NCBI GenBank assembly: GCA_963705305.1
Contig: OY970067.1
Span: forward strand, 2,240,001 to 2,304,000
DNA: 64,000 nt
Direction: 5' to 3'
Source: an uncultured Methylomirabilota bacterium
GTDB lineage: Bacteria > Methylomirabilota > Methylomirabilia > Methylomirabilales > 2-02-FULL-66-22
Below the pieces are notes generated by a model, which did no database searches, was not told the origin of the DNA, and worked only from the letters and a program-made list of their open reading frames with translations. Shown here one piece after another: positions 1 through 64,000 of this stretch. The translations under genes were made by a program, and so were the position numbers. Each line of letters opens with the position of its first letter. The stretch's first letter is position 1.

Positions 1-32
1 GCACCAGGCTTTCAGTGGAGCGAGTGGACAGC

Positions 33-323
33 ATGTGCGGCATCAGCGGCGAGCTGCATCTTGATTCGGCGCAGCCCGTGGAGCGGGGCGTCCTGGAGCG
101 GATGAGCGCCGTCCTGGCGCACCGGGGGCCGGACGGTGCCGGGATCTACTGCGACGGTCCGGTCGGCCTCACCTACCGGTGACTCAGCATCATCGACCTG
201 AGCCCGGCCGGAGACCAACCTATGGCCAATGTGGCGGCCGGTCTGGAGACGACCCTCGCGGCTGTGCCGGCGCTGATCTCCGCGCTGGCTCGGCGGGGAG
301 GCAGGGCGGAACCGGTGCACTGA
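33..323 (+). pseudogene. Truncated paralogue of the asparagine synthase-like amidotransferase N-terminus
   Basis: ATG at 33 reads MCGISGELHLDSAQPVERGVLERMSAVLAHRGPDGAGIYCDGPVGLTYR*LSIIDLSPAGDQPMAN, closely matching the start of 1789..3762. In-frame TGA at 180-182 where the intact copy has CGA; similarity stops after MAN. Confidence 0.85.
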
Positions 324-331
324 GGAGACCC

Positions 332-1036
332 ATGACCCCCAGGCGATTGTCTATCATCATGCCGGTGTTCAACGAGGTTCAGACGATCCGCGAGATCCTT
401 CGCCGGGTGGACATGGCGGATGCCGCCGGGCTGGAGAAGGAGCTGATCGTCGTGGACGACGGCTCCAGCGATGGAACGCAGGCCGCGCTGGGCTCCCTTG
501 GCGACCTCCGCACGCCCGTGCACGTCCTGATGCATTCCAGGAACATGGGCAAGGGGGCGGCAATCCGGACGGGACTGGAAGCGGCCACGGGGGACATCGT
601 GCTGATCCAGGATGCGGACCTGGAATACGACCCGCAGCAGTACCCGCTGCTGCTCCGACCCATCCTCGGCGGAATGGCCGATGTCGTGTACGGGAACCGC
701 TTTCATGGCGGCCCCCACCGGGTGCTCTATTTCTGGCACGCCCTGGGCAATCGGCTGGTTACGCTCTTCTCCAACGTCCTGACGAACCTGAATCTTACCG
801 ACATGGAGGTCGGCTTCAAGGTGTTCCGCAGCGATCTGGTGAAGTCGCTCCGCCTCCGCTCGAATCGGTTCGGCTTTGAGCCCGAGATCACCATGAAGAT
901 GGCCCGGCGACACCTCAGGATCTACGAAGTGCCCATCTCCTATTTCGGCCGGACATACCAGGAGGGAAAGAAGATCACCTGGAAGGACGGCCTGGTCGCC
1001 TTGTGCGCGCTCGTTCGTTTTCGATTCCTGGACTGA
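332..1036 (+). CDS. Glycosyltransferase family 2 (DPM/DPG-synthase-like)
   Basis: LSIIMPVFNE, VVDDGSSDGT, NMGKGAA, IQDADLEYDP, EGKKITWKDG motifs; GAGGAG RBS before ATG 332. Confidence 0.92.
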   Translation: MTPRRLSIIMPVFNEVQTIREILRRVDMADAAGLEKELIVVDDGSSDGTQAALGSLGDLRTPVHVLMHSRNMGKGAAIRTGLEAATGDIVLIQDADLEYDPQQYPLLLRPILGGMADVVYGNRFHGGPHRVLYFWHALGNRLVTLFSNVLTNLNLTDMEVGFKVFRSDLVKSLRLRSNRFGFEPEITMKMARRHLRIYEVPISYFGRTYQEGKKITWKDGLVALCALVRFRFLD

Positions 1037-1053
1037 GCCGGGGGAGTGGGGAG

Positions 1054-1755
1054 GTGGATTACCCGAGCAGCGAGCTGGCGGCCATGGACGGCGCCAACAA
1101 TTACCACGGCTGGATCCTGCGGGAGTTCCGGCCGTTTCTGGGGCACCGCGTTGTGGAGGTCGGGGCCGGGCTCGGCTCCTTCGCGTCCCATCTCCTGACC
1201 ACGGGACCCGAAATCCTGGTTCTGTTGGAGCCGGCCCGAAATCTCTTTCCGCGCCTGGTCGAGCGTCTGGGGGAGCGGCCCAACGTCACCCTGATTCCCC
1301 TGCAGCTCCACGAGGCGGAGGCGGAGCTTCGGACGATGGAGCTGGAGACGGCCGTTCTCGTCAATGTCCTGGAACACGTCCCAGAGGATGTGGCCGTGCT
1401 CCGGATGCTGCACTCGCTGCTGGGACGGCAGGGAAGCCTCCTCCTGCTGGTTCCAGCATTGCCATGGCTCTTCGGAACACTCGATGTCGCGTTCGGGCAT
1501 GAACGCCGGTACACTCTGACAGAATTGGCGGACAAAGTGACGCGGGCCGGGTTCCGTGTCGAGCGACTTGCATATCGCAACCTTCCAGGGGTGGCGGCCT
1601 GGTTCCTGGCGGGAAAGGTGCTGCGGCGGGCCACCCTGAGCCCCCGGAGCGTGGCCGCGTACGACCGGTTGGTCATTCCGTGGCTCTCTCGACTTGAGCA
1701 GATCATCCCGCCGCCCCTGGGACAAAGCCTGCTGGCGATCGCGACCAAGCCCTGA
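1054..1755 (+). CDS. Class I SAM-dependent methyltransferase
   Basis: VVEVGAGLG motif I, NVLEHV, GHERRY; GTG start chosen after a purine-rich stretch (start uncertain). Confidence 0.85.
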   Translation: MDYPSSELAAMDGANNYHGWILREFRPFLGHRVVEVGAGLGSFASHLLTTGPEILVLLEPARNLFPRLVERLGERPNVTLIPLQLHEAEAELRTMELETAVLVNVLEHVPEDVAVLRMLHSLLGRQGSLLLLVPALPWLFGTLDVAFGHERRYTLTELADKVTRAGFRVERLAYRNLPGVAAWFLAGKVLRRATLSPRSVAAYDRLVIPWLSRLEQIIPPPLGQSLLAIATKP

Positions 1756-1788
1756 GCCCGCCGGGGGCCTGCGAGGTTACGCAAGCGT

Positions 1789-3762
<1,974 letters not shown>

Positions 3763-3834
3763 GGACAGGGATTGTGCTGAGCGATCAAAGAAAGTCATCG
3801 GCTGTCTCAATTCCGGTATCGGGGAGAGTGCGGC

Positions 3835-5238
3835 TTGGCTGAAGGCTCAACAGAGGTCTTCTCATACTCATTGGGGCGGACGTGCGGCATTATCTTGACG
3901 CTTGCGTTCTGTCTGCGCGTGGCCTTCCTGCTCGCTGTCGGACCGCTCTCCTCCCCGGATACTCTCCAATACAAGCTTCTTGCTCATAACGTACTCACAA
4001 CACGGGAATATGCCCAGTTCGATCAGGTAGCGGGTAAATGGCTGCCCTCTGCCCATCGGGTCCCACTTTATCAGTACCTTCTTGCTGGGACGTACGGACT
4101 ATTCGGGGAGACCAGCGCCGGCGATTGGGCAATCGTTATTGAGCAGGCAGTCCTGTCTGCAGCCACATCTGGCCTGGTAGCTCTTTTGGGAGCTATGACG
4201 GTTGGAAGGAGTGCCGGTATCTTGGCTGGGCTCTTCTTTGCCCTGGACCCGCTACCACTGTTGCAGGCCGCCTACATTTTGACGGACACACTCTTCGCCT
4301 TCCTGGTCACCTCGGCTTTGCTTGCTGGCGTGTGGGCACTCCGCTCTCGAATGGCCAGGTCATTTCTAACCTGGGGGCTGTTGATTGGCGTCGCCACGCT
4401 GACGCGACCCCTCTTCAAGTACTACGCAGCTGTTCCGATCCTGACAATCGTCTTGTCCCGTTGGTCGATACGCGCAATCGTACGGGATGGCCTCGCGTGC
4501 TTGCTTGGGATTGTCCTCATCCTCGGCCCGTGGATGGTGCGAAACAAGATCCAGCTCGACTTTTGGGGCCTGGAACTGAATCAGGGCCTGAGCATGGTCT
4601 GGTCCACGTTCCGCCTGACTCACTCCTCCTCCCCCGCAGAGCGCCAAGCGGAACCCGAACTCGCGGCGGCCCGCGACATCGTCGCCAACTCGAAAAACCC
4701 TGCAGGAATCCTGCAGGACGTTGAGAGACAGCTGAAAGTTCCGGAAGTCGTCGCAGATCGCTACCTGCAGCGGATTGGAATCGAAAATGTACTTCGGAAC
4801 CCAGTGGCATTCCTAGAAATTGCAGGCAAAAATGCGATTAACATGCTGACGTCTCCGGCCACTGCACAGGAATTAATGTATCGGTCCGGACTGGTGAACG
4901 AATCTTTTCTGAGCGTGAGATTAGAGCAGGCCGTCAAGGAGCGATTGTTGCTTCCACCAGTGGTAAACATAGCGAGTCGGCTCCTGTGTGTCTTGGTTTT
5001 TTGTGTTGGTGCCGCCTGGGGATACAGGGTTCTTTGGAGAGACAAAAACAATCGACTATGGCTAACCTTTTTGGGGCTGACCTGCGTCTACGTAGTCGCC
5101 TTGACGAGTGCGGTTGCTGGATATGACCGTTTCCGCTTGCCCATTGAGGGGATCTTATGGATCCTATTCGCGGCTCTTGTCCTCAAACTGAGACGTGCGG
5201 CGCCCGTGGTAGGCAAGGGCTCGATCCCACGCGCCTAG
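3835..5238 (+). CDS. ArnT/PMT-like (GT-C fold) integral membrane glycosyltransferase
   Basis: Many TM segments; SPDTLQY, R-x-P-L-Y, ILTDTLF, LATLTRP-like, PWMVRN, RFRLP motifs; visibly less GC-rich than its neighbours. Confidence 0.78.
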   Translation: MAEGSTEVFSYSLGRTCGIILTLAFCLRVAFLLAVGPLSSPDTLQYKLLAHNVLTTREYAQFDQVAGKWLPSAHRVPLYQYLLAGTYGLFGETSAGDWAIVIEQAVLSAATSGLVALLGAMTVGRSAGILAGLFFALDPLPLLQAAYILTDTLFAFLVTSALLAGVWALRSRMARSFLTWGLLIGVATLTRPLFKYYAAVPILTIVLSRWSIRAIVRDGLACLLGIVLILGPWMVRNKIQLDFWGLELNQGLSMVWSTFRLTHSSSPAERQAEPELAAARDIVANSKNPAGILQDVERQLKVPEVVADRYLQRIGIENVLRNPVAFLEIAGKNAINMLTSPATAQELMYRSGLVNESFLSVRLEQAVKERLLLPPVVNIASRLLCVLVFCVGAAWGYRVLWRDKNNRLWLTFLGLTCVYVVALTSAVAGYDRFRLPIEGILWILFAALVLKLRRAAPVVGKGSIPRA

Positions 5239-5359
5239 TTTGCTCCAGCGCTTCCCATGGTGACGCCGTGCCGCCGGACTTCCATCGAAAAGAACGGGCA
5301 GTCTTCTCGGCTACATGTATTTGGCGCGCTGACGACAGTTATGTAGGGAGACAAGAGAC

Positions 5360-6298
5360 ATGTCGCGATACTTGATCACCGGGGGGGCGGGCTTCATCGG
5401 ATCGAACCTGGCCCACGCGCTGGTGGCGCGCGGGGAGGCCGTCCGCATCCTGGACGACTTCTCGACCGGACGCCCGCAGAACCTAACCGGCATCGAGGAT
5501 CGCATCGAAGTGGTCCGGGGAGATCTGCGGGATCCCGCCGCCGTGGAGCGGGCGGTTGCGGGGGCGGCCGTCATCCTCCACCAGGCGGCCCTCAACAGCA
5601 ATCCCCGATCCATCAAGGAGCCCGGCCCGACCAACGCCGTGAACGTGGGCGGCACCCTGACGCTCCTGGAGGCCGCGCGGCGGGCGGGCGTCAGGCGGGT
5701 CGTCTACGCCTCCTCCTCATCGGTCTTCGGGGACACCCCGGGACTCCCAAAGACGGAGGAGATGCCCGTGTCCCCCAAGGCCCCCTATGGAGTCTCCAAG
5801 CTGGCCGCCGAATTCTACTGCCGGGTCTTCACCGAGGTCTACGGCCTGGAGACCGTCAGCCTCCGGTACTTCAACGTGTTCGGGCCGCGCCAGCACCCGG
5901 ACTCGGAGTACGCGGCGGTCATCCCGCGCTTCCTGCGGCGGATGCTCCGGGGGGAGCGGCCGGTGATCTTTGGGGATGGGGAGCAGTCCCGGGATTTTAC
6001 GGCGGTGGCCAACGTGGTGGAGGCGAATCTCCTGGCGGCGGAGGCTCCCGGGGCGGCGGGGCAGGTGTTCAACATCGCCTACGGGGAGGCCAGCACCCTG
6101 AACCAGCTGGCGGCCTGGCTCAACGAGGCGCTGGGCACGAGCCTCGCGCCGCTCTACGAGCCGCCGCGGCCGGCCGATGTCCAGCATTCCTACGCCTCGA
6201 TCCGGCGCGCGGAGGCCGTCCTGGGTTATCGCCCCCGTCTGGATGTCCGGGAAGGGCTCCGGCAGACGGCCGCCTGGTTCAGAGATCATGAGCGCTGA
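5360..6298 (+). CDS. NAD-dependent nucleotide-sugar epimerase (WbpP-like)
   Basis: TGGAGFIGS, ASSSSV, YGVSK, LRYFNVFGPRQ, GDGEQSRDF. Confidence 0.92.
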   Translation: MSRYLITGGAGFIGSNLAHALVARGEAVRILDDFSTGRPQNLTGIEDRIEVVRGDLRDPAAVERAVAGAAVILHQAALNSNPRSIKEPGPTNAVNVGGTLTLLEAARRAGVRRVVYASSSSVFGDTPGLPKTEEMPVSPKAPYGVSKLAAEFYCRVFTEVYGLETVSLRYFNVFGPRQHPDSEYAAVIPRFLRRMLRGERPVIFGDGEQSRDFTAVANVVEANLLAAEAPGAAGQVFNIAYGEASTLNQLAAWLNEALGTSLAPLYEPPRPADVQHSYASIRRAEAVLGYRPRLDVREGLRQTAAWFRDHER

Positions 6299-6405
6299 GA
6301 AAAGGCTCAGCAGGGGAGCGGGGGCGAAAGGGAGCAGGGGAGTGAAGGAAGCGAAGCAGAGGGGCGTCCGATCTTCAGAAAGCCGGAGGTCTTCGGTCGG
6401 CAGAT

Positions 6406-7680
6406 GTGGGCTGTGCCGTGAATCGGACCGTGAGCCTCGAACCTCGAACCAGTGAACCGGAAGAGCCGCCTACAAGCGGCTCGCCGCTGGGCAGGCCCAT
6501 CCGGGTCGCCCGGGTGATCGCCCGACTGAACGTGGGCGGCCCGGCCTGGCATGTCATCCACCTGACCGCGGGGATGGATCCCCGGCGATTCGCGACCCGC
6601 CTCATCACGGGCGTCGTGGGCCCGGCGGAGGGGGACCTAAGCTGGGCGGCCCGGGAGCGGGGGATCACCCCGGAGATCATCCCGGAGCTCGGCCGGGCCA
6701 TCCGGCCGCAGCGGGATCTGGTGGCCCTGGTCAAGTTGATGCGCATTTTCCGGCGTCTCCGACCGGACATCGTCCACACCCACACCGCCAAGGCCGGGAC
6801 ACTGGGGCGGGTGGCAGCGCGGCTCAGCGGGGTCCCGGTGATCTTGCACACGTTTCACGGGCACGTCCTGGAGGGCTACTTCTCACCCGCGGCCTCCGGA
6901 ATCTTTCTGCGGATCGAGCGGGGGCTGGCTCGCCTTTCCACTCGGGTCATCACCGTGAGTCCCCGGCTGCGCGAGACCTTGCTGGCGCTCGGCGTCGGCG
7001 CGCCGGAGCGGGTGGAGGTCGTGCCGCTGGGCCTGGAATTGGAGCGCTTCCGTCGCGCGCGGCCCGATCCGGCGGGGATCCGGGCGAGCCTGGGCCTGCC
7101 GCCCGAGACGCCCCTCTTGGGGATCGTCGGTCGCCTGGTGCCCGTCAAGGATCACCCCACGCTCTTCGAGGCCCTCCACCGGCTGCCGCCAGAGGCGGGG
7201 ACCCCCCACCTGCTTGTGACGGGGGATGGGGAAGAGCGAGGGCGATTGGAGCGAATGGCCGAGCGCCTCCGGCTGGGCTCCCGCATTCACTTCCTGGGAT
7301 GGCGGCACGACCTTGAGACTATCCTGGGGGGCCTGGACGTGGTAATCTCTGCCTCGCGCAGCGAGGGGACCCCCGTGGCTCTGATCGAGGCGATGGCGGC
7401 GGGCACCCCTGTCCTGGCGACCGATGTGGGAGGGGTCGCGGACTTGGTGGCGCATGGAGAGACCGGATGGCTGGTGCCGTCCGGCGATCCGGACGCCATG
7501 GCCCGGGCCATCTGCGAGCTTCTGGCGGATCCCGGGCTCCGGGGGCGGCTGGCCGCAGCGGGTCGGGACGTGGCGCTGCGGCGGCATGCCGTGGGCGCAT
7601 TGATCCAGCGGATGGAGGAGTTGTACACAAGGCTGCTGGCAGAGAAGCAGAGCAATGAAAAGTTGCAAACCGACAACTGA
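6406..7680 (+). CDS. Glycosyltransferase family 4
   Basis: IARLNVGGP, HTHTAKAG, HTFHGH, SEGTPVALIEAMAAG; start codon uncertain. Confidence 0.9.
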   Translation: MGCAVNRTVSLEPRTSEPEEPPTSGSPLGRPIRVARVIARLNVGGPAWHVIHLTAGMDPRRFATRLITGVVGPAEGDLSWAARERGITPEIIPELGRAIRPQRDLVALVKLMRIFRRLRPDIVHTHTAKAGTLGRVAARLSGVPVILHTFHGHVLEGYFSPAASGIFLRIERGLARLSTRVITVSPRLRETLLALGVGAPERVEVVPLGLELERFRRARPDPAGIRASLGLPPETPLLGIVGRLVPVKDHPTLFEALHRLPPEAGTPHLLVTGDGEERGRLERMAERLRLGSRIHFLGWRHDLETILGGLDVVISASRSEGTPVALIEAMAAGTPVLATDVGGVADLVAHGETGWLVPSGDPDAMARAICELLADPGLRGRLAAAGRDVALRRHAVGALIQRMEELYTRLLAEKQSNEKLQTDN

Positions 7681-7760
7681 CAACCGGTCAATTTCGACGG
7701 TTGGCTGGTTTCCAGTTGTCGGTTGTCGGTTTTACCTTGTCAGTTGTCCGTTTTTCATTG
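7653..7760. repeat. Heptamer-repeat inverted hairpin ((C/T)GACAAC units / GTTGTC(G/A) units)
   Basis: CAATGAAAA...CCGACAACTGACAACC...GTTGTCGGTTGTCGG...GTCAGTTGTCCG...TTTTCATTG; overlaps the GT4 stop codon. Confidence 0.7.
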
Positions 7761-7782
7761 AAAGGCTGGGGGGAGGCTGCGA

Positions 7783-8805
7783 ATGCGCGTCTTGGTGACC
7801 GGCGGCGCCGGCTACATCGGCTCGCACCTAGTGGACGCTTTGCTCAAGCGGGGCGACGAGGTGCTGGTGGTGGACAATCTCTCCACCGGACGGATCGAGA
7901 ACATCCGCCACCTGTTGGGCCACCCGCGCTTCCAGTTCATCAACGACTCGATCCTCAACGAAGCCCTCCTCGAGCAGTTCGTGCCCACGGTGGACCGGAT
8001 CTACCACCTGGCGGCGGCGGTGGGGGTCCGGCACATCCTCCAGGATCCCCTGGCCGCCATCAATACCAACGTGCGGGGCACGGAGACGGTGCTGGGGCTG
8101 GCGTTCAAGTACTGGAAGCGGACCGTGATCGCCTCCAGCTCCGAGATCTACGGGAAGGCCAGCCACGTCCCCTTCCACGAGGACGACGACCGGGTCCTCG
8201 GCTCCACCGCCGTGACCCGCTGGTCCTACTCCATGTCCAAGGCCATCGACGAGCATTTCGCCTTCGCCTACGCAGCCAAGGGACTGCCCATCGCGATCGT
8301 GCGCTACTTCAACTCCTTCGGACCGCGACTGGACGAGCGGGGATACGGCAGTGTGGTGGCGAACCTCACGCGCCAGGCGCTGCACGGGGAGCCGATCACC
8401 GTCCACGGGGACGGGAAGCAGACCCGCTGCTTCACCTACATCGCCGACACCGTGGCCGGCACGCTCCTGGCGGGCGAGGTCCCGGAAGCGGTCGGCCAGG
8501 CCTTCAACATCGCCAATCCCGTGGAGACCAGCATCCTGGACCTGGCGCGGACGATCAAGCGCCTGGTGCGCTCCAAGTCCCCCCTGACCTTCGTGACCTA
8601 TGAGGCCTATTACGGCGAGGGCTTCGAGGATACGCGGCGCCGGGTTCCGGCCATCGACAAGGCCAAGCGCCTGCTGGGCTTCACGGCTCGGGTGGATCTG
8701 GAGACCGGGCTCCGGAAGACGACCCAGTGGTGCCGGGTGCATTTCACGCCCGAGGGGTCAGGACCCGGGCGCCGCCCGAGGCCTGCGACGAGTGAGGAGC
8801 GCTGA
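7783..8805 (+). CDS. NAD-dependent epimerase/dehydratase
   Basis: TGGAGYIGS, HLAAAVGV, ASSSEIYGK, WSYSMSK, GDGKQTRCF. Confidence 0.92.
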   Translation: MRVLVTGGAGYIGSHLVDALLKRGDEVLVVDNLSTGRIENIRHLLGHPRFQFINDSILNEALLEQFVPTVDRIYHLAAAVGVRHILQDPLAAINTNVRGTETVLGLAFKYWKRTVIASSSEIYGKASHVPFHEDDDRVLGSTAVTRWSYSMSKAIDEHFAFAYAAKGLPIAIVRYFNSFGPRLDERGYGSVVANLTRQALHGEPITVHGDGKQTRCFTYIADTVAGTLLAGEVPEAVGQAFNIANPVETSILDLARTIKRLVRSKSPLTFVTYEAYYGEGFEDTRRRVPAIDKAKRLLGFTARVDLETGLRKTTQWCRVHFTPEGSGPGRRPRPATSEER

Positions 8806-8807
8806 GC

Positions 8808-10157
8808 ATGCAGACAACCGCGGAAGAGTTCGCGCGAAGGGTCCGGACGAAGGAGCTGACCGTCGCCGTCATCGGCTTGGGCTACGTCGGGCTCCCCCTG
8901 GCGGCGGGGTTCGCCCGGGCCGGGATCCAGGTGATCGGCGTGGACGTGAACCAGCGGCGCGCGGCGCTCATCGCACGGGGGGAGAGCCCCATCCTGGATG
9001 TCCCCGGTGCGGACCTCGCCGCCGAGGTCCAGGCGGGGCGCCTGACGGCCACCACCGACTACACGGCCTGCCGGCAGGCGGATGCCGTGGTCATCTGCGT
9101 GCCTACCCCGTTCACCAAGATGAAAGCTCCCGACCTCTCCTTCATCGAGGCCGCCTGCCGGAGCCTGGCGCCCCACCTGAAGGCCGGGGCCCTGGTGGTC
9201 CTCCAGTCCACCACCTATCCCGGAACCACGGAGGAGCTGGTGCGGCCCCTGCTGGAGCAGGGCGGGCGCCGGGCGGGAACGGACTTCCTCCTGGCCTTTT
9301 CCCCCGAGCGGATCGATCCCGGCAACAGCCAGTTCTCCGCCCACAATACCCCCAAGGTGGTGGGGGGGATCGACCCCGACTCCACCGAGGCCGCGGCCGC
9401 CCTCTTCGGCTGCCTGGTGCCCGCCGAGCACATCCATCGGGTGCCGAGCCCGGCCGTGGCCGAGATGTGCAAGCTCCTGGAAAACATCTTCCGCAGTGTG
9501 AACATCGCCCTGGTGAACGAGCTGGCCAAGCTCTGCGACCGGATGGGGATCGACATCTGGGCGGTCATCGACGCCGCCGCCACCAAGCCCTTCGGATTCA
9601 TGCCCTTCTACCCCGGCCCCGGAGTGGGCGGCCACTGCATCCCGGTCGACCCCTACTACCTCTCCTGGAAGGCCCGCGAGTACGATTTTTACACCAAGTT
9701 CATCGAGCTCGCCGCCGAGGTCAACTCCTCCATGCCGTTCTACACGGTGAACAAGCTGGCCGAGGCCCTGAACCGCCGGGGCAAGCCCCTGCAGGGGGCG
9801 AGGGTCCTCGTGCTCGGAGCGGCCTTCAAGAAGGACATCGACGATCCACGGAACAGTCCGGCCCTGGCCGTGCTGCGATCCCTCCGGGGCCGGGGGGCGA
9901 GCGTAGCCTATCACGACCCCTTCATTTCCGAGATCTCACTGGACGCCGAGGACGCCCCTGGTCAGGCGGGGGCTCCCCGTCTGGTTTCCACCCCACTCAC
10001 CGCGGATCTCCTGGAGGCCCAGGACTGCGTCTGCTTGGCGGTGGCGCACAGCCGGTTCGATATCCCCTGGATCCTGGAACACAGCCGGCTGCTCCTGGAT
10101 GCCACGGGCGTCACCCGCCGCTTTTCCCAGGATCGGGGCAGCGTGGTCCGGCTGTAG
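8808..10157 (+). CDS. Nucleotide-sugar (UDP-GlcNAc/ManNAc-type) dehydrogenase
   Basis: GLGYVGLP, ICVPTP, STTYPGTT, FSPERIDPG, GGHCIPVDP. Confidence 0.93.
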   Translation: MQTTAEEFARRVRTKELTVAVIGLGYVGLPLAAGFARAGIQVIGVDVNQRRAALIARGESPILDVPGADLAAEVQAGRLTATTDYTACRQADAVVICVPTPFTKMKAPDLSFIEAACRSLAPHLKAGALVVLQSTTYPGTTEELVRPLLEQGGRRAGTDFLLAFSPERIDPGNSQFSAHNTPKVVGGIDPDSTEAAAALFGCLVPAEHIHRVPSPAVAEMCKLLENIFRSVNIALVNELAKLCDRMGIDIWAVIDAAATKPFGFMPFYPGPGVGGHCIPVDPYYLSWKAREYDFYTKFIELAAEVNSSMPFYTVNKLAEALNRRGKPLQGARVLVLGAAFKKDIDDPRNSPALAVLRSLRGRGASVAYHDPFISEISLDAEDAPGQAGAPRLVSTPLTADLLEAQDCVCLAVAHSRFDIPWILEHSRLLLDATGVTRRFSQDRGSVVRL

Positions 10158-10160
10158 GCC

Positions 10161-11231
10161 ATGGGATATCTGTCCCCTCTCGTCGCCCCCTTCGTGGCGG
10201 CCCTCGGAGCGGCCCTCCTGCTCACGCCGGTCTGCCGGGTGTTGGCGCTGCGGCTCGGGATCGTAGACCGGCCCGGGGGGAAGAAGATTCACAGCCATCC
10301 CATCCCGCTGCTGGGAGGGGTGGCCATCGCCCTGGCCGAGGCGTGCGGCGTGCTGGCCGGTGGAGACGTGCGCGGGATCTCGGTTCGGATTCTGGCGGGG
10401 GGAGGACTGATCCTGCTCCTCGGCATTCATGATGATCTCGATCCGCATGCCGAAGGACTGCGCTGGTGGCTCCGGCTCGTCTTCGAAGGGTGTCTGGCGG
10501 CCATCATCGTGGCCGGAGGGGTCCAGATCAGCTTCCTGGGCAGTCCGTGGCTTGGCATCCCCATCACCCTGCTCTGGATCGTCGGCATCACCAACGCCTT
10601 CAACCTGTTGGACAACATGAACGGTCTGTCCGCAGGGGTGGCGGCGATCGCAGGCCTGACGTTCGCCGCCCTGGCGGCACGCTATATGGACGTGGGGCCG
10701 GAGCAGCTGCCCACGGCCACGGCCGCTGCGGCCCTGGCCGGGGCCTGCATCGGATTCCTGCCCAGTAATTTCCGATCCCGCGTCTTCATGGGAGACGCCG
10801 GAAGTCTTTTCCTGGGCTTCACGCTGGCCTCGCTGGCGACCCTGGGCAGCTGGCGGAGCCCGACGGTTCCCACCTCGGTCGTGATTCCGATCCTGATTCT
10901 GGCCTACCCCATCTTCGACACCACGCTGGTGGTGGTCTTGCGCCTCCGGAGAGGGCAATCCCCGTTCGTCGGCGGCAAGGACCACTCGTCGCACCGGCTG
11001 GTGCGCTTGGGGCTCGGCCGTCTCGAGACCGTGCTCCTCATCTACCTGTTCGCCTTGTCGCACGCCCTGACGGCCTTGCTGATTTCGTCGGTCACGTTGC
11101 GCTTGTCCATGCTGGCCCTGGCAGGCAGCACCTGCGTGCTGTTCATCTTCGGAATGGTCCTGCGGAAGGCGCCCGTCTGGGAGCCGGCCGCCCCGGAGGA
11201 GGGGGTCACCCGTGGCGAAGAAAATGGATAG
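10161..11231 (+). CDS. Undecaprenyl-phosphate GlcNAc-1-phosphate transferase (WecA/TagO, MraY family)
   Basis: PLLGGVAI, GIHDD, NAFNLLDNMNGL, FMGDAGS, DHSSHRL. Confidence 0.9.
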   Translation: MGYLSPLVAPFVAALGAALLLTPVCRVLALRLGIVDRPGGKKIHSHPIPLLGGVAIALAEACGVLAGGDVRGISVRILAGGGLILLLGIHDDLDPHAEGLRWWLRLVFEGCLAAIIVAGGVQISFLGSPWLGIPITLLWIVGITNAFNLLDNMNGLSAGVAAIAGLTFAALAARYMDVGPEQLPTATAAAALAGACIGFLPSNFRSRVFMGDAGSLFLGFTLASLATLGSWRSPTVPTSVVIPILILAYPIFDTTLVVVLRLRRGQSPFVGGKDHSSHRLVRLGLGRLETVLLIYLFALSHALTALLISSVTLRLSMLALAGSTCVLFIFGMVLRKAPVWEPAAPEEGVTRGEENG

Positions 11232-11481
11232 CGTGGTCGTCTTGCTGGTGATTCTGATCCTGGGCGCGCTGATCGGGAGCGTCATCGGCGAAGTCATCGC
11301 GGCGCTGGCTCCGGGAGGCTTCCTGGAGACGGTGTTCTCGAAAGGGATCAATCCGGGCCTCTCCCCCCCGGCGGTCCTGGACCTGAGGGTGGTCACGCTG
11401 ACGTTCGGTCTGACCATGCGGATCAACCTGGCCAGCCTTCTCGGTATCGCACTGGCCGTAGTCATCTACCGGAAGCTGTGA
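11212..11481 (+). CDS. DUF4321-like small membrane protein
   Basis: GALIGSVIGE...LDLRVVTLTFGLTMRINLASLLG pattern; lies directly upstream of maf. Confidence 0.75.
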   Translation: MAKKMDSVVVLLVILILGALIGSVIGEVIAALAPGGFLETVFSKGINPGLSPPAVLDLRVVTLTFGLTMRINLASLLGIALAVVIYRKL

Positions 11482-11494
11482 GGGACAGGCATAA

Positions 11495-11570
11495 CAGCAT
11501 TCAGCCATCAGCTATCAGCGTTCAAATGTCCCGCTGACGGCTGACGGCTGACGGCTGAAGGCTGAAGGCT
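11495..11570. repeat. Heptamer-repeat inverted hairpin (TCAGCNN units / GCTGACG units)
   Basis: CAGCAT TCAGCCA TCAGCTA TCAGCG ... GCTGACG GCTGACG GCTGACG GCTGAAG GCTGAAG. Confidence 0.8.
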
Positions 11571-11575
11571 CTCCC

Positions 11576-12193
11576 ATGACCGACATCATCCTCGCGTCTG
11601 CCTCACCCAGGCGTGCGGCCCTGCTCCAGCAGATGGGTCTCTCGTTCCGCGTTCTGCCCAGCAGCTTGGACGAGAACGGCAGCGGGGCCGCCCTCGCAGG
11701 GGAAGATCCCGCGGGGCGGGCCGTCGCCCTGGCCCGGGCGAAGGCGACCGAGGTGGCGGCCCGGGCCGGGCGAGGGATCATCATCGGCGCGGATACGATC
11801 GTGGAGTGCGAGGGGGAGGTGCTGGGCAAGCCCCAGGGAACGGCCCAGGCCGTGGCGTTCTTGGAGCGACTGGCCGGTCGGACCCACCGCGTCATCACCG
11901 CGGTGGCGGTGGTGGAGGCGGCCACCGGCCGAACGGAGGTGGCGGCATCGACAACTCTCGTCCGCATGCGGACCTTCGGCACAGGGGAGGCCGCCGCGTA
12001 CGTGGCGACGGGTGAGCCGATGGACAAGGCCGGAGCCTACGGCATCCAGGGGCGAGGCGCGCTCTTGGTGGAGGGGATCCAGGGGGACTATTTCACGGTG
12101 GTTGGGCTCCCGGTGGCGCTGCTGGCCACGCTGCTCCGCCGATTCGGGGTCGAGGTGTGGACCGGCGGGGACCTTGCGGCGGATGCGGGTTGA
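11576..12193 (+). CDS. maf: Maf nucleotide pyrophosphatase
   Basis: ILASASPRR, GADTIV, LGKP, GEPMDKAGAYGIQG, VVGLP. Confidence 0.93.
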   Translation: MTDIILASASPRRAALLQQMGLSFRVLPSSLDENGSGAALAGEDPAGRAVALARAKATEVAARAGRGIIIGADTIVECEGEVLGKPQGTAQAVAFLERLAGRTHRVITAVAVVEAATGRTEVAASTTLVRMRTFGTGEAAAYVATGEPMDKAGAYGIQGRGALLVEGIQGDYFTVVGLPVALLATLLRRFGVEVWTGGDLAADAG

Positions 12194-12339
12194 CGGGCGC
12201 TGGCAGTCACCTCCGCGCCGGGTTTTTGCTTGACACCTCCAAACATTTATGAGACCGTACGGCCGCTTCGTGTCCGTGCGGGCAGAGGCCTACAGGCCTC
12301 CTGAAGTGGGTGACATCCCAATGCGTCTCAGGGGGAAAC

Positions 12340-13218
12340 ATGTCGACCTCCTCGTTCCTGTCTCGGTGGACCGGCCGTCCAGAGCGGGGGGAGGATCCTC
12401 CCACGGATATGGAACGGCCGCTTCCTGAACTGCTCCCTTCAGCAAAACGGCGGAACCAAGTGTCTGTCTGGTCCTCTTCGCCATCCCTCGAGCGCATCGC
12501 ACAGGAATTCGACGAGCAAATCCGCATCATCGAAGAAGCCAAGCGACTGCTGGAAGAGCGGTTGGGTCCATTCCAGCGGCACCTCCTGGAGCAGCGCCGG
12601 AACGTGGATCAGGCCCTCAAGCTGCTGGAGGCACGGATCAAGCCGCTTCGCCAGTATCTGGAAGGGCAGTCCCACAATCTCGAGCGCGTCGGGATGCACT
12701 TGAACACGGAGCTGAAGGATCAGTTTGACGCGTTCGACAAGTTCCTGGCAGAGCAGCGGCAGATTCTCGAGCGCGCCAACCGCTTTCTCGACGAGCAGCC
12801 GCGCCCCCTGGCACAATTCCTGGAGGACGAGCAGCGGGGCATCGAGCACGTCTTCCGCGACCTGGAAGAGCGGCTGGAGCCGTTCGGTCGGTACCTGAAA
12901 GAGCAGCAGAAGCTGGTGGAGGCGCTGGCCGAGCCCCGAATCACCGAGGAGTTTGACCTGCTGGCGAAATACTGCGCCGAGCGCCAGGGAGCCATCGAGC
13001 GCTATGCGACCGCGACAGAGTACCGGCCCCAGACACTCTTTGGCGAGCTGGATGCCATTTATCAGAAATACAAGACGCAGGACGGCGGGCGGAGCAAGGT
13101 GCTCTCCCGCGTTCTGGAACAAACTCGGCAGGCCGATCTGCGCCTCCAGGACTCCCTCAAGCCGTTGCCCAGGGGCAGCGAAGAGCCCCGGGCGCTTCGG
13201 ATCGAGCCGACACCGTAA
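12340..13218 (+). CDS. Hypothetical all-helical protein with ~25-aa amphipathic repeats
   Basis: Long ORF with genome-typical codons and a GGGGGA RBS; repeated xxLxP[FL]xx[YFH]LxxQ units. Confidence 0.8.
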   Translation: MSTSSFLSRWTGRPERGEDPPTDMERPLPELLPSAKRRNQVSVWSSSPSLERIAQEFDEQIRIIEEAKRLLEERLGPFQRHLLEQRRNVDQALKLLEARIKPLRQYLEGQSHNLERVGMHLNTELKDQFDAFDKFLAEQRQILERANRFLDEQPRPLAQFLEDEQRGIEHVFRDLEERLEPFGRYLKEQQKLVEALAEPRITEEFDLLAKYCAERQGAIERYATATEYRPQTLFGELDAIYQKYKTQDGGRSKVLSRVLEQTRQADLRLQDSLKPLPRGSEEPRALRIEPTP

Positions 13219-13366
13219 CCGCCTCCAGCTTCCTACCCGAATGGCGACTCGGTCGGCGGGTCGGGTCCAGCCGTGCTGTGTCCTCAGACTCCGTAATACC
13301 CCAGAGTATCGGTGGAAGGTTCCGCCGCGTGATGCATCCCCATATCGGCAGGGGGGGGAGGAGGGG

Positions 13367-13741
13367 CTACCGGCGTCGAGCGGCGGTGCGCTTGCGGACG
13401 TACTCGGCGATGCGCTGATCCAGCTCCGGGGTGGAGTGGAGGGTGGCGGGGCCGGAGGCGTTCACCCGCGGGGCGGGCGGCTGCCGTTCCGGCAGGTCGA
13501 ACGCTCCCGCAGAGGCGCGGGCGACGGCGCGCTGATGCTGCGTCTCGAGCAACTCCTTGAGGCGGGCCGCCGAAGCCGATCCGCCCGGAATATCCCGGTA
13601 ATCGAGCTTCTCCCGGGCCACGATGGCGCCGGCGCGGTAGACCAGAGTCAGGATGCACGGATCCTTGTCGCCCAGATCCTCGGTCTGGACGTGGTACTCG
13701 ACACCTGCGTGGGAGACGGTGCTGTTGAGACCGGGAACCAT
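13367..13741 (-). CDS. Conserved hypothetical protein (HVQTED motif)
   Basis: MVPGLNSTVSHAGVEYHVQTEDLG...TLVYRAGAIV resembles an uncharacterised domain I recall from deltaproteobacteria. Confidence 0.7.
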   Translation of the reverse strand: MVPGLNSTVSHAGVEYHVQTEDLGDKDPCILTLVYRAGAIVAREKLDYRDIPGGSASAARLKELLETQHQRAVARASAGAFDLPERQPPAPRVNASGPATLHSTPELDQRIAEYVRKRTAARRR

Positions 13742-13914
13742 GTGATTGAGCCAGGGCGCCGGGTTGGAGGCGCCGATATCGCCCGCACCTTAGCAGACGC
13801 CCTAGTGCCCCACAAGCAGATTCATGTTTCTGCTGGCGGGCCGCGTCGTGAGGGGGGTATACTAAAAACCTTCCAATCGAGGGAATGCCGCTTGCATCCC
13901 ACGTGGATAGGGCC

Positions 13915-14631
13915 ATGGAACATCTTGTCATCCAATCGTTGATGCACGCCGCGCGGCCCCTGGTCTCCGTGACCCTAACCGTGCTGGCGCTCTTCTCCGT
14001 CTACTCGCTGGCCGTCATCGGCGAGCGGGCCCGGACCCTTCGCAAGAGCTGGCGATCGTCTTCCGGGCTGCTGGCCCGGGTGCTGGAATTGACGGAGGTG
14101 GGGGAGCTCCAGCAGGCCCTCACGGTCTGCGAGCAGGGCAAGGGCGGGCACGTGGGGCCGGTGCTGGCAGCCGGCCTGCGCGAGCTTGCGCCGGCGGCCT
14201 CCCAGAACCCGGGATTCCGGAGCGGGGCGGCCCTGGACCGGGCCGTTGTCGCTGCCCGGGAGGCCATGCAACGGGTGACGGCCGCGGAGATCGAGCGGCT
14301 GGAACACCGACTGACCTCGCTGGCCACGCTGGGGAATATCAGTCCCTTCGTCGGGCTGTTCGGCACCGTGATCGGGGTGATGAGTGCCTTCGACGCCATC
14401 TCGCGGACGGGCAGCGGCGGTCTGGGGACCGTCTCTGCGGGAATTGCCGATGCCCTGGTGGCGACGGCCGCCGGCCTGTTCGTGGCCATCCCGGCCGTCA
14501 CGGCGTACAATCATTTCGTCTCGAGGGTGAAAGGCTTCGCCACCGAGATGGATGGGGCCGCCTCCGAGCTTCTGGCGAGGATTCAGCACGCCGCCGCGAC
14601 GGGGCCTTCCGGGGGGTCGCATCCGGCGTGA
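13915..14631 (+). CDS. MotA/TolQ/ExbB proton channel family protein
   Basis: LATLGNISPFVGLFGTVIG, GIADALVATAAGLFVAIPA. Confidence 0.92.
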   Translation: MEHLVIQSLMHAARPLVSVTLTVLALFSVYSLAVIGERARTLRKSWRSSSGLLARVLELTEVGELQQALTVCEQGKGGHVGPVLAAGLRELAPAASQNPGFRSGAALDRAVVAAREAMQRVTAAEIERLEHRLTSLATLGNISPFVGLFGTVIGVMSAFDAISRTGSGGLGTVSAGIADALVATAAGLFVAIPAVTAYNHFVSRVKGFATEMDGAASELLARIQHAAATGPSGGSHPA

Positions 14632-14801
14632 CAGGCTCCTGAAAAAGGCCCATCTGCGGACACCCAGCTTTCGGCTGGGTACCCGCCCGCTCGGCCACTC
14701 GCTGCGGCGTACCGGAAGTACGCCTCGCTCGGTCCTCTGCGGGCCGCCTTGCATCTGGACCTTTTTGAGCAGCCTGAGGGAAAGCGGGTTTTTTAGCATC
14801 C
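14632..14801. repeat. Structured ~170-bp intergenic repeat (MITE/REP-like), copy 1
   Basis: CAGGCTCCTGAAAAAGG...CCTTTTTGAGCAGCCTG inverted ends with internal hairpins; near-identical to 57580..57750. Confidence 0.88.
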
Positions 14802-14905
14802 GGCGTGAGGGGCCGGGTAACTGCGCGGGCCGGGCGCTCCACGCCGGGCAGCCGCTCCGACGGCGCCGCATCGCGGGATCTTTCGCAGCAGGAAGGGAAA
14901 TCGGA

Positions 14906-15328
14906 ATGGCCATGATGTTGCCCTCGCGCGCCAGGGATCGCCGCGTCCTGTCAGAGATCAACGTGACCCCCCTGGTGGACGTGATGCTGGTTCTCCTGGT
15001 GATCTTCATGGTGACGACTCCGATGCTGCAGCGGGGGACCGACATCCAGCTCCCCCAGTCTCAGCAGTCGGACGTCAAGGAGCAGGAGCGGATCACCGTC
15101 ACCCTCACCCGGGAGGGGCGCATCCTGGTGGACGGCCAGGAGGTTCCCCGCACGGCGCTCCGGGATCGGCTCGTGGCCCTCACCCAGAATCACGACCGCA
15201 TCGTCTACTTCCGCGGTGACGCCCAGGTTCCGTATGGTTTGGTCATCGAGGTCATGGACCTTCTGAAGGCAGCCGGCATCGAGACGGTGGGGATGATCAC
15301 CCGGCGGCCTCCGGGCCAGGGGGACTGA
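14906..15328 (+). CDS. ExbD/TolR family protein
   Basis: EINVTPLVDVMLVLLVIFMVT, RGDAQVPYG. Confidence 0.92.
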   Translation: MAMMLPSRARDRRVLSEINVTPLVDVMLVLLVIFMVTTPMLQRGTDIQLPQSQQSDVKEQERITVTLTREGRILVDGQEVPRTALRDRLVALTQNHDRIVYFRGDAQVPYGLVIEVMDLLKAAGIETVGMITRRPPGQGD

Positions 15329-15400
15329 GCGGCCGGTCGAGGGAGGACAGCGGTTCGGTCGCCCCACGACGACATCTCCCGCCGTGCGACGCGAGACTGC

Positions 15401-16039
15401 ATGGATATCTTTGCCGGGATCCTGACCCTGCTGTCCGACTTCGTCATCCGGACGATCGGCACCCTGGGATATGGGGGGATCATGGTGGCCATGGCCGTCG
15501 AGAGCGCCTGTATCCCCCTGCCCAGCGAGGTCATTATGCCGTTCTCCGGCTACCTGGTGAGCCAGGGGCGGTTCACGCTGTGGGGGGTGTCGCTGGCCGG
15601 AGCGTTGGGCTGCACCGTGGGATCGGCGGTGGCCTATGCGGCCGGGGCCTATGGCGGGCGCCGGTTCATCCTGCGCTACGGTCGCTACGCGCTCATCACG
15701 CCGCGGGAGGTGGAGCGGGCCGATCGGTGGTTCGCCCGATACGGGATGGCCGCCACCTTCCTCAGCCGCCTGCTGCCGGTGGTTCGGACCTTCATCTCGC
15801 TGCCCGCCGGCATCGCGCGGGTTCCCTTCTTCCGGTTCCTGATGTACGCCTTTCTTGGCTCCCTCCCGTGGAGCTGGGTGCTGGCCTACGTGGGGATGCT
15901 GCTGGGCGAGCACTGGGACCGGGTCGGGGGCGTGTTGCGCTCTCTGGATGTGGTCATCGTGGTCGGCTTGGGGGCGGCTGCGGCATGGTTCGTCTGGCAG
16001 CATTGGCCGCGGCGGGCTCCCCAGCCTGAAGAAGAGTAG
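15401..16039 (+). CDS. DedA family membrane protein
   Basis: ESACIPLPSEVIMPFSG, WFARYG, RLLPVVRTFISLPAG. Confidence 0.92.
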   Translation: MDIFAGILTLLSDFVIRTIGTLGYGGIMVAMAVESACIPLPSEVIMPFSGYLVSQGRFTLWGVSLAGALGCTVGSAVAYAAGAYGGRRFILRYGRYALITPREVERADRWFARYGMAATFLSRLLPVVRTFISLPAGIARVPFFRFLMYAFLGSLPWSWVLAYVGMLLGEHWDRVGGVLRSLDVVIVVGLGAAAAWFVWQHWPRRAPQPEEE

Positions 16040-16048
16040 AGGGCGAGC

Positions 16049-16669
16049 ATGGTCGGACTCCGTCTTTTTCCCCGGGGCGAGAAATTCCTCGGCATGTTCG
16101 TCGAGGCCGCGCGGAACGTGCATCAGGGGGCGCGATCCCTTCAGCAGATGCTGGAAGATTTCCGGGGCAGCGACGAGCAGTGGCGGGCGGTCGAGGAGTA
16201 CGAACACGAGGGGGACAAGATCACCCATCGCATCCTCCAGATGCTGCACCAGACATCATTGAAGGCGGGAGACCGGGAGGACATCCACAGGCTCACCTCG
16301 GCCCTGGACGACGTCATCGATCTCATCGAGGGCTCGGCGGCCCGCATGGCGATGTACAAGGTCGCCAAGCCGACGCCGGAGGCGCTGCGGCTGACGGGGG
16401 TCATCGTCCGCTCCACCGCGCAGATTGTGGAGGGGGTGACTGCCCTGCCGAATCTTGCGCGCGTCCAGCCGCACTGCATCGAGATCAACCGGCTGGAAAA
16501 CGAGGCAGACGAGATCGCCCGGAGCTCCATCGCGGCCCTCTTCACCGGAGACTGGGCACCGCTCGAGGTCTTCAAGTGGAAGGAGATCTACGAGACCATG
16601 GAGACCACAACAGACCGGTGCGAGGATGTGGCGAACCTGCTGGAAGAGATCTGCCTGAAGCGCTCCTGA
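16049..16669 (+). CDS. DUF47 / PhoU-like phosphate transport regulator
   Basis: EHEGDKITH, DREDIHRLTSALDDVID, INRLENEAD, KWKEIYE, DRCEDVAN. Confidence 0.9.
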   Translation: MVGLRLFPRGEKFLGMFVEAARNVHQGARSLQQMLEDFRGSDEQWRAVEEYEHEGDKITHRILQMLHQTSLKAGDREDIHRLTSALDDVIDLIEGSAARMAMYKVAKPTPEALRLTGVIVRSTAQIVEGVTALPNLARVQPHCIEINRLENEADEIARSSIAALFTGDWAPLEVFKWKEIYETMETTTDRCEDVANLLEEICLKRS

Positions 16670-16703
16670 GCGGGGAAGGGGATTCGGACGGCGGGCGCCT
16701 GTC

Positions 16704-16732
16704 TTGACATTGGTCAGTCGCGATTGTACCCT
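16704..16732 (+). promoter_or_regulatory. Putative sigma70 promoter of tatA/B
   Basis: TTGACA-N17-TACCCT. Confidence 0.55.
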
Positions 16733-16773
16733 ACGTAGTGGCGGAAATTGCGCCATTCGCAGGAGCGGAAGCT

Positions 16774-17271
16774 ATGTTCGGCATCGGTATGCCGGAGCTG
16801 ATGATCGTCTTCGTGATCGCCCTCCTGGTCTTCGGACCCAAGGAGTTGCCCAGGATCGGGCGGACGATCGGCAAGGCCATGGCGGAGCTGCGGCGGGCCT
16901 CGGACGACTTGCGCGATGGCCTCCAGCGCGAGTTCGACAATCTGGATCGGGAAGCGCGATCGGAGGAGCCCGACCATGCCGCCGCCCCACTCACGCTGGC
17001 TCCCGACGCGACCGTTCCCGCCGGGGATTCCCCCTCGGCATCGCCCGATGCCGGCACGGGGTCCGTTGCGCTCGGTCCCGAAGAGCAGCTCGACCTTCCC
17101 GGCCTGAGGGGACCGGCCGAAGTCACGGCGACTCCCAATCCAGCCGAGGTCTCCGCAGTCGCCGACTCGGCCGCATCCGAGACCCCGGCCGCCGCGAGCG
17201 TGGAAGAACCGCCGCAGCCGGCCGTGATTGCCGCCCCGCCTTCCTCATCTCCCGACACCCGGAATACCTGA
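16774..17271 (+). CDS. Twin-arginine translocase TatA/TatB family subunit
   Basis: MFGIGMPELMIVFVIALLVFGPKELP, then an amphipathic helix and a long Pro/Ala-rich tail (TatB-like). Confidence 0.9.
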   Translation: MFGIGMPELMIVFVIALLVFGPKELPRIGRTIGKAMAELRRASDDLRDGLQREFDNLDREARSEEPDHAAAPLTLAPDATVPAGDSPSASPDAGTGSVALGPEEQLDLPGLRGPAEVTATPNPAEVSAVADSAASETPAAASVEEPPQPAVIAAPPSSSPDTRNT

Positions 17272-17424
17272 GCGGGCGGGCACCGTGCCCGCCGGCACCA
17301 TTTCGCGCCGGCCCGGTCCAGTCGTCGCGGCCCCGTCGGCTCTCGCCGCCGGATCAGGAGACAGACGGCCCTCCCTGGCAAAAAGCTTCCGGGATGTCCG
17401 TTCTCTTCCGGGGCGGTGCCGCAG

Positions 17425-17722
17425 CCGCTTGCGGACGGGGTCGAACGGCACGAACGTGACCTGCGTGAACTGCCGGAGGGCCGTCCGATCCCGGAGCCCC
17501 GTGATGACGGCCTGGTCATCGGAGGCTTGAAATTCCTGCCAGAGTTCCACGATCGCATTGAACACGAGAAAGACCATGATGATGATGAAGTCCGCCCAAT
17601 ATCTCACGACCACGGACAGGGCCGCTGCGACCTCGATCATCCAGGGGATGGGGCCCCAGAAGTTCCCCAGAAACTTGAGCAGCGGGCTGACCTTCTTTTT
17701 CTGGATGGCGTTCGGCCCGTAG
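17425..17722 (-). pseudogene. Remnant of a proton-efflux P-type ATPase
   Basis: YGPNAIQKKKVSPLLKFLGNFWGPIPWMIEVAAALS...FNAIVELWQE joined directly to the N-domain-like FVPFDPVRKR; no DKTGT. Confidence 0.8.
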
Positions 17723-17779
17723 GTTGTCGGTCTTCTTCCGGATCATCCGGCGGTGGCGGGGAGAGGGCGAAGGGGATCG

Positions 17780-18361
17780 CTACTGCCTTCCAACCAGCTG
17801 ATTCAGGAAGAAGCCGTGCAGGCGCGTGTCTTGGGTGAGCTCCGGGTGGAACGCGGTGGCCAGGAGCCGGTCCTGGCGGGCGGCGACGATGGTCCCGTCG
17901 CCTAGGCGGGAGAGCACGGCCACGCCGGATCCCACGTCTTCGATGATGGGAGCGCGGATGAAGACGGCGTGGAAGGGGCCGCCGTCGAGCCCCGCGATGT
18001 CCAGGTCGGTCTCGAAGCTGTCCACCTGCCGCCCGAAGGCGTTCCGCCGCACCGCGATATCCATCGCCTCCAGGGCGGGCACGCCGGAAGCGTCCAGGCG
18101 CCTGGCCAGGAGGATCATGCCGGCGCAGGTGCCCCAGACGGGGAGGCCGTCGGCCGCCAGCTTCCGCAGCGGCTCCAGCAGGCGAGAGGTGCGCATCAGG
18201 CGGACGATGGTGGTGCTCTCGCCGCCGGGGATGATGAGGCCGTCGAGGCCCTCGAGCTCTTGGGGGACGCGGACCTCGCGGGCCGGGACCGCCATCCGCT
18301 CCAGGACCTCACGGTGCTCTCGAAAATCCCCTTGCAGGGCCAGGACGCCGATGGTTGGCAT
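17780..18361 (-). CDS. pdxT: PLP synthase glutaminase subunit
   Basis: GVLALQGDF, PGGESTT, GTCAGMI, RNAFGRQVDSF, FHPEL. Confidence 0.96.
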   Translation of the reverse strand: MPTIGVLALQGDFREHREVLERMAVPAREVRVPQELEGLDGLIIPGGESTTIVRLMRTSRLLEPLRKLAADGLPVWGTCAGMILLARRLDASGVPALEAMDIAVRRNAFGRQVDSFETDLDIAGLDGGPFHAVFIRAPIIEDVGSGVAVLSRLGDGTIVAARQDRLLATAFHPELTQDTRLHGFFLNQLVGRQ

Positions 18362-18379
18362 GGCTCGCACGTGAAAATA

Positions 18380-18457
18380 AAAACCCGACAATGAAAAACC
18401 GGTCAATGGAGGAGACGATCCTGCATTGTCCGGTTTTCCGTTGTCAGTTTTCCATTG
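18380..18457. repeat. Degenerate heptamer-repeat hairpin
   Basis: CCGACAATGAAAAACCGGTCAATG...CATTGTCCGGTTTTCCGTTGTCAG. Confidence 0.65.
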
Positions 18458-18474
18458 AGAGTTGGTCGTACCGG

Positions 18475-19356
18475 CTACCAGCCGCGGACCGCCAGCAGCT
18501 CCTCCGGCTTCATGGATCGCACATCGCGCCCGGGCATGGCCTCGCCCAGGTCGCGCGAGACCTCGGCGATCAGCTTGGCATCCTTGAAGTGGGTGGTGGC
18601 CTGGACGATCGCCTTGGCGCGGGCCGCCGGGTTGGAGGACTTGAAGATCCCCGAGCCCACGAAGACGCCGTCCACGCCGAGCTGCATCATCAGGGCGGCG
18701 TCGGCGGGGGTCGCGATGCCGCCGGCGGCGAAGTTCACGACGGGGAGCCGGCCCACCTTCGCCACCTCGGCCACCAGCTCGAAGGGGGTCCCCAGCCGCT
18801 TGGCCTCCGCCATCAGCTCGTCCTGGCTCATCCCGTGCAGCTTCCGGATCTCGCCCAGCACCGACCGGGCGTGGCGCACGGCCTCCACCACGTTGCCGGT
18901 GCCCGCCTCGCCCTTGGTGCGAATCATGGCCGCACCCTCGCCGATCCGCCGGAGGGCCTCTCCCAGCTCCCGACAGCCGCAGACGAAGGGCACGGCGAAG
19001 TCGTGCTTCCAGATATGGTGCTCCTCGTCGGCGGGGGTGAGGACCTCGGATTCGTCAATATAGTCGATTCCCAGGGCCTCCAGGACCTGGGCCTCGACGA
19101 AGTGGCCGATCCGGCACTTGGCCATGACCGGGATCGTCACGGCCTGCTTGATGCGCTCGATCACCGTCGGATCGGCCATCCGGGCCACGCCGCCGGCCGC
19201 CCGGATGTCGGCGGGGACGCGCTCCAAGGCCATGACGGCACAGGCGCCCGCCTCCTCGGCGATCTTGGCGTGCTCCGGCGTTACCACATCCATGATGACC
19301 CCGCCCTTCAGCATCTGGGCCAGGCCCACCTTCACCGTCCAGGTTCCCTTCTCCAT
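18475..19356 (-). CDS. pdxS: PLP synthase lyase subunit
   Basis: [43 protein letters not shown]. Confidence 0.97.
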
Positions 19357-19399
19357 GAGCTGCCTCCCGAGTCTCCCGGTTTGTTCCATCAGGGGGTGT

Positions 19400-19428
19400 A
19401 TTATATGCCGGCTCGGACGGCAATGCAA
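19400..19428 (-). promoter_or_regulatory. Putative sigma70 promoter of pdxST
   Basis: Minus strand TTGCAT-N17-TATAAT. Confidence 0.7.
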
Positions 19429-19649
19429 TCTACACCTGCAGCCGGAGACAGCTCAGGATGCACTGCTGCCACGCGGAGCCGGTGGACTGACGACTGTCGG
19501 GCCGAAAGAGGGGGGTCTCGGCAGCTCACCAGGATACGGCAGCGGCGAAGGCGGTTCCAACAATCAGGAGGACGAGAGCCATGGCGATGGCGCGCGGACC
19601 GATACCCGGCCGGAGACGCCGAGCCGATCGAATCAATTCACCGGCACCG

Positions 19650-19874
19650 TTATTCCAATTCGGGCCCGATGAAGCGACAGGCGACCACCTGCAAGCATCG
19701 GGGGCACAGGTAGGCGACCCGGATGATCTGCGGGTAGCGGGACGACAGGGCGTCGGATACGGGTTCGGAGGGAATTCGACAGATTGGGCAGCGAGGCGGT
19801 CGTGAGACAAGCCTGTCCAGCATTACCATGCCGAACGCAAAGAGGGCGAGAAGTCCGCCCACGAGTATGGCCAT
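19650..19874 (-). CDS. Small membrane-anchored CxxC...CxxC (zinc-ribbon-like) protein
   Basis: GAAGGAG RBS; N-terminal TM helix, then CPIC and CPRC. Confidence 0.6.
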   Translation of the reverse strand: MAILVGGLLALFAFGMVMLDRLVSRPPRCPICRIPSEPVSDALSSRYPQIIRVAYLCPRCLQVVACRFIGPELE

Positions 19875-19959
19875 CGCCGTCTCCTTCAGCGGCCGTCGTG
19901 CGCTGTCGCCGGACTCGATCTTCGGGCGGCCCCCGCCGCTCCGGGGAGGTTGTCGGCCG

Positions 19960-21531
19960 TCAGACCAGGACCTCACTGCCGAGGCCGGCCGCCAGGACGC
20001 CCGGGTCTTCCGCGGCCACGGCCAGCAGGCCATCGGCGACGGTCCGGTCGTTGGTGACCCGGGGCACCTTGTGCTGGTCTCCCAGCTTTCCGCTCTTCCG
20101 CAGCCATCGGTAAAACGTCCCGGAAGGCAGGGGAGTGGCCAGGGGGGGGATCATGCCGACGTCGCCCGTCCGCTTGGTGTGATAGTCGTTGTTCAGATTC
20201 ATGAGCGTCTCGTCCAGGGTCCGGAGGAACACGCCCGGGTCCGGCGGGGAAGTGCGGAACTCCACCAGCCACTCGTGCCCGCCGCGGGACTCGCCCAGCG
20301 AGGGGTAGCGCGGCGCGACCGTGAACTCCACCGCATCCGCGCCCGTCACCTGACAGGCCCGCACCATGGCCTGCTCGACCTCCTCGACAATGACGTTCTC
20401 TCCAAAGGCGTTCACGAAGTGGCGGATCCGGCCGGCAATCTGCAGACGCAGCGGGTCGCGGGCGATGAAGCGCACCGTGTCCCCCAAAAGATAGGACCAG
20501 AGGCCCGCAGGGCTGCTGAGGACGATGGCGTAGACACGGCCCAGTTCGATGTCGGCCACCGTGTGGCGGCGGGGGGACTCGCTGCCCAGATCCTCGAGCG
20601 GCACGAACTCGTAAAAGATGCCGTAGTCCAGCATGAGCGTGAGGCCGCCGCCCGTCTCGGTTTGGACGGCCACGAAACCCTCCGATGCCGGGTACACCTC
20701 GATCCGGTGCAGCGGGCGCCCCATCCGCTCCTCGAAGGTCCGGAGGTAGGGCTCGAACGCCACGCCGCCATGAATGAACACTTGCAGGTCGGGCCAGCGC
20801 TGGGACAGGCTCTGAATGGGGCGGCCGGCGTCCCGGCAGGCCTGGGCGATGCGCTCGAAGAGGATGGTGACCCAGGACGGCATGCCGGAAAGGAGTCGCA
20901 CGTCCTGCCACGCCGCCAGGGCGGCCACGGCCGCGATGCGCGCCTCCCAGTCCGGGATGGCGGCGGTGGCCGGCCCCGGAGAATATCGCCCCCGAATCCC
21001 CGGAGGGAGGCGGCGGACGACCAGTCCGGACAGGTCGCCGACCAGACACCCGTTGCCGATCGGGGTGAGGGTCGAGGCGCCGCCCAGGAAGAGCAGCGAT
21101 CCCCCCAGGAGGGGGGCGGCCCCGACCCGCTCCACAGCCAGGAGGAGCGCATCCCAGCCCCCTTTCCGGTGGGACGCCAACGCTTCCGGGGGCACCGGGA
21201 TGAGCTTGTCTCCGGCCGTGGTGCCCGACGTCTTCACCCAGTAGCGGGGTCGCCCCGGCCATGTGACATCGTGCGCCCCCTCGAGGGCGCGCGCCAGGAG
21301 CGGCTGAAGATCCAGATACCCGCGCACCGGAACCCGCGCCTGGTAGTCGGCCACCGACCGGATGCCGGCGAACCCGTGGACGCGGCCGAATTCGGTGAGG
21401 CGGGCGGCTGCCACCATCTGAAGGAGGGTTCGCTCCTGCATCTCGGCCGCACGCCGCCAGATCTGTTCCCAGGCCCGGCGGCGCTGCCCCGCATACCAGT
21501 CGAGGAGCGCGGCGAGCGGGCGGCCGATCAT
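19960..21531 (-). CDS. GH3 family (acyl-adenylate forming, acyl-amido synthetase-like) protein
   Basis: KTSGTTAGDKLIP P-loop, YPASEGF, GIFYEFVP, GLWSYLLGDTVRF, GDQHKVPR; start overlaps the upstream gene's stop (ATGA). Confidence 0.9.
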   Translation of the reverse strand: MIGRPLAALLDWYAGQRRRAWEQIWRRAAEMQERTLLQMVAAARLTEFGRVHGFAGIRSVADYQARVPVRGYLDLQPLLARALEGAHDVTWPGRPRYWVKTSGTTAGDKLIPVPPEALASHRKGGWDALLLAVERVGAAPLLGGSLLFLGGASTLTPIGNGCLVGDLSGLVVRRLPPGIRGRYSPGPATAAIPDWEARIAAVAALAAWQDVRLLSGMPSWVTILFERIAQACRDAGRPIQSLSQRWPDLQVFIHGGVAFEPYLRTFEERMGRPLHRIEVYPASEGFVAVQTETGGGLTLMLDYGIFYEFVPLEDLGSESPRRHTVADIELGRVYAIVLSSPAGLWSYLLGDTVRFIARDPLRLQIAGRIRHFVNAFGENVIVEEVEQAMVRACQVTGADAVEFTVAPRYPSLGESRGGHEWLVEFRTSPPDPGVFLRTLDETLMNLNNDYHTKRTGDVGMIPPLATPLPSGTFYRWLRKSGKLGDQHKVPRVTNDRTVADGLLAVAAEDPGVLAAGLGSEVLV

Positions 21532-22322
21532 GCCGCCACTCCCGCAAGCGCGACGGGGCGTTGGCGGCGCTCCTGGGTGCGGGCCAGCCATCCCGCCAGG
21601 ATGGTGTTGAAAGTCTCCGGCCGCTCCAGCATGGGGGCATGGCCGCAACGAGGCATGAGGAAGAGATCGGAGTCGGGAATCAGCGCGTGGAAGCGGCGGG
21701 CCACGTCGGGGGGCGTGATCCGGTCTTCCTCGCCCCAGATGATGCAGGTCGGGACGTCGATGCTGGGCAGACGTTCCTCGATGTTCCGGCGCTTGGCCGC
21801 GCGCGCCGCCTGGAGCAGTCGCAGGGCGGCATCGCGCGTGGTCACGGCTTGCTGGACGGCCTCCACCCATTGGGGGGTGACCAGGGTCGGGTCGTAGAAG
21901 ATCTCCTCCATCTTCTCACGGACCCAGGCACAGCTCGGCCGGTGGGGGACTCCCCGCGTGAAGCTGCGCTCGAAGAGTCCCGAGGAGCCGGTGAGGACCA
22001 ACCCGGAGACTCGCGCGGGGTGAGCCAGGGCCAGCTCCAGCGCCACGTGGCCGCCCAGGGAGTTCCCCCCGACGACGGCCCGATCCAGTCCCCGCAGATC
22101 CATGAACCGTTTGACGCGCTCGCTCAGGCCCGGCAGCGAGATCTCGGCGAGGTCGAGATCGAAGATCCGGAGGGCCAGCGCAATGGGACGGCAGAATCTG
22201 CCCAGGGTCCGGAGGACCGGCTCCCAGTGATCCACCTCGCCCATGAGGCCGTGGAGCAACAGAATCGGCTCACCCTGCCCCCGCTCGCGCCAGTGAAACT
22301 CCGCACCACCGATGTGACTCAC
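21528..22322 (-). CDS. Alpha/beta-fold hydrolase
   Basis: LLHGLMG, GNSLGG nucleophile elbow, WGEEDRITP, CGHAPMLE; AAGGAGG RBS before GTG. Confidence 0.92.
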   Translation of the reverse strand: MSHIGGAEFHWRERGQGEPILLLHGLMGEVDHWEPVLRTLGRFCRPIALALRIFDLDLAEISLPGLSERVKRFMDLRGLDRAVVGGNSLGGHVALELALAHPARVSGLVLTGSSGLFERSFTRGVPHRPSCAWVREKMEEIFYDPTLVTPQWVEAVQQAVTTRDAALRLLQAARAAKRRNIEERLPSIDVPTCIIWGEEDRITPPDVARRFHALIPDSDLFLMPRCGHAPMLERPETFNTILAGWLARTQERRQRPVALAGVAA

Positions 22323-22426
22323 CGTTGCCTCCTTTGTATGCCGGATCGTTGTGGTCTCTCCCGGTGTCAGCGCATGGGAGGAGAGATTGGGACGGGGGAG
22401 AGATACCGGCAACAGATTGCGGCGGA

Positions 22427-22453
22427 ATGACTGCCGGATGACGGGAGAGTGAA
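22427..22453 (-). promoter_or_regulatory. Pho-box-like array for the hydrolase-GH3 operon
   Basis: Minus strand TTCAC-N6-GTCAT-N6-GTCAT (11-bp period). Confidence 0.72.
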
Positions 22454-22469
22454 TTTGCGAGGGAGAAAA

Positions 22470-22497
22470 TGTCACGGCGGGGTCATCACCGGGTCAT
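22470..22497 (+). promoter_or_regulatory. Pho-box-like array for the PHP-GT4 gene
   Basis: TGTCAC-N5-GGTCAT-N5-GGTCAT (11-bp period). Confidence 0.75.
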
Positions 22498-22646
22498 CCT
22501 GGGTTGGTCTCATGGCATGCGTCGCGAGGTCCTCCCTCCGCGATGCGTGACCCTCCTCCCCCCCGGCGCGCCCAAGGGCGCGCCGGGGCCCTCCCTTCGG
22601 CGAGGGATGGGAAGCAACGGATATTCAGCAGGCGAGGAGCTGCGAG

Positions 22647-25157
22647 ATGGCGATTAAAGCCGATCTCCACTGTCATTCGAGATGCTCCGACCAGCCCGAG
22701 GAATGGCTCCTGCGGCGGCTGGGAGCCCGCGAGAGCTACACGGAGCCGCGACAAGTCTACGACCTGGCCCGAAGGCGCGGGATGGACCTAGTGACCATCA
22801 CCGATCACAACGAGATCCGCGGAGCCCTGGAGATCGCAGGGCTGCCGGAGGCATTCGTGAGCGTCGAGGCCACCGCCAGCTTCCCGGAGGACCGGTGCCG
22901 AATCCACGTCCTGGTGTTCGATGTGACCGAAGACCAGTTCGGGGAGATCCAGCGCCTGCGGGACAATCTCTACGACCTCCAGGCCTACCTCCAGCGCGAA
23001 CGGCTGGCCCACAGCGTGGCGCATCCGCTGCTGCGGGTCGGCGGCCGCTTCTCGCTCTGGCACCTGGAGCGCCTGTTGCTGCTGTTCCCCTGCTTCGAGG
23101 TGGTCAATGCCAGCCGCCACCGGAGCAGCCGCGACCTGATGCACTGGCTGCTCTCGCGGCTGAGCGCGGGGCTGATCAGCGATCTTGCCAACACCCATGA
23201 TCTGGAGCCCGTCGGGGAGAGCCCCTGGGTCAAGGGAAGAACGGGCGGCTCCGACGATCACAGCGGACTGTTCGTCGCCAAGGCATACACCGTGGCGGAC
23301 GGGGCGGAAGACCGGGCCGGGTTCCTGGACCATCTCCGGCGCGGCCTGACCAGGGCGGAGGGCACCCCAGGAACCGCGCAGAGCTTTGCCCACACTCTGT
23401 ACGCCATCGCCCATCAATTCTACCGCAGCCAGTTCCGGGCGGGCCCCGGGCCGGGCGGCGATCTCCTCGGCCAGCTGCTTCGCGAGTTCTTCGAGTCGGA
23501 GACCCCCGGGTGTCGCATCCTCCATCGTATCCGGGGATGGGGGCGGGCCATGTCCCCATGGAAGGAGCAGCATCGCCGCGAGGAGCGGGCCTTCAAGGAA
23601 GTGACGATTGACGCTCTGCGCGAGGTAATGGCGCGCGATTGGCAGTCGGCGTCGCTGCCGGTGGAGGGTCCGGCGCACCACCGCCTCAACCGGGAGACGT
23701 TCTTCCTGGCCAGCCAGCTCACCAACCGACTGCTCTTCGAGTTCACCCGCACGGCGGTGAAGAAATTCCTCAAAGGAAGCTTCTTCGGCAGCCTGCAAGC
23801 CCTGAGCGCCCTGGGGCCGGTCATCCTGGGGACCGGGCCGTACCTGTTCAGTTATCACAGCCAGAACAAGGACCGTCGCTTCCTGGCCGAGGTGCGCCGG
23901 CGATTTGGCGGTCCGGGCCCGTCGGCGGGACCGCGGCCCAAGCGGGCCTGGTTCACGGATACGCTCAACGAGGTGAACGGCGTGGCCACGACGGTCGCTG
24001 CCATGGCGGAGGCCGCCGGAAGGGTGGGAGCCGATCTGACGATCGTGTCGTCCACGGAGGATCCCCCGCCCCTGGGCGGAAGGCTCAAGAACTTCCCGCC
24101 CATCGGGACCATCACGTTCCCCGAATATGTGTTCCAGCCGCTGGCATTCCCTCCGGTGCTGAACGTGGTGGATTACTGCGAGCGGCAGGGGTTCACGGAG
24201 GTGATCATCAGCACCACGTTCAGCCTGGGCCTGACCGGTCTGGCGACCGCCCGCCTCCTGGGGCTCCCGGCCGTCGGCATCTACCATACCGACCTGCCGG
24301 AGTATGCGCTCCGGTACACCCAGGACGAGCAGGTGGCGGATCTGACGCGGCGGTACGCCCGATGGTTTTACGGCCAGATGGATCGGGTCTACGTGCGCTC
24401 CTCGGCATACCGCGAAGAGCTGGCGGACTGGGGGATCCCGCGGGAGCGGCTGCGGCTGCTTCCGGCAGCGGTGGACCTGGAGGCATTTCATCCCCAATGG
24501 CGGGATCCCGCCCTCTGGCATCAGCAGGGCCTGAACGGAGAGACCAAGCTCCTGTACGTGGGGCGGCTGGCGCGGGAGAAGGATCTGGATATCCTGGCGC
24601 GGGCCTACCGCCAGCTCCGCGAGCTGAGGTCGGATATCACCCTGGTCGTCGTGGGGGATGGTCCCTATCGGGACGGGTTGCAACGGGTCTGCGCGGGGCT
24701 GCCCGTCCTCTTCACCGGCTTCCTCTCCGGCGAATCGCTCTCCCGGGCCTACGCCTCCGCCGATATCTTCGTCTTTCCCAGCAGCACCGACACGCTCGGC
24801 AACGTGGTGCTGGAGGCGCAGGCCTCGGGACTTCCCGTCGTCGCCTGCAACGCCGGCGGCCCCCAGGATATCCTCCGCGAGGGGATCACGGGACTGCTCA
24901 TCCCGCGGCGGGACCCCGAGCGGCTCGCCGCGGCGATTCGGGAGCTCGCGTCGGATGCCTCCCGCCGCCGCCGGATGGGCCTGGAGGCCCGTCAGCATGT
25001 GGAGCATCGGACCTGGGACGCCGCGCTCCGGGAATTCTGGTCGGATCTGGCTGACCTGGCGGCGGACGGAGAGTCGGCCCCCGACTCCGCGATCTGTGTC
25101 TCCGCAGCGTGCCGCCCCGGGGACCCTGCTCCCCGCACCATCCGTCCGGCGGCGTGA
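22647..25157 (+). CDS. PHP phosphoesterase domain fused to a GT4 glycosyltransferase
   Basis: N-terminal DLHCHS, TDHN, AHP, GGSDDH; C-terminal [45 protein letters not shown]. Confidence 0.9.
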
Positions 25158-25377
25158 GGCGGGCCGGCCCGAGCGGTGGCATTTCCCGGCCAACCTGATC
25201 GGAATCAACGTCCTTACCCGGAAGCCCAGCCCCGTTTCGAGCATACCTCGCCGCCGGGGCGCCATGGCGGCCACGGCAGGAATGGGAAGAAGGCCCGGGG
25301 GGTGGAACGTCGACACACTCCGCGGGGGAGTTCCGGGGCTCGGATGGGGAATTCAGGCGGAATGTCGGAGGGGCCTT

Positions 25378-25590
25378 GTGAGAACCCTGGCTCTCGTGTC
25401 GTATGACCATTTCTTCGTGGATCCCCTGACCGCCCAGCCGCACGATCCTGACGTGCAGGCCTTGATGCGGGTGTGCAACGTCCACAATGTTGCCCTGGCC
25501 ACGAACCTGGCAGCCGCCGACTTCGTCATTGCCGCGCTGGCACAGCGCGAGCGGGACGAGATCGCCCGCCTGGCGCGCAGCGCGGCGTGA
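25378..25590 (+). pseudogene. mgsA: Methylglyoxal synthase with a large internal deletion
   Basis: [18 protein letters not shown] joined to [32 protein letters not shown]; the ATGTTG and SGPxGGD segments are missing. Confidence 0.82.
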
Positions 25591-25671
25591 TCCCCTTCGG
25601 GAGTGAGCCGGCCTCGGCAGCCGCAGGCGTAACGGCAGAGAGGCTCTGCCGCACGGGATGACGGAGGAGCG

Positions 25672-25950
25672 ATGTTGGGATACGCGGGGTCTCCCTCGTT
25701 TCCGATGGATCGCCAGGCGGTCCTGTGGAAGGTCCGCGACCTGTTCGGACGCACCCACGCCTTTCGTGACGCCTGGATCTCGGATCCGTCGCGCGGCCTC
25801 GAAGGAGAGGTGAGTGTCGAGGTCGGCTTTGGTGCGGGGCCGGCCCAGTTCAAGGTCACGGCCCCGTCGCTGGAAGAGGTCTACGCGATTCTGTACGAGC
25901 TGGCGACAGCCTTGCTGAAGAGCGAGAAAGCACACGCATCCGCGAACTGA
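25672..25950 (+). CDS. Hypothetical protein
   Basis: GGAGGAG RBS, 92 aa, genome-typical codon usage. Confidence 0.6.
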   Translation: MLGYAGSPSFPMDRQAVLWKVRDLFGRTHAFRDAWISDPSRGLEGEVSVEVGFGAGPAQFKVTAPSLEEVYAILYELATALLKSEKAHASAN

Positions 25951-26045
25951 AGAACCGGTCCCCGCTTCGGGAGAAATGCGCCTCCGAGGAAGCGCTGCGC
26001 ATCCGCCCCGTCTCCCAAGCATCCGGTCTCCGCACGGGCCCAGGC

Positions 26046-27158
26046 TCACCGCCAGAACATGCAGGCGGCCACCGCGTCCACCAGGCGCCGCATGTCCGCC
26101 GGCGTCACGTCCCCGATGTTCCCGATCCGGAACGTATCGGCGGTCGAGACCTTCCCGGGGTAGATCACGAACCCGCGTGCTTTCAGCTCCCGATAGAATC
26201 GCGGGAACTCGAACGCGGGATGCGAGGGCGTGAGGAACGCGGTGATGATGGGGGACTGCAGGGTTTCGGGGAGGAGGGCGGCAAAACCCAGATGCTGCAT
26301 GCCTCGAACCAGGACGCGGTGGTTCTCCGCGTACCGGCGGTAGCGCGCCTCGACCCCGCCTTCCGCCTCCAGCTCGCGCAGAGCCTGGGCGAAGGCGCGG
26401 ACCACGTGGGTGGGGGACGTGTATCGCCACTTGCCGCCGTGCTCCTCCATCTCCCGCCACTGATCGTACAGATCGAGGCTCAGGGAGCGGGCCCGGCCTT
26501 TCAGCAATTCCATGGCTGCGCGGCGGGCGATGACGAAAGAGAAGCCCGGCACCCCCTGGATGCACTTGTTGGCGCTGCTGATAAGGAAGTCCGCCCCGAC
26601 GGCCTCGGCGTCCAGCGGAATCCCCCCGAAGCTGCTCATGGCATCCACGATGCAGGTCTTGCCGAACCGCTTCACGACGCCGCCGATCTCGGCGATGGGG
26701 CTCAGCATCCCCGTGGTGGTCTCGCAGTGCACGACCGCCACGTGGGTGATATCCGGCCGCAATTCGAGCGTCCGTCCCAGGACCTGAAGGTCCGGCGGGT
26801 TGACCTCGCCGCTGTCGTTCACGAGGAAGGGGATGCGCAGCCGCCGCGCGATCTGCGCCATGCGGGCGCCATAGGCCCCGTTCACCAGGACCAGCAGCGT
26901 CCCGTCCTCAGGAAGAGCGGAGCCGATGGTTGCCTCGACCCCGAAGGTGCCGCTGCCCTGCATGAGGACCGCCGTGTACCCCTCGGCCCTCGTGGCCGCT
27001 GTCACCAGGCCGTTCCGAATCGTCTGGACGATCTCATGGTAGTCCTCGTCCCACGTGCACCAGTCGCGGAGCATGGCGGCCTTGACCGTCTTGGTGGTAG
27101 ACAGAGGACCGGGCGTGAGCAACAGATACGGGTTGTCCGGCAGCGAGCGAACGTCCAC
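26046..27158 (-). CDS. phnW: 2-aminoethylphosphonate--pyruvate transaminase
   Basis: [45 protein letters not shown]. Confidence 0.95.
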
Positions 27159-27246
27159 GGTTGCCTCCTCAGGCGCGGTCGGGCGGTGCGCATCGATTCA
27201 GGCGGCGAATTTCCTGGCAAGACAGGCGCGAGCGGCCTCCAGTCCC

Positions 27247-28059
27247 TCAGGGCCGCTCGCCGCGCGCCAATCGCGCGTTGATCTCTTCGACGAGTGTGGG
27301 GCAGTCGGCGACGCCGTCCGCCACGTAATGGGCCCCGGCCTCCCGGAGCCTCCGCCTGATGGCCTCCAGGCGCGCCGCCAGGTCCCGAGAGTCCAGCGCG
27401 GCAACCTCGGCCTCGGTGAGCCCCAGCTCGTTGCCGGTCCTGGCCACCCCGATGGTCCACATGCCGGCGTTCAGCCCCTCCTGGATGTCGCTCACCGTGT
27501 CGCCGATCTTCACCATGGCCTCCATGGGATAGACCTGCAGCCGGATGGCGTTGAGGTAGCACATCCAGGGGAAAGGGCGGCCGGCCGGGACATCCGAGGA
27601 GCACACGACAGCGTCCGGGGCATAGCCGCGCTGCCGGGCCTCGGGGACCAGCATCTCCATCATGGGACCGGTGTATCCGGTGCTGGAGCCGATCCGCACC
27701 CTGCTCCGCCGGAGGGTCTCGACGGCCTCGAGAAGTCCCGGGATGGGGGCCGCGTGGCGCGCGACGCATTCGGTCATGAGCGGCTCCACGTCGGCCTCGC
27801 CCGGCTTGCGGCCGTGCGCGGCCCGCCACTTGGCCGTGACGGATGGTGTTTGACACATGCTTCGGACATGGTCCTTCTTCATGAGTCCCATGGGGCCTCG
27901 GGCTTCCTGCACGGTCACCTCGACTCCGCGGCGCCGGAAGACCTCCAAGAACACCGCCACCGGGCCGATGCAGCCGTAGTCCACGGCTGTGCCGGCCCAA
28001 TCCAGGACAGCGCCCCGGATCGGGCCGCTGTAGGGAGCAGTGCGAACAGACACATCCAT
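27247..28059 (-). CDS. phnX: Phosphonoacetaldehyde hydrolase (phosphonatase)
   Basis: DWAGTAVDYG, PMGLMK (Schiff-base Lys), GRPFPWM, KIGDT, EGLNAGMW. Confidence 0.93.
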   Translation of the reverse strand: MDVSVRTAPYSGPIRGAVLDWAGTAVDYGCIGPVAVFLEVFRRRGVEVTVQEARGPMGLMKKDHVRSMCQTPSVTAKWRAAHGRKPGEADVEPLMTECVARHAAPIPGLLEAVETLRRSRVRIGSSTGYTGPMMEMLVPEARQRGYAPDAVVCSSDVPAGRPFPWMCYLNAIRLQVYPMEAMVKIGDTVSDIQEGLNAGMWTIGVARTGNELGLTEAEVAALDSRDLAARLEAIRRRLREAGAHYVADGVADCPTLVEEINARLARGERP

Positions 28060-28136
28060 CGAGGCTCCTTTCGAGCGCTTGCGAGACAAGCGGAGCGACT
28101 CTACCCACGCCGGTATTACGAGAGGGTATTGCGCAC

Positions 28137-28153
28137 GTGACAATTGGGTGACA
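28137..28153 (-). promoter_or_regulatory. Pho-box-like site upstream of phnXW
   Basis: Minus strand TGTCAC-N5-TGTCAC. Confidence 0.68.
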
Positions 28154-28223
28154 TCGCGAGGGGGAGGCGTGCCGGTCGGCTTTGCGGGCGTCTGCCGAAC
28201 CGGCTGACCGATGACCCGAGGAA

Positions 28224-28250
28224 TTCATCGAACTGTTCGCACCCGGTAAC
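28224..28250 (+). promoter_or_regulatory. Weaker Pho-box-like array upstream of the C-P lyase operon
   Basis: TTCAT-N6-GTTCG-N6-GTAAC, preceded by GAA as in other arrays here. Confidence 0.5.
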
Positions 28251-28275
28251 ACAGGGGCACCAGAGTTCTGCCGGA

Positions 28276-28479
28276 ATGAGCGTACGCATGCCGATTCTCC
28301 GATTCATCAGGAAGGCGATTTCGGCGGATGCCGATGGCGTAGCGGGTCTGCTGACCCAGTTGGGGTATTCCCATACAGGGGAATTTGTCCGGTGTCACAG
28401 CCGGCGTGCACTGGCCCATGAATTCTACCAGCGGCGAGGATTCGAGGAGTCTCCGAAGTATTTGATGAAGCGTCTGTGA
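28276..28479 (+). pseudogene. Internally deleted GNAT acetyltransferase (PhnO-like)
   Basis: N-terminal IRKAISADADGVAGLLTQLGY fused to C-terminal RRALAHEFYQRRGFEESPKYLMKRL; the acetyl-CoA motif A is absent. Confidence 0.72.
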
Positions 28480-28492
28480 AGCGTGAAGGCAT

Positions 28493-28951
28493 ATGGATTT
28501 CCAGGGAAGCAGTGAGCTGCCCCGCTCCCGGGCGGCCTGGATGGAAGTGCTGTCCCAGAGCCGGCCGGATACGGTGGCGCGATTGGCGCGCCGAGTTGAA
28601 AGCCTGGCCTCGTTCGAGGTGACACGCCCTCCGGCCCAGAGCCTGCTCCTCCTCACCGTGGAGGAGTCGGTCGAGGGCAACCCGTTTCATCCCGGGGAGA
28701 TCCTGGTGTCGACCTGCGAGGTGCACCTCGCCGATCGCCTGGGCTTTGGCGTCTGTCTGGGCGGAGACCTGGAGCGGGCCCGCGGCTGCGCCATCCTCGA
28801 TGCCGCGCTCCAGGCCGGCCTGCCGATGGCACCGGAGATCCTCCAGAGCCTCGCCGACGAGCGCGAGTGGCTGCTTCGCGGCCGCCATGCCGAGCAGGAA
28901 ATGGTGCAGTCCACGCGCGTGCGTTTCGACACCATGGAGCCGCAGCGATGA
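28493..28951 (+). CDS. phnG: C-P lyase subunit PhnG
   Basis: PFHPGEILVSTCEV, AILDAA, STRVRFDTM; first in the phn operon. Confidence 0.88.
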   Translation: MDFQGSSELPRSRAAWMEVLSQSRPDTVARLARRVESLASFEVTRPPAQSLLLLTVEESVEGNPFHPGEILVSTCEVHLADRLGFGVCLGGDLERARGCAILDAALQAGLPMAPEILQSLADEREWLLRGRHAEQEMVQSTRVRFDTMEPQR

Positions 28952-29550
28952 GCGAGGCGGCCTTGCGCGAACCCGGCTTTGGAAACGCCTCCGATACCCA
29001 GGCCATGTTCCGCCGGCTGCTGGAGGCAACGGCGCGTCCCGGCACCGTGGTGCCGCTCGGCCACGCCCGGCTCGCCATCCCCCCGCAGCGGCTGCGGCCC
29101 GCCTGCGCACTCCTGCTGAGCATCCTGGACCCCGAGGTCATGCTCGCCGTGGAGGGACCCGAGGCAGCGGGCTTGGCCGAGTATCTGCGCACCAACACAG
29201 GTGTCCGGCCGGCCGCCTTGGAAGACGCTGATTTTGTGGTCGTCACGGGGGAAGGGTCCGGCGGTCGGGTTCGTGGGGCCAAATGCGGGCGTCTGGAGGC
29301 GCCGCACGAGGGGGCGACGCTCGTCTACGCCCCCACAGCGCTAGGGGAGAGGGGATCCGTCCTGCTGCGGCTCACCGGTCCCGGTATTCCGATGGAGCGG
29401 CGCCTCGCGGTGACCGGCATTGCCGCGGACGAGTGGCGAGTTCTGGACTCGCTCCGGGATTTTCCGATGGGGGTGGACATCTGGCTCGCCGCGCCGGACG
29501 GCCGGCTGGCGGTGATCCCGCGCTCGACCCGCTGGACGCTGGAGGTGTGA
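28948..29550 (+). CDS. phnH: C-P lyase subunit PhnH
   Basis: TQAMFRRLLEATARPG, PHEGATL, LTGPGI, FPMGVD, IPRST. Confidence 0.9.
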   Translation: MSEAALREPGFGNASDTQAMFRRLLEATARPGTVVPLGHARLAIPPQRLRPACALLLSILDPEVMLAVEGPEAAGLAEYLRTNTGVRPAALEDADFVVVTGEGSGGRVRGAKCGRLEAPHEGATLVYAPTALGERGSVLLRLTGPGIPMERRLAVTGIAADEWRVLDSLRDFPMGVDIWLAAPDGRLAVIPRSTRWTLEV

Positions 29551-29551
29551 C

Positions 29552-30652
29552 GTGGGGTATGTGGCGGTCCGCGGCGGGGAGGATGCCATCCGCAACAGCG
29601 AAACCCTCCTGGTCCTGTACCGGCGCCGGGGACAAACCGGGCCAATTCAGGTCCGCCAAATCCAGGAGCAGATGCGGTCGGCCGTGGATCGGGTGATGGC
29701 CGAGGGCTCGCTCTTCGATGCCACCCTGGCGGCCTTGGCCGTCAAGCAGGCGGAGGGCGACCTCGTCGAAGCTGCCTTCCTGGTGCGCGCCTACCGGTCC
29801 ACGCTCCCGCGCCTCGAGACCACCCCCGTCCAGCGAACCCAGGAGCTGCGTCTCATCCGCCGCATCTCGGCGGCCTTCAAGGATGTGCCGGGCGGGCAGA
29901 TCCTCGGCCCGACGCGGGATTACACCCAACGGCTCCTGGACTTCTCCCTCTTGGAGGAGTCCGAGGCCCTTCCCGAAGCGCCCTGTGTGCCCATGCCGGC
30001 CGGCACGCTCCCGGTCGAAAAGGTCTCGACGTTTCTGCGTCGCGAGGGGCTCTTGCCGGAGCCGCGGCGGGACGCGCCGATTCCGGTCGACATTACGCGG
30101 GAGCCCGTGGCATTCCCGATGCCGCGATCCGCCCGCCTCCAGCACCTCGCGCGGGGGGACGAAGGAGGCCTGCTGGCGCTGGCCTATTCCAGCATGCGCG
30201 GCTTTGGGAACGTCCATCCCACGGTGGCGGAGCTGCGCGTGGGCTATCTGCCGGTGCGGGTCTACGTCCCCGGCGAGCCCGAGCCGGTGACGATCGGCGA
30301 GGTGCTCGTGACGGAGGTGGAGCTGATCGCGCGCGACGGCGGCGGGGACGAGTCGCAGAGCGGGCCGCCCCGCTTCCATCTGGGATACGGCTTCGCCATC
30401 GGCCAGAACGAGCGGCGCGCCATCTGCATGGCGATTCTCGACCGGGCCATGATGGCCGAGCGGGCGTCGGCCCCGGCCGAAGATCAGGAATTCGTCCTGG
30501 CGCACATCGATGGCATCGAGGCGCAGGGCTTCACGAATCACTGGAAGCTCCCCCACTACGTGGACTTCCAATCCGAGCTGGACCGGGCCCGCGCCGGCAG
30601 GGCGGCCCCCGCCGCCGCGGCCGAGCCGGTCCACGCGGAGACCTCCGCGTGA
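29552..30652 (+). CDS. phnI: C-P lyase subunit PhnI
   Basis: YVAVRGGE, RRISAAFKDVPGGQILGPT, HWKLPHYVDFQSEL. Confidence 0.95.
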   Translation: MGYVAVRGGEDAIRNSETLLVLYRRRGQTGPIQVRQIQEQMRSAVDRVMAEGSLFDATLAALAVKQAEGDLVEAAFLVRAYRSTLPRLETTPVQRTQELRLIRRISAAFKDVPGGQILGPTRDYTQRLLDFSLLEESEALPEAPCVPMPAGTLPVEKVSTFLRREGLLPEPRRDAPIPVDITREPVAFPMPRSARLQHLARGDEGGLLALAYSSMRGFGNVHPTVAELRVGYLPVRVYVPGEPEPVTIGEVLVTEVELIARDGGGDESQSGPPRFHLGYGFAIGQNERRAICMAILDRAMMAERASAPAEDQEFVLAHIDGIEAQGFTNHWKLPHYVDFQSELDRARAGRAAPAAAAEPVHAETSA

Positions 30653-31533
30653 GCTACGCGTTTGCCTTTCTGGACGAGCAGTCCAAGCGGGCCGTTCGCC
30701 GGGCCCTGCTGAAGGCGGTGGCCATTCCGGGGTACCAGGTGCCCTTCGTCTCGCGAGAGCTGCCCATCTCGTACGGCTGGGGGACGGGAGGCATCCAGAT
30801 CACATCCGCCGTGATCGGGCCCACCGACACGCTCAAGGTGATCGACCAGGGGGCCGATGACAGCGTGAACGCGCTGAACATCAAGCGCTTCTTCGCGCGG
30901 ACCGCGGGGGTCGCCACGACCACCGAGACTGCGCGGGCGACCATCATCCAGACGCGCCACCGGATTCCCGAGGAGCGCCTGCGGGCCGATCAGCTCCTGG
31001 TGCTCCAGGTGCCGTATCCCGAGCCTCTCCGGCTGGTCGAGCCGCGCGAGACGGAGACCGCGCGGATGCACGCCGAGGCGGATTACGGCCGGATGTATGT
31101 CGCGCTCTATGAGGACATCGTCCGGCACGGCACGATCACCCTGCCTTGGCAATACCCCACCCTGGTGAACGGCCGCTACCTGATGAGCCCGAGCCCGGTG
31201 CCGCGGTTCGACAATCCGAAGCTGCATCAGGCGGACTGCCTGTTTCTCTTCGGCGCCGGTCGCGAGAAGCGGGTCTACGCGGTGCCCCCCCTCACCGACG
31301 TGGTCTCGCTCGCCTTCGAGGACCACCCCTTCCGGGCCGAGTCCTTCGACCGTCGCGCCTGCCAGCGCTGCGGATCCACCGATACCTATCTGGACGAGGT
31401 GATTCTGGATGCGGCGGGGACGCGGAGCTTCCAGTGCTCCGATACCGCATTTTGCCGGCGGCGGCGCGAGGACCCCGACATCCCGCGCGAGTGGGGAGGA
31501 GCTCACCCATCGTTGGCGGGGCGCTCCACATGA
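30649..31533 (+). CDS. phnJ: C-P lyase radical SAM subunit PhnJ
   Basis: KAVAIPGYQVPF, YGWGTGG, CQRC...QCSDTAFC cysteine cluster. Confidence 0.96.
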   Translation: MSYAFAFLDEQSKRAVRRALLKAVAIPGYQVPFVSRELPISYGWGTGGIQITSAVIGPTDTLKVIDQGADDSVNALNIKRFFARTAGVATTTETARATIIQTRHRIPEERLRADQLLVLQVPYPEPLRLVEPRETETARMHAEADYGRMYVALYEDIVRHGTITLPWQYPTLVNGRYLMSPSPVPRFDNPKLHQADCLFLFGAGREKRVYAVPPLTDVVSLAFEDHPFRAESFDRRACQRCGSTDTYLDEVILDAAGTRSFQCSDTAFCRRRREDPDIPREWGGAHPSLAGRST

Positions 31534-32301
31534 TCCCGCTCCTGTCCGTCCGGGAGCTGACCGTCACGTACCCGAACGGCGTGGTGGGCTGCGGAGGCGT
31601 CTCCTTTGACGTCCAGCCCGGCGAGGTCCTCGGCGTGGTGGGGGAGTCGGGATCCGGGAAATCGAGCCTCCTGAACGCCCTGGCCATGGCGCTGTCGCCC
31701 AGCCACGGGTCCGCCGTCTTCCAGAGCCCCGGCCGCGGGCCGCAGGCGCTCTTCGCCTTGAACGCGCAGAGCCGGCGCTGGCTGCGGCACCGGGAGATCG
31801 CCCTGGTTCACCAGAACCCGCAACGGGCGCTCAACTTCGACCTCTCGGCGGGGGCCAATGTCGCCGAGGCACTCCTCATGGCGGAATGGCGCCACTACGG
31901 CCGGATCCGCGCCCGGGTGGCGGAGCTGTTTGCCCGGGTCGAGCTCGAACGTCGGGCGCATGGACGAACTGCCGGGGCGCTTCTCCGGAGGCATGCAGCA
32001 GCGCGTGCAGCTCGCCAAGGCCCTGGCGAGCGGCCCGGCCCTGCTGCTGCTGGACGAGCCCACCGGCGGGCTGGATGTCTCGATCCAGGCGCGGCTCCTG
32101 GACCTGATCCGGGAGCTGTCCCGGGACCTCGGCACCGCCATGCTCCTGGTGTCGCACGATCTGGAGGTGGTCCGCCTGCTTGCCCGCCGGACCCTGGTGA
32201 TGCAGCAGGGGCGCGTCGTCGAGGCGGGCCTCACGGACCAGATCCTGGAGGACCCCCAGGAGCCGTACACGCAACTCCTCGTGCATTCCATGCTGACATG
32301 A
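31530..32301 (+). pseudogene. phnK: PhnK ABC ATPase with an apparent +1 frameshift at ~31948
   Basis: GESGSGKS in one frame and FSGGMQQRVQLA/LLDEPTGGLD in another; removing one A from GAAC (31947-31950) gives VELDVGRMDELP. Confidence 0.88.
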
Positions 32302-32993
32302 CCATGACGCCGCGTCTCGAGGTCCGGGAACTCACGAAAGGCTTCACGCTGCACATGCTGGGCGGGAAGCGGCTGATGGCGTTCGTGGATGTGCAGTTTA
32401 CCCTCGACCCCGGGGAGTGCCTCCAGATTGAGGGTCCGAGCGGCGTGGGGAAATCCTCGCTGCTCAAGTGCTTGTACCGAACCTACCGCCCCTCACACGG
32501 CCGGGCCGTCCTCCACACCGACGGGAGAAGCGTGGACTTGGCGTCCGCGCCCGAGTCGGACATTCTGGACCTGCGGCGCCGGGCCGTCGGGTATGTCAGC
32601 CAGTTCTTCTCCGCGATCCCGCGGCAATCCGCCGCGGCCGTGGTGGCCGAGCCGCTTCTGGAGCTGGGGTTGGATGCACCGACTGCGCGGCGCCGCGCCG
32701 AGGCGATGCTGGCCCGCCTGGACATCCCCAAGCCCCTCTGGGAGGGCTTTCCCGCCACGTTCAGCGGCGGCGAGCGGCAGCGGGTGAACCTGGCGCGCGC
32801 CTTCATCGCCCCGCGGGAGCTGATCCTGCTGGACGAGCCGACGGCCAGTCTGGATGCCGCGCGGCGCGACATCGTCTTCTCCCTGCTGGCCGAGCTGAAG
32901 CGGGCCGGTACCGCGCTCATCGCCGTGCTCCATGATGCCGTGCCGACCGCGCTCGTCGACCGTCGCCTCCATCTGCAGGAGGTTGAATCGTGA
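32298..32993 (+). CDS. phnL: C-P lyase ABC ATPase PhnL
   Basis: KGFTLH, GPSGVGKS, YVSQF, PATFSGGERQRVNLAR, LDEPTASLD. Confidence 0.93.
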   Translation: MTMTPRLEVRELTKGFTLHMLGGKRLMAFVDVQFTLDPGECLQIEGPSGVGKSSLLKCLYRTYRPSHGRAVLHTDGRSVDLASAPESDILDLRRRAVGYVSQFFSAIPRQSAAAVVAEPLLELGLDAPTARRRAEAMLARLDIPKPLWEGFPATFSGGERQRVNLARAFIAPRELILLDEPTASLDAARRDIVFSLLAELKRAGTALIAVLHDAVPTALVDRRLHLQEVES

Positions 32994-33817
32994 GGCGTTG
33001 CTTGCCGGTGGCCGGGGATTCCCGGGCGGCTTTGGCGGGGCGGCTGGCCCTGCTGGGGGGACGGATTGCCCTGGAGCGCGCCCGGCTGCCCGAGATTCAG
33101 TGGAAAGAGGACGGCTCAATGGTGACGGATGTCGATATCGCCGTCCAGCAGTATATCTCGGCCAAGATCCGGCAGGAATTCCCCCAGGACGGCATCCTCG
33201 GAGAGGAGGGGTCCGAACCGGCCACCTGGCCTCCCGAGACGCGGACCTGGTGGGTGCTGGACCCCCTCGACGGCACGGCCAACTTCGGTCTGGGAATTCC
33301 CGGCTTCGCAGTGTCCGTGGGCGTCCTGCGAGACGGGCAATCCTGGGCGGGCGCCGTATACGATCCCACGGCGAACTGGCTCTATCTTGCCTGCGCGGGG
33401 CTGGAAGCCTGGCTGAACGGCCACCGGCTCCGGCTTCGCCCGCGGCCGCTCTCCTCGCAATCCTTTGTCGCCATCCGGACCCCCTACGAAGGGGAGATCC
33501 CGCCATTCGTCGCGCGGTGGCTCCGTCGATATCGGTTGCGCCGGTTTGGCTCGACGGCACTGCAGCTGTGCTATGCGGCCTCCGGAGGTCTGGCGCTGAT
33601 TCATGATCAACGGGCATTTCTATGGGATGTAGCAGGGGCCGCCGCTGTGCTGCTGGAAGCCGGCGGGGTCCTGACCACGCCGGAGGGGAGCCCGTTATTC
33701 CCGGTGGCTGCCTCCGCGTACTCGGGCGAGCCAATCGCATTCCTCGCCGGGGATCCGCTCTGCCATCCGGTCGCGCTGGCCGATATCCGCGCCGGACGCA
33801 ATGGTGACGCGCCATGA
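32990..33817 (+). CDS. Inositol monophosphatase (FIG superfamily) protein
   Basis: VTDVD, ILGEEG, WVLDPLDGTANF, WDVAG; 4-nt overlaps with phnL and phnM. Confidence 0.9.
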   Translation: MRRCLPVAGDSRAALAGRLALLGGRIALERARLPEIQWKEDGSMVTDVDIAVQQYISAKIRQEFPQDGILGEEGSEPATWPPETRTWWVLDPLDGTANFGLGIPGFAVSVGVLRDGQSWAGAVYDPTANWLYLACAGLEAWLNGHRLRLRPRPLSSQSFVAIRTPYEGEIPPFVARWLRRYRLRRFGSTALQLCYAASGGLALIHDQRAFLWDVAGAAAVLLEAGGVLTTPEGSPLFPVAASAYSGEPIAFLAGDPLCHPVALADIRAGRNGDAP

Positions 33818-35031
33818 CGGAGAGGGGACATGCTGTGGAGGCGAGGCGATTCATCCTCCGGGGCGGGGACATTGCGACGCCCACCCGGGTGATCAGCGGA
33901 GGGGCGCTCGTCATCGAAGGGGGGCGCATTGCCGCCGTGCTGGAGACCACGCCGCCGCTGGGCGGCGAAGAGGTGCTGTGGGTCTCCGGCCTCATTGCGC
34001 CGGGCTTCATCGATCTGCACTCGGACGCCTTGGAAAAGGAGATCCGGCCGCGACCTTCGGCCGTCATGCCGGTAGAACTGGCCCTCATGGAGTTCGATCG
34101 CAAACTGGCGGGCCACGGGATCACGACAATCGTGCACGGGCTGTGCTTCACCGAAACCGACGGAGACTTCCGCGCCTACGCCGACTCCGAGCGAACTGCA
34201 GGAATCCTCCGGCAGGGAAGGACCACCTATCTGGTTCGGCACCTCCTCAACGCCCGGTACGAGGTGACGGATTTTCGCGCAGCGCCGACCGTCCACCGGC
34301 TTCTGGAGGCCGGCGCACTGGCGATGGTCTCCTTCATGGACCACGCCCCCGGGGCGCGGCAATTCAAGAGTCTCGCCGATTTTGTTCGTTATTACGCGCC
34401 CACCCTCGGCCGCGACCCGGAGTCTGTGCTTCGCCTGGCGGAGGAAAAGCACCGGCGAAAGCGGGAGGATCGCGAGCTCCTGGAGGCGACGGCGATTGGG
34501 CTGGCAGAGGCGGCCCGGGCCCGGGGGGTCGTCCTGGCGTCCCATGATGATGAATCCGCGCGGGACGTTGCCTGGGCCGTGCAGCGAGGCATCACCATCT
34601 CGGAATTTCCCGTATCCGTCGAGGCGCTGCTGGCGGCCCGGGAACACGGGCTCCACATCGTCATGGGTGCCCCCAACGCGCTCCGGGGGGGCTCCACCTC
34701 GGGAAATCTCTCGGCGCTCGAGGCGATCCGGCAGGGGGGCATTGACAGTCTGTGCTCGGACTACTATCCCGCGTCGCTGCTCCACGCGGCCGTCGGGCTG
34801 CAGGCCAAGGGGGCGACCAGCCTGCCGGAGGCCCTACGCCTGGTGACCTTGCATCCGGCGCGTGCGCTTGGGCTGGACCGAGACATCGGATCGCTGGAGG
34901 TTGGAAAAGCCGCCGACCTCGTGATCGTCAACCAGCGACAGGGTATTCCCGTCGTGACCCGGACCTTCCATGGAGGCCGGGAAGTGTTTGCCGCCGGATA
35001 CGGATCACTCGGCGCTGCCGCGGCCGCCTAG
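33814..35031 (+). CDS. phnM: Ribose 1-methylphosphonate 5-triphosphate diphosphatase
   Basis: PGFIDLHSDALEK, SFMDHAPG, ASHDD, SEFP, MGAPN, LCSDY. Confidence 0.94.
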   Translation: MTERGHAVEARRFILRGGDIATPTRVISGGALVIEGGRIAAVLETTPPLGGEEVLWVSGLIAPGFIDLHSDALEKEIRPRPSAVMPVELALMEFDRKLAGHGITTIVHGLCFTETDGDFRAYADSERTAGILRQGRTTYLVRHLLNARYEVTDFRAAPTVHRLLEAGALAMVSFMDHAPGARQFKSLADFVRYYAPTLGRDPESVLRLAEEKHRRKREDRELLEATAIGLAEAARARGVVLASHDDESARDVAWAVQRGITISEFPVSVEALLAAREHGLHIVMGAPNALRGGSTSGNLSALEAIRQGGIDSLCSDYYPASLLHAAVGLQAKGATSLPEALRLVTLHPARALGLDRDIGSLEVGKAADLVIVNQRQGIPVVTRTFHGGREVFAAGYGSLGAAAAA

Positions 35032-35175
35032 CGCGGCGGGGCAGGGAAGGCGGCGGGGTTGCGCTCGCAGGGCCTCCCGGCGTTCCCTGACAAGGCCCCT
35101 GTCCGACGCTTCCGGCTCGAACCAGCCGGCTAAGCATGCGTCTCCCACCTGTCGCATTGAGGAGGTGCCGCCCCG

Positions 35176-35904
35176 ATGGGCAAGATCAGCATGGTGATGT
35201 TCGACCTGTCCGGAACGACTGTTCATGACGATACCGGGGTGCGGGATTGTCTCTATGCGGCTGCGCAGGAATATGGCCTCACGACCACGCCGGAGGAGAT
35301 TCTGTACCACATGGGGACCAACAAGATTCACCTGTATCAATTCCTGATCGCCCGGGCCCGGGGGCGCAAGATTGACTTCGAAGACTTCGAGAAGATCAAG
35401 GATCCCGCCACGTACGCTGAGGCAAAAAGAGTGTTCGACCGATATCAAGAGCTCATGCTCGGCCACTACCGGACGCAGTGCAAGGAAGTACCCGGCGCGG
35501 CCGACGTGTTCCGCTGGTGCCACGCGCACGGGATCAAGGTGGCGACGGACACCGGTTTCCACCGGATCATCACCGAGGCGATCATGGAAGGCCTGGGCTG
35601 GGTGCGGGATCGCCTGGTGGACCTCTCGGTGGACGTGGAGCATGTCCCCGGGGAGGTGGGCCGCCCGGCGCCCTTCATGATCTTCTACGCGATGACCCGC
35701 CTCGGCATCCAGAGCGTGCACGAAGTGATCAAGATCGGGGACACGCCGGCTGACATGCTGGAGGGTCGCAATGCGGGATGCCGAGGGGTGATCGGCGTGC
35801 TCAGCGGTCCGCGGCCCGTCACCGACTGGGGGAAGTACTGGCACACGCACGTCATCCCGAGTGTGGCCGATCTGCCGCACCTGATCGAAGCCGAGTTCAG
35901 CTGA
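35176..35904 (+). CDS. HAD phosphonatase-like hydrolase (PhnX-like)
   Basis: FDLSGTTV, HMGTNK, GRPAPFMI, KIGDTPADMLEGRNAG. Confidence 0.85.
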   Translation: MGKISMVMFDLSGTTVHDDTGVRDCLYAAAQEYGLTTTPEEILYHMGTNKIHLYQFLIARARGRKIDFEDFEKIKDPATYAEAKRVFDRYQELMLGHYRTQCKEVPGAADVFRWCHAHGIKVATDTGFHRIITEAIMEGLGWVRDRLVDLSVDVEHVPGEVGRPAPFMIFYAMTRLGIQSVHEVIKIGDTPADMLEGRNAGCRGVIGVLSGPRPVTDWGKYWHTHVIPSVADLPHLIEAEFS

Positions 35905-36002
35905 GCAGGGTGCACTCATTGCCGCCTGACCCGGGTCGAGCTCGCGTGACCCGGAAGTTCGATCGCCTCCAGAGAGCCTGTCGTTCGCACGGGAGAGGGA
36001 AG

Positions 36003-37097
36003 ATGCCGGAAACTTCCAATGCCGCCGTCATGATCGCGCCCAACAAGCCCCTGGAGTTTCGCCGGTACCCTCTTCCCTCGGTGGAGGCGGGCGCGGTGCT
36101 GGTCAGGATCCTGTGTTCCACAATCTGCGGATCGGACCTGCACACGTGGCTGGGTCGCCGGAGCAGCCCCACCCCCGTCATCCTCGGCCATGAAATCGTG
36201 GGCGAGATCGTGGAGCTGGGGAAAGGGGTCACCCATGACTCGGGCGACCGCCCCCTCAAGGTCGGGGATCGGATCACCTGGACGATCATGGACGGCTGCG
36301 GGAAATGTTACTCCTGCCGAGAAAAAGGCCTGATGATGAAGTGCATGCGCCTGAAGAAGTACGGGCACGACAGTTGCGAGAATCCCCCGCATCTTCAAGG
36401 TGGGTTTGCGGAGCACTGTTACATTACTCCGGGGACCTGTGTGGTCAAGATCCCTGACAATCTGACGAACGAGGAGGTTGCGCCGGCCAACTGCGCCCTG
36501 GCGACTGTGTCGGCAGGATGGGACGTCCTCAAGATTCGCCCCTTCGAAAATGTCCTGATCCTGGGGGCAGGCGCACTTGGCATCTATGCGGCGGCGCTCG
36601 CCAGCCACACCGGGTGCAACAAAGTGATCGTCACGGATATTCTGGATCATCGGCTGAACCTGGTGAGAGAGTTCGGAGCCACCGACGTGATCAACACGAA
36701 CGGGATGGAGGCCGAACGGGTCGTTCAGACGGTCCGGTCCTTGATCGGGGGACACGGGGTGGATCTGGCCATGGAGGTGGCGGGCGCTCCGGCCCTCATC
36801 CCTGTCGGGCTGAAGTGCCTGCGGACGGGGGGCCGGATGGTGCTTCACGGCACACCCCTTCCTGGATCGCAGTTCAGCTACGACGCTTCCGATATCATCT
36901 TTCGCTGGTTGCAGATCCACGGCGTTCACAACTACGACACGAAACACCTTCAGATGGCTGTGGACTTCCTGTCCCAGACGAATCACAAATTTCCATTTCA
37001 CAAACTGGTTACCCATCGGTGTGAGCTGCATGAAATCAACGCGGCGCTGAAGCTGGCCGAGTCCGCCATGGGGATCCGGGTGGCCGTGTTGCCCTGA
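36003..37097 (+). CDS. Zn-dependent alcohol dehydrogenase (phosphonate-catabolism-associated type)
   Basis: ICGSDLH, GHEIVG, CGKCYSC...C, APANCALAT, GAGALG, GVHNY. Confidence 0.88.
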   Translation: MPETSNAAVMIAPNKPLEFRRYPLPSVEAGAVLVRILCSTICGSDLHTWLGRRSSPTPVILGHEIVGEIVELGKGVTHDSGDRPLKVGDRITWTIMDGCGKCYSCREKGLMMKCMRLKKYGHDSCENPPHLQGGFAEHCYITPGTCVVKIPDNLTNEEVAPANCALATVSAGWDVLKIRPFENVLILGAGALGIYAAALASHTGCNKVIVTDILDHRLNLVREFGATDVINTNGMEAERVVQTVRSLIGGHGVDLAMEVAGAPALIPVGLKCLRTGGRMVLHGTPLPGSQFSYDASDIIFRWLQIHGVHNYDTKHLQMAVDFLSQTNHKFPFHKLVTHRCELHEINAALKLAESAMGIRVAVLP

Positions 37098-37147
37098 GGG
37101 TTCGGTGCCGCCGGCGCGCAGGAGGGAAGGCCCTTCCGCCGCGGATC

Positions 37148-37190
37148 TTCATCGTGCGGTAACGCGGATTTCACGTCACCGCCCTATGAT
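37148..37190 (+). promoter_or_regulatory. Pho-box-like promoter of phnDCEE
   Basis: TTCAT-N6-GTAAC-N6-TTCAC, then TATGAT 10 nt downstream. Confidence 0.7.
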
Positions 37191-37324
37191 ATCCCTGTAT
37201 TGAGGAAGAGAAGCGGCCCATCAGCGGCAACTGTCTTCCCCCTCCAAATCCTGAAAGTGAGTGGTAGACCACGCATGCATCAATGGATACGTCGCATCCA
37301 CGTAGTCATGAAAGGAGCATCGGT

Positions 37325-38374
37325 ATGAAAGGAGTGTCGCGGTTCCTGGCAGTTCTTCTCTCGACATCGCTCGTGGCGTGCACCCTCCTGGCGGGCTCCG
37401 CCTCGGCAGCCTCCTCGATCAAAGAGCCTGATACCATCACCTTGACCTGGCTGCCCAACAATTCGGGAGACAACCAGAAGGCCATGCGCGCGGAGTTCGA
37501 TAAGATTATCGCCAACGCCACCGGTAAGAAGGTCCAAGATAAATTGACCACGGACTACAACATCGCGATCGCGGCGATAGACTCCGGCGATGCTCAGATG
37601 GCCTGGCTCGGACCCTTCGAATACATGACGGGCCATGCCAGGAATCCTCACATCGTTCCCTTGGTGGTCGAAAGTGGAGATTCGGGGACCACGCAGGACG
37701 CCCTGTACCACAGCCGCCTCCTTGTCAAGAAGGGCAACGAGGGCCAGTACAAGTCGAGCGATGGCTATTCGATTGACAACATTGCCGGAAAGAGGATTTC
37801 CTTTGTGTCAACCAGCTCGACCTCGGGATTCAACATGCCGTCCTCGGCCATCTTGGCCAATTTCCACAAGCAGGAGAGGTGGAAAGGTCTGACCCGGGAC
37901 GACCTCATGCAAGGAGGCGCGGGCAAGTTCTTCCGCCAGGTGATGTTTTCGGGCTCTCACCAGCTGTCCTTGGCCAACCTCCTCATGGGCAAGGTGGACG
38001 TCGCCGCCGTGGATGACATCGACGTCATGAGCTACCTGGATCTCGCCTCGGGCACCGACAACCAGGAGGGGGCGGTCTATACGGTACGGAAGGGCGCCGA
38101 CGCCCCCTTTGCGGACCTGGCCGGCGCGCAATTCATCATCATCAAGTCGATTCCGGTCCTCAACACCCCCTTTGAGGCCAACGACGCCTTCCTGACTCAT
38201 GACACCCTTGAGAAAATTGTTCGGGCGCTGACGGCGGACGACGTGAAGAATAACGAGATGATCTTCCGCCCGAAGGGAAGCACCGTCGCCGGCCTCTTCG
38301 TTCAACCGCACGTCTTTGTCAAAGTCGAGGACGCCTGGTACAACCCGATGAGGCAGGTTCTCGGCATCCACTAA
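37325..38374 (+). CDS. phnD: Phosphonate/phosphate ABC substrate-binding protein
   Basis: Signal peptide, TTDYNIAI, STSSTSGF, GSHQ; precedes phnC/phnE. Confidence 0.87.
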   Translation: MKGVSRFLAVLLSTSLVACTLLAGSASAASSIKEPDTITLTWLPNNSGDNQKAMRAEFDKIIANATGKKVQDKLTTDYNIAIAAIDSGDAQMAWLGPFEYMTGHARNPHIVPLVVESGDSGTTQDALYHSRLLVKKGNEGQYKSSDGYSIDNIAGKRISFVSTSSTSGFNMPSSAILANFHKQERWKGLTRDDLMQGGAGKFFRQVMFSGSHQLSLANLLMGKVDVAAVDDIDVMSYLDLASGTDNQEGAVYTVRKGADAPFADLAGAQFIIIKSIPVLNTPFEANDAFLTHDTLEKIVRALTADDVKNNEMIFRPKGSTVAGLFVQPHVFVKVEDAWYNPMRQVLGIH

Positions 38375-38512
38375 GGACTGAATCGCCGAGGGTGCCCTGG
38401 CCAAAGACCTCGGCAGAAGAGCTGACGATGAGGGGCGTCCAAGCCGACCGTGTCCATGCCTACACATGGGCGAGGCGTGTTTCGACGCCCCTCCGTTATT
38501 GAGGAAATCCGT

Positions 38513-39328
38513 ATGGCTTTGCTGGAAGTGAGAAACCTCAGGAAATGCTACAACGGGGCGACTCCGGCCCTCGCGGATGTCAGCTTTACAGTCAACGAGG
38601 GAGAGTGCGTCTCCGTCATTGGCTCGTCCGGGTCGGGAAAAACGACACTTCTGCGCTGTATCAATCGAATGATTGAGGCAACAGATGGTGAGATCTCTTT
38701 TGGGGGAGTTGTCGTTTCGAGGCTGAGGAAGGGGGAACTGCGGGAAGTACGAAGAAAGATAGGCATGATCTTTCAGCAACACAATCTTGTTGAGCGGTTG
38801 ACTGTCATCGAGAACGTACTCCACGGCAGGCTTGGGTACAAGTCCACGCTGGCCGGTGCACTGGGCAGATATACGCAGGAAGAAAAAAGGAAGGCCTGTG
38901 AGATTATCGAGATGCTCGGCCTGACCGAGCATCTGTATAAGCGCTGCGATCAGTTGAGCGGCGGCCAAAAGCAGCGAGTGGGCATCGCCAGGGCCTTGGT
39001 GCAAAATCCCAAGATGATCCTGTGTGACGAGCCGATCGCCTCGTTGGACCCGGGCACCGCAAAGATCATCATGGACCATCTGAGAAGCATCTGCACGGAT
39101 TGGGGCATCACTCTGATCATTAGTCTGCACCAAGTGGAGGTTGCCCTTAACTACTCGGATAGGATCATCGGTTTCAGCAGGGGGAGAGTGCTTTTCAACG
39201 GCCCTCCGGCCCGACTCACCAGCGAACGGATCGCTGAGATTTACGATTCGGAGTGCAATGGTTTGATACTCAACATGGGGGACCATTACCGTCCGGTGGT
39301 TGCGTCGGCGCAGTGTCGTGTGTGCTGA
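38513..39328 (+). CDS. phnC: Phosphonate ABC ATP-binding protein
   Basis: GSSGSGKT, IGMIFQQHNLVERLTVIENVLHGRLG, LSGGQKQRVGIARA, SLHQVEVA. Confidence 0.93.
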   Translation: MALLEVRNLRKCYNGATPALADVSFTVNEGECVSVIGSSGSGKTTLLRCINRMIEATDGEISFGGVVVSRLRKGELREVRRKIGMIFQQHNLVERLTVIENVLHGRLGYKSTLAGALGRYTQEEKRKACEIIEMLGLTEHLYKRCDQLSGGQKQRVGIARALVQNPKMILCDEPIASLDPGTAKIIMDHLRSICTDWGITLIISLHQVEVALNYSDRIIGFSRGRVLFNGPPARLTSERIAEIYDSECNGLILNMGDHYRPVVASAQCRVC

Positions 39329-39378
39329 GCGGATGGGGAATACGGGTCCGTCACCCATCATGGGGAATCGACGCTGCA

Positions 39379-40164
39379 ATGCAAGTTGACGTCTTCACCA
39401 GGCGCCGGAACAATGCCCTGGTATTCTTCGGCGCGGTCGCCCTCCTGACTGTCGCCTCGATTGTCATTACCCAGTACAACATTGAAAAAGGGTTCACCAG
39501 CCTCTTCAAGGCGTTCGTCTGGGGGGGGTCCAATTTCTATCCGGACGCACAGTCGCTCGCAAAACTCCCGGATATTACAAGCAAGCTATGGGACACGGTG
39601 CTGATTTCTGTCGCGTCAACCTCCGTGGCCGGCTGCCTGTCCATGGTGTTGGCATTGGCCGGATCCCGGACGACACGGCCCCATGCCGCCTTCACCGTCA
39701 TCGCCCGGGGCATCGGCTCTTTCTTCCGCAACATCCCTCTGGTTGCCTGGGCCATGGTGTTGATGTTGGCCTTCAATCAAAGCTCCGTCACCGGTTTTCT
39801 GGCACTGTTCCTCGGTTCGCTTGGATTTCTCACCCGAGCGTTCATGGAGACGATCGATGAAGTGGGTGGCCACGCCGTTGAAGCTTTGCGGGCGGCCGGC
39901 GCGGCGTATCCCCACATCATCTTCCAGGCGGTTCTGCCATCCGGCATGCCCCAGATCGTCAGTTGGCTCCTGTTCATGATTGAAACAAACATCCGGGACG
40001 CCGTCTTGGTGGGATTCCTCACCGGGACCGGTATCGGGTTCGCCTTTGATGTGTATTACAAATCCTTCAATTACCACGCGGCAAGCCTGGTGGTGGTTGT
40101 CACCATCATTGCCGTTATTGCCATGGAAGCGATGTCGAATTATGTCCGAAGGATCATTCTCTGA
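39379..40164 (+). CDS. phnE: Phosphonate ABC permease
   Basis: RNIP, EALRAAGA, ETNIRDAVLVG, GIG. Confidence 0.88.
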   Translation: MQVDVFTRRRNNALVFFGAVALLTVASIVITQYNIEKGFTSLFKAFVWGGSNFYPDAQSLAKLPDITSKLWDTVLISVASTSVAGCLSMVLALAGSRTTRPHAAFTVIARGIGSFFRNIPLVAWAMVLMLAFNQSSVTGFLALFLGSLGFLTRAFMETIDEVGGHAVEALRAAGAAYPHIIFQAVLPSGMPQIVSWLLFMIETNIRDAVLVGFLTGTGIGFAFDVYYKSFNYHAASLVVVVTIIAVIAMEAMSNYVRRIIL

Positions 40165-41030
40165 TGGAAGTTGACGCGCAGTTGAAGCATTGGGGGACGG
40201 AAAACGGCCTGGAGGAAAGACGAGGCCTGCGGCCGGCTTCGACCATGCCCGTCACCCGCGCCGATGTCGCGATCCGGGTCACCCTGCTGGTGTTGGCGGC
40301 GGTTACCGTATACGGCTTGCTGAGCATGGATTATTCGGGCGTCGACATACGGCAGGGGATCGTCGATACGCTGAAGAACTGCCAGACAATCTTCCTGCAC
40401 CCGTTCTCCCACCGCCTCACGGTGCGAGATGCCTTTTCCGAAGTGGTGATAACGATCGGCCTGGCAGTTCTCACTACCGTGTATGGTGCGGTCCTGGCAT
40501 TGTTCCTCGGGCTCATGGGGGCGCAGAACTTGGCCCCGAAACGCCTGACAAATGCCGTCAAGGGGTTTGTCGCATTCATTCGCGCAGTTCCGACGATCCT
40601 CTGGGTGCTAATATTTGCGGTGGCTGCGGGATTGGGCAGCACGGCGGCCGTCATCGGCCTGACATTCCACTCGGTCGGGTACCTGACCAAGGCGTATGCC
40701 GAGTCCTTTGAAGACCTGGACCGGAGTGCCATCGAAGCCCTGATGGCCACCGGGGCGAATTGGTGGCAGATTGTCTTCCAGGCGGTCCTCCCGTCGTCGG
40801 CTACCTATCTGCTGTCCTGGACCTTCCTGAGGTTCGAGATCAATTTCGGCAATGCCGTGGCCATGGGGGCGGCAGCCGGAGCGGCCGGGATAGGCTTTGA
40901 CCTGTTCATGGCCAGCGGGTTCTACTTCGATCTGCGGGAAGTGGGGCTGATCACGTACTTCATTCTGGCCTTTGCTATACTCCTTGAGACGTTCGCCACC
41001 AGGATGAAAGCCAAGCTCCACCGTCAGTAG
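40164..41030 (+). CDS. phnE: Phosphonate ABC permease
   Basis: RAVPTILWVLIF, EALMATGA, RFEINF, GIG. Confidence 0.88.
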   Translation: MEVDAQLKHWGTENGLEERRGLRPASTMPVTRADVAIRVTLLVLAAVTVYGLLSMDYSGVDIRQGIVDTLKNCQTIFLHPFSHRLTVRDAFSEVVITIGLAVLTTVYGAVLALFLGLMGAQNLAPKRLTNAVKGFVAFIRAVPTILWVLIFAVAAGLGSTAAVIGLTFHSVGYLTKAYAESFEDLDRSAIEALMATGANWWQIVFQAVLPSSATYLLSWTFLRFEINFGNAVAMGAAAGAAGIGFDLFMASGFYFDLREVGLITYFILAFAILLETFATRMKAKLHRQ

Positions 41031-41047
41031 CGGAACGGAGCAACGGT

Positions 41048-41599
41048 GTGGAACCCGGCATCGGGATCGTGCTGGCGGTTCATCGAAGCGCGACGCATAC
41101 TTTTGTCAAGCAGGCGGAAGAGAGCATCCAGCTCCTACCGGGGCTCGGCGTGGAGGGGGATGCGCATTTGGGAAGGACGGTACAGCATTGCTCGCGGGTC
41201 GCGCGCGATCCAACGCAGCCCAACCTCCGCCAAGTGCATCTGATCCACGCAGAGCTGTTCGATGAGCTTCGGGGAAAGGGCTACGATATCCTACCCGGAC
41301 AGATGGGTGAAAATATCACCACGCGCGGCGTTGGTCTGCTTGACCTGCCAGCAGGCACACGGGTGTACCTGGGGATGACCGCGCTGGTAGAAATAACGGG
41401 CCTTCGCAACCCGTGTGTGCAATTGGATCACTTCCGGTCCGGGCTGATGAGGGCGGTACTGGGTCGTGATGAAGACGGGAAGATTATTCGAAAGGCCGGC
41501 GTGATGGGTGTCGTGCTCTCTGGAGGTGTGGTGAGGCCCGGGGATCCGCTCCGCGTTCAACTGCCGCCGCAGCCGCACCACCCCCTCGAACGAGTCTGA
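41048..41599 (+). CDS. MOSC domain protein
   Basis: GVEGDAHLG, NLRQVHLIH, GENITTRG, TGLRNPCVQL, RKAGVMGVV. Confidence 0.9.
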   Translation: MEPGIGIVLAVHRSATHTFVKQAEESIQLLPGLGVEGDAHLGRTVQHCSRVARDPTQPNLRQVHLIHAELFDELRGKGYDILPGQMGENITTRGVGLLDLPAGTRVYLGMTALVEITGLRNPCVQLDHFRSGLMRAVLGRDEDGKIIRKAGVMGVVLSGGVVRPGDPLRVQLPPQPHHPLERV

Positions 41600-41764
41600 G
41601 ACACGTTCCAAGCAGCAGGCAGCAGGATGCGGATCGATCGCACGTTGATCTGCCAATTGTGGGTCATGGCGGGGCGGGCGTTGTGGCCCGCCGGATGATC
41701 CGATTGCGGTGCGGCCACGTGGGGGCGCAGAAAGGACGGCGCGCGGGACTCCGGCCAGGCGGAG

Positions 41765-42445
41765 CTACGGGTGGTCCTGCGGGGCGGTCGGGTAGGGGGC
41801 GTGGCGGATGTTCTTGCCCTCAACGAGGTACACGGCCATCTCGGCGACGTTGGTGGCGTGGTCGGCGACCCGCTCCAGGTAGCGCGACACCAGGATCAGG
41901 CGGATGGCCCGGGTGATGGTCCGCGGATCCTCCATCATGAAGGTGAGGAGCTCCCGGAAGATCTGGTCCTTCAGGGCGTCCACCTTGTTGTCGGTCTCGA
42001 TCACCTCGAGCGCCAGAGCGACGTCCTTGCGCACGAAGGAATCCAGGCTGTCCCGCAGCATCTTCTGCGCCATCTGGCTCATGAGGGGGATGTCGATGTA
42101 GGGCTTGAGCTGGGGATCTTCGTTCAGCTCGAGGGCCCGCTGGGAGATGTTCACGGCCTGGTCGGCCATCCGCTCCAGGTCGGTGCTGATCTTCATGGCG
42201 GTGGTGATGAACCGCAGATCGATTGCCGCCGGTTGGTTGAGCGCCAGCAATCGGATGCAGTCCTCGTTGATCTCCACCTCCAAAGTGTCGGCCTTCTTGT
42301 CGGCGGCGATGGTCTCCTCGGCCAAGCGGGAGTCCCGATCCACCAGGGAAGTCACGGCCTGCTCGACCATGGTCTCGACCAGGCTGCCCAGCTTGAGCGT
42401 CTTCTGTCGAACGTCCTCCAACTCGTCGTGAAAATGGCGCGTCAT
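41765..42445 (-). CDS. phoU: Phosphate signalling protein PhoU
   Basis: QPAAIDLR, DLERMADQAVNI, LERVADHATNVAE. Confidence 0.96.
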   Translation of the reverse strand: MTRHFHDELEDVRQKTLKLGSLVETMVEQAVTSLVDRDSRLAEETIAADKKADTLEVEINEDCIRLLALNQPAAIDLRFITTAMKISTDLERMADQAVNISQRALELNEDPQLKPYIDIPLMSQMAQKMLRDSLDSFVRKDVALALEVIETDNKVDALKDQIFRELLTFMMEDPRTITRAIRLILVSRYLERVADHATNVAEMAVYLVEGKNIRHAPYPTAPQDHP

Positions 42446-42538
42446 CTCGTCCTCATTCTTGCGGGCGGCAGCCAGGGAGGTGGACAGCCTCGCGCGCGAG
42501 CAAGACACTCAAAGAGCCGCCGAGAACGATCACCCGCA

Positions 42539-43297
42539 TCATCCGAAGCGGCCGGTGATGTAATCCTCGGTCCGCCGATCCCGGGGATTCGTAAAGAGCT
42601 GTGAAGTCTTGTCGAATTCCACCAGCTCCCCCAGCAGGAAGTACGCCGTCATCTCGGATACCCGGGCCGCCTGCTGCATATTATGCGTAACGATGACGAT
42701 CGTCAAATCCTGTTTGAGCTGCAGGATCAACTCCTCGATCTTGGTCGTGGCGATGGGGTCCAGGGCCGAGCAGGGCTCGTCCATCAACAGGACCTCGGGC
42801 TTGACCGCCAGCGCCCGGGCGATGCACAGCCGCTGCTGCTGCCCACCCGAGAGGCTGGCGCCCGACTTCCCCAGCTGGTCCTTCACCTCGTCCCAGAGGG
42901 CCGCATGGTGCAGGGCCTGTTCGACCGTTTCCTGGATGACCCCGCGGTTCCGAACCCCGTCCAGACGGAGTCCGGCCGCCACATTGTCGAATACCGACAT
43001 CGTCGGGAACGGGTTCGGTTTCTGAAAGACCATGCCGATGCGCCGGCGGACGTGCACCGGATCGACAGTGGGCGCGTACAGGTCCTCTCCGTCCAGGATG
43101 ACCTGGCCTTGGGCTCGGGCACCCGGGACGACCTCGTGCATCCGGTTCAGGCATCGGATGAAGGTCGATTTGCCGCATCCCGACGGGCCGATGATCGCCG
43201 TCACGGCCAGGGGATCGACCGCCAGGTCGATCCCCTGGAGGACATGGACCTGGCCGAACCAGGCGTGGAGCTGTCGCACCCGAATGCCGTCCGCCAT
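42539..43297 (-). CDS. pstB: Phosphate ABC ATP-binding protein
   Basis: [37 protein letters not shown]. Confidence 0.96.
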
Positions 43298-43299
43298 AC

Positions 43300-44142
43300 T
43301 TACCTCACGCCGCCGAAGCGACCCTTAGTCACCGTGCGGGCGACCAGGCTGGTCAAGAAGATCAAGGAGATCAGGACCAGCGCCCCCGCCCAGGCCTGCC
43401 GGTGCCAGTCGTCGTAGGGGGCGATGGCGTAGACGAAGATCTGGAGAGGCAGGGCGGCGATGGGCTGGTCCAGGCCGCTCTGCCAGTAGTGGTTCCCGAA
43501 GGCCGTGAAGAGCAGGGGGGCCGTCTCCCCCGCGATGCGGGCCAGCGCCACCATGACGCCCGTGATGATTCCGGATCGGGCGGTGGGCAGGACCACGCGC
43601 AGGATCACCTTCCACTGGGGAATGCCCAGCGCCAGGCCGGCCTCCCGCAGGGAGGCAGGCACCAGTCGCAGCAGCTCCTCCGTGGTCCGGAGAACGATGG
43701 GAAGCATGATGACCGCCAGCGCGAATCCGCCGGCCAGGGCGGAGAAGCGCCGCATGGGCAGGACCACGACCGTGTAGGCGAAGATGCCGATGACGATGGA
43801 CGGGACGCCGTTCAGGACGTCGGCGAGGAAGCGGATCGCCCCGGGAAGCTGCCGGTCGCGCGACTCGGCCAGATAGACGCCCCCCAGAATGCCGATCGGG
43901 AGGCCGAGGCAGGAGGCCAGGCCGACGAGGATCAAGGTGCCGACGATGGCATTGGCCATTCCCCCGCCAGGCTCGCCGACGGGTTTGGGCAGATGGATGA
44001 AGAAGGCCAGGTTGACTGCGGAGGCGCCCTGGTAGACGAGAAAGATCAGAATCAGGATCAGTGGCAGGACCACCGTGGCGGCAGACAGGGCCGCCAGCCA
44101 CTCCATCAGCATGCTGACCGCTGGCCGGATGTGACGATTCAC
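43300..44142 (-). CDS. pstA: Phosphate ABC permease
   Basis: [31 protein letters not shown]. Confidence 0.94.
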
Positions 44143-45137
44143 TCTCGGACCTCCCGGACGGTCCCGCCGACACTCCAAACCAGAAGGCGGGCCAGGGCAT
44201 TGATGATCACGGTCACGACCAGCAGTAGGAGCCCCACCTCGATCAGGGCCGACAGGTAGAGATCGGAGGTCGCCTCCGTGAACTCGTTGGCGATCATGCT
44301 GGCCATGGTGTAGCCGGGGGCAAAGAGCGAGGCGGAAATGTCCGGGCGGTTGCCAATGACCATGGTTACCGCCATGGTCTCGCCCAGGGCGCGTCCGAGG
44401 CCAAGCAGGACGGCCCCGATCAACCCGGATTTCCCGTAGCGAAGGACCGCCAGGCGTGTCGTCTCCCAGCGAGTCGCCCCCAAGGCCAACGCGGCCTCAC
44501 GCTGGGAATTCGGCACGGCCAACAGGACCTCTCGCGCCACCGCGACAATGTAGGGGAGGATCATGATGGCCAGGATGATGCCGGCTGCCAGCATCCCCAC
44601 CCCCAGCGGGGGACCCTGAAACAGGGGCAAAAACCCCAGGGTCTTCCCCAGGGCGGGCTCCACCCAGTTCCGGAGGAAGGGGGCCAGGACGAAGATGCCC
44701 CACAACCCGTACACGACGCTGGGAACGGCCGCGAGCAGCTCGACCAGAAACGCGATGGGAGACCGGATCCAGAACGGCGCCATCTCGGCAAGATACACCG
44801 AGGTGCCGATGCCCAGCGGGACCGCGATGCACAGCGCGAGGATGGACGAGAGGATTGTCCCATAGACGAGCGGCAAAGCCCCGAACTCTTCCGTGACGGG
44901 GTTCCAAATCGAAGTGACCATGAAATGCCAGCCGAAGGTCCGGATCGCCGGGAAGGCCCTCTGGGTCATCACGACGACCATGGCCACGACGGTAATCAGG
45001 AGGGACAGGGCGGCGGCGCGCAGGATGAATCGAAAGAGCCCATCGCCCCAGGCCGCTTTTGGCCGGCCGGCACTTGCGACGTGCGGGAGGGACAGCCCGT
45101 TGGCCGTCCCTCCCTCCGGGATGGCGGACTTGGACAT
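44139..45137 (-). CDS. pstC: Phosphate ABC permease
   Basis: ELLAAVPSVVYGLWG, GRALGETMAV. Confidence 0.94.
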   Translation of the reverse strand: MSKSAIPEGGTANGLSLPHVASAGRPKAAWGDGLFRFILRAAALSLLITVVAMVVVMTQRAFPAIRTFGWHFMVTSIWNPVTEEFGALPLVYGTILSSILALCIAVPLGIGTSVYLAEMAPFWIRSPIAFLVELLAAVPSVVYGLWGIFVLAPFLRNWVEPALGKTLGFLPLFQGPPLGVGMLAAGIILAIMILPYIVAVAREVLLAVPNSQREAALALGATRWETTRLAVLRYGKSGLIGAVLLGLGRALGETMAVTMVIGNRPDISASLFAPGYTMASMIANEFTEATSDLYLSALIEVGLLLLVVTVIINALARLLVWSVGGTVREVRE

Positions 45138-45140
45138 CGT

Positions 45141-46229
45141 TTACCGTGCTTCCAGAAGCGGCTTTCCCTGATAGGTGATGGATTTGATCAGCCCTTCGTC
45201 GATCTTCACGACCTGCGGGGGGAGCGAGGCGTACAGGAGGTCCGATGCGAACCGCTCTCCGTCGTGGATCGCCCACCAGAGGAAGTTCACGAGCGCCTTG
45301 CCCTTCTCCATGTTGACCTGTTCCTTCGGGATCAGCAGATATGTGAAGCCCGCGATCGGGTACGTGGTGTGCCCGGGGGCATACGAGATCGACACACGCA
45401 CATCGTGCAGCTTGGCCATCTCGGCGGCGCCGCCGGCCGCCGCCGCGGTCGTCGCCGCCAGGCTGGGCGCGACCCACCGGCCGTCGCGGTTCTTGACCTC
45501 GGCATAAGTGAGCTTATTCTGGATCACATAGGCCAGCTCGACGTACCCCACGGCTCCCGGGGTCTGCTTGACCAGGCCGGCCACGCCCTCGTTGCCCTTG
45601 CCGCCGATGCCCGCCGGCCAGCTCACGCTGGTGCTGTGCCCCACCTTCTTGGCCCACTCGGGGCTGACGAGGGAAAGGAACGAGGTGAAGTGGAAGGTCG
45701 TGCCGCTCCCGTCAGAGCGATGCACCACCGTGATGGCGGAATCGGGAAGATTCAGCTTCGGGTTGTTGGCCGTGATCCGCGGATCGTTCCACTTGGTGAG
45801 GGTTCCCAGATAGATATCGGCGATGTTCTCGGGAGTCAGGCGAAGCCCGCCGCCGACTCCGGGGATGTTATAGCTGATCGCAATCGAGCCCGCAACGGTT
45901 GGGATCAAGAGGATCGGCCGCCCCATATCGGCGAGCTGCTGATCGGAGAGCGGAGCGTCCGAGGCCCCGAAATCCACCGTCTGCTTGCGCGTCTGCTCGA
46001 TGCCGCCGCCGCTGCCGATGGACTGGTAATTGAAGCGGACGCTCGGATCCACTTTGGTGTACTCGTCGAACCACTTTGAATAGATGGGGTAGGGGAACGT
46101 CGCCCCGGCACCGTTCATCAAGATCTGTGCCGAGGCCGGGCTGCCTCCCATGGCCAGGGGAAGCAAGGCGAGGCCTCCCACGACCAGAATCATCTTGAGA
46201 CGACTCCACACAACTGAAGCCTTGGACAT
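45141..46229 (-). CDS. pstS: Phosphate-binding protein
   Basis: GAGATFPYP, YQSIGSGGG, DFGASD, RSDGSGTT, GKGNEGV. Confidence 0.96.
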   Translation of the reverse strand: MSKASVVWSRLKMILVVGGLALLPLAMGGSPASAQILMNGAGATFPYPIYSKWFDEYTKVDPSVRFNYQSIGSGGGIEQTRKQTVDFGASDAPLSDQQLADMGRPILLIPTVAGSIAISYNIPGVGGGLRLTPENIADIYLGTLTKWNDPRITANNPKLNLPDSAITVVHRSDGSGTTFHFTSFLSLVSPEWAKKVGHSTSVSWPAGIGGKGNEGVAGLVKQTPGAVGYVELAYVIQNKLTYAEVKNRDGRWVAPSLAATTAAAAGGAAEMAKLHDVRVSISYAPGHTTYPIAGFTYLLIPKEQVNMEKGKALVNFLWWAIHDGERFASDLLYASLPPQVVKIDEGLIKSITYQGKPLLEAR

Positions 46230-46263
46230 GGTCTGCGCTCCTTTTTTGAGTGTCTCCTGCGCT

Positions 46264-46301
46264 GGTTACAGGCTGGTTACGAGATTGTTACAACCTTGTA
46301 A
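46264..46301 (-). promoter_or_regulatory. Four-unit Pho box upstream of pstS
   Basis: Plus strand GGTTACA/GGTTACG/TGTTACA/TGTAA at 46264, 46275, 46286, 46297. Confidence 0.82.
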
Positions 46302-46463
46302 GAATTCCGGTTCGCCTGCCATACCGTCATGGGAGCAGCGCGAGACCGGTCACCGGCACTTCCAGCCGGTTGTGGGTGCAGCGAAAGCAGAAAACAGCCA
46401 TCCCCACAATCTCTCGGCCTGCCTATCGCAGCCAAGGGGGAATGGCCCCTAATGGCATACCGT

Positions 46464-46727
46464 TCACAGGGAATGCGTAATAACCTGGGTTCCGAGGAAG
46501 ACGATGGCCAGCAAGATGAGGCCCACGGCAAAGGCCGCGAGCCAGAGCCCAACATCCTTGTCCGCACGATACTCCGGCGCTCCCGTTCCGGCCGGACGGG
46601 CCAGCCTGGCCCTGCGGCGCCGGCCGATCCAGTACACCGAAGCCAGGTACGCCGTGACCCACACGAGGAACAGGCAGGCTTGAATGATTGGTTTCAGCCC
46701 CGTGATGACAGCCGCCGTCGTGTGCAT
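46464..46727 (-). CDS. Small two-TM hypothetical protein
   Basis: Two hydrophobic helices around a basic loop; Pho-box-like array just upstream. Confidence 0.6.
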   Translation of the reverse strand: MHTTAAVITGLKPIIQACLFLVWVTAYLASVYWIGRRRRARLARPAGTGAPEYRADKDVGLWLAAFAVGLILLAIVFLGTQVITHSL

Positions 46728-46752
46728 GACACCAGGAATATCATCCGGAATT

Positions 46753-46779
46753 GTTACGGCACGATGACGAGCAGATGAA
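46753..46779 (-). promoter_or_regulatory. Pho-box-like array
   Basis: Minus strand TTCAT-N6-GTCAT-N6-GTAAC. Confidence 0.7.
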
Positions 46780-46806
46780 TTCTCGTACGCCGCCGGGACG
46801 GGAAGT

Positions 46807-47211
46807 TCAGGCAGCTACGGCACGCCGATGCAGGAATTCCTCCAGGATTCCAGGGGCCGGGTGCCGGAATGACCGGACCGGCGGCAGCGTGGGCTCCACC
46901 TGCCCGCCCTTCACCAGATACCCATCCGCGCCGGCCCGATAGGCCGTCTCCCCTTTGAGGGTCAGCAAGACGATCCGGACATTGCGCATGTCCGGGGACC
47001 GCTTCAGCCGCCGGCAGATCTCCCAGCCGTCGAGCTGGGGTAGATCCGGATCCAAGAGGACGAGGTCAGGCCGGCGCATCCTCGCCTGGTACAGGGCATC
47101 CACTCCCGTGCGTGCCCGCAGGACCCGGTATCCTTCCGCCTCCAACAGCCGGGCCATGGAATGGACCCAAGTCTGATCTTCATCTGCGATGAGGATCGTC
47201 GCATCCCGCAT
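46807..47211 (-). CDS. Single-domain response regulator (receiver only)
   Basis: ILIADED, PDLVLLDPDLPQLDG, LLT, GADGYLVK. Confidence 0.85.
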   Translation of the reverse strand: MRDATILIADEDQTWVHSMARLLEAEGYRVLRARTGVDALYQARMRRPDLVLLDPDLPQLDGWEICRRLKRSPDMRNVRIVLLTLKGETAYRAGADGYLVKGGQVEPTLPPVRSFRHPAPGILEEFLHRRAVAA

Positions 47212-47617
47212 GATCCGTTTCCCTCCCTCCCGCGTTCGCGTTATTCGGCTCCGTGCGATCCATTGCAGCGCGAGCCCGGCGGACCACCTCCTTCACGCTG
47301 CAGGGCTTGGCGACAAAGTCGGCAGCCCCCTGGCTCAGAACGGCTAGCCGGGATGTGGCGTCCGCGAGTGCGGATACGACCACCACCGGGATATTCCTGG
47401 TCGCCGGGTCGGCCTTCAGGACGCGCAGGACCTCTCGGCCGTCCAGCCGAGGCAACAGCAGATCGAGCAGGATGAGGTCGGGATGGCGAGCCTGCACGGC
47501 GTGAAGCCCCGCCATGCCGTCCGGCGCCGTTGCGACCGAGAAGCCCGTGCTGGCAAAGGAATACGCCAGGAGGCTGGCGACATCCGGCTCGTCCTCGATC
47601 ACGATGAGGTGTGGCAT
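47180..47617 (-). CDS. Single-domain response regulator (receiver only)
   Basis: VIEDE, PDLILLDLLLPRLDG, VVSA, GAADFVAKP. Confidence 0.88.
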   Translation of the reverse strand: MPHLIVIEDEPDVASLLAYSFASTGFSVATAPDGMAGLHAVQARHPDLILLDLLLPRLDGREVLRVLKADPATRNIPVVVVSALADATSRLAVLSQGAADFVAKPCSVKEVVRRARAAMDRTEPNNANAGGRETDHAGCDDPHRR

Positions 47618-47772
47618 GCTCCCCCGCCACTCAAAGGGCTAACACCAATCCGAGAACATCTCACCGCCAAGCGTTGCGTCAAATATGCCCTCCCCCTTGG
47701 AGTCCGGAGCCTTGGCGCCATGGCGGTTCAACACTACCCGGCTCTCTTTGGGGAGGAAGATGAGGTACGGGG

Positions 47773-47799
47773 ATGACAGGGGAATGACCGCGATGTGAA
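47773..47799 (-). promoter_or_regulatory. Pho-box-like array upstream of the receiver pair
   Basis: Minus strand TTCAC-N6-GTCAT-N4-CTGTCAT. Confidence 0.75.
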
Positions 47800-47825
47800 T
47801 TCTGCGCAAAAAGGGGGCGAAGCGG

Positions 47826-49628
47826 CTAGGAAGGCGAGGCGGCGTCCGCGGTGGTGGACGGCAGGGTCACGTACACGCGGGTGCCCCGTCCCAGCTCGCT
47901 CTCGATGCGGAGGGTCCCCTCGTGCACCTGGACCAGATGCTTCACGATGGCCAGGCCGAGACCGGTTCCACCCAGCTCCCGGGATCGTGCCTTGTCCACG
48001 CGGTAGAATCGTTCGGTGACGCGCGGGAGATCCTTGTGCGGGATCCCGATGCCGGTGTCCTCCACGAGGATCTCAACGGCGGGGCGGGTCGTCCCCGCGG
48101 GAGCGGCCTCCAGCTCGGCCGGTTTTGCACGGAGCGTCACCCGCCCTCCCTCGGGCGTGTACTTGACCGAATTGTCCAGCAGGTTGACCAGCACCTGCAT
48201 TAACCGGTCGCGATCCGCCAGGACCGCCGGAAGCGGCTCGGGGATATCGCCGGAAAGGCTGATCGATTTCTGCTCGGCCTGCGGGGCCAGGGCGGCCACG
48301 GCATGCCGTGCCACGTCCGCCAGGTCGATCGGCCGGATTTGCAACGGCGCTCGCTCCAGCTCGATGTTGGACAGGTCCAGCAGCTCGTTCAGCAGGCGAC
48401 CCAGCCGCTCCGCGTGCCGGAGGATGACCTCCAAAAACTTCTGAACTTCCCCCCCGTTCCCCGCCCCGCTGTCGAGCAGGGTCTCGGCATATCCCCGGAT
48501 GGCGGTGAGCGGGGTTCGAAGCTCGTGCGAGACGTTCAGGACGAACTCCATCCGCACCTCTTCCAGACGCTTGAGCTCGGTGATGTCGCGCAGCGCCACG
48601 ACCGTTCCCTGGTGGAGGCCGGCGGCATCCCGGATGGCCACGGCGGTCCCGGCCAGGATGCGCCGGCGGGGATAAACGAGCGTGATCTCGGCTCTGGCCC
48701 CCTCTTGCCGCCGGCCGGCGGCCTTGAGCAGATCGTCCAGCTCGTGGCTGCGCACCGCCTCCAGGGCCAGGCGCCCGAGAGCCTGATCCCGCCGCAGGCC
48801 GAGCAGGGCCTCGGCGGCGGGATTCACGAGGGAGATCTTTCCGCGGGCATCCAGTACCAACAGGCCCTCCCCCATACTCTCCATGATCGTGCGCGCGCGC
48901 TGGCCTTCCTCCTCCAGCTGGCGGAGGGTCTCCTGCAGGTCCGCCGCCATGGTGTTCAAGGCATCGGCCAGATCGCCGATCTCGTCCCGTGAGAGGCGCG
49001 GGAGCCGGGGGGCCCTCTCGCCGCGAGCAGTCGTCTGGGCGAAGCCGACCATCTGGCGGAGCTGCCGGGCGATGCCCCTCACCGACAACAGCGCGATGCC
49101 GCTGGCCAGGACCAGCGAGATAAGGCCGACCAGCAGAAAGTCGTCGCGGAACTGGCCGAAAGCGGGCGAGACCTCTGCCAGGGGAACGGAGAGGCGCAGG
49201 ATCAGCCGCTGGTTGCCCACCGATACCGCCTGGGCATAGTACAGGAGATCCCGGTGAATGGTGTGGCTGTAACGGAGCGCGTAGCCGCTGCCCTTGGCCA
49301 GGGCGGCGACAACCTCGGGCCGGCCGGCGTGATTTTCCATCCGGACGGACGCTTCGTCGGAGTCGCCCAGCACCCGCCCGTCCGTGGCGATCAGCGTCAC
49401 CCGGTCCTTGGTGCGCTGCTTCACGCCCGTGGCCCAGGCGTCGTTGAGGAGGGATGGGTCCGGCAGATCGGGGGTGAGGAGGGCGGCCTGAGCCTCCAAG
49501 CGGACCACGGTCTGATCGACGATGGCCGCTCGCTCTCGCCGCTCGAGGTACACCCCCACCACGGCCAGGCTGAACGCGATCAGCAGGCTGATGGTTAGGA
49601 CCGACTTGCCGACGATCGTGATTCGCAC
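47826..49628 (-). CDS. phoR: Phosphate regulon sensor kinase
   Basis: 2 TM, MENHAGRPEV, HAMP, PAS, EFVLNVSHELRTPLT, ERFYRVDKARSR, GGTGLGL. Confidence 0.93.
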   Translation of the reverse strand: MRITIVGKSVLTISLLIAFSLAVVGVYLERRERAAIVDQTVVRLEAQAALLTPDLPDPSLLNDAWATGVKQRTKDRVTLIATDGRVLGDSDEASVRMENHAGRPEVVAALAKGSGYALRYSHTIHRDLLYYAQAVSVGNQRLILRLSVPLAEVSPAFGQFRDDFLLVGLISLVLASGIALLSVRGIARQLRQMVGFAQTTARGERAPRLPRLSRDEIGDLADALNTMAADLQETLRQLEEEGQRARTIMESMGEGLLVLDARGKISLVNPAAEALLGLRRDQALGRLALEAVRSHELDDLLKAAGRRQEGARAEITLVYPRRRILAGTAVAIRDAAGLHQGTVVALRDITELKRLEEVRMEFVLNVSHELRTPLTAIRGYAETLLDSGAGNGGEVQKFLEVILRHAERLGRLLNELLDLSNIELERAPLQIRPIDLADVARHAVAALAPQAEQKSISLSGDIPEPLPAVLADRDRLMQVLVNLLDNSVKYTPEGGRVTLRAKPAELEAAPAGTTRPAVEILVEDTGIGIPHKDLPRVTERFYRVDKARSRELGGTGLGLAIVKHLVQVHEGTLRIESELGRGTRVYVTLPSTTADAASPS

Positions 49629-49680
49629 GTCAGGGCGACTGGCGCCGAGGACCGCCCGGGCGGCAGCGGGACGGACGCGG

Positions 49681-50379
49681 TCACTCGGCGTCGTCGCGGA
49701 ACTTGTACCCCAGCCCCCGCACGGTCAGGATCAGGGTGGGCTTTCGGGGATTGTCCTCGACCTTTTCACGGAGGCGTCGGATGTGAACGTCCACCGTGCG
49801 AGGCTCGACAAACCGATCCTGTCCCCACACCTGGTCCAAGAGCTGGGTCCGGCTATATACGCGGCCGCGATGGCGGAGAAAGAACTCCAGGAGGCGAAAT
49901 TCCATGGCCGAGAGGGAGACCGGTCGCTCGCGTTTGGTCGCTTCGTGCCGGAGGGGGTCCAGACGGAGTCCGGCCGCAGCCACGGGGCTCTCGCTGGCCG
50001 CGGCGGGCGGGGTCATGCGGCGGAGGACCGCCTTGACCCGGGCCACCAGCTCGCGCGGGCTGAAAGGCTTGGGGACGTAGTCGTCCGCGCCGATCTCGAG
50101 CCCGATGATCCGGTCGACCTCCTCGGCCTTGGCCGTCAACATGATGATGGGGATGTTCTGCGTGGCCGCGTTTCCCCGAAGCCGGCGGCAAACTTCCAGG
50201 CCGTCCAGTCCGGGCAGCATGAGATCGAGAATGACCAGGGATGGGTGGTCCCGGGCAATGAGATCGAGCGCCTGCTTGCCATCCTCGACGACGCGGGCGC
50301 TGAGCCCCGCCTTCTCGAGGTGGAATTTGACCAGGTCCGCGATGTCCCGCTCGTCCTCGATGACTAGGATCGTTTCCAT
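49681..50379 (-). CDS. phoB: Phosphate regulon response regulator (PhoB/PhoP, OmpR family)
   Basis: Receiver plus wHTH; GADDYVPKPFSPREL, RTVDVHIRRLR, TVRGLGY; adjacent to phoR and pst. Confidence 0.92.
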   Translation of the reverse strand: METILVIEDERDIADLVKFHLEKAGLSARVVEDGKQALDLIARDHPSLVILDLMLPGLDGLEVCRRLRGNAATQNIPIIMLTAKAEEVDRIIGLEIGADDYVPKPFSPRELVARVKAVLRRMTPPAAASESPVAAAGLRLDPLRHEATKRERPVSLSAMEFRLLEFFLRHRGRVYSRTQLLDQVWGQDRFVEPRTVDVHIRRLREKVEDNPRKPTLILTVRGLGYKFRDDAE

Positions 50380-50473
50380 GCGCAGCCTCTCGTTCCGCCG
50401 CGGGCGCAATACCCGCCATGATAGGCAGTTCCGGACACCCGGGGCAAGCGGTTTCCGTGTCGGGCGGTCTGAT

Positions 50474-50502
50474 ATCACAGGCATATTACAAGTTGATGAC
50501 AG
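50474..50502 (-). promoter_or_regulatory. Pho-box-like array upstream of phoB (probable autoregulation)
   Basis: Minus strand CTGTCAT-N5-TGTAAT-N5-TGTGAT. Confidence 0.72.
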
Positions 50503-50519
50503 GCCCGCCGGGAAGAATC

Positions 50520-50821
50520 TTTGGAGGGCTGGGAACGGCCGGGCCAAGGTCCTGGAGATGATCGAGGAGCTGGGGTTGCTGCGAAAGGCGGCCGGCTGGC
50601 TCGGCATGTCGTACCGGTATACCTGGGGTTATCCTCGGGAGCTTGAGGAGGATGCGGGCTTTCGGATCCCGGCGCGGCAGACAGGCGGTGGACCCCCGAG
50701 CGGCATGCGAATCACGCCAAGGGTGTGGGAGTTTTTGAATCGGTACTGGCTCTTGCACCGGAGGGTCGATTCGGAAGTCGGCCAGCAGTTTGCCCGCGTC
50801 TTCCGCGAGCAGGGATCGTGA
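50520..50821 (+). pseudogene. Decayed ModE-family winged-helix regulator
   Basis: GRAKVLEMIEELGLLRKAAGWLGMSYRYTWG...RQTGGG...GMRIT matches the ModE HTH; no suitable start or RBS. Confidence 0.7.
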
Positions 50822-50841
50822 GCCAGTGTTTTTTCGCGGGC

Positions 50842-50870
50842 TTGACTATGCTAGGATAAGCATATAAGTA
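50842..50870 (+). promoter_or_regulatory. tupA promoter with a ModE-box-like palindrome
   Basis: TTGACT -35 overlapped by TATGCT-N6-AGCATA (TAT-N12-ATA spacing). Confidence 0.55.
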
Positions 50871-50978
50871 TATGCGACCATCCCCGATCGCCCGCGGACT
50901 GTGGGATGGGCAGACCGGATGGCGCTGGATTCCATGCATACCCGAGGCTCTGTTTCCACACATCCAAAGGAGGACTCG

Positions 50979-51848
50979 ATGACACGGAAATCCTTTTTGC
51001 AGTCTTGGAGGTCTGCCTGGGCGGTGATCGGCCTCGCCCTGTTGCTCGCAGGCTTCGGCATGTCCGGCCCGGCCTCGGCCGGTCAGGCCGTCATCCTGTC
51101 CACGACGACCAGCACGCAAGACTCGGGCCTGCTGGACGTTCTGGTGCCCATGTTCGAGAAGCAGACCGGGTACACGGTGAAGACCATTGCGGTGGGCACG
51201 GGGAACGCCCTGGCCCTGGCCGCCAAAGGCGAGGCGGATGTGTGCCTGGTTCATGCCCCGGCCGTGGAAAAGAAATATGTGGCTGACGGCCTGCTTCTCA
51301 ACCGGCGGCTGGTCATGCACAACGACTTCCTGATCGTGGGGCCGGCCGCCGATCCGGCCAAGATCAAGGGGCTGAAGAGCGCGGCGGAGGCGATGAAGAG
51401 GATTGACGAGGCCAAGGCCACGTTCGTCTCGCGGGGGGACAACTCCGGCACGCACTCGCGGGAGAAGGAGCTCTGGAAGGCGGCGGGGGTGAGTCCATCC
51501 GGCGGCTGGTATCTCCAATCGGGGCAAGGCATGGGGGCCACACTGGTGATCGCCTCTGAGAAACGGGCCTACACCCTGTCGGATCGGGCAACATACCTGG
51601 CCTTTCAGAAGCGCGTAGAGCTGGCACCAATGGTGGAGGGGGACAAGATCCTCCTCAACATCTACTCGGTCATGCTGCCGAATGCCCAAAAATTCCCGCG
51701 GGTCAATGTGGCGGGCGGGGAAGCGTTCGCCGATTTCATGCTGGCGAAGAAGACCCAGGAAGTCATCCGGACCTTCGGCGTGGACAAGTACGGGCAGTCG
51801 CTGTTCTTCCCCGACGCGGGCAAGCAGGAAGAGGGCCTGGGGGAATGA
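50979..51848 (+). CDS. tupA: Tungstate ABC substrate-binding protein
   Basis: TTTSTQDSGLL signature, AVGTG, SRGDNSGTH, SGQGMGATL. Confidence 0.93.
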   Translation: MTRKSFLQSWRSAWAVIGLALLLAGFGMSGPASAGQAVILSTTTSTQDSGLLDVLVPMFEKQTGYTVKTIAVGTGNALALAAKGEADVCLVHAPAVEKKYVADGLLLNRRLVMHNDFLIVGPAADPAKIKGLKSAAEAMKRIDEAKATFVSRGDNSGTHSREKELWKAAGVSPSGGWYLQSGQGMGATLVIASEKRAYTLSDRATYLAFQKRVELAPMVEGDKILLNIYSVMLPNAQKFPRVNVAGGEAFADFMLAKKTQEVIRTFGVDKYGQSLFFPDAGKQEEGLGE

Positions 51849-51854
51849 CCGCGT

Positions 51855-51963
51855 TGACAATGCAAGGCCGACAACCGACAATGCAGAACCGGCGAGGCAA
51901 AATCGACGGCGGGGACGACATGGATGAGCCATTGGCCGGTGGTCGGTTGTCGGTTTTCTATTG
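51855..51963. repeat. Degenerate heptamer-repeat hairpin
   Basis: CCGACAACCGACAATG...CATTGGCCGGTGGTCGGTTGTCGG. Confidence 0.65.
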
Positions 51964-51984
51964 AAGATTTCCTCTGGGGTGTAG

Positions 51985-52683
51985 ATGGAGCTGATCTGGC
52001 AGGGGCTAGTCCAGGCGGCCCGGCTGCTCCTGGCGGGTGATCCCGAGGTCCTGCAGATCACCTGGCTGTCCTTGAAGGTGTCGGGAGGGGCCACGCTCCT
52101 GAGCCTGCTGGCGGGCATTCCGGCGGGCGTGGCCCTGGGGCTGGCGCGATTTCCGGGACGGCGCCTCTGTCTGGCGCTGGTTAATACGGGCATGGGCCTT
52201 CCCCCCGTGGTGGTCGGCCTGTTCGTCAGCATTTTCCTGTGGCGAAGCGGCCCGCTGGGGTTCTTGGAGCTGCTCTACACTCCGACCGCCATCGTCATCG
52301 CCCAGTTCATCATCGCCGCCCCCATCGTGACCGGCCTCACCGTGGCGGCCATGCAGCAGCTCAACCCACGGCTGCGTCTCCAGCTCCTGGCCCTGGGCGC
52401 CTCGCGCTGGCAGCTCTTGTGGCTGCTGGTGCGCGAGGCGCGCCTGCCCCTCCTGGCTGCGGTGATGGCCGGATTCGGCGGGGTGATCTCCGAGGTGGGG
52501 GCCTCCATGATGGTGGGCGGAAACCTGCTGGGCCAGACGCGGGTCCTGACGACCGCCACCGTCCTGGAGACGGGCAAGGGCAATTTCGATCTGGCCATTG
52601 CCCTGAGCCTGGTCCTCCTCTTGCTGGCCTTCGCGGTCAATTACCTCCTCACCTGGATCCAGCAGCGCGGGCGGGCCCGGTGA
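51985..52683 (+). CDS. tupB: Tungstate ABC permease
   Basis: MGLPPVVVGL, RSGPLG, ISEVGASMMVGGN, TRVLTTA. Confidence 0.92.
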   Translation: MELIWQGLVQAARLLLAGDPEVLQITWLSLKVSGGATLLSLLAGIPAGVALGLARFPGRRLCLALVNTGMGLPPVVVGLFVSIFLWRSGPLGFLELLYTPTAIVIAQFIIAAPIVTGLTVAAMQQLNPRLRLQLLALGASRWQLLWLLVREARLPLLAAVMAGFGGVISEVGASMMVGGNLLGQTRVLTTATVLETGKGNFDLAIALSLVLLLLAFAVNYLLTWIQQRGRAR

Positions 52684-53771
52684 GCATGGTCATCCTGGAG
52701 GGGAAGGATCTCACCGTATCCTACGGCAGCCGTCCGGTCCTGGACGTGCCGGGGATCGAGGTCCGCGAGGGGGAGATCCTGGCGGTCATGGGCCCCAACG
52801 GGGGAGGCAAGTCCACGCTCTTGCGCATCCTCGGATTGCTGGAGCGGCCTACCGGCGGCACGGTCCGCTTCCGGGGAGCGCCGGCCCCGGGATCGAGCCG
52901 GGCCCTCCTGGCGATCCGGCGGCGCTTCGCGTCGGTCTTTCAGGAGCCTCTTCTATGCGATACGACGGTCCGGGGCAACGTGGCGCTGGGCCTCCGGCTG
53001 CGGCACTTGCGCCGTCTGGAGGCCGCGAAGGCGCTGGACGCCTGGTTGTCCCGATTGGGAATCGCCCACCTGGCTAACCGGCCGGCACGGACGCTTTCTG
53101 GCGGCGAGGCGCAGCGCACCAGCCTGGCCCGGGCCTTCGCCCTCCAACCGGACGTCCTGTTCCTGGATGAGCCGTTCTCGGCCCTCGATCCTCCCACGCG
53201 GGACGAGCTGCTGACGCTGCTCCAGGACCTCTTGCGCCAGGAACGGTGCACCACCATCTTCGTGACCCACGATCGGGAGGAGGCCCTCCGGCTGGGGGAT
53301 CGCATCGCTGTCATGATGGACGGACGGCTCTGCCAGACGGGCGCCCCCGCCGAGGTCTTCGGGCATCCGAACTCCGAGGCGGTGGCCCGCTTCGTCGGTG
53401 TGGAGACCGTCCTGCCTGGTCGGGTTGTGGAGGAGCACGAGGGGCTCTTGACGGTCGGGGTGGATGGGGCCAGGATTCAGGCGCTGGGGCAGGCCTCTGT
53501 GGGCAGGTCGATGCTGGTGTGTCTCCGTCCCGAGGATGTCGTCATCCGCCCCCCGGATGCGCCCCTGGGGATCGAGAGCGCCCGCAATCGCCTGGAAGGT
53601 CAGGTCGTGGAGGTCACCCGGCTGGCGGCGCAGTATCGGGTGGAGGTAGCCTGCGGACCGCGCGTGGTGGCGCTGGTGACCAAGCAGTCCTTTCACGATC
53701 TGAATTTGGCGATGGGAAGCCGGGTAATCGTCAGCTTCAAGGCCTCTGCAGTGCACCTCATCCCGCGCTGA
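52680..53771 (+). CDS. tupC: Tungstate ABC ATP-binding protein with TOBE domains
   Basis: GPNGGGKST, LSGGEAQR, LDEPFSALD; C-terminal SARNRLEG...FKASAV. Confidence 0.9.
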   Translation: MSMVILEGKDLTVSYGSRPVLDVPGIEVREGEILAVMGPNGGGKSTLLRILGLLERPTGGTVRFRGAPAPGSSRALLAIRRRFASVFQEPLLCDTTVRGNVALGLRLRHLRRLEAAKALDAWLSRLGIAHLANRPARTLSGGEAQRTSLARAFALQPDVLFLDEPFSALDPPTRDELLTLLQDLLRQERCTTIFVTHDREEALRLGDRIAVMMDGRLCQTGAPAEVFGHPNSEAVARFVGVETVLPGRVVEEHEGLLTVGVDGARIQALGQASVGRSMLVCLRPEDVVIRPPDAPLGIESARNRLEGQVVEVTRLAAQYRVEVACGPRVVALVTKQSFHDLNLAMGSRVIVSFKASAVHLIPR

Positions 53772-53949
53772 TTCCCCCCGTGGGCGATTCGCCCCACCAG
53801 CGGATGCGCCGGCCGGTCTGACTTGTGAAACGACCCTTGACAGTGCATACTTTGGACTGATCCTTCGCGTACTAAGGCCCTTCTGCCGGCTCGGCCGCCT
53901 GGCGGGGGAGCCGACGGCGCCTCCGGACAACACAACGGGAGGAACTCCT

Positions 53950-54162
53950 ATGAAAATCAGCGCACGCAATACCTTGAAGGGCAAGATCAAGCACATCGAT
54001 ATGGGCGCGGTCAACGCCGAGATCACCGTCGAGCTGCCGGGAGGGGCCCAGATCGTCTCCATCATCACCAAGAAGTCGGTGAACGACTTGGCCCTGGCGG
54101 TCGGGAAGGACGTCTACGCCGTCATCAAGGCGTCCAATGTCATGATCGGCGTGGATCACTGA
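53950..54162 (+). CDS. mop: Molybdenum-pterin-binding protein (molbindin, TOBE)
   Basis: MKISARNTLKG...SIITKKS...AVIKASNV. Confidence 0.92.
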   Translation: MKISARNTLKGKIKHIDMGAVNAEITVELPGGAQIVSIITKKSVNDLALAVGKDVYAVIKASNVMIGVDH

Positions 54163-54205
54163 TGCGGGGGGGACCGGAAGAGGAAAGCTGCCTGATCTGA
54201 GAGGA

Positions 54206-55309
54206 ATGGAGCCGATGATCACAGAGAAGGCCGTGCTGCAGGCCTTGTCCACCGTCAAGGACCCGGAACTCCACCGGGATCTGGTGACGCTGGGCATGAT
54301 CCGCAACGTGAAAATCGAGGGGGACGACATAACTTTCGAGGTAGTGCTGACGACGCCGGCATGTCCCCTCAAAGCCCAGATCGAGCGGGAATGCCGCGAC
54401 GCGCTGGCCGGGATTCCGGGCATCGGTCGGGTGACCGTCCGGTGGGGCTCGAACGTGGCCGCCTCCCGTCGCATGGCCGAGCCGGGGGGCATTCCGGGCA
54501 TCAAGAACATCCTTGCAGTGGCCTCCGGGAAAGGGGGTGTCGGCAAGTCCACCGTGAGCGTCAACCTGGCGGTCGCGCTGGCCGAGAGTGGCGCAGCCGT
54601 CGGGCTCCTGGATGCGGATATTTACGGCCCGAGTATTCCCCAGATGATGGGGATCCGGCACAAGCCGGATATTGACGCCCAGCAGCGGATGATCCCGCCG
54701 GAGGCGCATGGGGTGAAGATCATGTCCCTGGGCTTTCTCCTGCCCGATGACTCTTCTCCCGTGATCTGGCGGGGCCCCATGGTGACCAAGGCCTTGACAC
54801 AGTTTCTGCGGGGCGTGGCCTGGGGCGAGCTGGACTACCTGCTGATCGACCTGCCCCCGGGGACGGGCGATGCGCAGCTGACCCTGTCGCAGGGCCTGGC
54901 CATGTCCGGCGTGGTCATCGTCACCACGCCGCAGGACCTCGCCATGACCATCGCCAGCCGGGTGCTCCTGATGTTTCGGAAGATGCAGGTGCCGATCCTG
55001 GGGATCGTGGAGAACATGAGCACGTTCGTCTGTCCCGCCTGCCATCGCGAGACGCCGATCTTCAGCCAGGGCGGCGGCCGCAAAGCCAGCGAAGAGCTGG
55101 AGACCCCGTTCCTGGGGGGGATTCCCCTGGACGGCGAAGTGTGCGAAGGCGGGGACGACGGCAGGCCGATTCTGCTGCGGAACCCGAGCTCCCCCGTGGC
55201 CGAGGTCTTCCGCGAGGTGGCCCGAAACCTGGCGGGGCGGGTGAGCGTCGAGGCGCTCACGGGGCACGGGAAGTTCGGCCCATCTTTGCCGCTGGTGACG
55301 GGCGGGTAG
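54206..55309 (+). CDS. Mrp/ApbC (NBP35) Fe-S cluster carrier ATPase
   Basis: TTPACP, SGKGGVGKST, DADIYGPS, DLPPGTGD, ENMS..CPAC. Confidence 0.94.
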   Translation: MEPMITEKAVLQALSTVKDPELHRDLVTLGMIRNVKIEGDDITFEVVLTTPACPLKAQIERECRDALAGIPGIGRVTVRWGSNVAASRRMAEPGGIPGIKNILAVASGKGGVGKSTVSVNLAVALAESGAAVGLLDADIYGPSIPQMMGIRHKPDIDAQQRMIPPEAHGVKIMSLGFLLPDDSSPVIWRGPMVTKALTQFLRGVAWGELDYLLIDLPPGTGDAQLTLSQGLAMSGVVIVTTPQDLAMTIASRVLLMFRKMQVPILGIVENMSTFVCPACHRETPIFSQGGGRKASEELETPFLGGIPLDGEVCEGGDDGRPILLRNPSSPVAEVFREVARNLAGRVSVEALTGHGKFGPSLPLVTGG

Positions 55310-55395
55310 CGCCGCCTGCGGGGCCGGCACGCCTTCGGCGTCCCGGGGCCTGCCGCCGGTTCGCGGCCCGCACGGGATGCGGTCGCCAAAGCCCT

Positions 55396-55423
55396 TTGCA
55401 TGGCGGGCGTTATTGGCTATACT
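55396..55423 (+). promoter_or_regulatory. Putative sigma70 promoter of pdhABC
   Basis: TTGCAT-N16-TATACT. Confidence 0.5.
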
Positions 55424-55483
55424 GCGCTCCAACGTCCCGGCCCGATTCCAGCCCTACCTATTCCCGGTCCAGAGGAGCCAGTC

Positions 55484-56506
55484 ATGGCCAGACGTTCCGG
55501 CAAAGCGGCCGCCGAATCGATCCCGGAGGTTGCGAGGACACCGTCGATGGACAAGAAAGTACTGGTGGATCTTCTCTATCAGATGCTCCTCGTTCGACGC
55601 TTCGAGGAGAAGGCCGCCGAGGCGTACTCGCAGGGAAAGATCGGGGGGTTCCTCCACCTGGATGTCGGGATGGAGGCGTCCTGCGTCGGGGCCATCTCGG
55701 TGCTCCGACCGGATGATTATGTCATCGCGGGCTATCGGGAGCACGGCCACTGCCTGGCCAAGGGCGCCGATCCCCGCCGTGCCATGGCCGAGCTGTTCGG
55801 CCGGGTGGACGGGCTGAGCAAGGGGAAGGGCGGGTCCATGCACTTCTTCTCCAAGGAGCACAACTTCCTGGGCGGGACCGGGATCGTGGGCGGCCAGCTG
55901 CCGATCGGCACGGGCGTGGGCCTGGCAATCAACTACCAGGGAGGCGACCAGGTGTGCCTGGTCTTCTTCGGGGACGGCTCGGTGGCCCAGGGGGTCTTCC
56001 ATGAGTCCCTCAACCTGGCCTCCCTCTGGAAGCTGCCGGTCATCTACATCTGCGAGAACAACCTGTACGCCATGGGGACGGCCCTGAAGCGGACGCAGGC
56101 GATGACGGATCTGTACAAGAAGGCGGAGGCATACGCCATGCCGGGGGAGCAGGTCAACGGGATGGACGTGCTGGCCGTGCGCGAGGCGGTGGGCCGCGCC
56201 GTCGAGCGGGCGCGTCGCGAGCACACCCCCTCCCTCATCGAGACCAGGACCTATCGCTTTCGCGGCCACTCCGCGCGGGATCCGGCGGCGGCGATCTATC
56301 GAACCCGGGAGGAAGTGGACGAGTGGCGGAAGTCGGATCCGATCGTCCATCTCTGGGATCAGCTGAGCCGGGAAGGGATCATCAGCGACGCCGAGTACAA
56401 GGCGATGGACCAAGAGATCAACCAGGTGATCGAGGAGGCGGTGGCCTTTGCCGAGGCCTCGCCGGAGCCCCCGCTGGAAGAGCTTCTCACGGATGTGTAT
56501 GTGTGA
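55484..56506 (+). CDS. pdhA: Pyruvate dehydrogenase E1 alpha
   Basis: KIGGFLHL, GKGGSMH, GDG...ENN TPP motif, TYRFRGHS. Confidence 0.94.
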   Translation: MARRSGKAAAESIPEVARTPSMDKKVLVDLLYQMLLVRRFEEKAAEAYSQGKIGGFLHLDVGMEASCVGAISVLRPDDYVIAGYREHGHCLAKGADPRRAMAELFGRVDGLSKGKGGSMHFFSKEHNFLGGTGIVGGQLPIGTGVGLAINYQGGDQVCLVFFGDGSVAQGVFHESLNLASLWKLPVIYICENNLYAMGTALKRTQAMTDLYKKAEAYAMPGEQVNGMDVLAVREAVGRAVERARREHTPSLIETRTYRFRGHSARDPAAAIYRTREEVDEWRKSDPIVHLWDQLSREGIISDAEYKAMDQEINQVIEEAVAFAEASPEPPLEELLTDVYV

Positions 56507-56601
56507 GAGCGCGGCGCACAGCGCCCAGGGCATGGTGTGGGAAGCAGGGAACGGCCTGCGCTGAGCGCTATGCTCCATGCGCGACCAAGGCGGAGCCTGA
56601 C

Positions 56602-57579
56602 ATGGCCATCATCACGTATCGCGAGGCGTTGAACCAGGCCCTGCGGGAAGAGATGCGGCGGGATCCCCGGGTCTTCCTGATGGGGGAAGAGGTCGGGGTG
56701 TACCAGGGCGCCTACAAGGTCAGCCAGGGTCTGCTGGAGGAGTTCGGGGCGCGGCGGGTGATCGACACGCCGATCAGCGAGGCCGGCTTCGTGGGCGCGG
56801 GGATCGGCGCCGCCATGGTGGGCCTGCGGCCGGTGGTGGAGATGATGACCTTCAACTTCGCCATCGTGGCACTGGACCAGATCGTGAACCACGCCGCCAA
56901 GATCCTCTACATGTCGGGCGGTCAGTTCCGGGTTCCCATGGTCATCCGCGGTCCAGGAGGGCCCGCCGCCCAGCTCGCCGCCCAGCACTCGCAGAGCATG
57001 GAGGCCTATTTCTACCACGTGCCGGGCCTCAAGGTGGTCCGGCCCTCCACCCCCCGCGATGCCAAGGGCTTGCTGAAGAGCGCCATCCGCGACGAGAATC
57101 CCGTCATCTTCATCGAAGCCGAGACGCTCTACGGGGTCAAGGGCGAGGTGCCGGAGGAGGAGTACACCATCCCGCTGGGGGTGGCCGAGGTCAAGTGCGA
57201 GGGGGCGGACGTGACGGTCGTCGCCTATATGGGGATGCTCTACCAGGCGCTGGAGGCGGCCGAGGAGCTGGCCAAAGAGGGGATCTCGGTCGAGGTGGTG
57301 GATCCCCGCACATTCCGGCCCATGGACAAGACCACCCTCATTGAATCGGTGAAGAAGACCCATCACGCGGTGGTCGCCGAGGCCGGGGCCGGCTTCGCCG
57401 GCTTGGGGGCGGAGATTGCGACCATCCTCACCGAGGAGGCCTTCGACTACCTGGACTCCCAGGTGGTGCGGGTGACCGGGGCTAATGCGCCGATGCCGTA
57501 CGCCAGGAACCTGGAGCGGGCCAAGACCCCGAGCAAGAGCCACATCATCGCGGGGATCAAACAGGCCCTTGCCCTTTAG
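56602..57579 (+). CDS. pdhB: Pyruvate dehydrogenase E1 beta
   Basis: YQGAYKVS, DTPISE, EMMTFNF, AAQHSQS, PMPYA. Confidence 0.94.
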   Translation: MAIITYREALNQALREEMRRDPRVFLMGEEVGVYQGAYKVSQGLLEEFGARRVIDTPISEAGFVGAGIGAAMVGLRPVVEMMTFNFAIVALDQIVNHAAKILYMSGGQFRVPMVIRGPGGPAAQLAAQHSQSMEAYFYHVPGLKVVRPSTPRDAKGLLKSAIRDENPVIFIEAETLYGVKGEVPEEEYTIPLGVAEVKCEGADVTVVAYMGMLYQALEAAEELAKEGISVEVVDPRTFRPMDKTTLIESVKKTHHAVVAEAGAGFAGLGAEIATILTEEAFDYLDSQVVRVTGANAPMPYARNLERAKTPSKSHIIAGIKQALAL

Positions 57580-57750
57580 CAGGCTGCTGAAAAAGGCCCA
57601 TCTGCGGACACCCAGCTTTCGGCTGGGTACCCGCGCGCTCCCGCGACGCTGCGACGTACCCGTAAGTACGCCTCGCATCTCGGATCGCGCGCCGCCTTGC
57701 ATCTGGACCTTTTTGAGCAGCCTGGGCGAGATGAGTTATTCAGCATCCTG
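57580..57750. repeat. Structured ~170-bp intergenic repeat, copy 2
   Basis: CAGGCTGCTGAAAAAGG...CCTTTTTGAGCAGCCTG...TTCAGCATCCTG; matches 14632..14801. Confidence 0.88.
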
Positions 57751-57757
57751 CGAGGGT

Positions 57758-57838
57758 AACTGAAAATTTCACAATGGCAACGGACAACTGAAGACGGACA
57801 CAACGTTGACCGGTTTTCCGTTGTTTGTTGTCAGTTTT
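57758..57838. repeat. Degenerate heptamer-repeat hairpin
   Basis: AACTGAAAA...CGGACAACTGA...CCGTTGTTTGTTGTCAGTTTT. Confidence 0.55.
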
Positions 57839-57886
57839 AACTTCGCGATGTCGGTTTGAGGGCTTTCAATTCCAACGGAGCTGGCC

Positions 57887-59206
57887 ATGCCGACCAAAGT
57901 GATCATGCCGAAGCTCTCGGATGCCATGGAAGAGGGACGCATCCTGCAGTGGCTGAAGAAGGAAGGGGATCGCGTGCAGTCGGGGGATGTCCTGGCGTCC
58001 ATCGAGACCGACAAGGCCGAGATCGAGCTGGAGGCCTTCGGCTCCGGAGTCGTGCGGAAGATCCTGCTGGGGGACGGCGAGTCCGTTCCGGTGGGCAAGC
58101 TGATCGCCGTCATCGCCGAGCCGGACGAGGACATCCAGGGTCTGCTGTCCGGCGACGAGACCGCCACGCCGGCCGAGGGGCAACCCAGGGAATCCAAGCC
58201 CGCCGCCACGCCGGCCGGCGTCAAGGCGGAGGGCGCGCCCCAGGCCAAGCCCGCCCCGGCACAGGCCGAGCCCCCATCGACGCTTCCGCCGACGGAGGAA
58301 TACAAGGTCCCGACGCCGGCAGCCGTTGCGCCGCCTCAAGCCGGAGGCGGCTGGATTCCCGCGTCTCCCATCGCGCGCCGCATGGCGCGGGATGCCGGGA
58401 TCGATCTGGCCCAGGTCAAGGGAAGCGGCCCCGGCGGACGAATCCTGGAGCGGGACGTGGAGGCCGCCATCGCGACGCAGGCGCAGCATCGCGGGGGGGC
58501 GGAGGTCCCGGAGGGTGCCCGCGAGTTCGAGGACAAAGAGCTGAGCACGATCCGGCGGACTATCGCCACCCGCATGGTGCAGAGCAAAGCCCCCATCCCG
58601 CACTTCACCGTGACGGTGGAGGTGGACATGGGCGCCGCCCAGGAGCTGCGGAAGTCGCTGAACGCCATCGGCGCCGAGGCCGAGAAGCTGAGCCTCAACC
58701 ACATCATCATCAAGGCCACGGCGCTGGCCCTCACACGCCATCCGGCCGTCAACGCGGCGTATAAGGACGGGAAGGTGCGGCTGTACCGGCACGTGCACTT
58801 GGGGGTGGCCGTGTCGCTGGAAGACGGCCTCATCGTGCCCGTCATCCGCGAGTGCGATCGGAAGACCTTGGGCGAGATCGCCCGCGAGGCCAAGAGCCTG
58901 ATCGATCGCGCCCGAAGCAAGAAGCTGCGGCCGGAGGAGTATTCCGGCGGAACCTTCGCCATCTCCAACATGGGCATGTTCGAGGTGCTGGAGTTCAGCG
59001 CCGTCATCGACCCGGCCCACGGGGCCATTCTGGCGGTGGGGGCCATCGAGGACAGGCCGGCGGTGGTGAACGGTCAGATCGTCGTTCGGCCGCGGATGCG
59101 CCTCACCGGCTCGTTCGACCACCGGATCATCGACGGGGCCATGGGGGCGAAGTTCCTCCAGGGGCTGAAGCGGATCCTGGAGAACCCGGTGCAGCTGCTG
59201 CTGTGA
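57887..59206 (+). CDS. pdhC: Dihydrolipoamide acetyltransferase E2
   Basis: One lipoyl domain (ETDKA), E3-binding ASPIARR..GSGPGGRI, catalytic DHRIIDG. Confidence 0.94.
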   Translation: MPTKVIMPKLSDAMEEGRILQWLKKEGDRVQSGDVLASIETDKAEIELEAFGSGVVRKILLGDGESVPVGKLIAVIAEPDEDIQGLLSGDETATPAEGQPRESKPAATPAGVKAEGAPQAKPAPAQAEPPSTLPPTEEYKVPTPAAVAPPQAGGGWIPASPIARRMARDAGIDLAQVKGSGPGGRILERDVEAAIATQAQHRGGAEVPEGAREFEDKELSTIRRTIATRMVQSKAPIPHFTVTVEVDMGAAQELRKSLNAIGAEAEKLSLNHIIIKATALALTRHPAVNAAYKDGKVRLYRHVHLGVAVSLEDGLIVPVIRECDRKTLGEIAREAKSLIDRARSKKLRPEEYSGGTFAISNMGMFEVLEFSAVIDPAHGAILAVGAIEDRPAVVNGQIVVRPRMRLTGSFDHRIIDGAMGAKFLQGLKRILENPVQLLL

Positions 59207-59223
59207 CCCGGAGAATGCCCCGG

Positions 59224-59252
59224 ATCGGGTTCGAATCCGGTCCCCGCGGCCA
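59224..59252 (+). other. Degenerate tRNA 3'-end-like fragment (possible att scar)
   Basis: ATCGG-GTTCGAAT-CCGGT-CCCCGCG-G-CCA: T-arm, 7-nt acceptor strand, discriminator and CCA; no 5' half. Confidence 0.5.
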
Positions 59253-59268
59253 ATGTAATGTCGAAAGA

Positions 59269-59307
59269 CAAAGGCTCTGGCGAAACAAGCCGGAGTCTTT
59301 GCTTTTC
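59269..59307 (+). terminator. Intrinsic terminator-like hairpin after pdhC
   Basis: CAAAGGCTCTGGC-N7-GCCGGAGTCTTTG followed by CTTTTC. Confidence 0.65.
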
Positions 59308-59744
59308 TGGAGGAATGGAGGTGTCCTTGGGCGCTCCTCCTTCATGAGCTCCTTGGCTGGAGGGCCGCTTTTTGATATCTGATATAAGTCATATGCGATT
59401 TCCTTCGCCCTCAGAAAGCGGAAGTGCCCGAAGGTCGACCGTGCCCGCATTGCCCCGCCTATCCGGACCCTCGTCGAGCGCTGGCGTGCGATCCGCCTGC
59501 GGCGGAATCTTCGGTCCCCGTTCTTGTGAAGGGAAGCCTCGAATGGCAGAACGCCAATTTTTCTCCAAGAATCGGCGTGTTCTGTTCGGAGGGGAGAATA
59601 GCGGGAGGGGCCCCAGCGAGCTTCGAACGAGCGAGATAAGTGCGCCGCGTCCCGGCGACGACCCGACTGACTATCGAGAGTCCTCGGGGCGCCACGGGCC
59701 TCCGTGTAATCTCTCCTAGCAATAATGCAACTTTGGATGCAACG

Positions 59745-59990
59745 TCCCCTCGACGCGAGCTGGGCGAAGCGGCGGGCCCCGGTGAAGAAAGCCAGGAGGA
59801 TCTGGTGCGGCGGCGTGGCGTTGGGCGAGGGGACTTCCAACGAGAGTGCGGCCTCCAGGGTCTGCGCGACCCCGATCCACTGGGCGGACGCGAGGAACAG
59901 TGCCAGGCCCCCGAACACCGTCACCGGCTTATCCGTGAAGGTGCCACCGATTGCTTTCTGGCCGCCCATGGGCGTAAATTCGGCCTGCAT
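59745..59990 (-). mobile_element. N-terminal remnant of an IS1380-like transposase
   Basis: FTDKPVTVFGGLALF...SPNATPPHQILLAFFTGARRFAQL resembles DDE_Tnp_1_4 N-termini; AAGGAGG RBS; no DDE core. Confidence 0.62.
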
Positions 59991-60173
59991 CGTTTTGTCC
60001 CTCCTTCGCTAGGGCGTGATGTCTCGCAACCGCACGCGAGAGGAGGTCCCGGGCAAAACGATGCACTTTTTTGACTGCAACGTCTGGGAGAATTGTTGTT
60101 GGCCGCCGGCTTCATGTAGTCGAGGGCCCGAACGGAGTTCAGGCTGAACGGTCCGAACGGGAAGGAGAGAGCG

Positions 60174-61064
60174 ATGCACGTTGGCTTCGTAGGCACCGGT
60201 AACATGGGCGGACCCATGGCGACCAATGTCCTCAAGGCAGGCCATCAACTCACCGTTTTCGACGCGCGCACGGAGGCAACCGCGCCGCTTCAGAAGCTCG
60301 GGGCGCGCCGCGCGCCCGATCTTCCCGCGGTCGCAGCTGCGGTGGAGGTGACCCTGACCAGCCTGCCGAACGACGCCAGCGTGGAGGAGGTGCTGTTGGG
60401 CTCCGCAGGGACGCCGGGTCTGATCGCCGGCGCTCACGCCGGCCACGTGGTGTTCGACCTGAGCACCGTGAGCCCCGACACGACGCGGCGGCTGGCGGCC
60501 CGAACCGCGGAGCGCGGGGTTCGGCTCATCGACGCGCCGGTGAGTGGCAGCGTGAGCGGCGCCGTCGCCGGAACGCTTGCCGTGATGATCGGCGCGCCGG
60601 CCCACGACGTTGCGCCCTACGAGAGCGTCCTGCGCGCGATCGGCAAGAACCTCTTCTGCCTGGGCGAGCCGGGCCGGGGCAACATCTTGAAACTCCTCAA
60701 CAACTACGTGTCGCTCACCAACCAGGCAGCCCTCTGCGAGGCGATGGCGCTCGCCGATCGCCTGGGCGTCGACCGGCAGACTGTCGGCGAGGTGCTCACC
60801 CGCGCCTCGGGCGCGAGCTTCATTCTGGAGCGCAAGCTCTCCGCCCTTGTTGCCCACGACTATCGGGCCGGCTTCTTCGTCGACCTCGCCTGGAAGGACC
60901 TGCGCCTGGCCCTCGAGTTGGCCGAGCGCGCAGGCGCTCGCACTGAAGTCGCAAGGCAGGCGTGCGAGCTGTACGGAGAGGCGAGCCGGGCCGGCTTCGG
61001 CCGACTCGACAGCTCAGGACTGCTGAGCCTCCTCGAGCCGTCGCCAGCGCCTAAACCGATCTGA
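60174..61064 (+). CDS. NAD(P)-dependent beta-hydroxyacid dehydrogenase (MmsB/GarR family)
   Basis: GFVGTGNMGGPMA, DLSTVSP, DAPVSG, KLLNN, KDLRLA. Confidence 0.92.
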   Translation: MHVGFVGTGNMGGPMATNVLKAGHQLTVFDARTEATAPLQKLGARRAPDLPAVAAAVEVTLTSLPNDASVEEVLLGSAGTPGLIAGAHAGHVVFDLSTVSPDTTRRLAARTAERGVRLIDAPVSGSVSGAVAGTLAVMIGAPAHDVAPYESVLRAIGKNLFCLGEPGRGNILKLLNNYVSLTNQAALCEAMALADRLGVDRQTVGEVLTRASGASFILERKLSALVAHDYRAGFFVDLAWKDLRLALELAERAGARTEVARQACELYGEASRAGFGRLDSSGLLSLLEPSPAPKPI

Positions 61065-61680
61065 CCTTCGAGCTGGTAGAGCGCCGAACCCCGCGCTCCA
61101 GCGGATCGGTGGCTCGCGGTGCTCGCTCCTCTAATACGGGACCCGGCCGTTTCTTTGCCGTAAAGGAAAATCTCTCCTCTGGATGCGAACGCATCCTCCC
61201 CGGCGGACTGACTTCCTGCACCTGCATCACTCCCAGGTGGTCTTTCGTGCCCCGGAATCGGCATCCGCTGGCGCTTGACCCCGACAGACTGGCTGGGTAT
61301 CCTAGCCTTGAACCGAAAGAACTGTTGAACCGCCATGACGCCAAGGCTCGCCCGTGTATGGATCCCGGCGGTTTTGCTTCAAGGCACTGGAACGCCCCCC
61401 AGGGGAGGTGACGCGGTTCCAGTCCTTTGGCATGTTGCCCATTCCAGCCGTGTCATTCGTGGCGCCTTGGCGGTGAGAGATCTTCGGAGTGGGGCGAGCA
61501 CCGCCGGCCGCGGCGTCAGGCGGCCCCCGGTCCGCGGGTGATCGAGCGGCCCGCCCATCCCTGTCCCCCGCGGACAGGCATCGCTGGGCATCCACTCAGA
61601 GATAGGACTCATAACAGAGATCCGGGGCGAGTCCCAGGCGGGGGCGGCTTGTATCGGCGAGAGAGGAAGGAGCACTGCGC

Positions 61681-62808
61681 GTGGCACGTCCCGATGTGAT
61701 CATCGTCGGCGGGGGGATCATCGGCTGCGCCATCGGATTCCACCTGGCGAAGGCGGGGGTCCACCCGCTGATCCTGGAGCGGAACGAGGTCGCCGCCGAG
61801 GCCTCCAGCGGCGCCGCCGGGATGCTGACCGCCCAGACACACACGGAGGAGGGCGATCCGCTGCTCCCGCTGATGCTTGCGAGTCGGGACCTGTACGCCT
61901 CCCTGGCGGAGGAGCTTTGGGACTGCACCGAGATCGACATCGAGTACCGGCGGCTGGGGCACCTGCTCCCCGCCCTCTCCGAGGAAGAGGACGCGGCGGT
62001 CGAAAAGCGGGTGACCTGGCAGGTCGAGCAGGGGCTTCCGGCCGAGCACCTGGGCGACCGGGAGGCCCGGGAGCTGGAGCCCGGCCTGAGCCCGGAGGTC
62101 CGCGGGGCGGGCTGGTTTCCCGAAGATCACCACGTGAACAACACCGCAGTGACGCAGGCCCTGGCCGCCGCCCTGCTGCGGCTGGGCGGGAAGATTCGCA
62201 CCGGCTGCCCCGTCGTCGATCTCGTTCGCGAGGGGGACCGCGTCGCGGGGGTCCGCACGGCGGACGAGCGCATCGCCGCCGGCCGCGTGATTCTCTGCGC
62301 GGGGGCCTGGTCGAAGGACTTCGAGGGGGCGGCGGGCATCCCGCTGCCGATCTTTCCGGCCAAGGGCCAGATCATCGTGGCCCGGATGGCCACGCCGGCC
62401 GTCCGTCACGTCGTGTACGGGATGGCGGCGTATGCCGTTCCGCGGGCCAGCGGGGAGCACATCATCGGCAGCACGGTGGAGCACGTGGGCTTCGACAAGC
62501 GGGTGACCATCGAGGGGGTCACGGGCATCCTGGCGCACATGACGGCCCAGGTCCCGGCCCTGCGGGAGGCGGAGATGGTGGCGAGCTGGGGCTGTCTCCG
62601 GCCCGCGGCGCCGGACGGCCTCCCCCTCCTGGGCCCAGTGCCAGGCCGCCCAGGCCTCTTCGTGGCCGCCGGCCACTTCCGGCACGGCATCCTGCTCGGG
62701 CCCATCACGGGACAGCTGCTCAGCGAGCTGATCCTTACCGGCAGGTCTTCCATCCCCCTGGATCCCTTCCGTCCCGACCGCCCCTTCCCGCCCGGCCCGC
62801 CGGAATAA
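61681..62808 (+). CDS. thiO: Glycine oxidase / FAD-dependent oxidoreductase
   Basis: GGGIIG, ASSGAAGML, PAKGQ, IGSTVE, LRP, GHFRHGILLGP. Confidence 0.82.
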   Translation: MARPDVIIVGGGIIGCAIGFHLAKAGVHPLILERNEVAAEASSGAAGMLTAQTHTEEGDPLLPLMLASRDLYASLAEELWDCTEIDIEYRRLGHLLPALSEEEDAAVEKRVTWQVEQGLPAEHLGDREARELEPGLSPEVRGAGWFPEDHHVNNTAVTQALAAALLRLGGKIRTGCPVVDLVREGDRVAGVRTADERIAAGRVILCAGAWSKDFEGAAGIPLPIFPAKGQIIVARMATPAVRHVVYGMAAYAVPRASGEHIIGSTVEHVGFDKRVTIEGVTGILAHMTAQVPALREAEMVASWGCLRPAAPDGLPLLGPVPGRPGLFVAAGHFRHGILLGPITGQLLSELILTGRSSIPLDPFRPDRPFPPGPPE

Positions 62809-62970
62809 ATGGCGGTTGCTGATTCAGTGGGTGCAGATTGCGCACCTTGCCTCTTCGATCTCTTGCCTTCGGTTCGCAGGCTCCGCCTCACCCCCTCTCC
62901 CGTGCTCCCCCTCTCCCTGTTCGCTTCCCGCCCCGCCCCTACGCCTCCGCTCCTCTGTGCAACCTGCACC

Positions 62971-64000
62971 TCAGCGTCCTTTCCCCTCGTCGGCCTTGGG
63001 CGGCTGGGACTCCAGGTCCTTGAAGGTCCCGATGAGCGCTTCGGGGATGTCGAGCAGGTTCTGGAAGATGCCGAAGATGTTCCGGCCGACCGATTTCAGG
63101 GGGATCGGCTCGACGCGGGGGTCGTGGAGCGGACCAGTCACATGGTAGTAGGCGACCAGCAGGCTCTTCTCCTTTCCGCCCAGCAGCCAGCCGGCGATGG
63201 GGATGTGGGTGACGAGGGTATCCACGGTCTGCAGCGGCTTGATTGCCACCGTCAGGTCCACGGTGTTGTCGGCGAGGTTGGCCTGGCCGACGGCGTTCAC
63301 CTTCATGGACTGGCTGTCCAGGATCAGATTCTCCGTCTTGAGGACGCCGTCCGTGATGGTCATGTCCGCCGTCAGCTGCTGATACGCCATTCCCTTGCCG
63401 AAGAGATCCGGCACCTGCAGGTGCAGGAGCTGTGAGACATTGAGCAGGGAGAAGATCCGGGCCAGGATGGTGTTGCTTCCGATGCGTCCGTCCCGCATGA
63501 CGAGCTTGAGCTTCCCGTCCAGATGGGACCAGAAATCTGCCTGCGTCTCGCCGTGGCTGGACAGCGTCCCTCCCAGGGAGAGGGCGCCTGTCAGCCCGTC
63601 CTTTCCCTGGTACAGTCCGGCCAGCAGCTGGGCTGCCCGCCCTCCGTCCTCTTGAAATGTCAGGTGAACCTCCCACTGGCTCTCCCGGCGTTGGATCTCC
63701 CCGGCACCCCGGAAGGTCCCCTGGGCCAGACGCGCCTGCCACTGGCGAATCAGGATGCGGTCCCCCCGCAGCTCGAGGGCCGCACGGACGTCCTCGAACG
63801 GGGCGGAGAGCCCCGTCACGGACAGGCCGCACTCTGCGATCTCGAGCGTCCCCTGAAGGCTCGGGGCGTCCAGGGGGCCGGTCGCGCGCACGTCGGCGAT
63901 GGCGAGTCCGGCCGTGGGATGTACGGCCGCCAGCATGCCGTCGAGGGCGGCAAAGGGGAGGTGGCCCGCCACCCGGAGGTCGGTCGCCTGACCGCCGAAC
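62971..64000 (-). CDS. C-terminal part of an AsmA/YhdP-like envelope protein (5' end beyond the window)
   Basis: Beta-rich AsmA-like C-terminus, VTHIPIAGWLLGG, YHVTGPLHDPRV; the frame appears to run off the window edge. Confidence 0.8.
   Translation of the reverse strand, partial: FGGQATDLRVAGHLPFAALDGMLAAVHPTAGLAIADVRATGPLDAPSLQGTLEIAECGLSVTGLSAPFEDVRAALELRGDRILIRQWQARLAQGTFRGAGEIQRRESQWEVHLTFQEDGGRAAQLLAGLYQGKDGLTGALSLGGTLSSHGETQADFWSHLDGKLKLVMRDGRIGSNTILARIFSLLNVSQLLHLQVPDLFGKGMAYQQLTADMTITDGVLKTENLILDSQSMKVNAVGQANLADNTVDLTVAIKPLQTVDTLVTHIPIAGWLLGGKEKSLLVAYYHVTGPLHDPRVEPIPLKSVGRNIFGIFQNLLDIPEALIGTFKDLESQPPKADEGKGR

Follow-up and report, generated by a model that had tools for sequence, protein, structure and literature searches.

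A divergent three-gene locus in an uncultured Methylomirabilota bacterium probably forms a PhoB-controlled unit for making membrane lipids free of phosphorus in which two known modules are combined, a reading to which we assign a probability of roughly 0.7. In the 64,000-nucleotide stretch of DNA analysed here (the window), a translationally coupled hydrolase-GH3 gene pair diverges from a PHP-GT4 gene, with a triple Pho-box-like array facing each way (Table 1). The first-pass annotation had described this arrangement, and it was borne out by the gene calls, the ATGA in which the GH3 start overlaps the hydrolase stop, and a scan for the arrays. Both lipid routes, one to an amino-acid lipid and one to a sugar lipid, have already been described, and their chemistry is not new.

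From motif and context, phosphate limitation would cause PhoB~P to bind both back-to-back arrays and switch on both directions. On the left arm, the GH3 protein would act as OlsH does, adenylating a fatty acid with ATP/Mg and joining it to an amino acid to give a lyso-aminolipid, and the coupled hydrolase would attach a second acyl chain in the manner of OlsI. On the right arm, GT4 would draw on a UDP-sugar to attach glucose or glucuronic acid to diacylglycerol, as judged from Dde_3613 and Agt/GTcp; glycosylation of diacylglycerol has genetic proof for Dde_3613 (PMC5193443) and biochemical proof for Agt/GTcp. The PHP domain may take a phosphate-bearing group off a glycerolipid, supplying diacylglycerol to GT4. 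The hydrolase-GH3 operon would be native to the phylum, and PHP-GT4 a rare acquisition that now lies beside it.

Table 1. Features of the divergent locus and its surroundings (window coordinates)
Feature	Position	Strand	Details
Alpha/beta hydrolase, OlsI-like	22322-21528	-	264 aa; PF00561 73.6 bits
GH3-family acyl-acid amido synthetase, OlsH-like	21531-19960	-	523 aa; PF03321/PF23571/PF23572
PHP-GT4	22647-25157	+	836 aa; GT4 by Pfam, PHP by predicted fold
Triple Pho-box-like array facing hydrolase-GH3	22427..22453	-	TTCAC n6 GTCAT n6 GTCAT
Triple Pho-box-like array facing PHP-GT4	22471..22497	+	GTCAC n6 GTCAT n6 GTCAT
74-aa ORF, downstream of GH3	19874-19650	-	N-terminal hydrophobic stretch, two CxxC motifs
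mgsA (methylglyoxal synthase) C-terminal remnant, behind PHP-GT4	25378..25590	+	NF003559 68.8 bits, profile positions 82-129
phn/pst/phoBR island, context outside the unit	26046..50607	.	phnW, phnX, C-P lyase genes, phnD-like ABC; phoU-pstBACS, phoR- and phoB-like genes; Pho-like repeats of their own at several of these genes

Locus architecture and proposed phosphate control

The hydrolase gene starts with GTG, preceded by AAAGGAGG, and its product has a predicted triad of S88, D200 and H228. The PHP-GT4 protein comprises a PHP segment (aa 1-260), a helical linker (about 245-425) and a GT4 segment (about 430-805). Pfam and NCBIfam profiles gave no match for the 74-aa ORF, a homologue of which sits behind a GH3 remnant in the relative G010 (39%, E 1e-6); in another relative, G225, an intact mgsA lies behind GH3. 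In the neighbouring island, the PhoB-like protein scores 282.9 bits on TIGR02154 (cut-off 296.2) and PstS reaches 374.8 bits (cut-off 205).

The repeats recur with a period of 11, starting at 22453, 22442 and 22431 on the minus strand and at 22471, 22482 and 22493 on the plus strand, and the two arrays stand back to back with 17 bp between them. Dinucleotide shuffling of the 324-bp spacer, repeated 20,000 times, produced not a single triple; the pattern was set after inspection of the sequence, yet it is also what the published consensus, CTGTCAT, has as its core. The 5.6-Mb genome contains five perfect period-11 triples, against 0-2 for each of the other periods from 7 to 18. Two of the five are the divergent arrays themselves and a third (47799, in the window) lies upstream of receiver-domain genes and pstS. 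The fourth precedes an ABC operon together with a glycerophosphodiesterase-like gene, and the fifth precedes an ABC substrate-binding gene, both genes being tentatively identified from translation. A sigma-70 promoter scan returned no site.

Comparison with relatives points in the same direction for the hydrolase-GH3 operon. A matching triple occurs at equal distance upstream of the hydrolase in the congener G005 and upstream of the GH3 3' remnant in G010, and a perfect period-11 double repeat precedes 13 of 27 hydrolase-GH3 operons across the phylum (0-1 for periods 8-10 and 12-14). Counting against Pho control, five pstS-like loci in four relatives have only 8-9 of 10 matches to the Pho-like repeat. 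Genes that neighbour the pair in relatives are, among others, phoR/phoB-like, ppk/ppx, phoD, alkaline phosphatase, GDPD, phn and pstS-like ones, and in two Geobacterales/Desulfuromonadales genomes GH3 lies just behind pstSCAB-phoU. The phosphate-starvation control proposed in the first-pass annotation fits, in outline, the evidence of triple arrays made up of 11-bp direct repeats with a GTCAT core shared with known Pho genes, of an encoded PhoBR and of an adjoining phn/pst/phoBR island; motif and context are the basis on which we predict that PhoB controls the locus.

We reject the reading of the locus as a conserved three-gene system. The hydrolase lies directly upstream of GH3 in all 28 other phylum loci having upstream DNA, whereas PHP-GT4 is present in only 1/41 relatives, 1/220 phylum genomes and 1/66 order genomes. 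None of 80 named PHP-GT4 loci (available flanks, up to 6 kb; about 74 of the loci from Verrucomicrobiota) has GH3 or the hydrolase beside it, and in G005 the gene divergent from the hydrolase is a phosphofructokinase-like ORF. Perfect Pho-like repeats precede PHP-GT4 elsewhere in 1/66 cases, and Desulfobacterota-type loci have a perfect double in 1/19 and a near-perfect triple in 2/19, so Pho boxes are not supported as a general PHP-GT4 feature.

The hydrolase-GH3 arm

The closest characterised counterpart of the pair is the OlsH/OlsI aminolipid route of Singulisphaera acidiphila (GH3 plus alpha/beta hydrolase), established in 2025 by biochemistry and knockout, in which OlsH joins a fatty acid to an amino acid to give a lyso-aminolipid (PMC12493201). 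Both systems are single operons with the hydrolase upstream, a Ser-Asp-His hydrolase and a GH3 protein with the same motifs and serine. The window GH3 keeps all three nucleotide-binding motifs (T101SGTTAGDK, Y280PASE and G343LWSYLLGD) and the equivalent of the essential OlsH serine (S115). The window pair differs in identity (about 40% for GH3 and 25% for the hydrolase), falls into separate clades and scores below both cut-offs; it is directly coupled, whereas olsG lies between the two genes in S. acidiphila. It is also preceded by a Pho-like array, in contrast to the OlsH paper, where the terms 'Pho box' and 'phosphate limitation' do not occur (PMC12493201), and the phylum operon, unlike that of OlsH/OlsI, is often headed by a PHP gene. 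Our search of open-access papers, without bioRxiv supplements, found no report of Pho control of OlsH.

On the OlsH profile NF052613 the GH3 protein scores 388.7 bits (equivalog cut-off 620), against 948-982 bits for true OlsH-type genes, taken from metagenome contigs and picked by the published P-loop motif. The cut-off was passed in none of 220 phylum genomes and none of 151 planctomycete-phylum genomes. Identity to near-complete true OlsH-type genes is 37-42%, and the GH3 tree places the protein in a clade of its own phylum (SH-aLRT 99) apart from the OlsH clade. Synthesis of an N-acyl amino acid lipid, as first suggested, fits in outline given the OlsH-like motifs and the operon with a hydrolase. 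Work of 2025 had characterised this route under the name OlsH/OlsI, so that it is not independent of Ols, and bacterial GH3 proteins, to which this locus was to have given a physiological role, have one already (PMC12493201). Our foremost guess for the amino acid is ornithine; the OlsH authors expect other amino acids for homologues outside planctomycetes (PMC12493201). A check for OlsB/OlsF with PF13444 turned up a single match in the genome, a GNAT to which an aminotransferase-like domain is fused, and by this profile the genome therefore has no clear alternative aminolipid route.

The hydrolase is the more distant partner. It scores 79.9 bits on the OlsI profile NF052614 (cut-off 385; true OlsI-type genes 440-462), which is no higher than on unrelated hydrolase families, and it is 22-29% identical to full-length OlsI. 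The two have in common an xSLGG elbow, SGL[FY] and CGHAP, and when genuine OlsI genes were made into a profile, this hydrolase ranked first among the genome's five (57.5 bits, next 40.4). Its branch to OlsI is very long in a tree that held no paralogue outgroups and is thus not an orthology test. The first-pass annotation had the hydrolase free fatty acids; this is probably wrong, as the characterised GH3 partner OlsI is an O-acyltransferase and not a lipase (PMC12493201), though the window protein is only about 25% identical to it. We regard as unlikely, if still worth weighing, that the hydrolase is a lipase which supplies GH3 with fatty acid cut from diacylglycerol or phospholipid, with a single-chain N-acyl amino acid as the end product. 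OlsH requires free fatty acid and is inactive in living E. coli, which its authors attribute to the lack of it, and it favours non-hydroxylated fatty acids, which cannot accept a second acyl chain (PMC12493201). The low identity to OlsI, and the order PHP, hydrolase, GH3 in the 16 genomes where PHP heads the operon, would also suit a lipase; the sole characterised GH3 partner of this fold, together with the first rank on the OlsI profile, argues for acyl transfer.

The PHP-GT4 arm

The GT4 domain has the features of Agt/GTcp enzymes, namely motifs of the GRVAxEKN and FPSxTDTFG types (here GRLAREKD and FPSSTDTLG) and a His/Asp dyad (H547 and D715), with Asp replacing the usual Glu. It forms one clade with Desulfovibrionales fusions (100/98; 41-44% identity), and this fused clade stands beside the clade of P. 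aeruginosa Agt1/Agt2-type and Shinella Agt-type proteins (31-36% identity; joint branch 86/90, midpoint root). In Desulfovibrio alaskensis G20, Dde_3613 (Agt) was reported in 2016 to be required for the glycolipids MGDG and GADG and for fitness at low phosphate (PMC5193443). That GT4 protein is labelled PHP-domain in the supplement, the main text mentioning neither a PHP domain nor a phospholipase (PMC5193443). Its sequence was not among the 120 matches listed, and we liken it to the window protein through the supplement label and the Desulfovibrionales homologues of the same architecture. The protein fits a glycolipid synthase of the Dde_3613/Agt type as judged from its sequence, and the suggestion that it makes glycosyl-diacylglycerol agrees in outline with the Agt motifs and the fusion clade; the type is probably not new, as it appears to match that published in 2016 (PMC5193443). 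D. alaskensis makes its aminolipid by OlsF, whereas the window locus has GH3.

The PlcP-Agt system of proteobacteria, which makes glycosyl-diacylglycerol (PMC4796936, PMC8528852, PMC8231724), likewise pairs a phosphoesterase with a GT4 under Pho-box control and has the Agt motifs together with the His/Asp dyad; its phosphoesterase, PlcP, is of the calcineurin-like metallophosphoesterase kind and encoded by a separate gene, whereas here a PHP barrel is fused to GT4. The best NCBIfam match of the GT4 is NF053787, the GlcNAc-phosphatidylglycerol synthase GpgS, which belongs with it to one broad group of GT4 enzymes and whose acceptor is a phospholipid (PMC12713373). A GpgS-like enzyme would glycosylate a phospholipid head group such as phosphatidylglycerol instead of diacylglycerol, with PHP acting on the product, and the phosphatidylserine decarboxylase-like gene (identified from translation) directly upstream in 5/19 Desulfobacterota-type loci accords with this. 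We consider it improbable: the score is far below the cut-off (154.6 of 480 bits), the window has no gpgD/gpgF-like neighbours, deacetylase or flippase, MGDG and GADG are the lipids specifically missing from the Dde_3613 mutant (PMC5193443), and a sugar added to a phospholipid spares no phosphorus, a poor fit to the Pho array.

The PHP domain and its possible significance for membrane remodelling

Pfam at E<=0.001 did not call the PHP domain. Its fold was assigned by AlphaFold2 and VIA-align (Z 17.6-16.3 to 7rty, 3e38, 3o0f and 2anu); Foldseek with the full-length model matched only GT-B folds, a PDB sequence search with the PHP profile reached E 0.008 at best, and the ESM Atlas led to clusters that were either unnamed or labelled PHP_C. 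The superfamily ligand set (HxH, DH, E, H, H, SDxH) is present, and among 41 homologues H10, D53, H54, H87, H126, D203 and H205 are invariant and H8 and E74 at least 90% conserved. With its predicted PHP fold the domain does not qualify as a PlcP, and three PlcP-type queries (E<=0.01) found none in this genome. Separate stand-alone PHP genes head the hydrolase-GH3 operon in 16 genomes, abutting or overlapping the hydrolase gene in some, and precede GT4 in two. Their recurrence with this operon lends indirect support to the role that the first-pass annotation proposed for PHP.

On these grounds we tentatively suggest, at less than even odds, that PHP enzymes are an unrecognised, PlcP-independent means of stripping phosphate from membrane lipid (as phospholipase C or phosphatidate phosphatase), recruited twice and here feeding both outlets from one PHP. 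In one recruitment PHP may have been fused to a glycolipid synthase (Desulfobacterota and Verrucomicrobiota, among others); in the other it may have become the leading gene of the Pho-boxed PHP-hydrolase-GH3 operon in the phylum. The released diacylglycerol may be the acyl source known to be lacking for the OlsH/OlsI-type route, and the locus possibly makes an aminolipid whose head group is not ornithine. The seven PAP2 proteins of this genome could supply diacylglycerol without PHP.

It is likewise conceivable, though short of probable, that the PHP domains are unconnected with lipids and are general Pho-regulon phosphatases or diesterases (acting on nucleotide or sugar phosphates) that accompany other phosphate-starvation genes. 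The nearest solved folds are uncharacterised or act on substrates other than lipids. The fused PHPs and the stand-alone ones are mutually distant (12-28 bits across profiles) and are not supported as one subfamily, and on the stand-alone profile a higher score (35.6) goes to the genome's TrpH-like PHP. Stand-alone PHP is away from any lipid gene in 9 of 27 places, and 18 of 40 genomes with the hydrolase-GH3 pair have no detected PHP. Mutual exclusion of PHP and PlcP in the phylum is not shown (PlcP in 3/26 genomes with PHP and 6/194 without); PlcP is absent from 18/18 sampled Desulfobacterota-type genomes carrying the fusion, a test of exclusion without power because PlcP occurs in just 2/151 genomes of the second phylum. 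Against a non-lipid role, PHP remains fused to a lipid GT4 over several phyla with its metal ligands intact, the second subfamily keeps its place next to the hydrolase or before GT4, and GH3 occurs in 22/26 phylum genomes having PHP versus 18/194 lacking it, these genomes being kin and not independent. Our search of open-access papers, without bioRxiv supplements, found no lipid-acting PHP or described PHP-GT4 fusion, and no paper on lipid remodelling in Methylomirabilota was found by literature search.

What is new is the recurrence of a PHP phosphoesterase domain with both lipid routes and the conservation of the hydrolase-GH3 pair across the phylum, in 13 of 27 operons together with a Pho-like box. 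The locus would carry phosphate-driven membrane remodelling into Methylomirabilota and would provide the first regulatory link of the GH3 aminolipid route to PhoB. D. alaskensis swaps out over 90% of its phospholipid with no phospholipase named (PMC5193443), and for this missing phospholipid-cleaving step the PHP domain offers a specific candidate. If this is true, surveys of lipid remodelling that use plcP as the marker undercount anoxic and soil bacteria.

Gene order and Pho-like arrays

The locus consists of a coupled alpha/beta hydrolase-GH3 pair and a divergent gene for a PHP-GT4 fusion protein, a layout that agrees with the first-pass annotation; hydrolase and GH3 overlap in ATGA. The accompanying statement that each direction has its own triple array also held, as the 324-bp spacer at 22323-22646 contains two triples of the [GT]TCA[CT] core with a period of 11, on opposite strands and separated by 17 bp. 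Not one triple arose in 20,000 dinucleotide shuffles of the spacer, and five perfect period-11 triples occur genome-wide, two of them here. With one mismatch allowed, genome-wide matches number 38 at period 9 and 33 at period 12 versus 11 at period 11, an excess that probably reflects codon periodicity; since this looser search favours the other periods, the Pho case leans on the perfect arrays, their position and their context. The window from 26 to 51 kb is packed with phn, pst, phoU, phoR-like and phoB-like genes, the phoB-like gene lying at 49681-50607, and similar repeats are found at several of them. The stand-alone receiver domains are possibly modulators of PhoR signalling, and the split in the phnK-like gene is a possible frameshift or sequencing error.

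Features of the locus, the genome-wide triples and related loci (G, genome, G000 being that of the window; C, contig; L, excised locus)
Feature	Position	Strand	Remarks
Alpha/beta hydrolase, 264 aa	window 22322-21528	minus	
GH3 protein, 523 aa	window 21531-19960	minus	ATGA overlap with hydrolase
PHP-GT4 protein, 836 aa	window 22647-25157	plus	GT4 at C-terminal end
ORF, 74 aa	window 19650-19874	minus	hydrophobic N-terminus, two CxxC motifs; also behind the GH3 remnant in G010
Methylglyoxal synthase remnant	window 25378-25590		behind PHP-GT4
phnK-like gene	window 31503-32301	plus	seems broken over two frames: N-terminal piece in ORF ending 32993, C-terminal piece 31858-32301
Two stand-alone PhoB-like receiver domains, 145 and 134 aa	window 46807-47617	minus	between phoR and pstS; own perfect triple array at 47799
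Third genome triple	window		upstream of receiver genes and pstS
Fourth genome triple			upstream of glycerophosphodiesterase-like gene (identity read from translation)
Fifth genome triple			upstream of ABC binding protein gene (identity read from translation)
GH3 remnant	G010:C15 about 139085-139360 (L011 9062-9412)		last 70 GH3 codons; triple array directly upstream
GH3 genes of Desulfuromonadales/Geobacter	G042:C100:224000-240000 (L220); G044:C5:78000-92000 (L221)		after pstSCAB-phoU
Class I methyltransferase and nearby genes	G362:C30 (L174 6248-6922, 10862-11626)		methyltransferase immediately after GH3; PEMT-family, aminotransferase and Agt2-like GT4 genes close by
PEMT-family, aminotransferase and Agt2-like GT4 genes	G370:C42 (L164 1981-6260)		
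Fusion protein, 566 aa	G000:C1:5509346-5511046 (L209 1405-3105)		OlsB-family GNAT (PF13444) and class V aminotransferase-like domain

The hydrolase-GH3 pair and its predicted regulation

In NCBIfam the window GH3 matches OlsH (388.7 bits, cut-off 620) and the hydrolase weakly matches OlsI (79.9 bits, cut-off 385). A separate OlsI profile places it at the top of the hydrolases of its genome. OlsH converts free fatty acid to N-acyl-ornithine with ATP and Mg, OlsI is an alpha/beta hydrolase that adds the second acyl chain, and a knockout in the olsH/olsI work was without ornithine lipid (Rivera-Najera et al. 2025, PMC12493201). The proposal that the GH3 makes N-acyl amino acids suits such a relative of OlsH, but it is no longer novel, as the route was already shown in 2025 (PMC12493201). 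Other amino acids are expected for homologues beyond the planctomycetes by the same authors, and a 2026 review (PMC12971839) agrees.

For comparison, a P-loop motif printed in PMC12493201 retrieved 34 loci from metagenomes, of which 33 gave a GH3 match; all four GH3s (948-982 bits) and all three hydrolases (440-462 bits) tested from these passed the cut-offs. Near-complete OlsH-type genes share 37-42% identity with the window GH3, which falls in a separate clade of the phylum (SH-aLRT 99). The hydrolase, 22-29% identical to full-length OlsI, retains S88-D200-H228 and shares the xSLGG, SGL[FY] and CGHAP motifs. Judged by sequence, the pair would be OlsHI-like in its working and lies outside OlsH and OlsI by the family cut-offs.

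GH3 profile matches are present in 56 of 220 genomes of the phylum (40 of them at E < 1e-40), and wherever upstream DNA is available at the other loci, which is the case for 28 of the 30 listed, the hydrolase lies immediately ahead of GH3. The pair is thus native to the phylum, unlike the three-gene unit. Of 27 operons, a further one that lacked upstream DNA being excluded, 13 have a perfect period-11 double repeat, mainly GTCAC-n6-TTCAC, no more than 250 bp from their first gene, though kin among them are not independent. The corresponding number is 0-1 for each of six other periods, and 3 for the reverse strand. In the congener G005 a triple lies as far from the hydrolase as in the window, and in G009 a triple and then pstS come after GH3. 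Neighbours among 40 ORFs scanned include PhoR/PhoB-like proteins, Ppk, Ppx, PhoD, alkaline phosphatase, GDPD, PhnD and MgsA. Counting against Pho control, repeats at five pstS-like loci from four relatives match 8-9 of 10 positions at best. The predicted Pho control of an OlsHI-like operon is new.

Variant arrangements occur in several genomes. In G010, a deletion took the hydrolase and most of GH3 and spared the operator. The GH3 of G042 and G044 is preceded by a 363-375-aa protein with a faint alpha/beta-hydrolase match (E 0.0009) in one and none in the other, which constitutes a third kind of GH3 partner. By analogy with OlsG in planctomycetes, the methyltransferase, PEMT-family, aminotransferase and GT4 genes of G362 and G370 are candidate head-group modifiers.

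The PHP-GT4 protein and the stand-alone PHP

The N-terminal domain of PHP-GT4 received no Pfam call. An AlphaFold2 model of residues 1-260 (pLDDT 92.6) finds its best structure matches in the PHP family (7rty, Z 17.6, rmsd 2.8, 207 aligned; 3e38, Z 17.3; 3o0f, Z 16.5; 2anu, Z 16.3), and conservation of the PHP metal ligands across 41 homologues is complete or almost complete. The fusion is widespread, with 904 and 3181 matches for two queries among 8000 scored candidates; named carriers include Geobacter, Desulfovibrionales, Syntrophobacteraceae, Verrucomicrobiota, Acidobacteriota and Pirellulales. Desulfovibrio alaskensis at low phosphate swaps out >90% of its phospholipid, and a Dde_3613 mutant is without MGDG and GADG and keeps its phospholipids (Bosak et al. 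2016, PMC5193443). Dde_3613 is labelled there as having a PHP domain. Both the motifs of Agt/GTcp enzymes and their His/Asp dyad (PMC8231724) are present in the window GT domain, which clusters with Desulfovibrionales fusions (100/98) beside Agt1/Agt2-type and Shinella Agt-type proteins, the Pseudomonas aeruginosa Agt genes being assigned through gene order and PMC8528852. A reading of the right arm through the GlcN-PG pathway (PMC12713373) is an unlikely alternative; we favour glycosyl-diacylglycerol synthesis, and the window protein is likely orthologous to Dde_3613.

At 5 of 19 Desulfobacterota-type loci (L244, L245, L248, L249, L253) a phosphatidylserine decarboxylase-like gene, so read from its translation, ends <=83 bp upstream of the PHP-GT4 start. 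Intact mgsA-like genes adjoin GH3 or stand-alone PHP in G225, G228 and G373.

Of the 220 genomes searched in the phylum and the 66 in the order, the window's genome alone matches the PHP-GT4 profile; proteins 63-66% identical are known from further assemblies, one of which bears the label Candidatus Methylomirabilis sp. The first-pass annotation had suggested checking whether hydrolase-GH3 and PHP-GT4 genes co-occur and carry Pho boxes across genomes. On the hydrolase-GH3 side, 13 of 27 operons have the double repeat. The named PHP-GT4 loci compared were the best 80 of 656, most of them from Verrucomicrobiota; GH3 or hydrolase was found in the available flanks of 0 of these 80, and a perfect array at 1 of the 66 having upstream DNA. 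Given these flanks and the single genome in 220, a conserved three-gene system is not supported and the unit is a one-off. In the phylum to which a Desulfuromonadales genome belongs, 151 genomes were compared: the fusion occurs in 18, a strong GH3 match in three (two within those 18) and PlcP in two (none within the 18).

A stand-alone PHP (PF02811 and PF13263) is encoded in 26 of the 220 genomes, at 27 places, followed directly by the hydrolase at 16, by a GT4 at 2 and by neither at 9. GH3 is present in 22 of these 26 genomes versus 18 of the 194 others, kin again not being independent. This recurring PHP partner of the hydrolase-GH3 operon is new. Both GT4s behind it have diverged; a tree that included one of them puts it outside the Agt group, at the end of a long branch. 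The fused and stand-alone PHPs are distant subfamilies, so that a shared role is a suggestion from context. At L222, L223, L224, L225, L159 and L188, which come from several genomes of family f9, a small HAD phosphatase gene, in some joined by a GNAT gene, is divergent from or upstream of the stand-alone PHP, with phoR-like genes adjacent.

Proposed lipid remodelling

We consider it fairly probable (roughly 70%) that PhoB~P would activate both gene directions, GH3 and hydrolase producing an acyloxyacyl aminolipid and GT4 a glucosyl- or glucuronosyl-diacylglycerol. Diacylglycerol requires a phospholipase C or phosphatidate phosphatase (PMC4796936). Although 9 of the 220 genomes in the phylum have PlcP, it was not found in that of the window, which encodes seven PAP2 proteins as an alternative source. 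More tentatively, the PHP domain, as the obvious candidate for this step, might supply diacylglycerol; where a PHP gene comes first in the hydrolase-GH3 operon, it might also provide the acyl source left open by the OlsHI work; no characterised lipid-acting PHP was found among the fold matches or in the literature searched.

The locus is real and coherent, and is mostly explained by the work of 2016 and 2025. What it adds is that Pho control is predicted, that the GH3 belongs to a divergent clade and that a PHP is a candidate partner.
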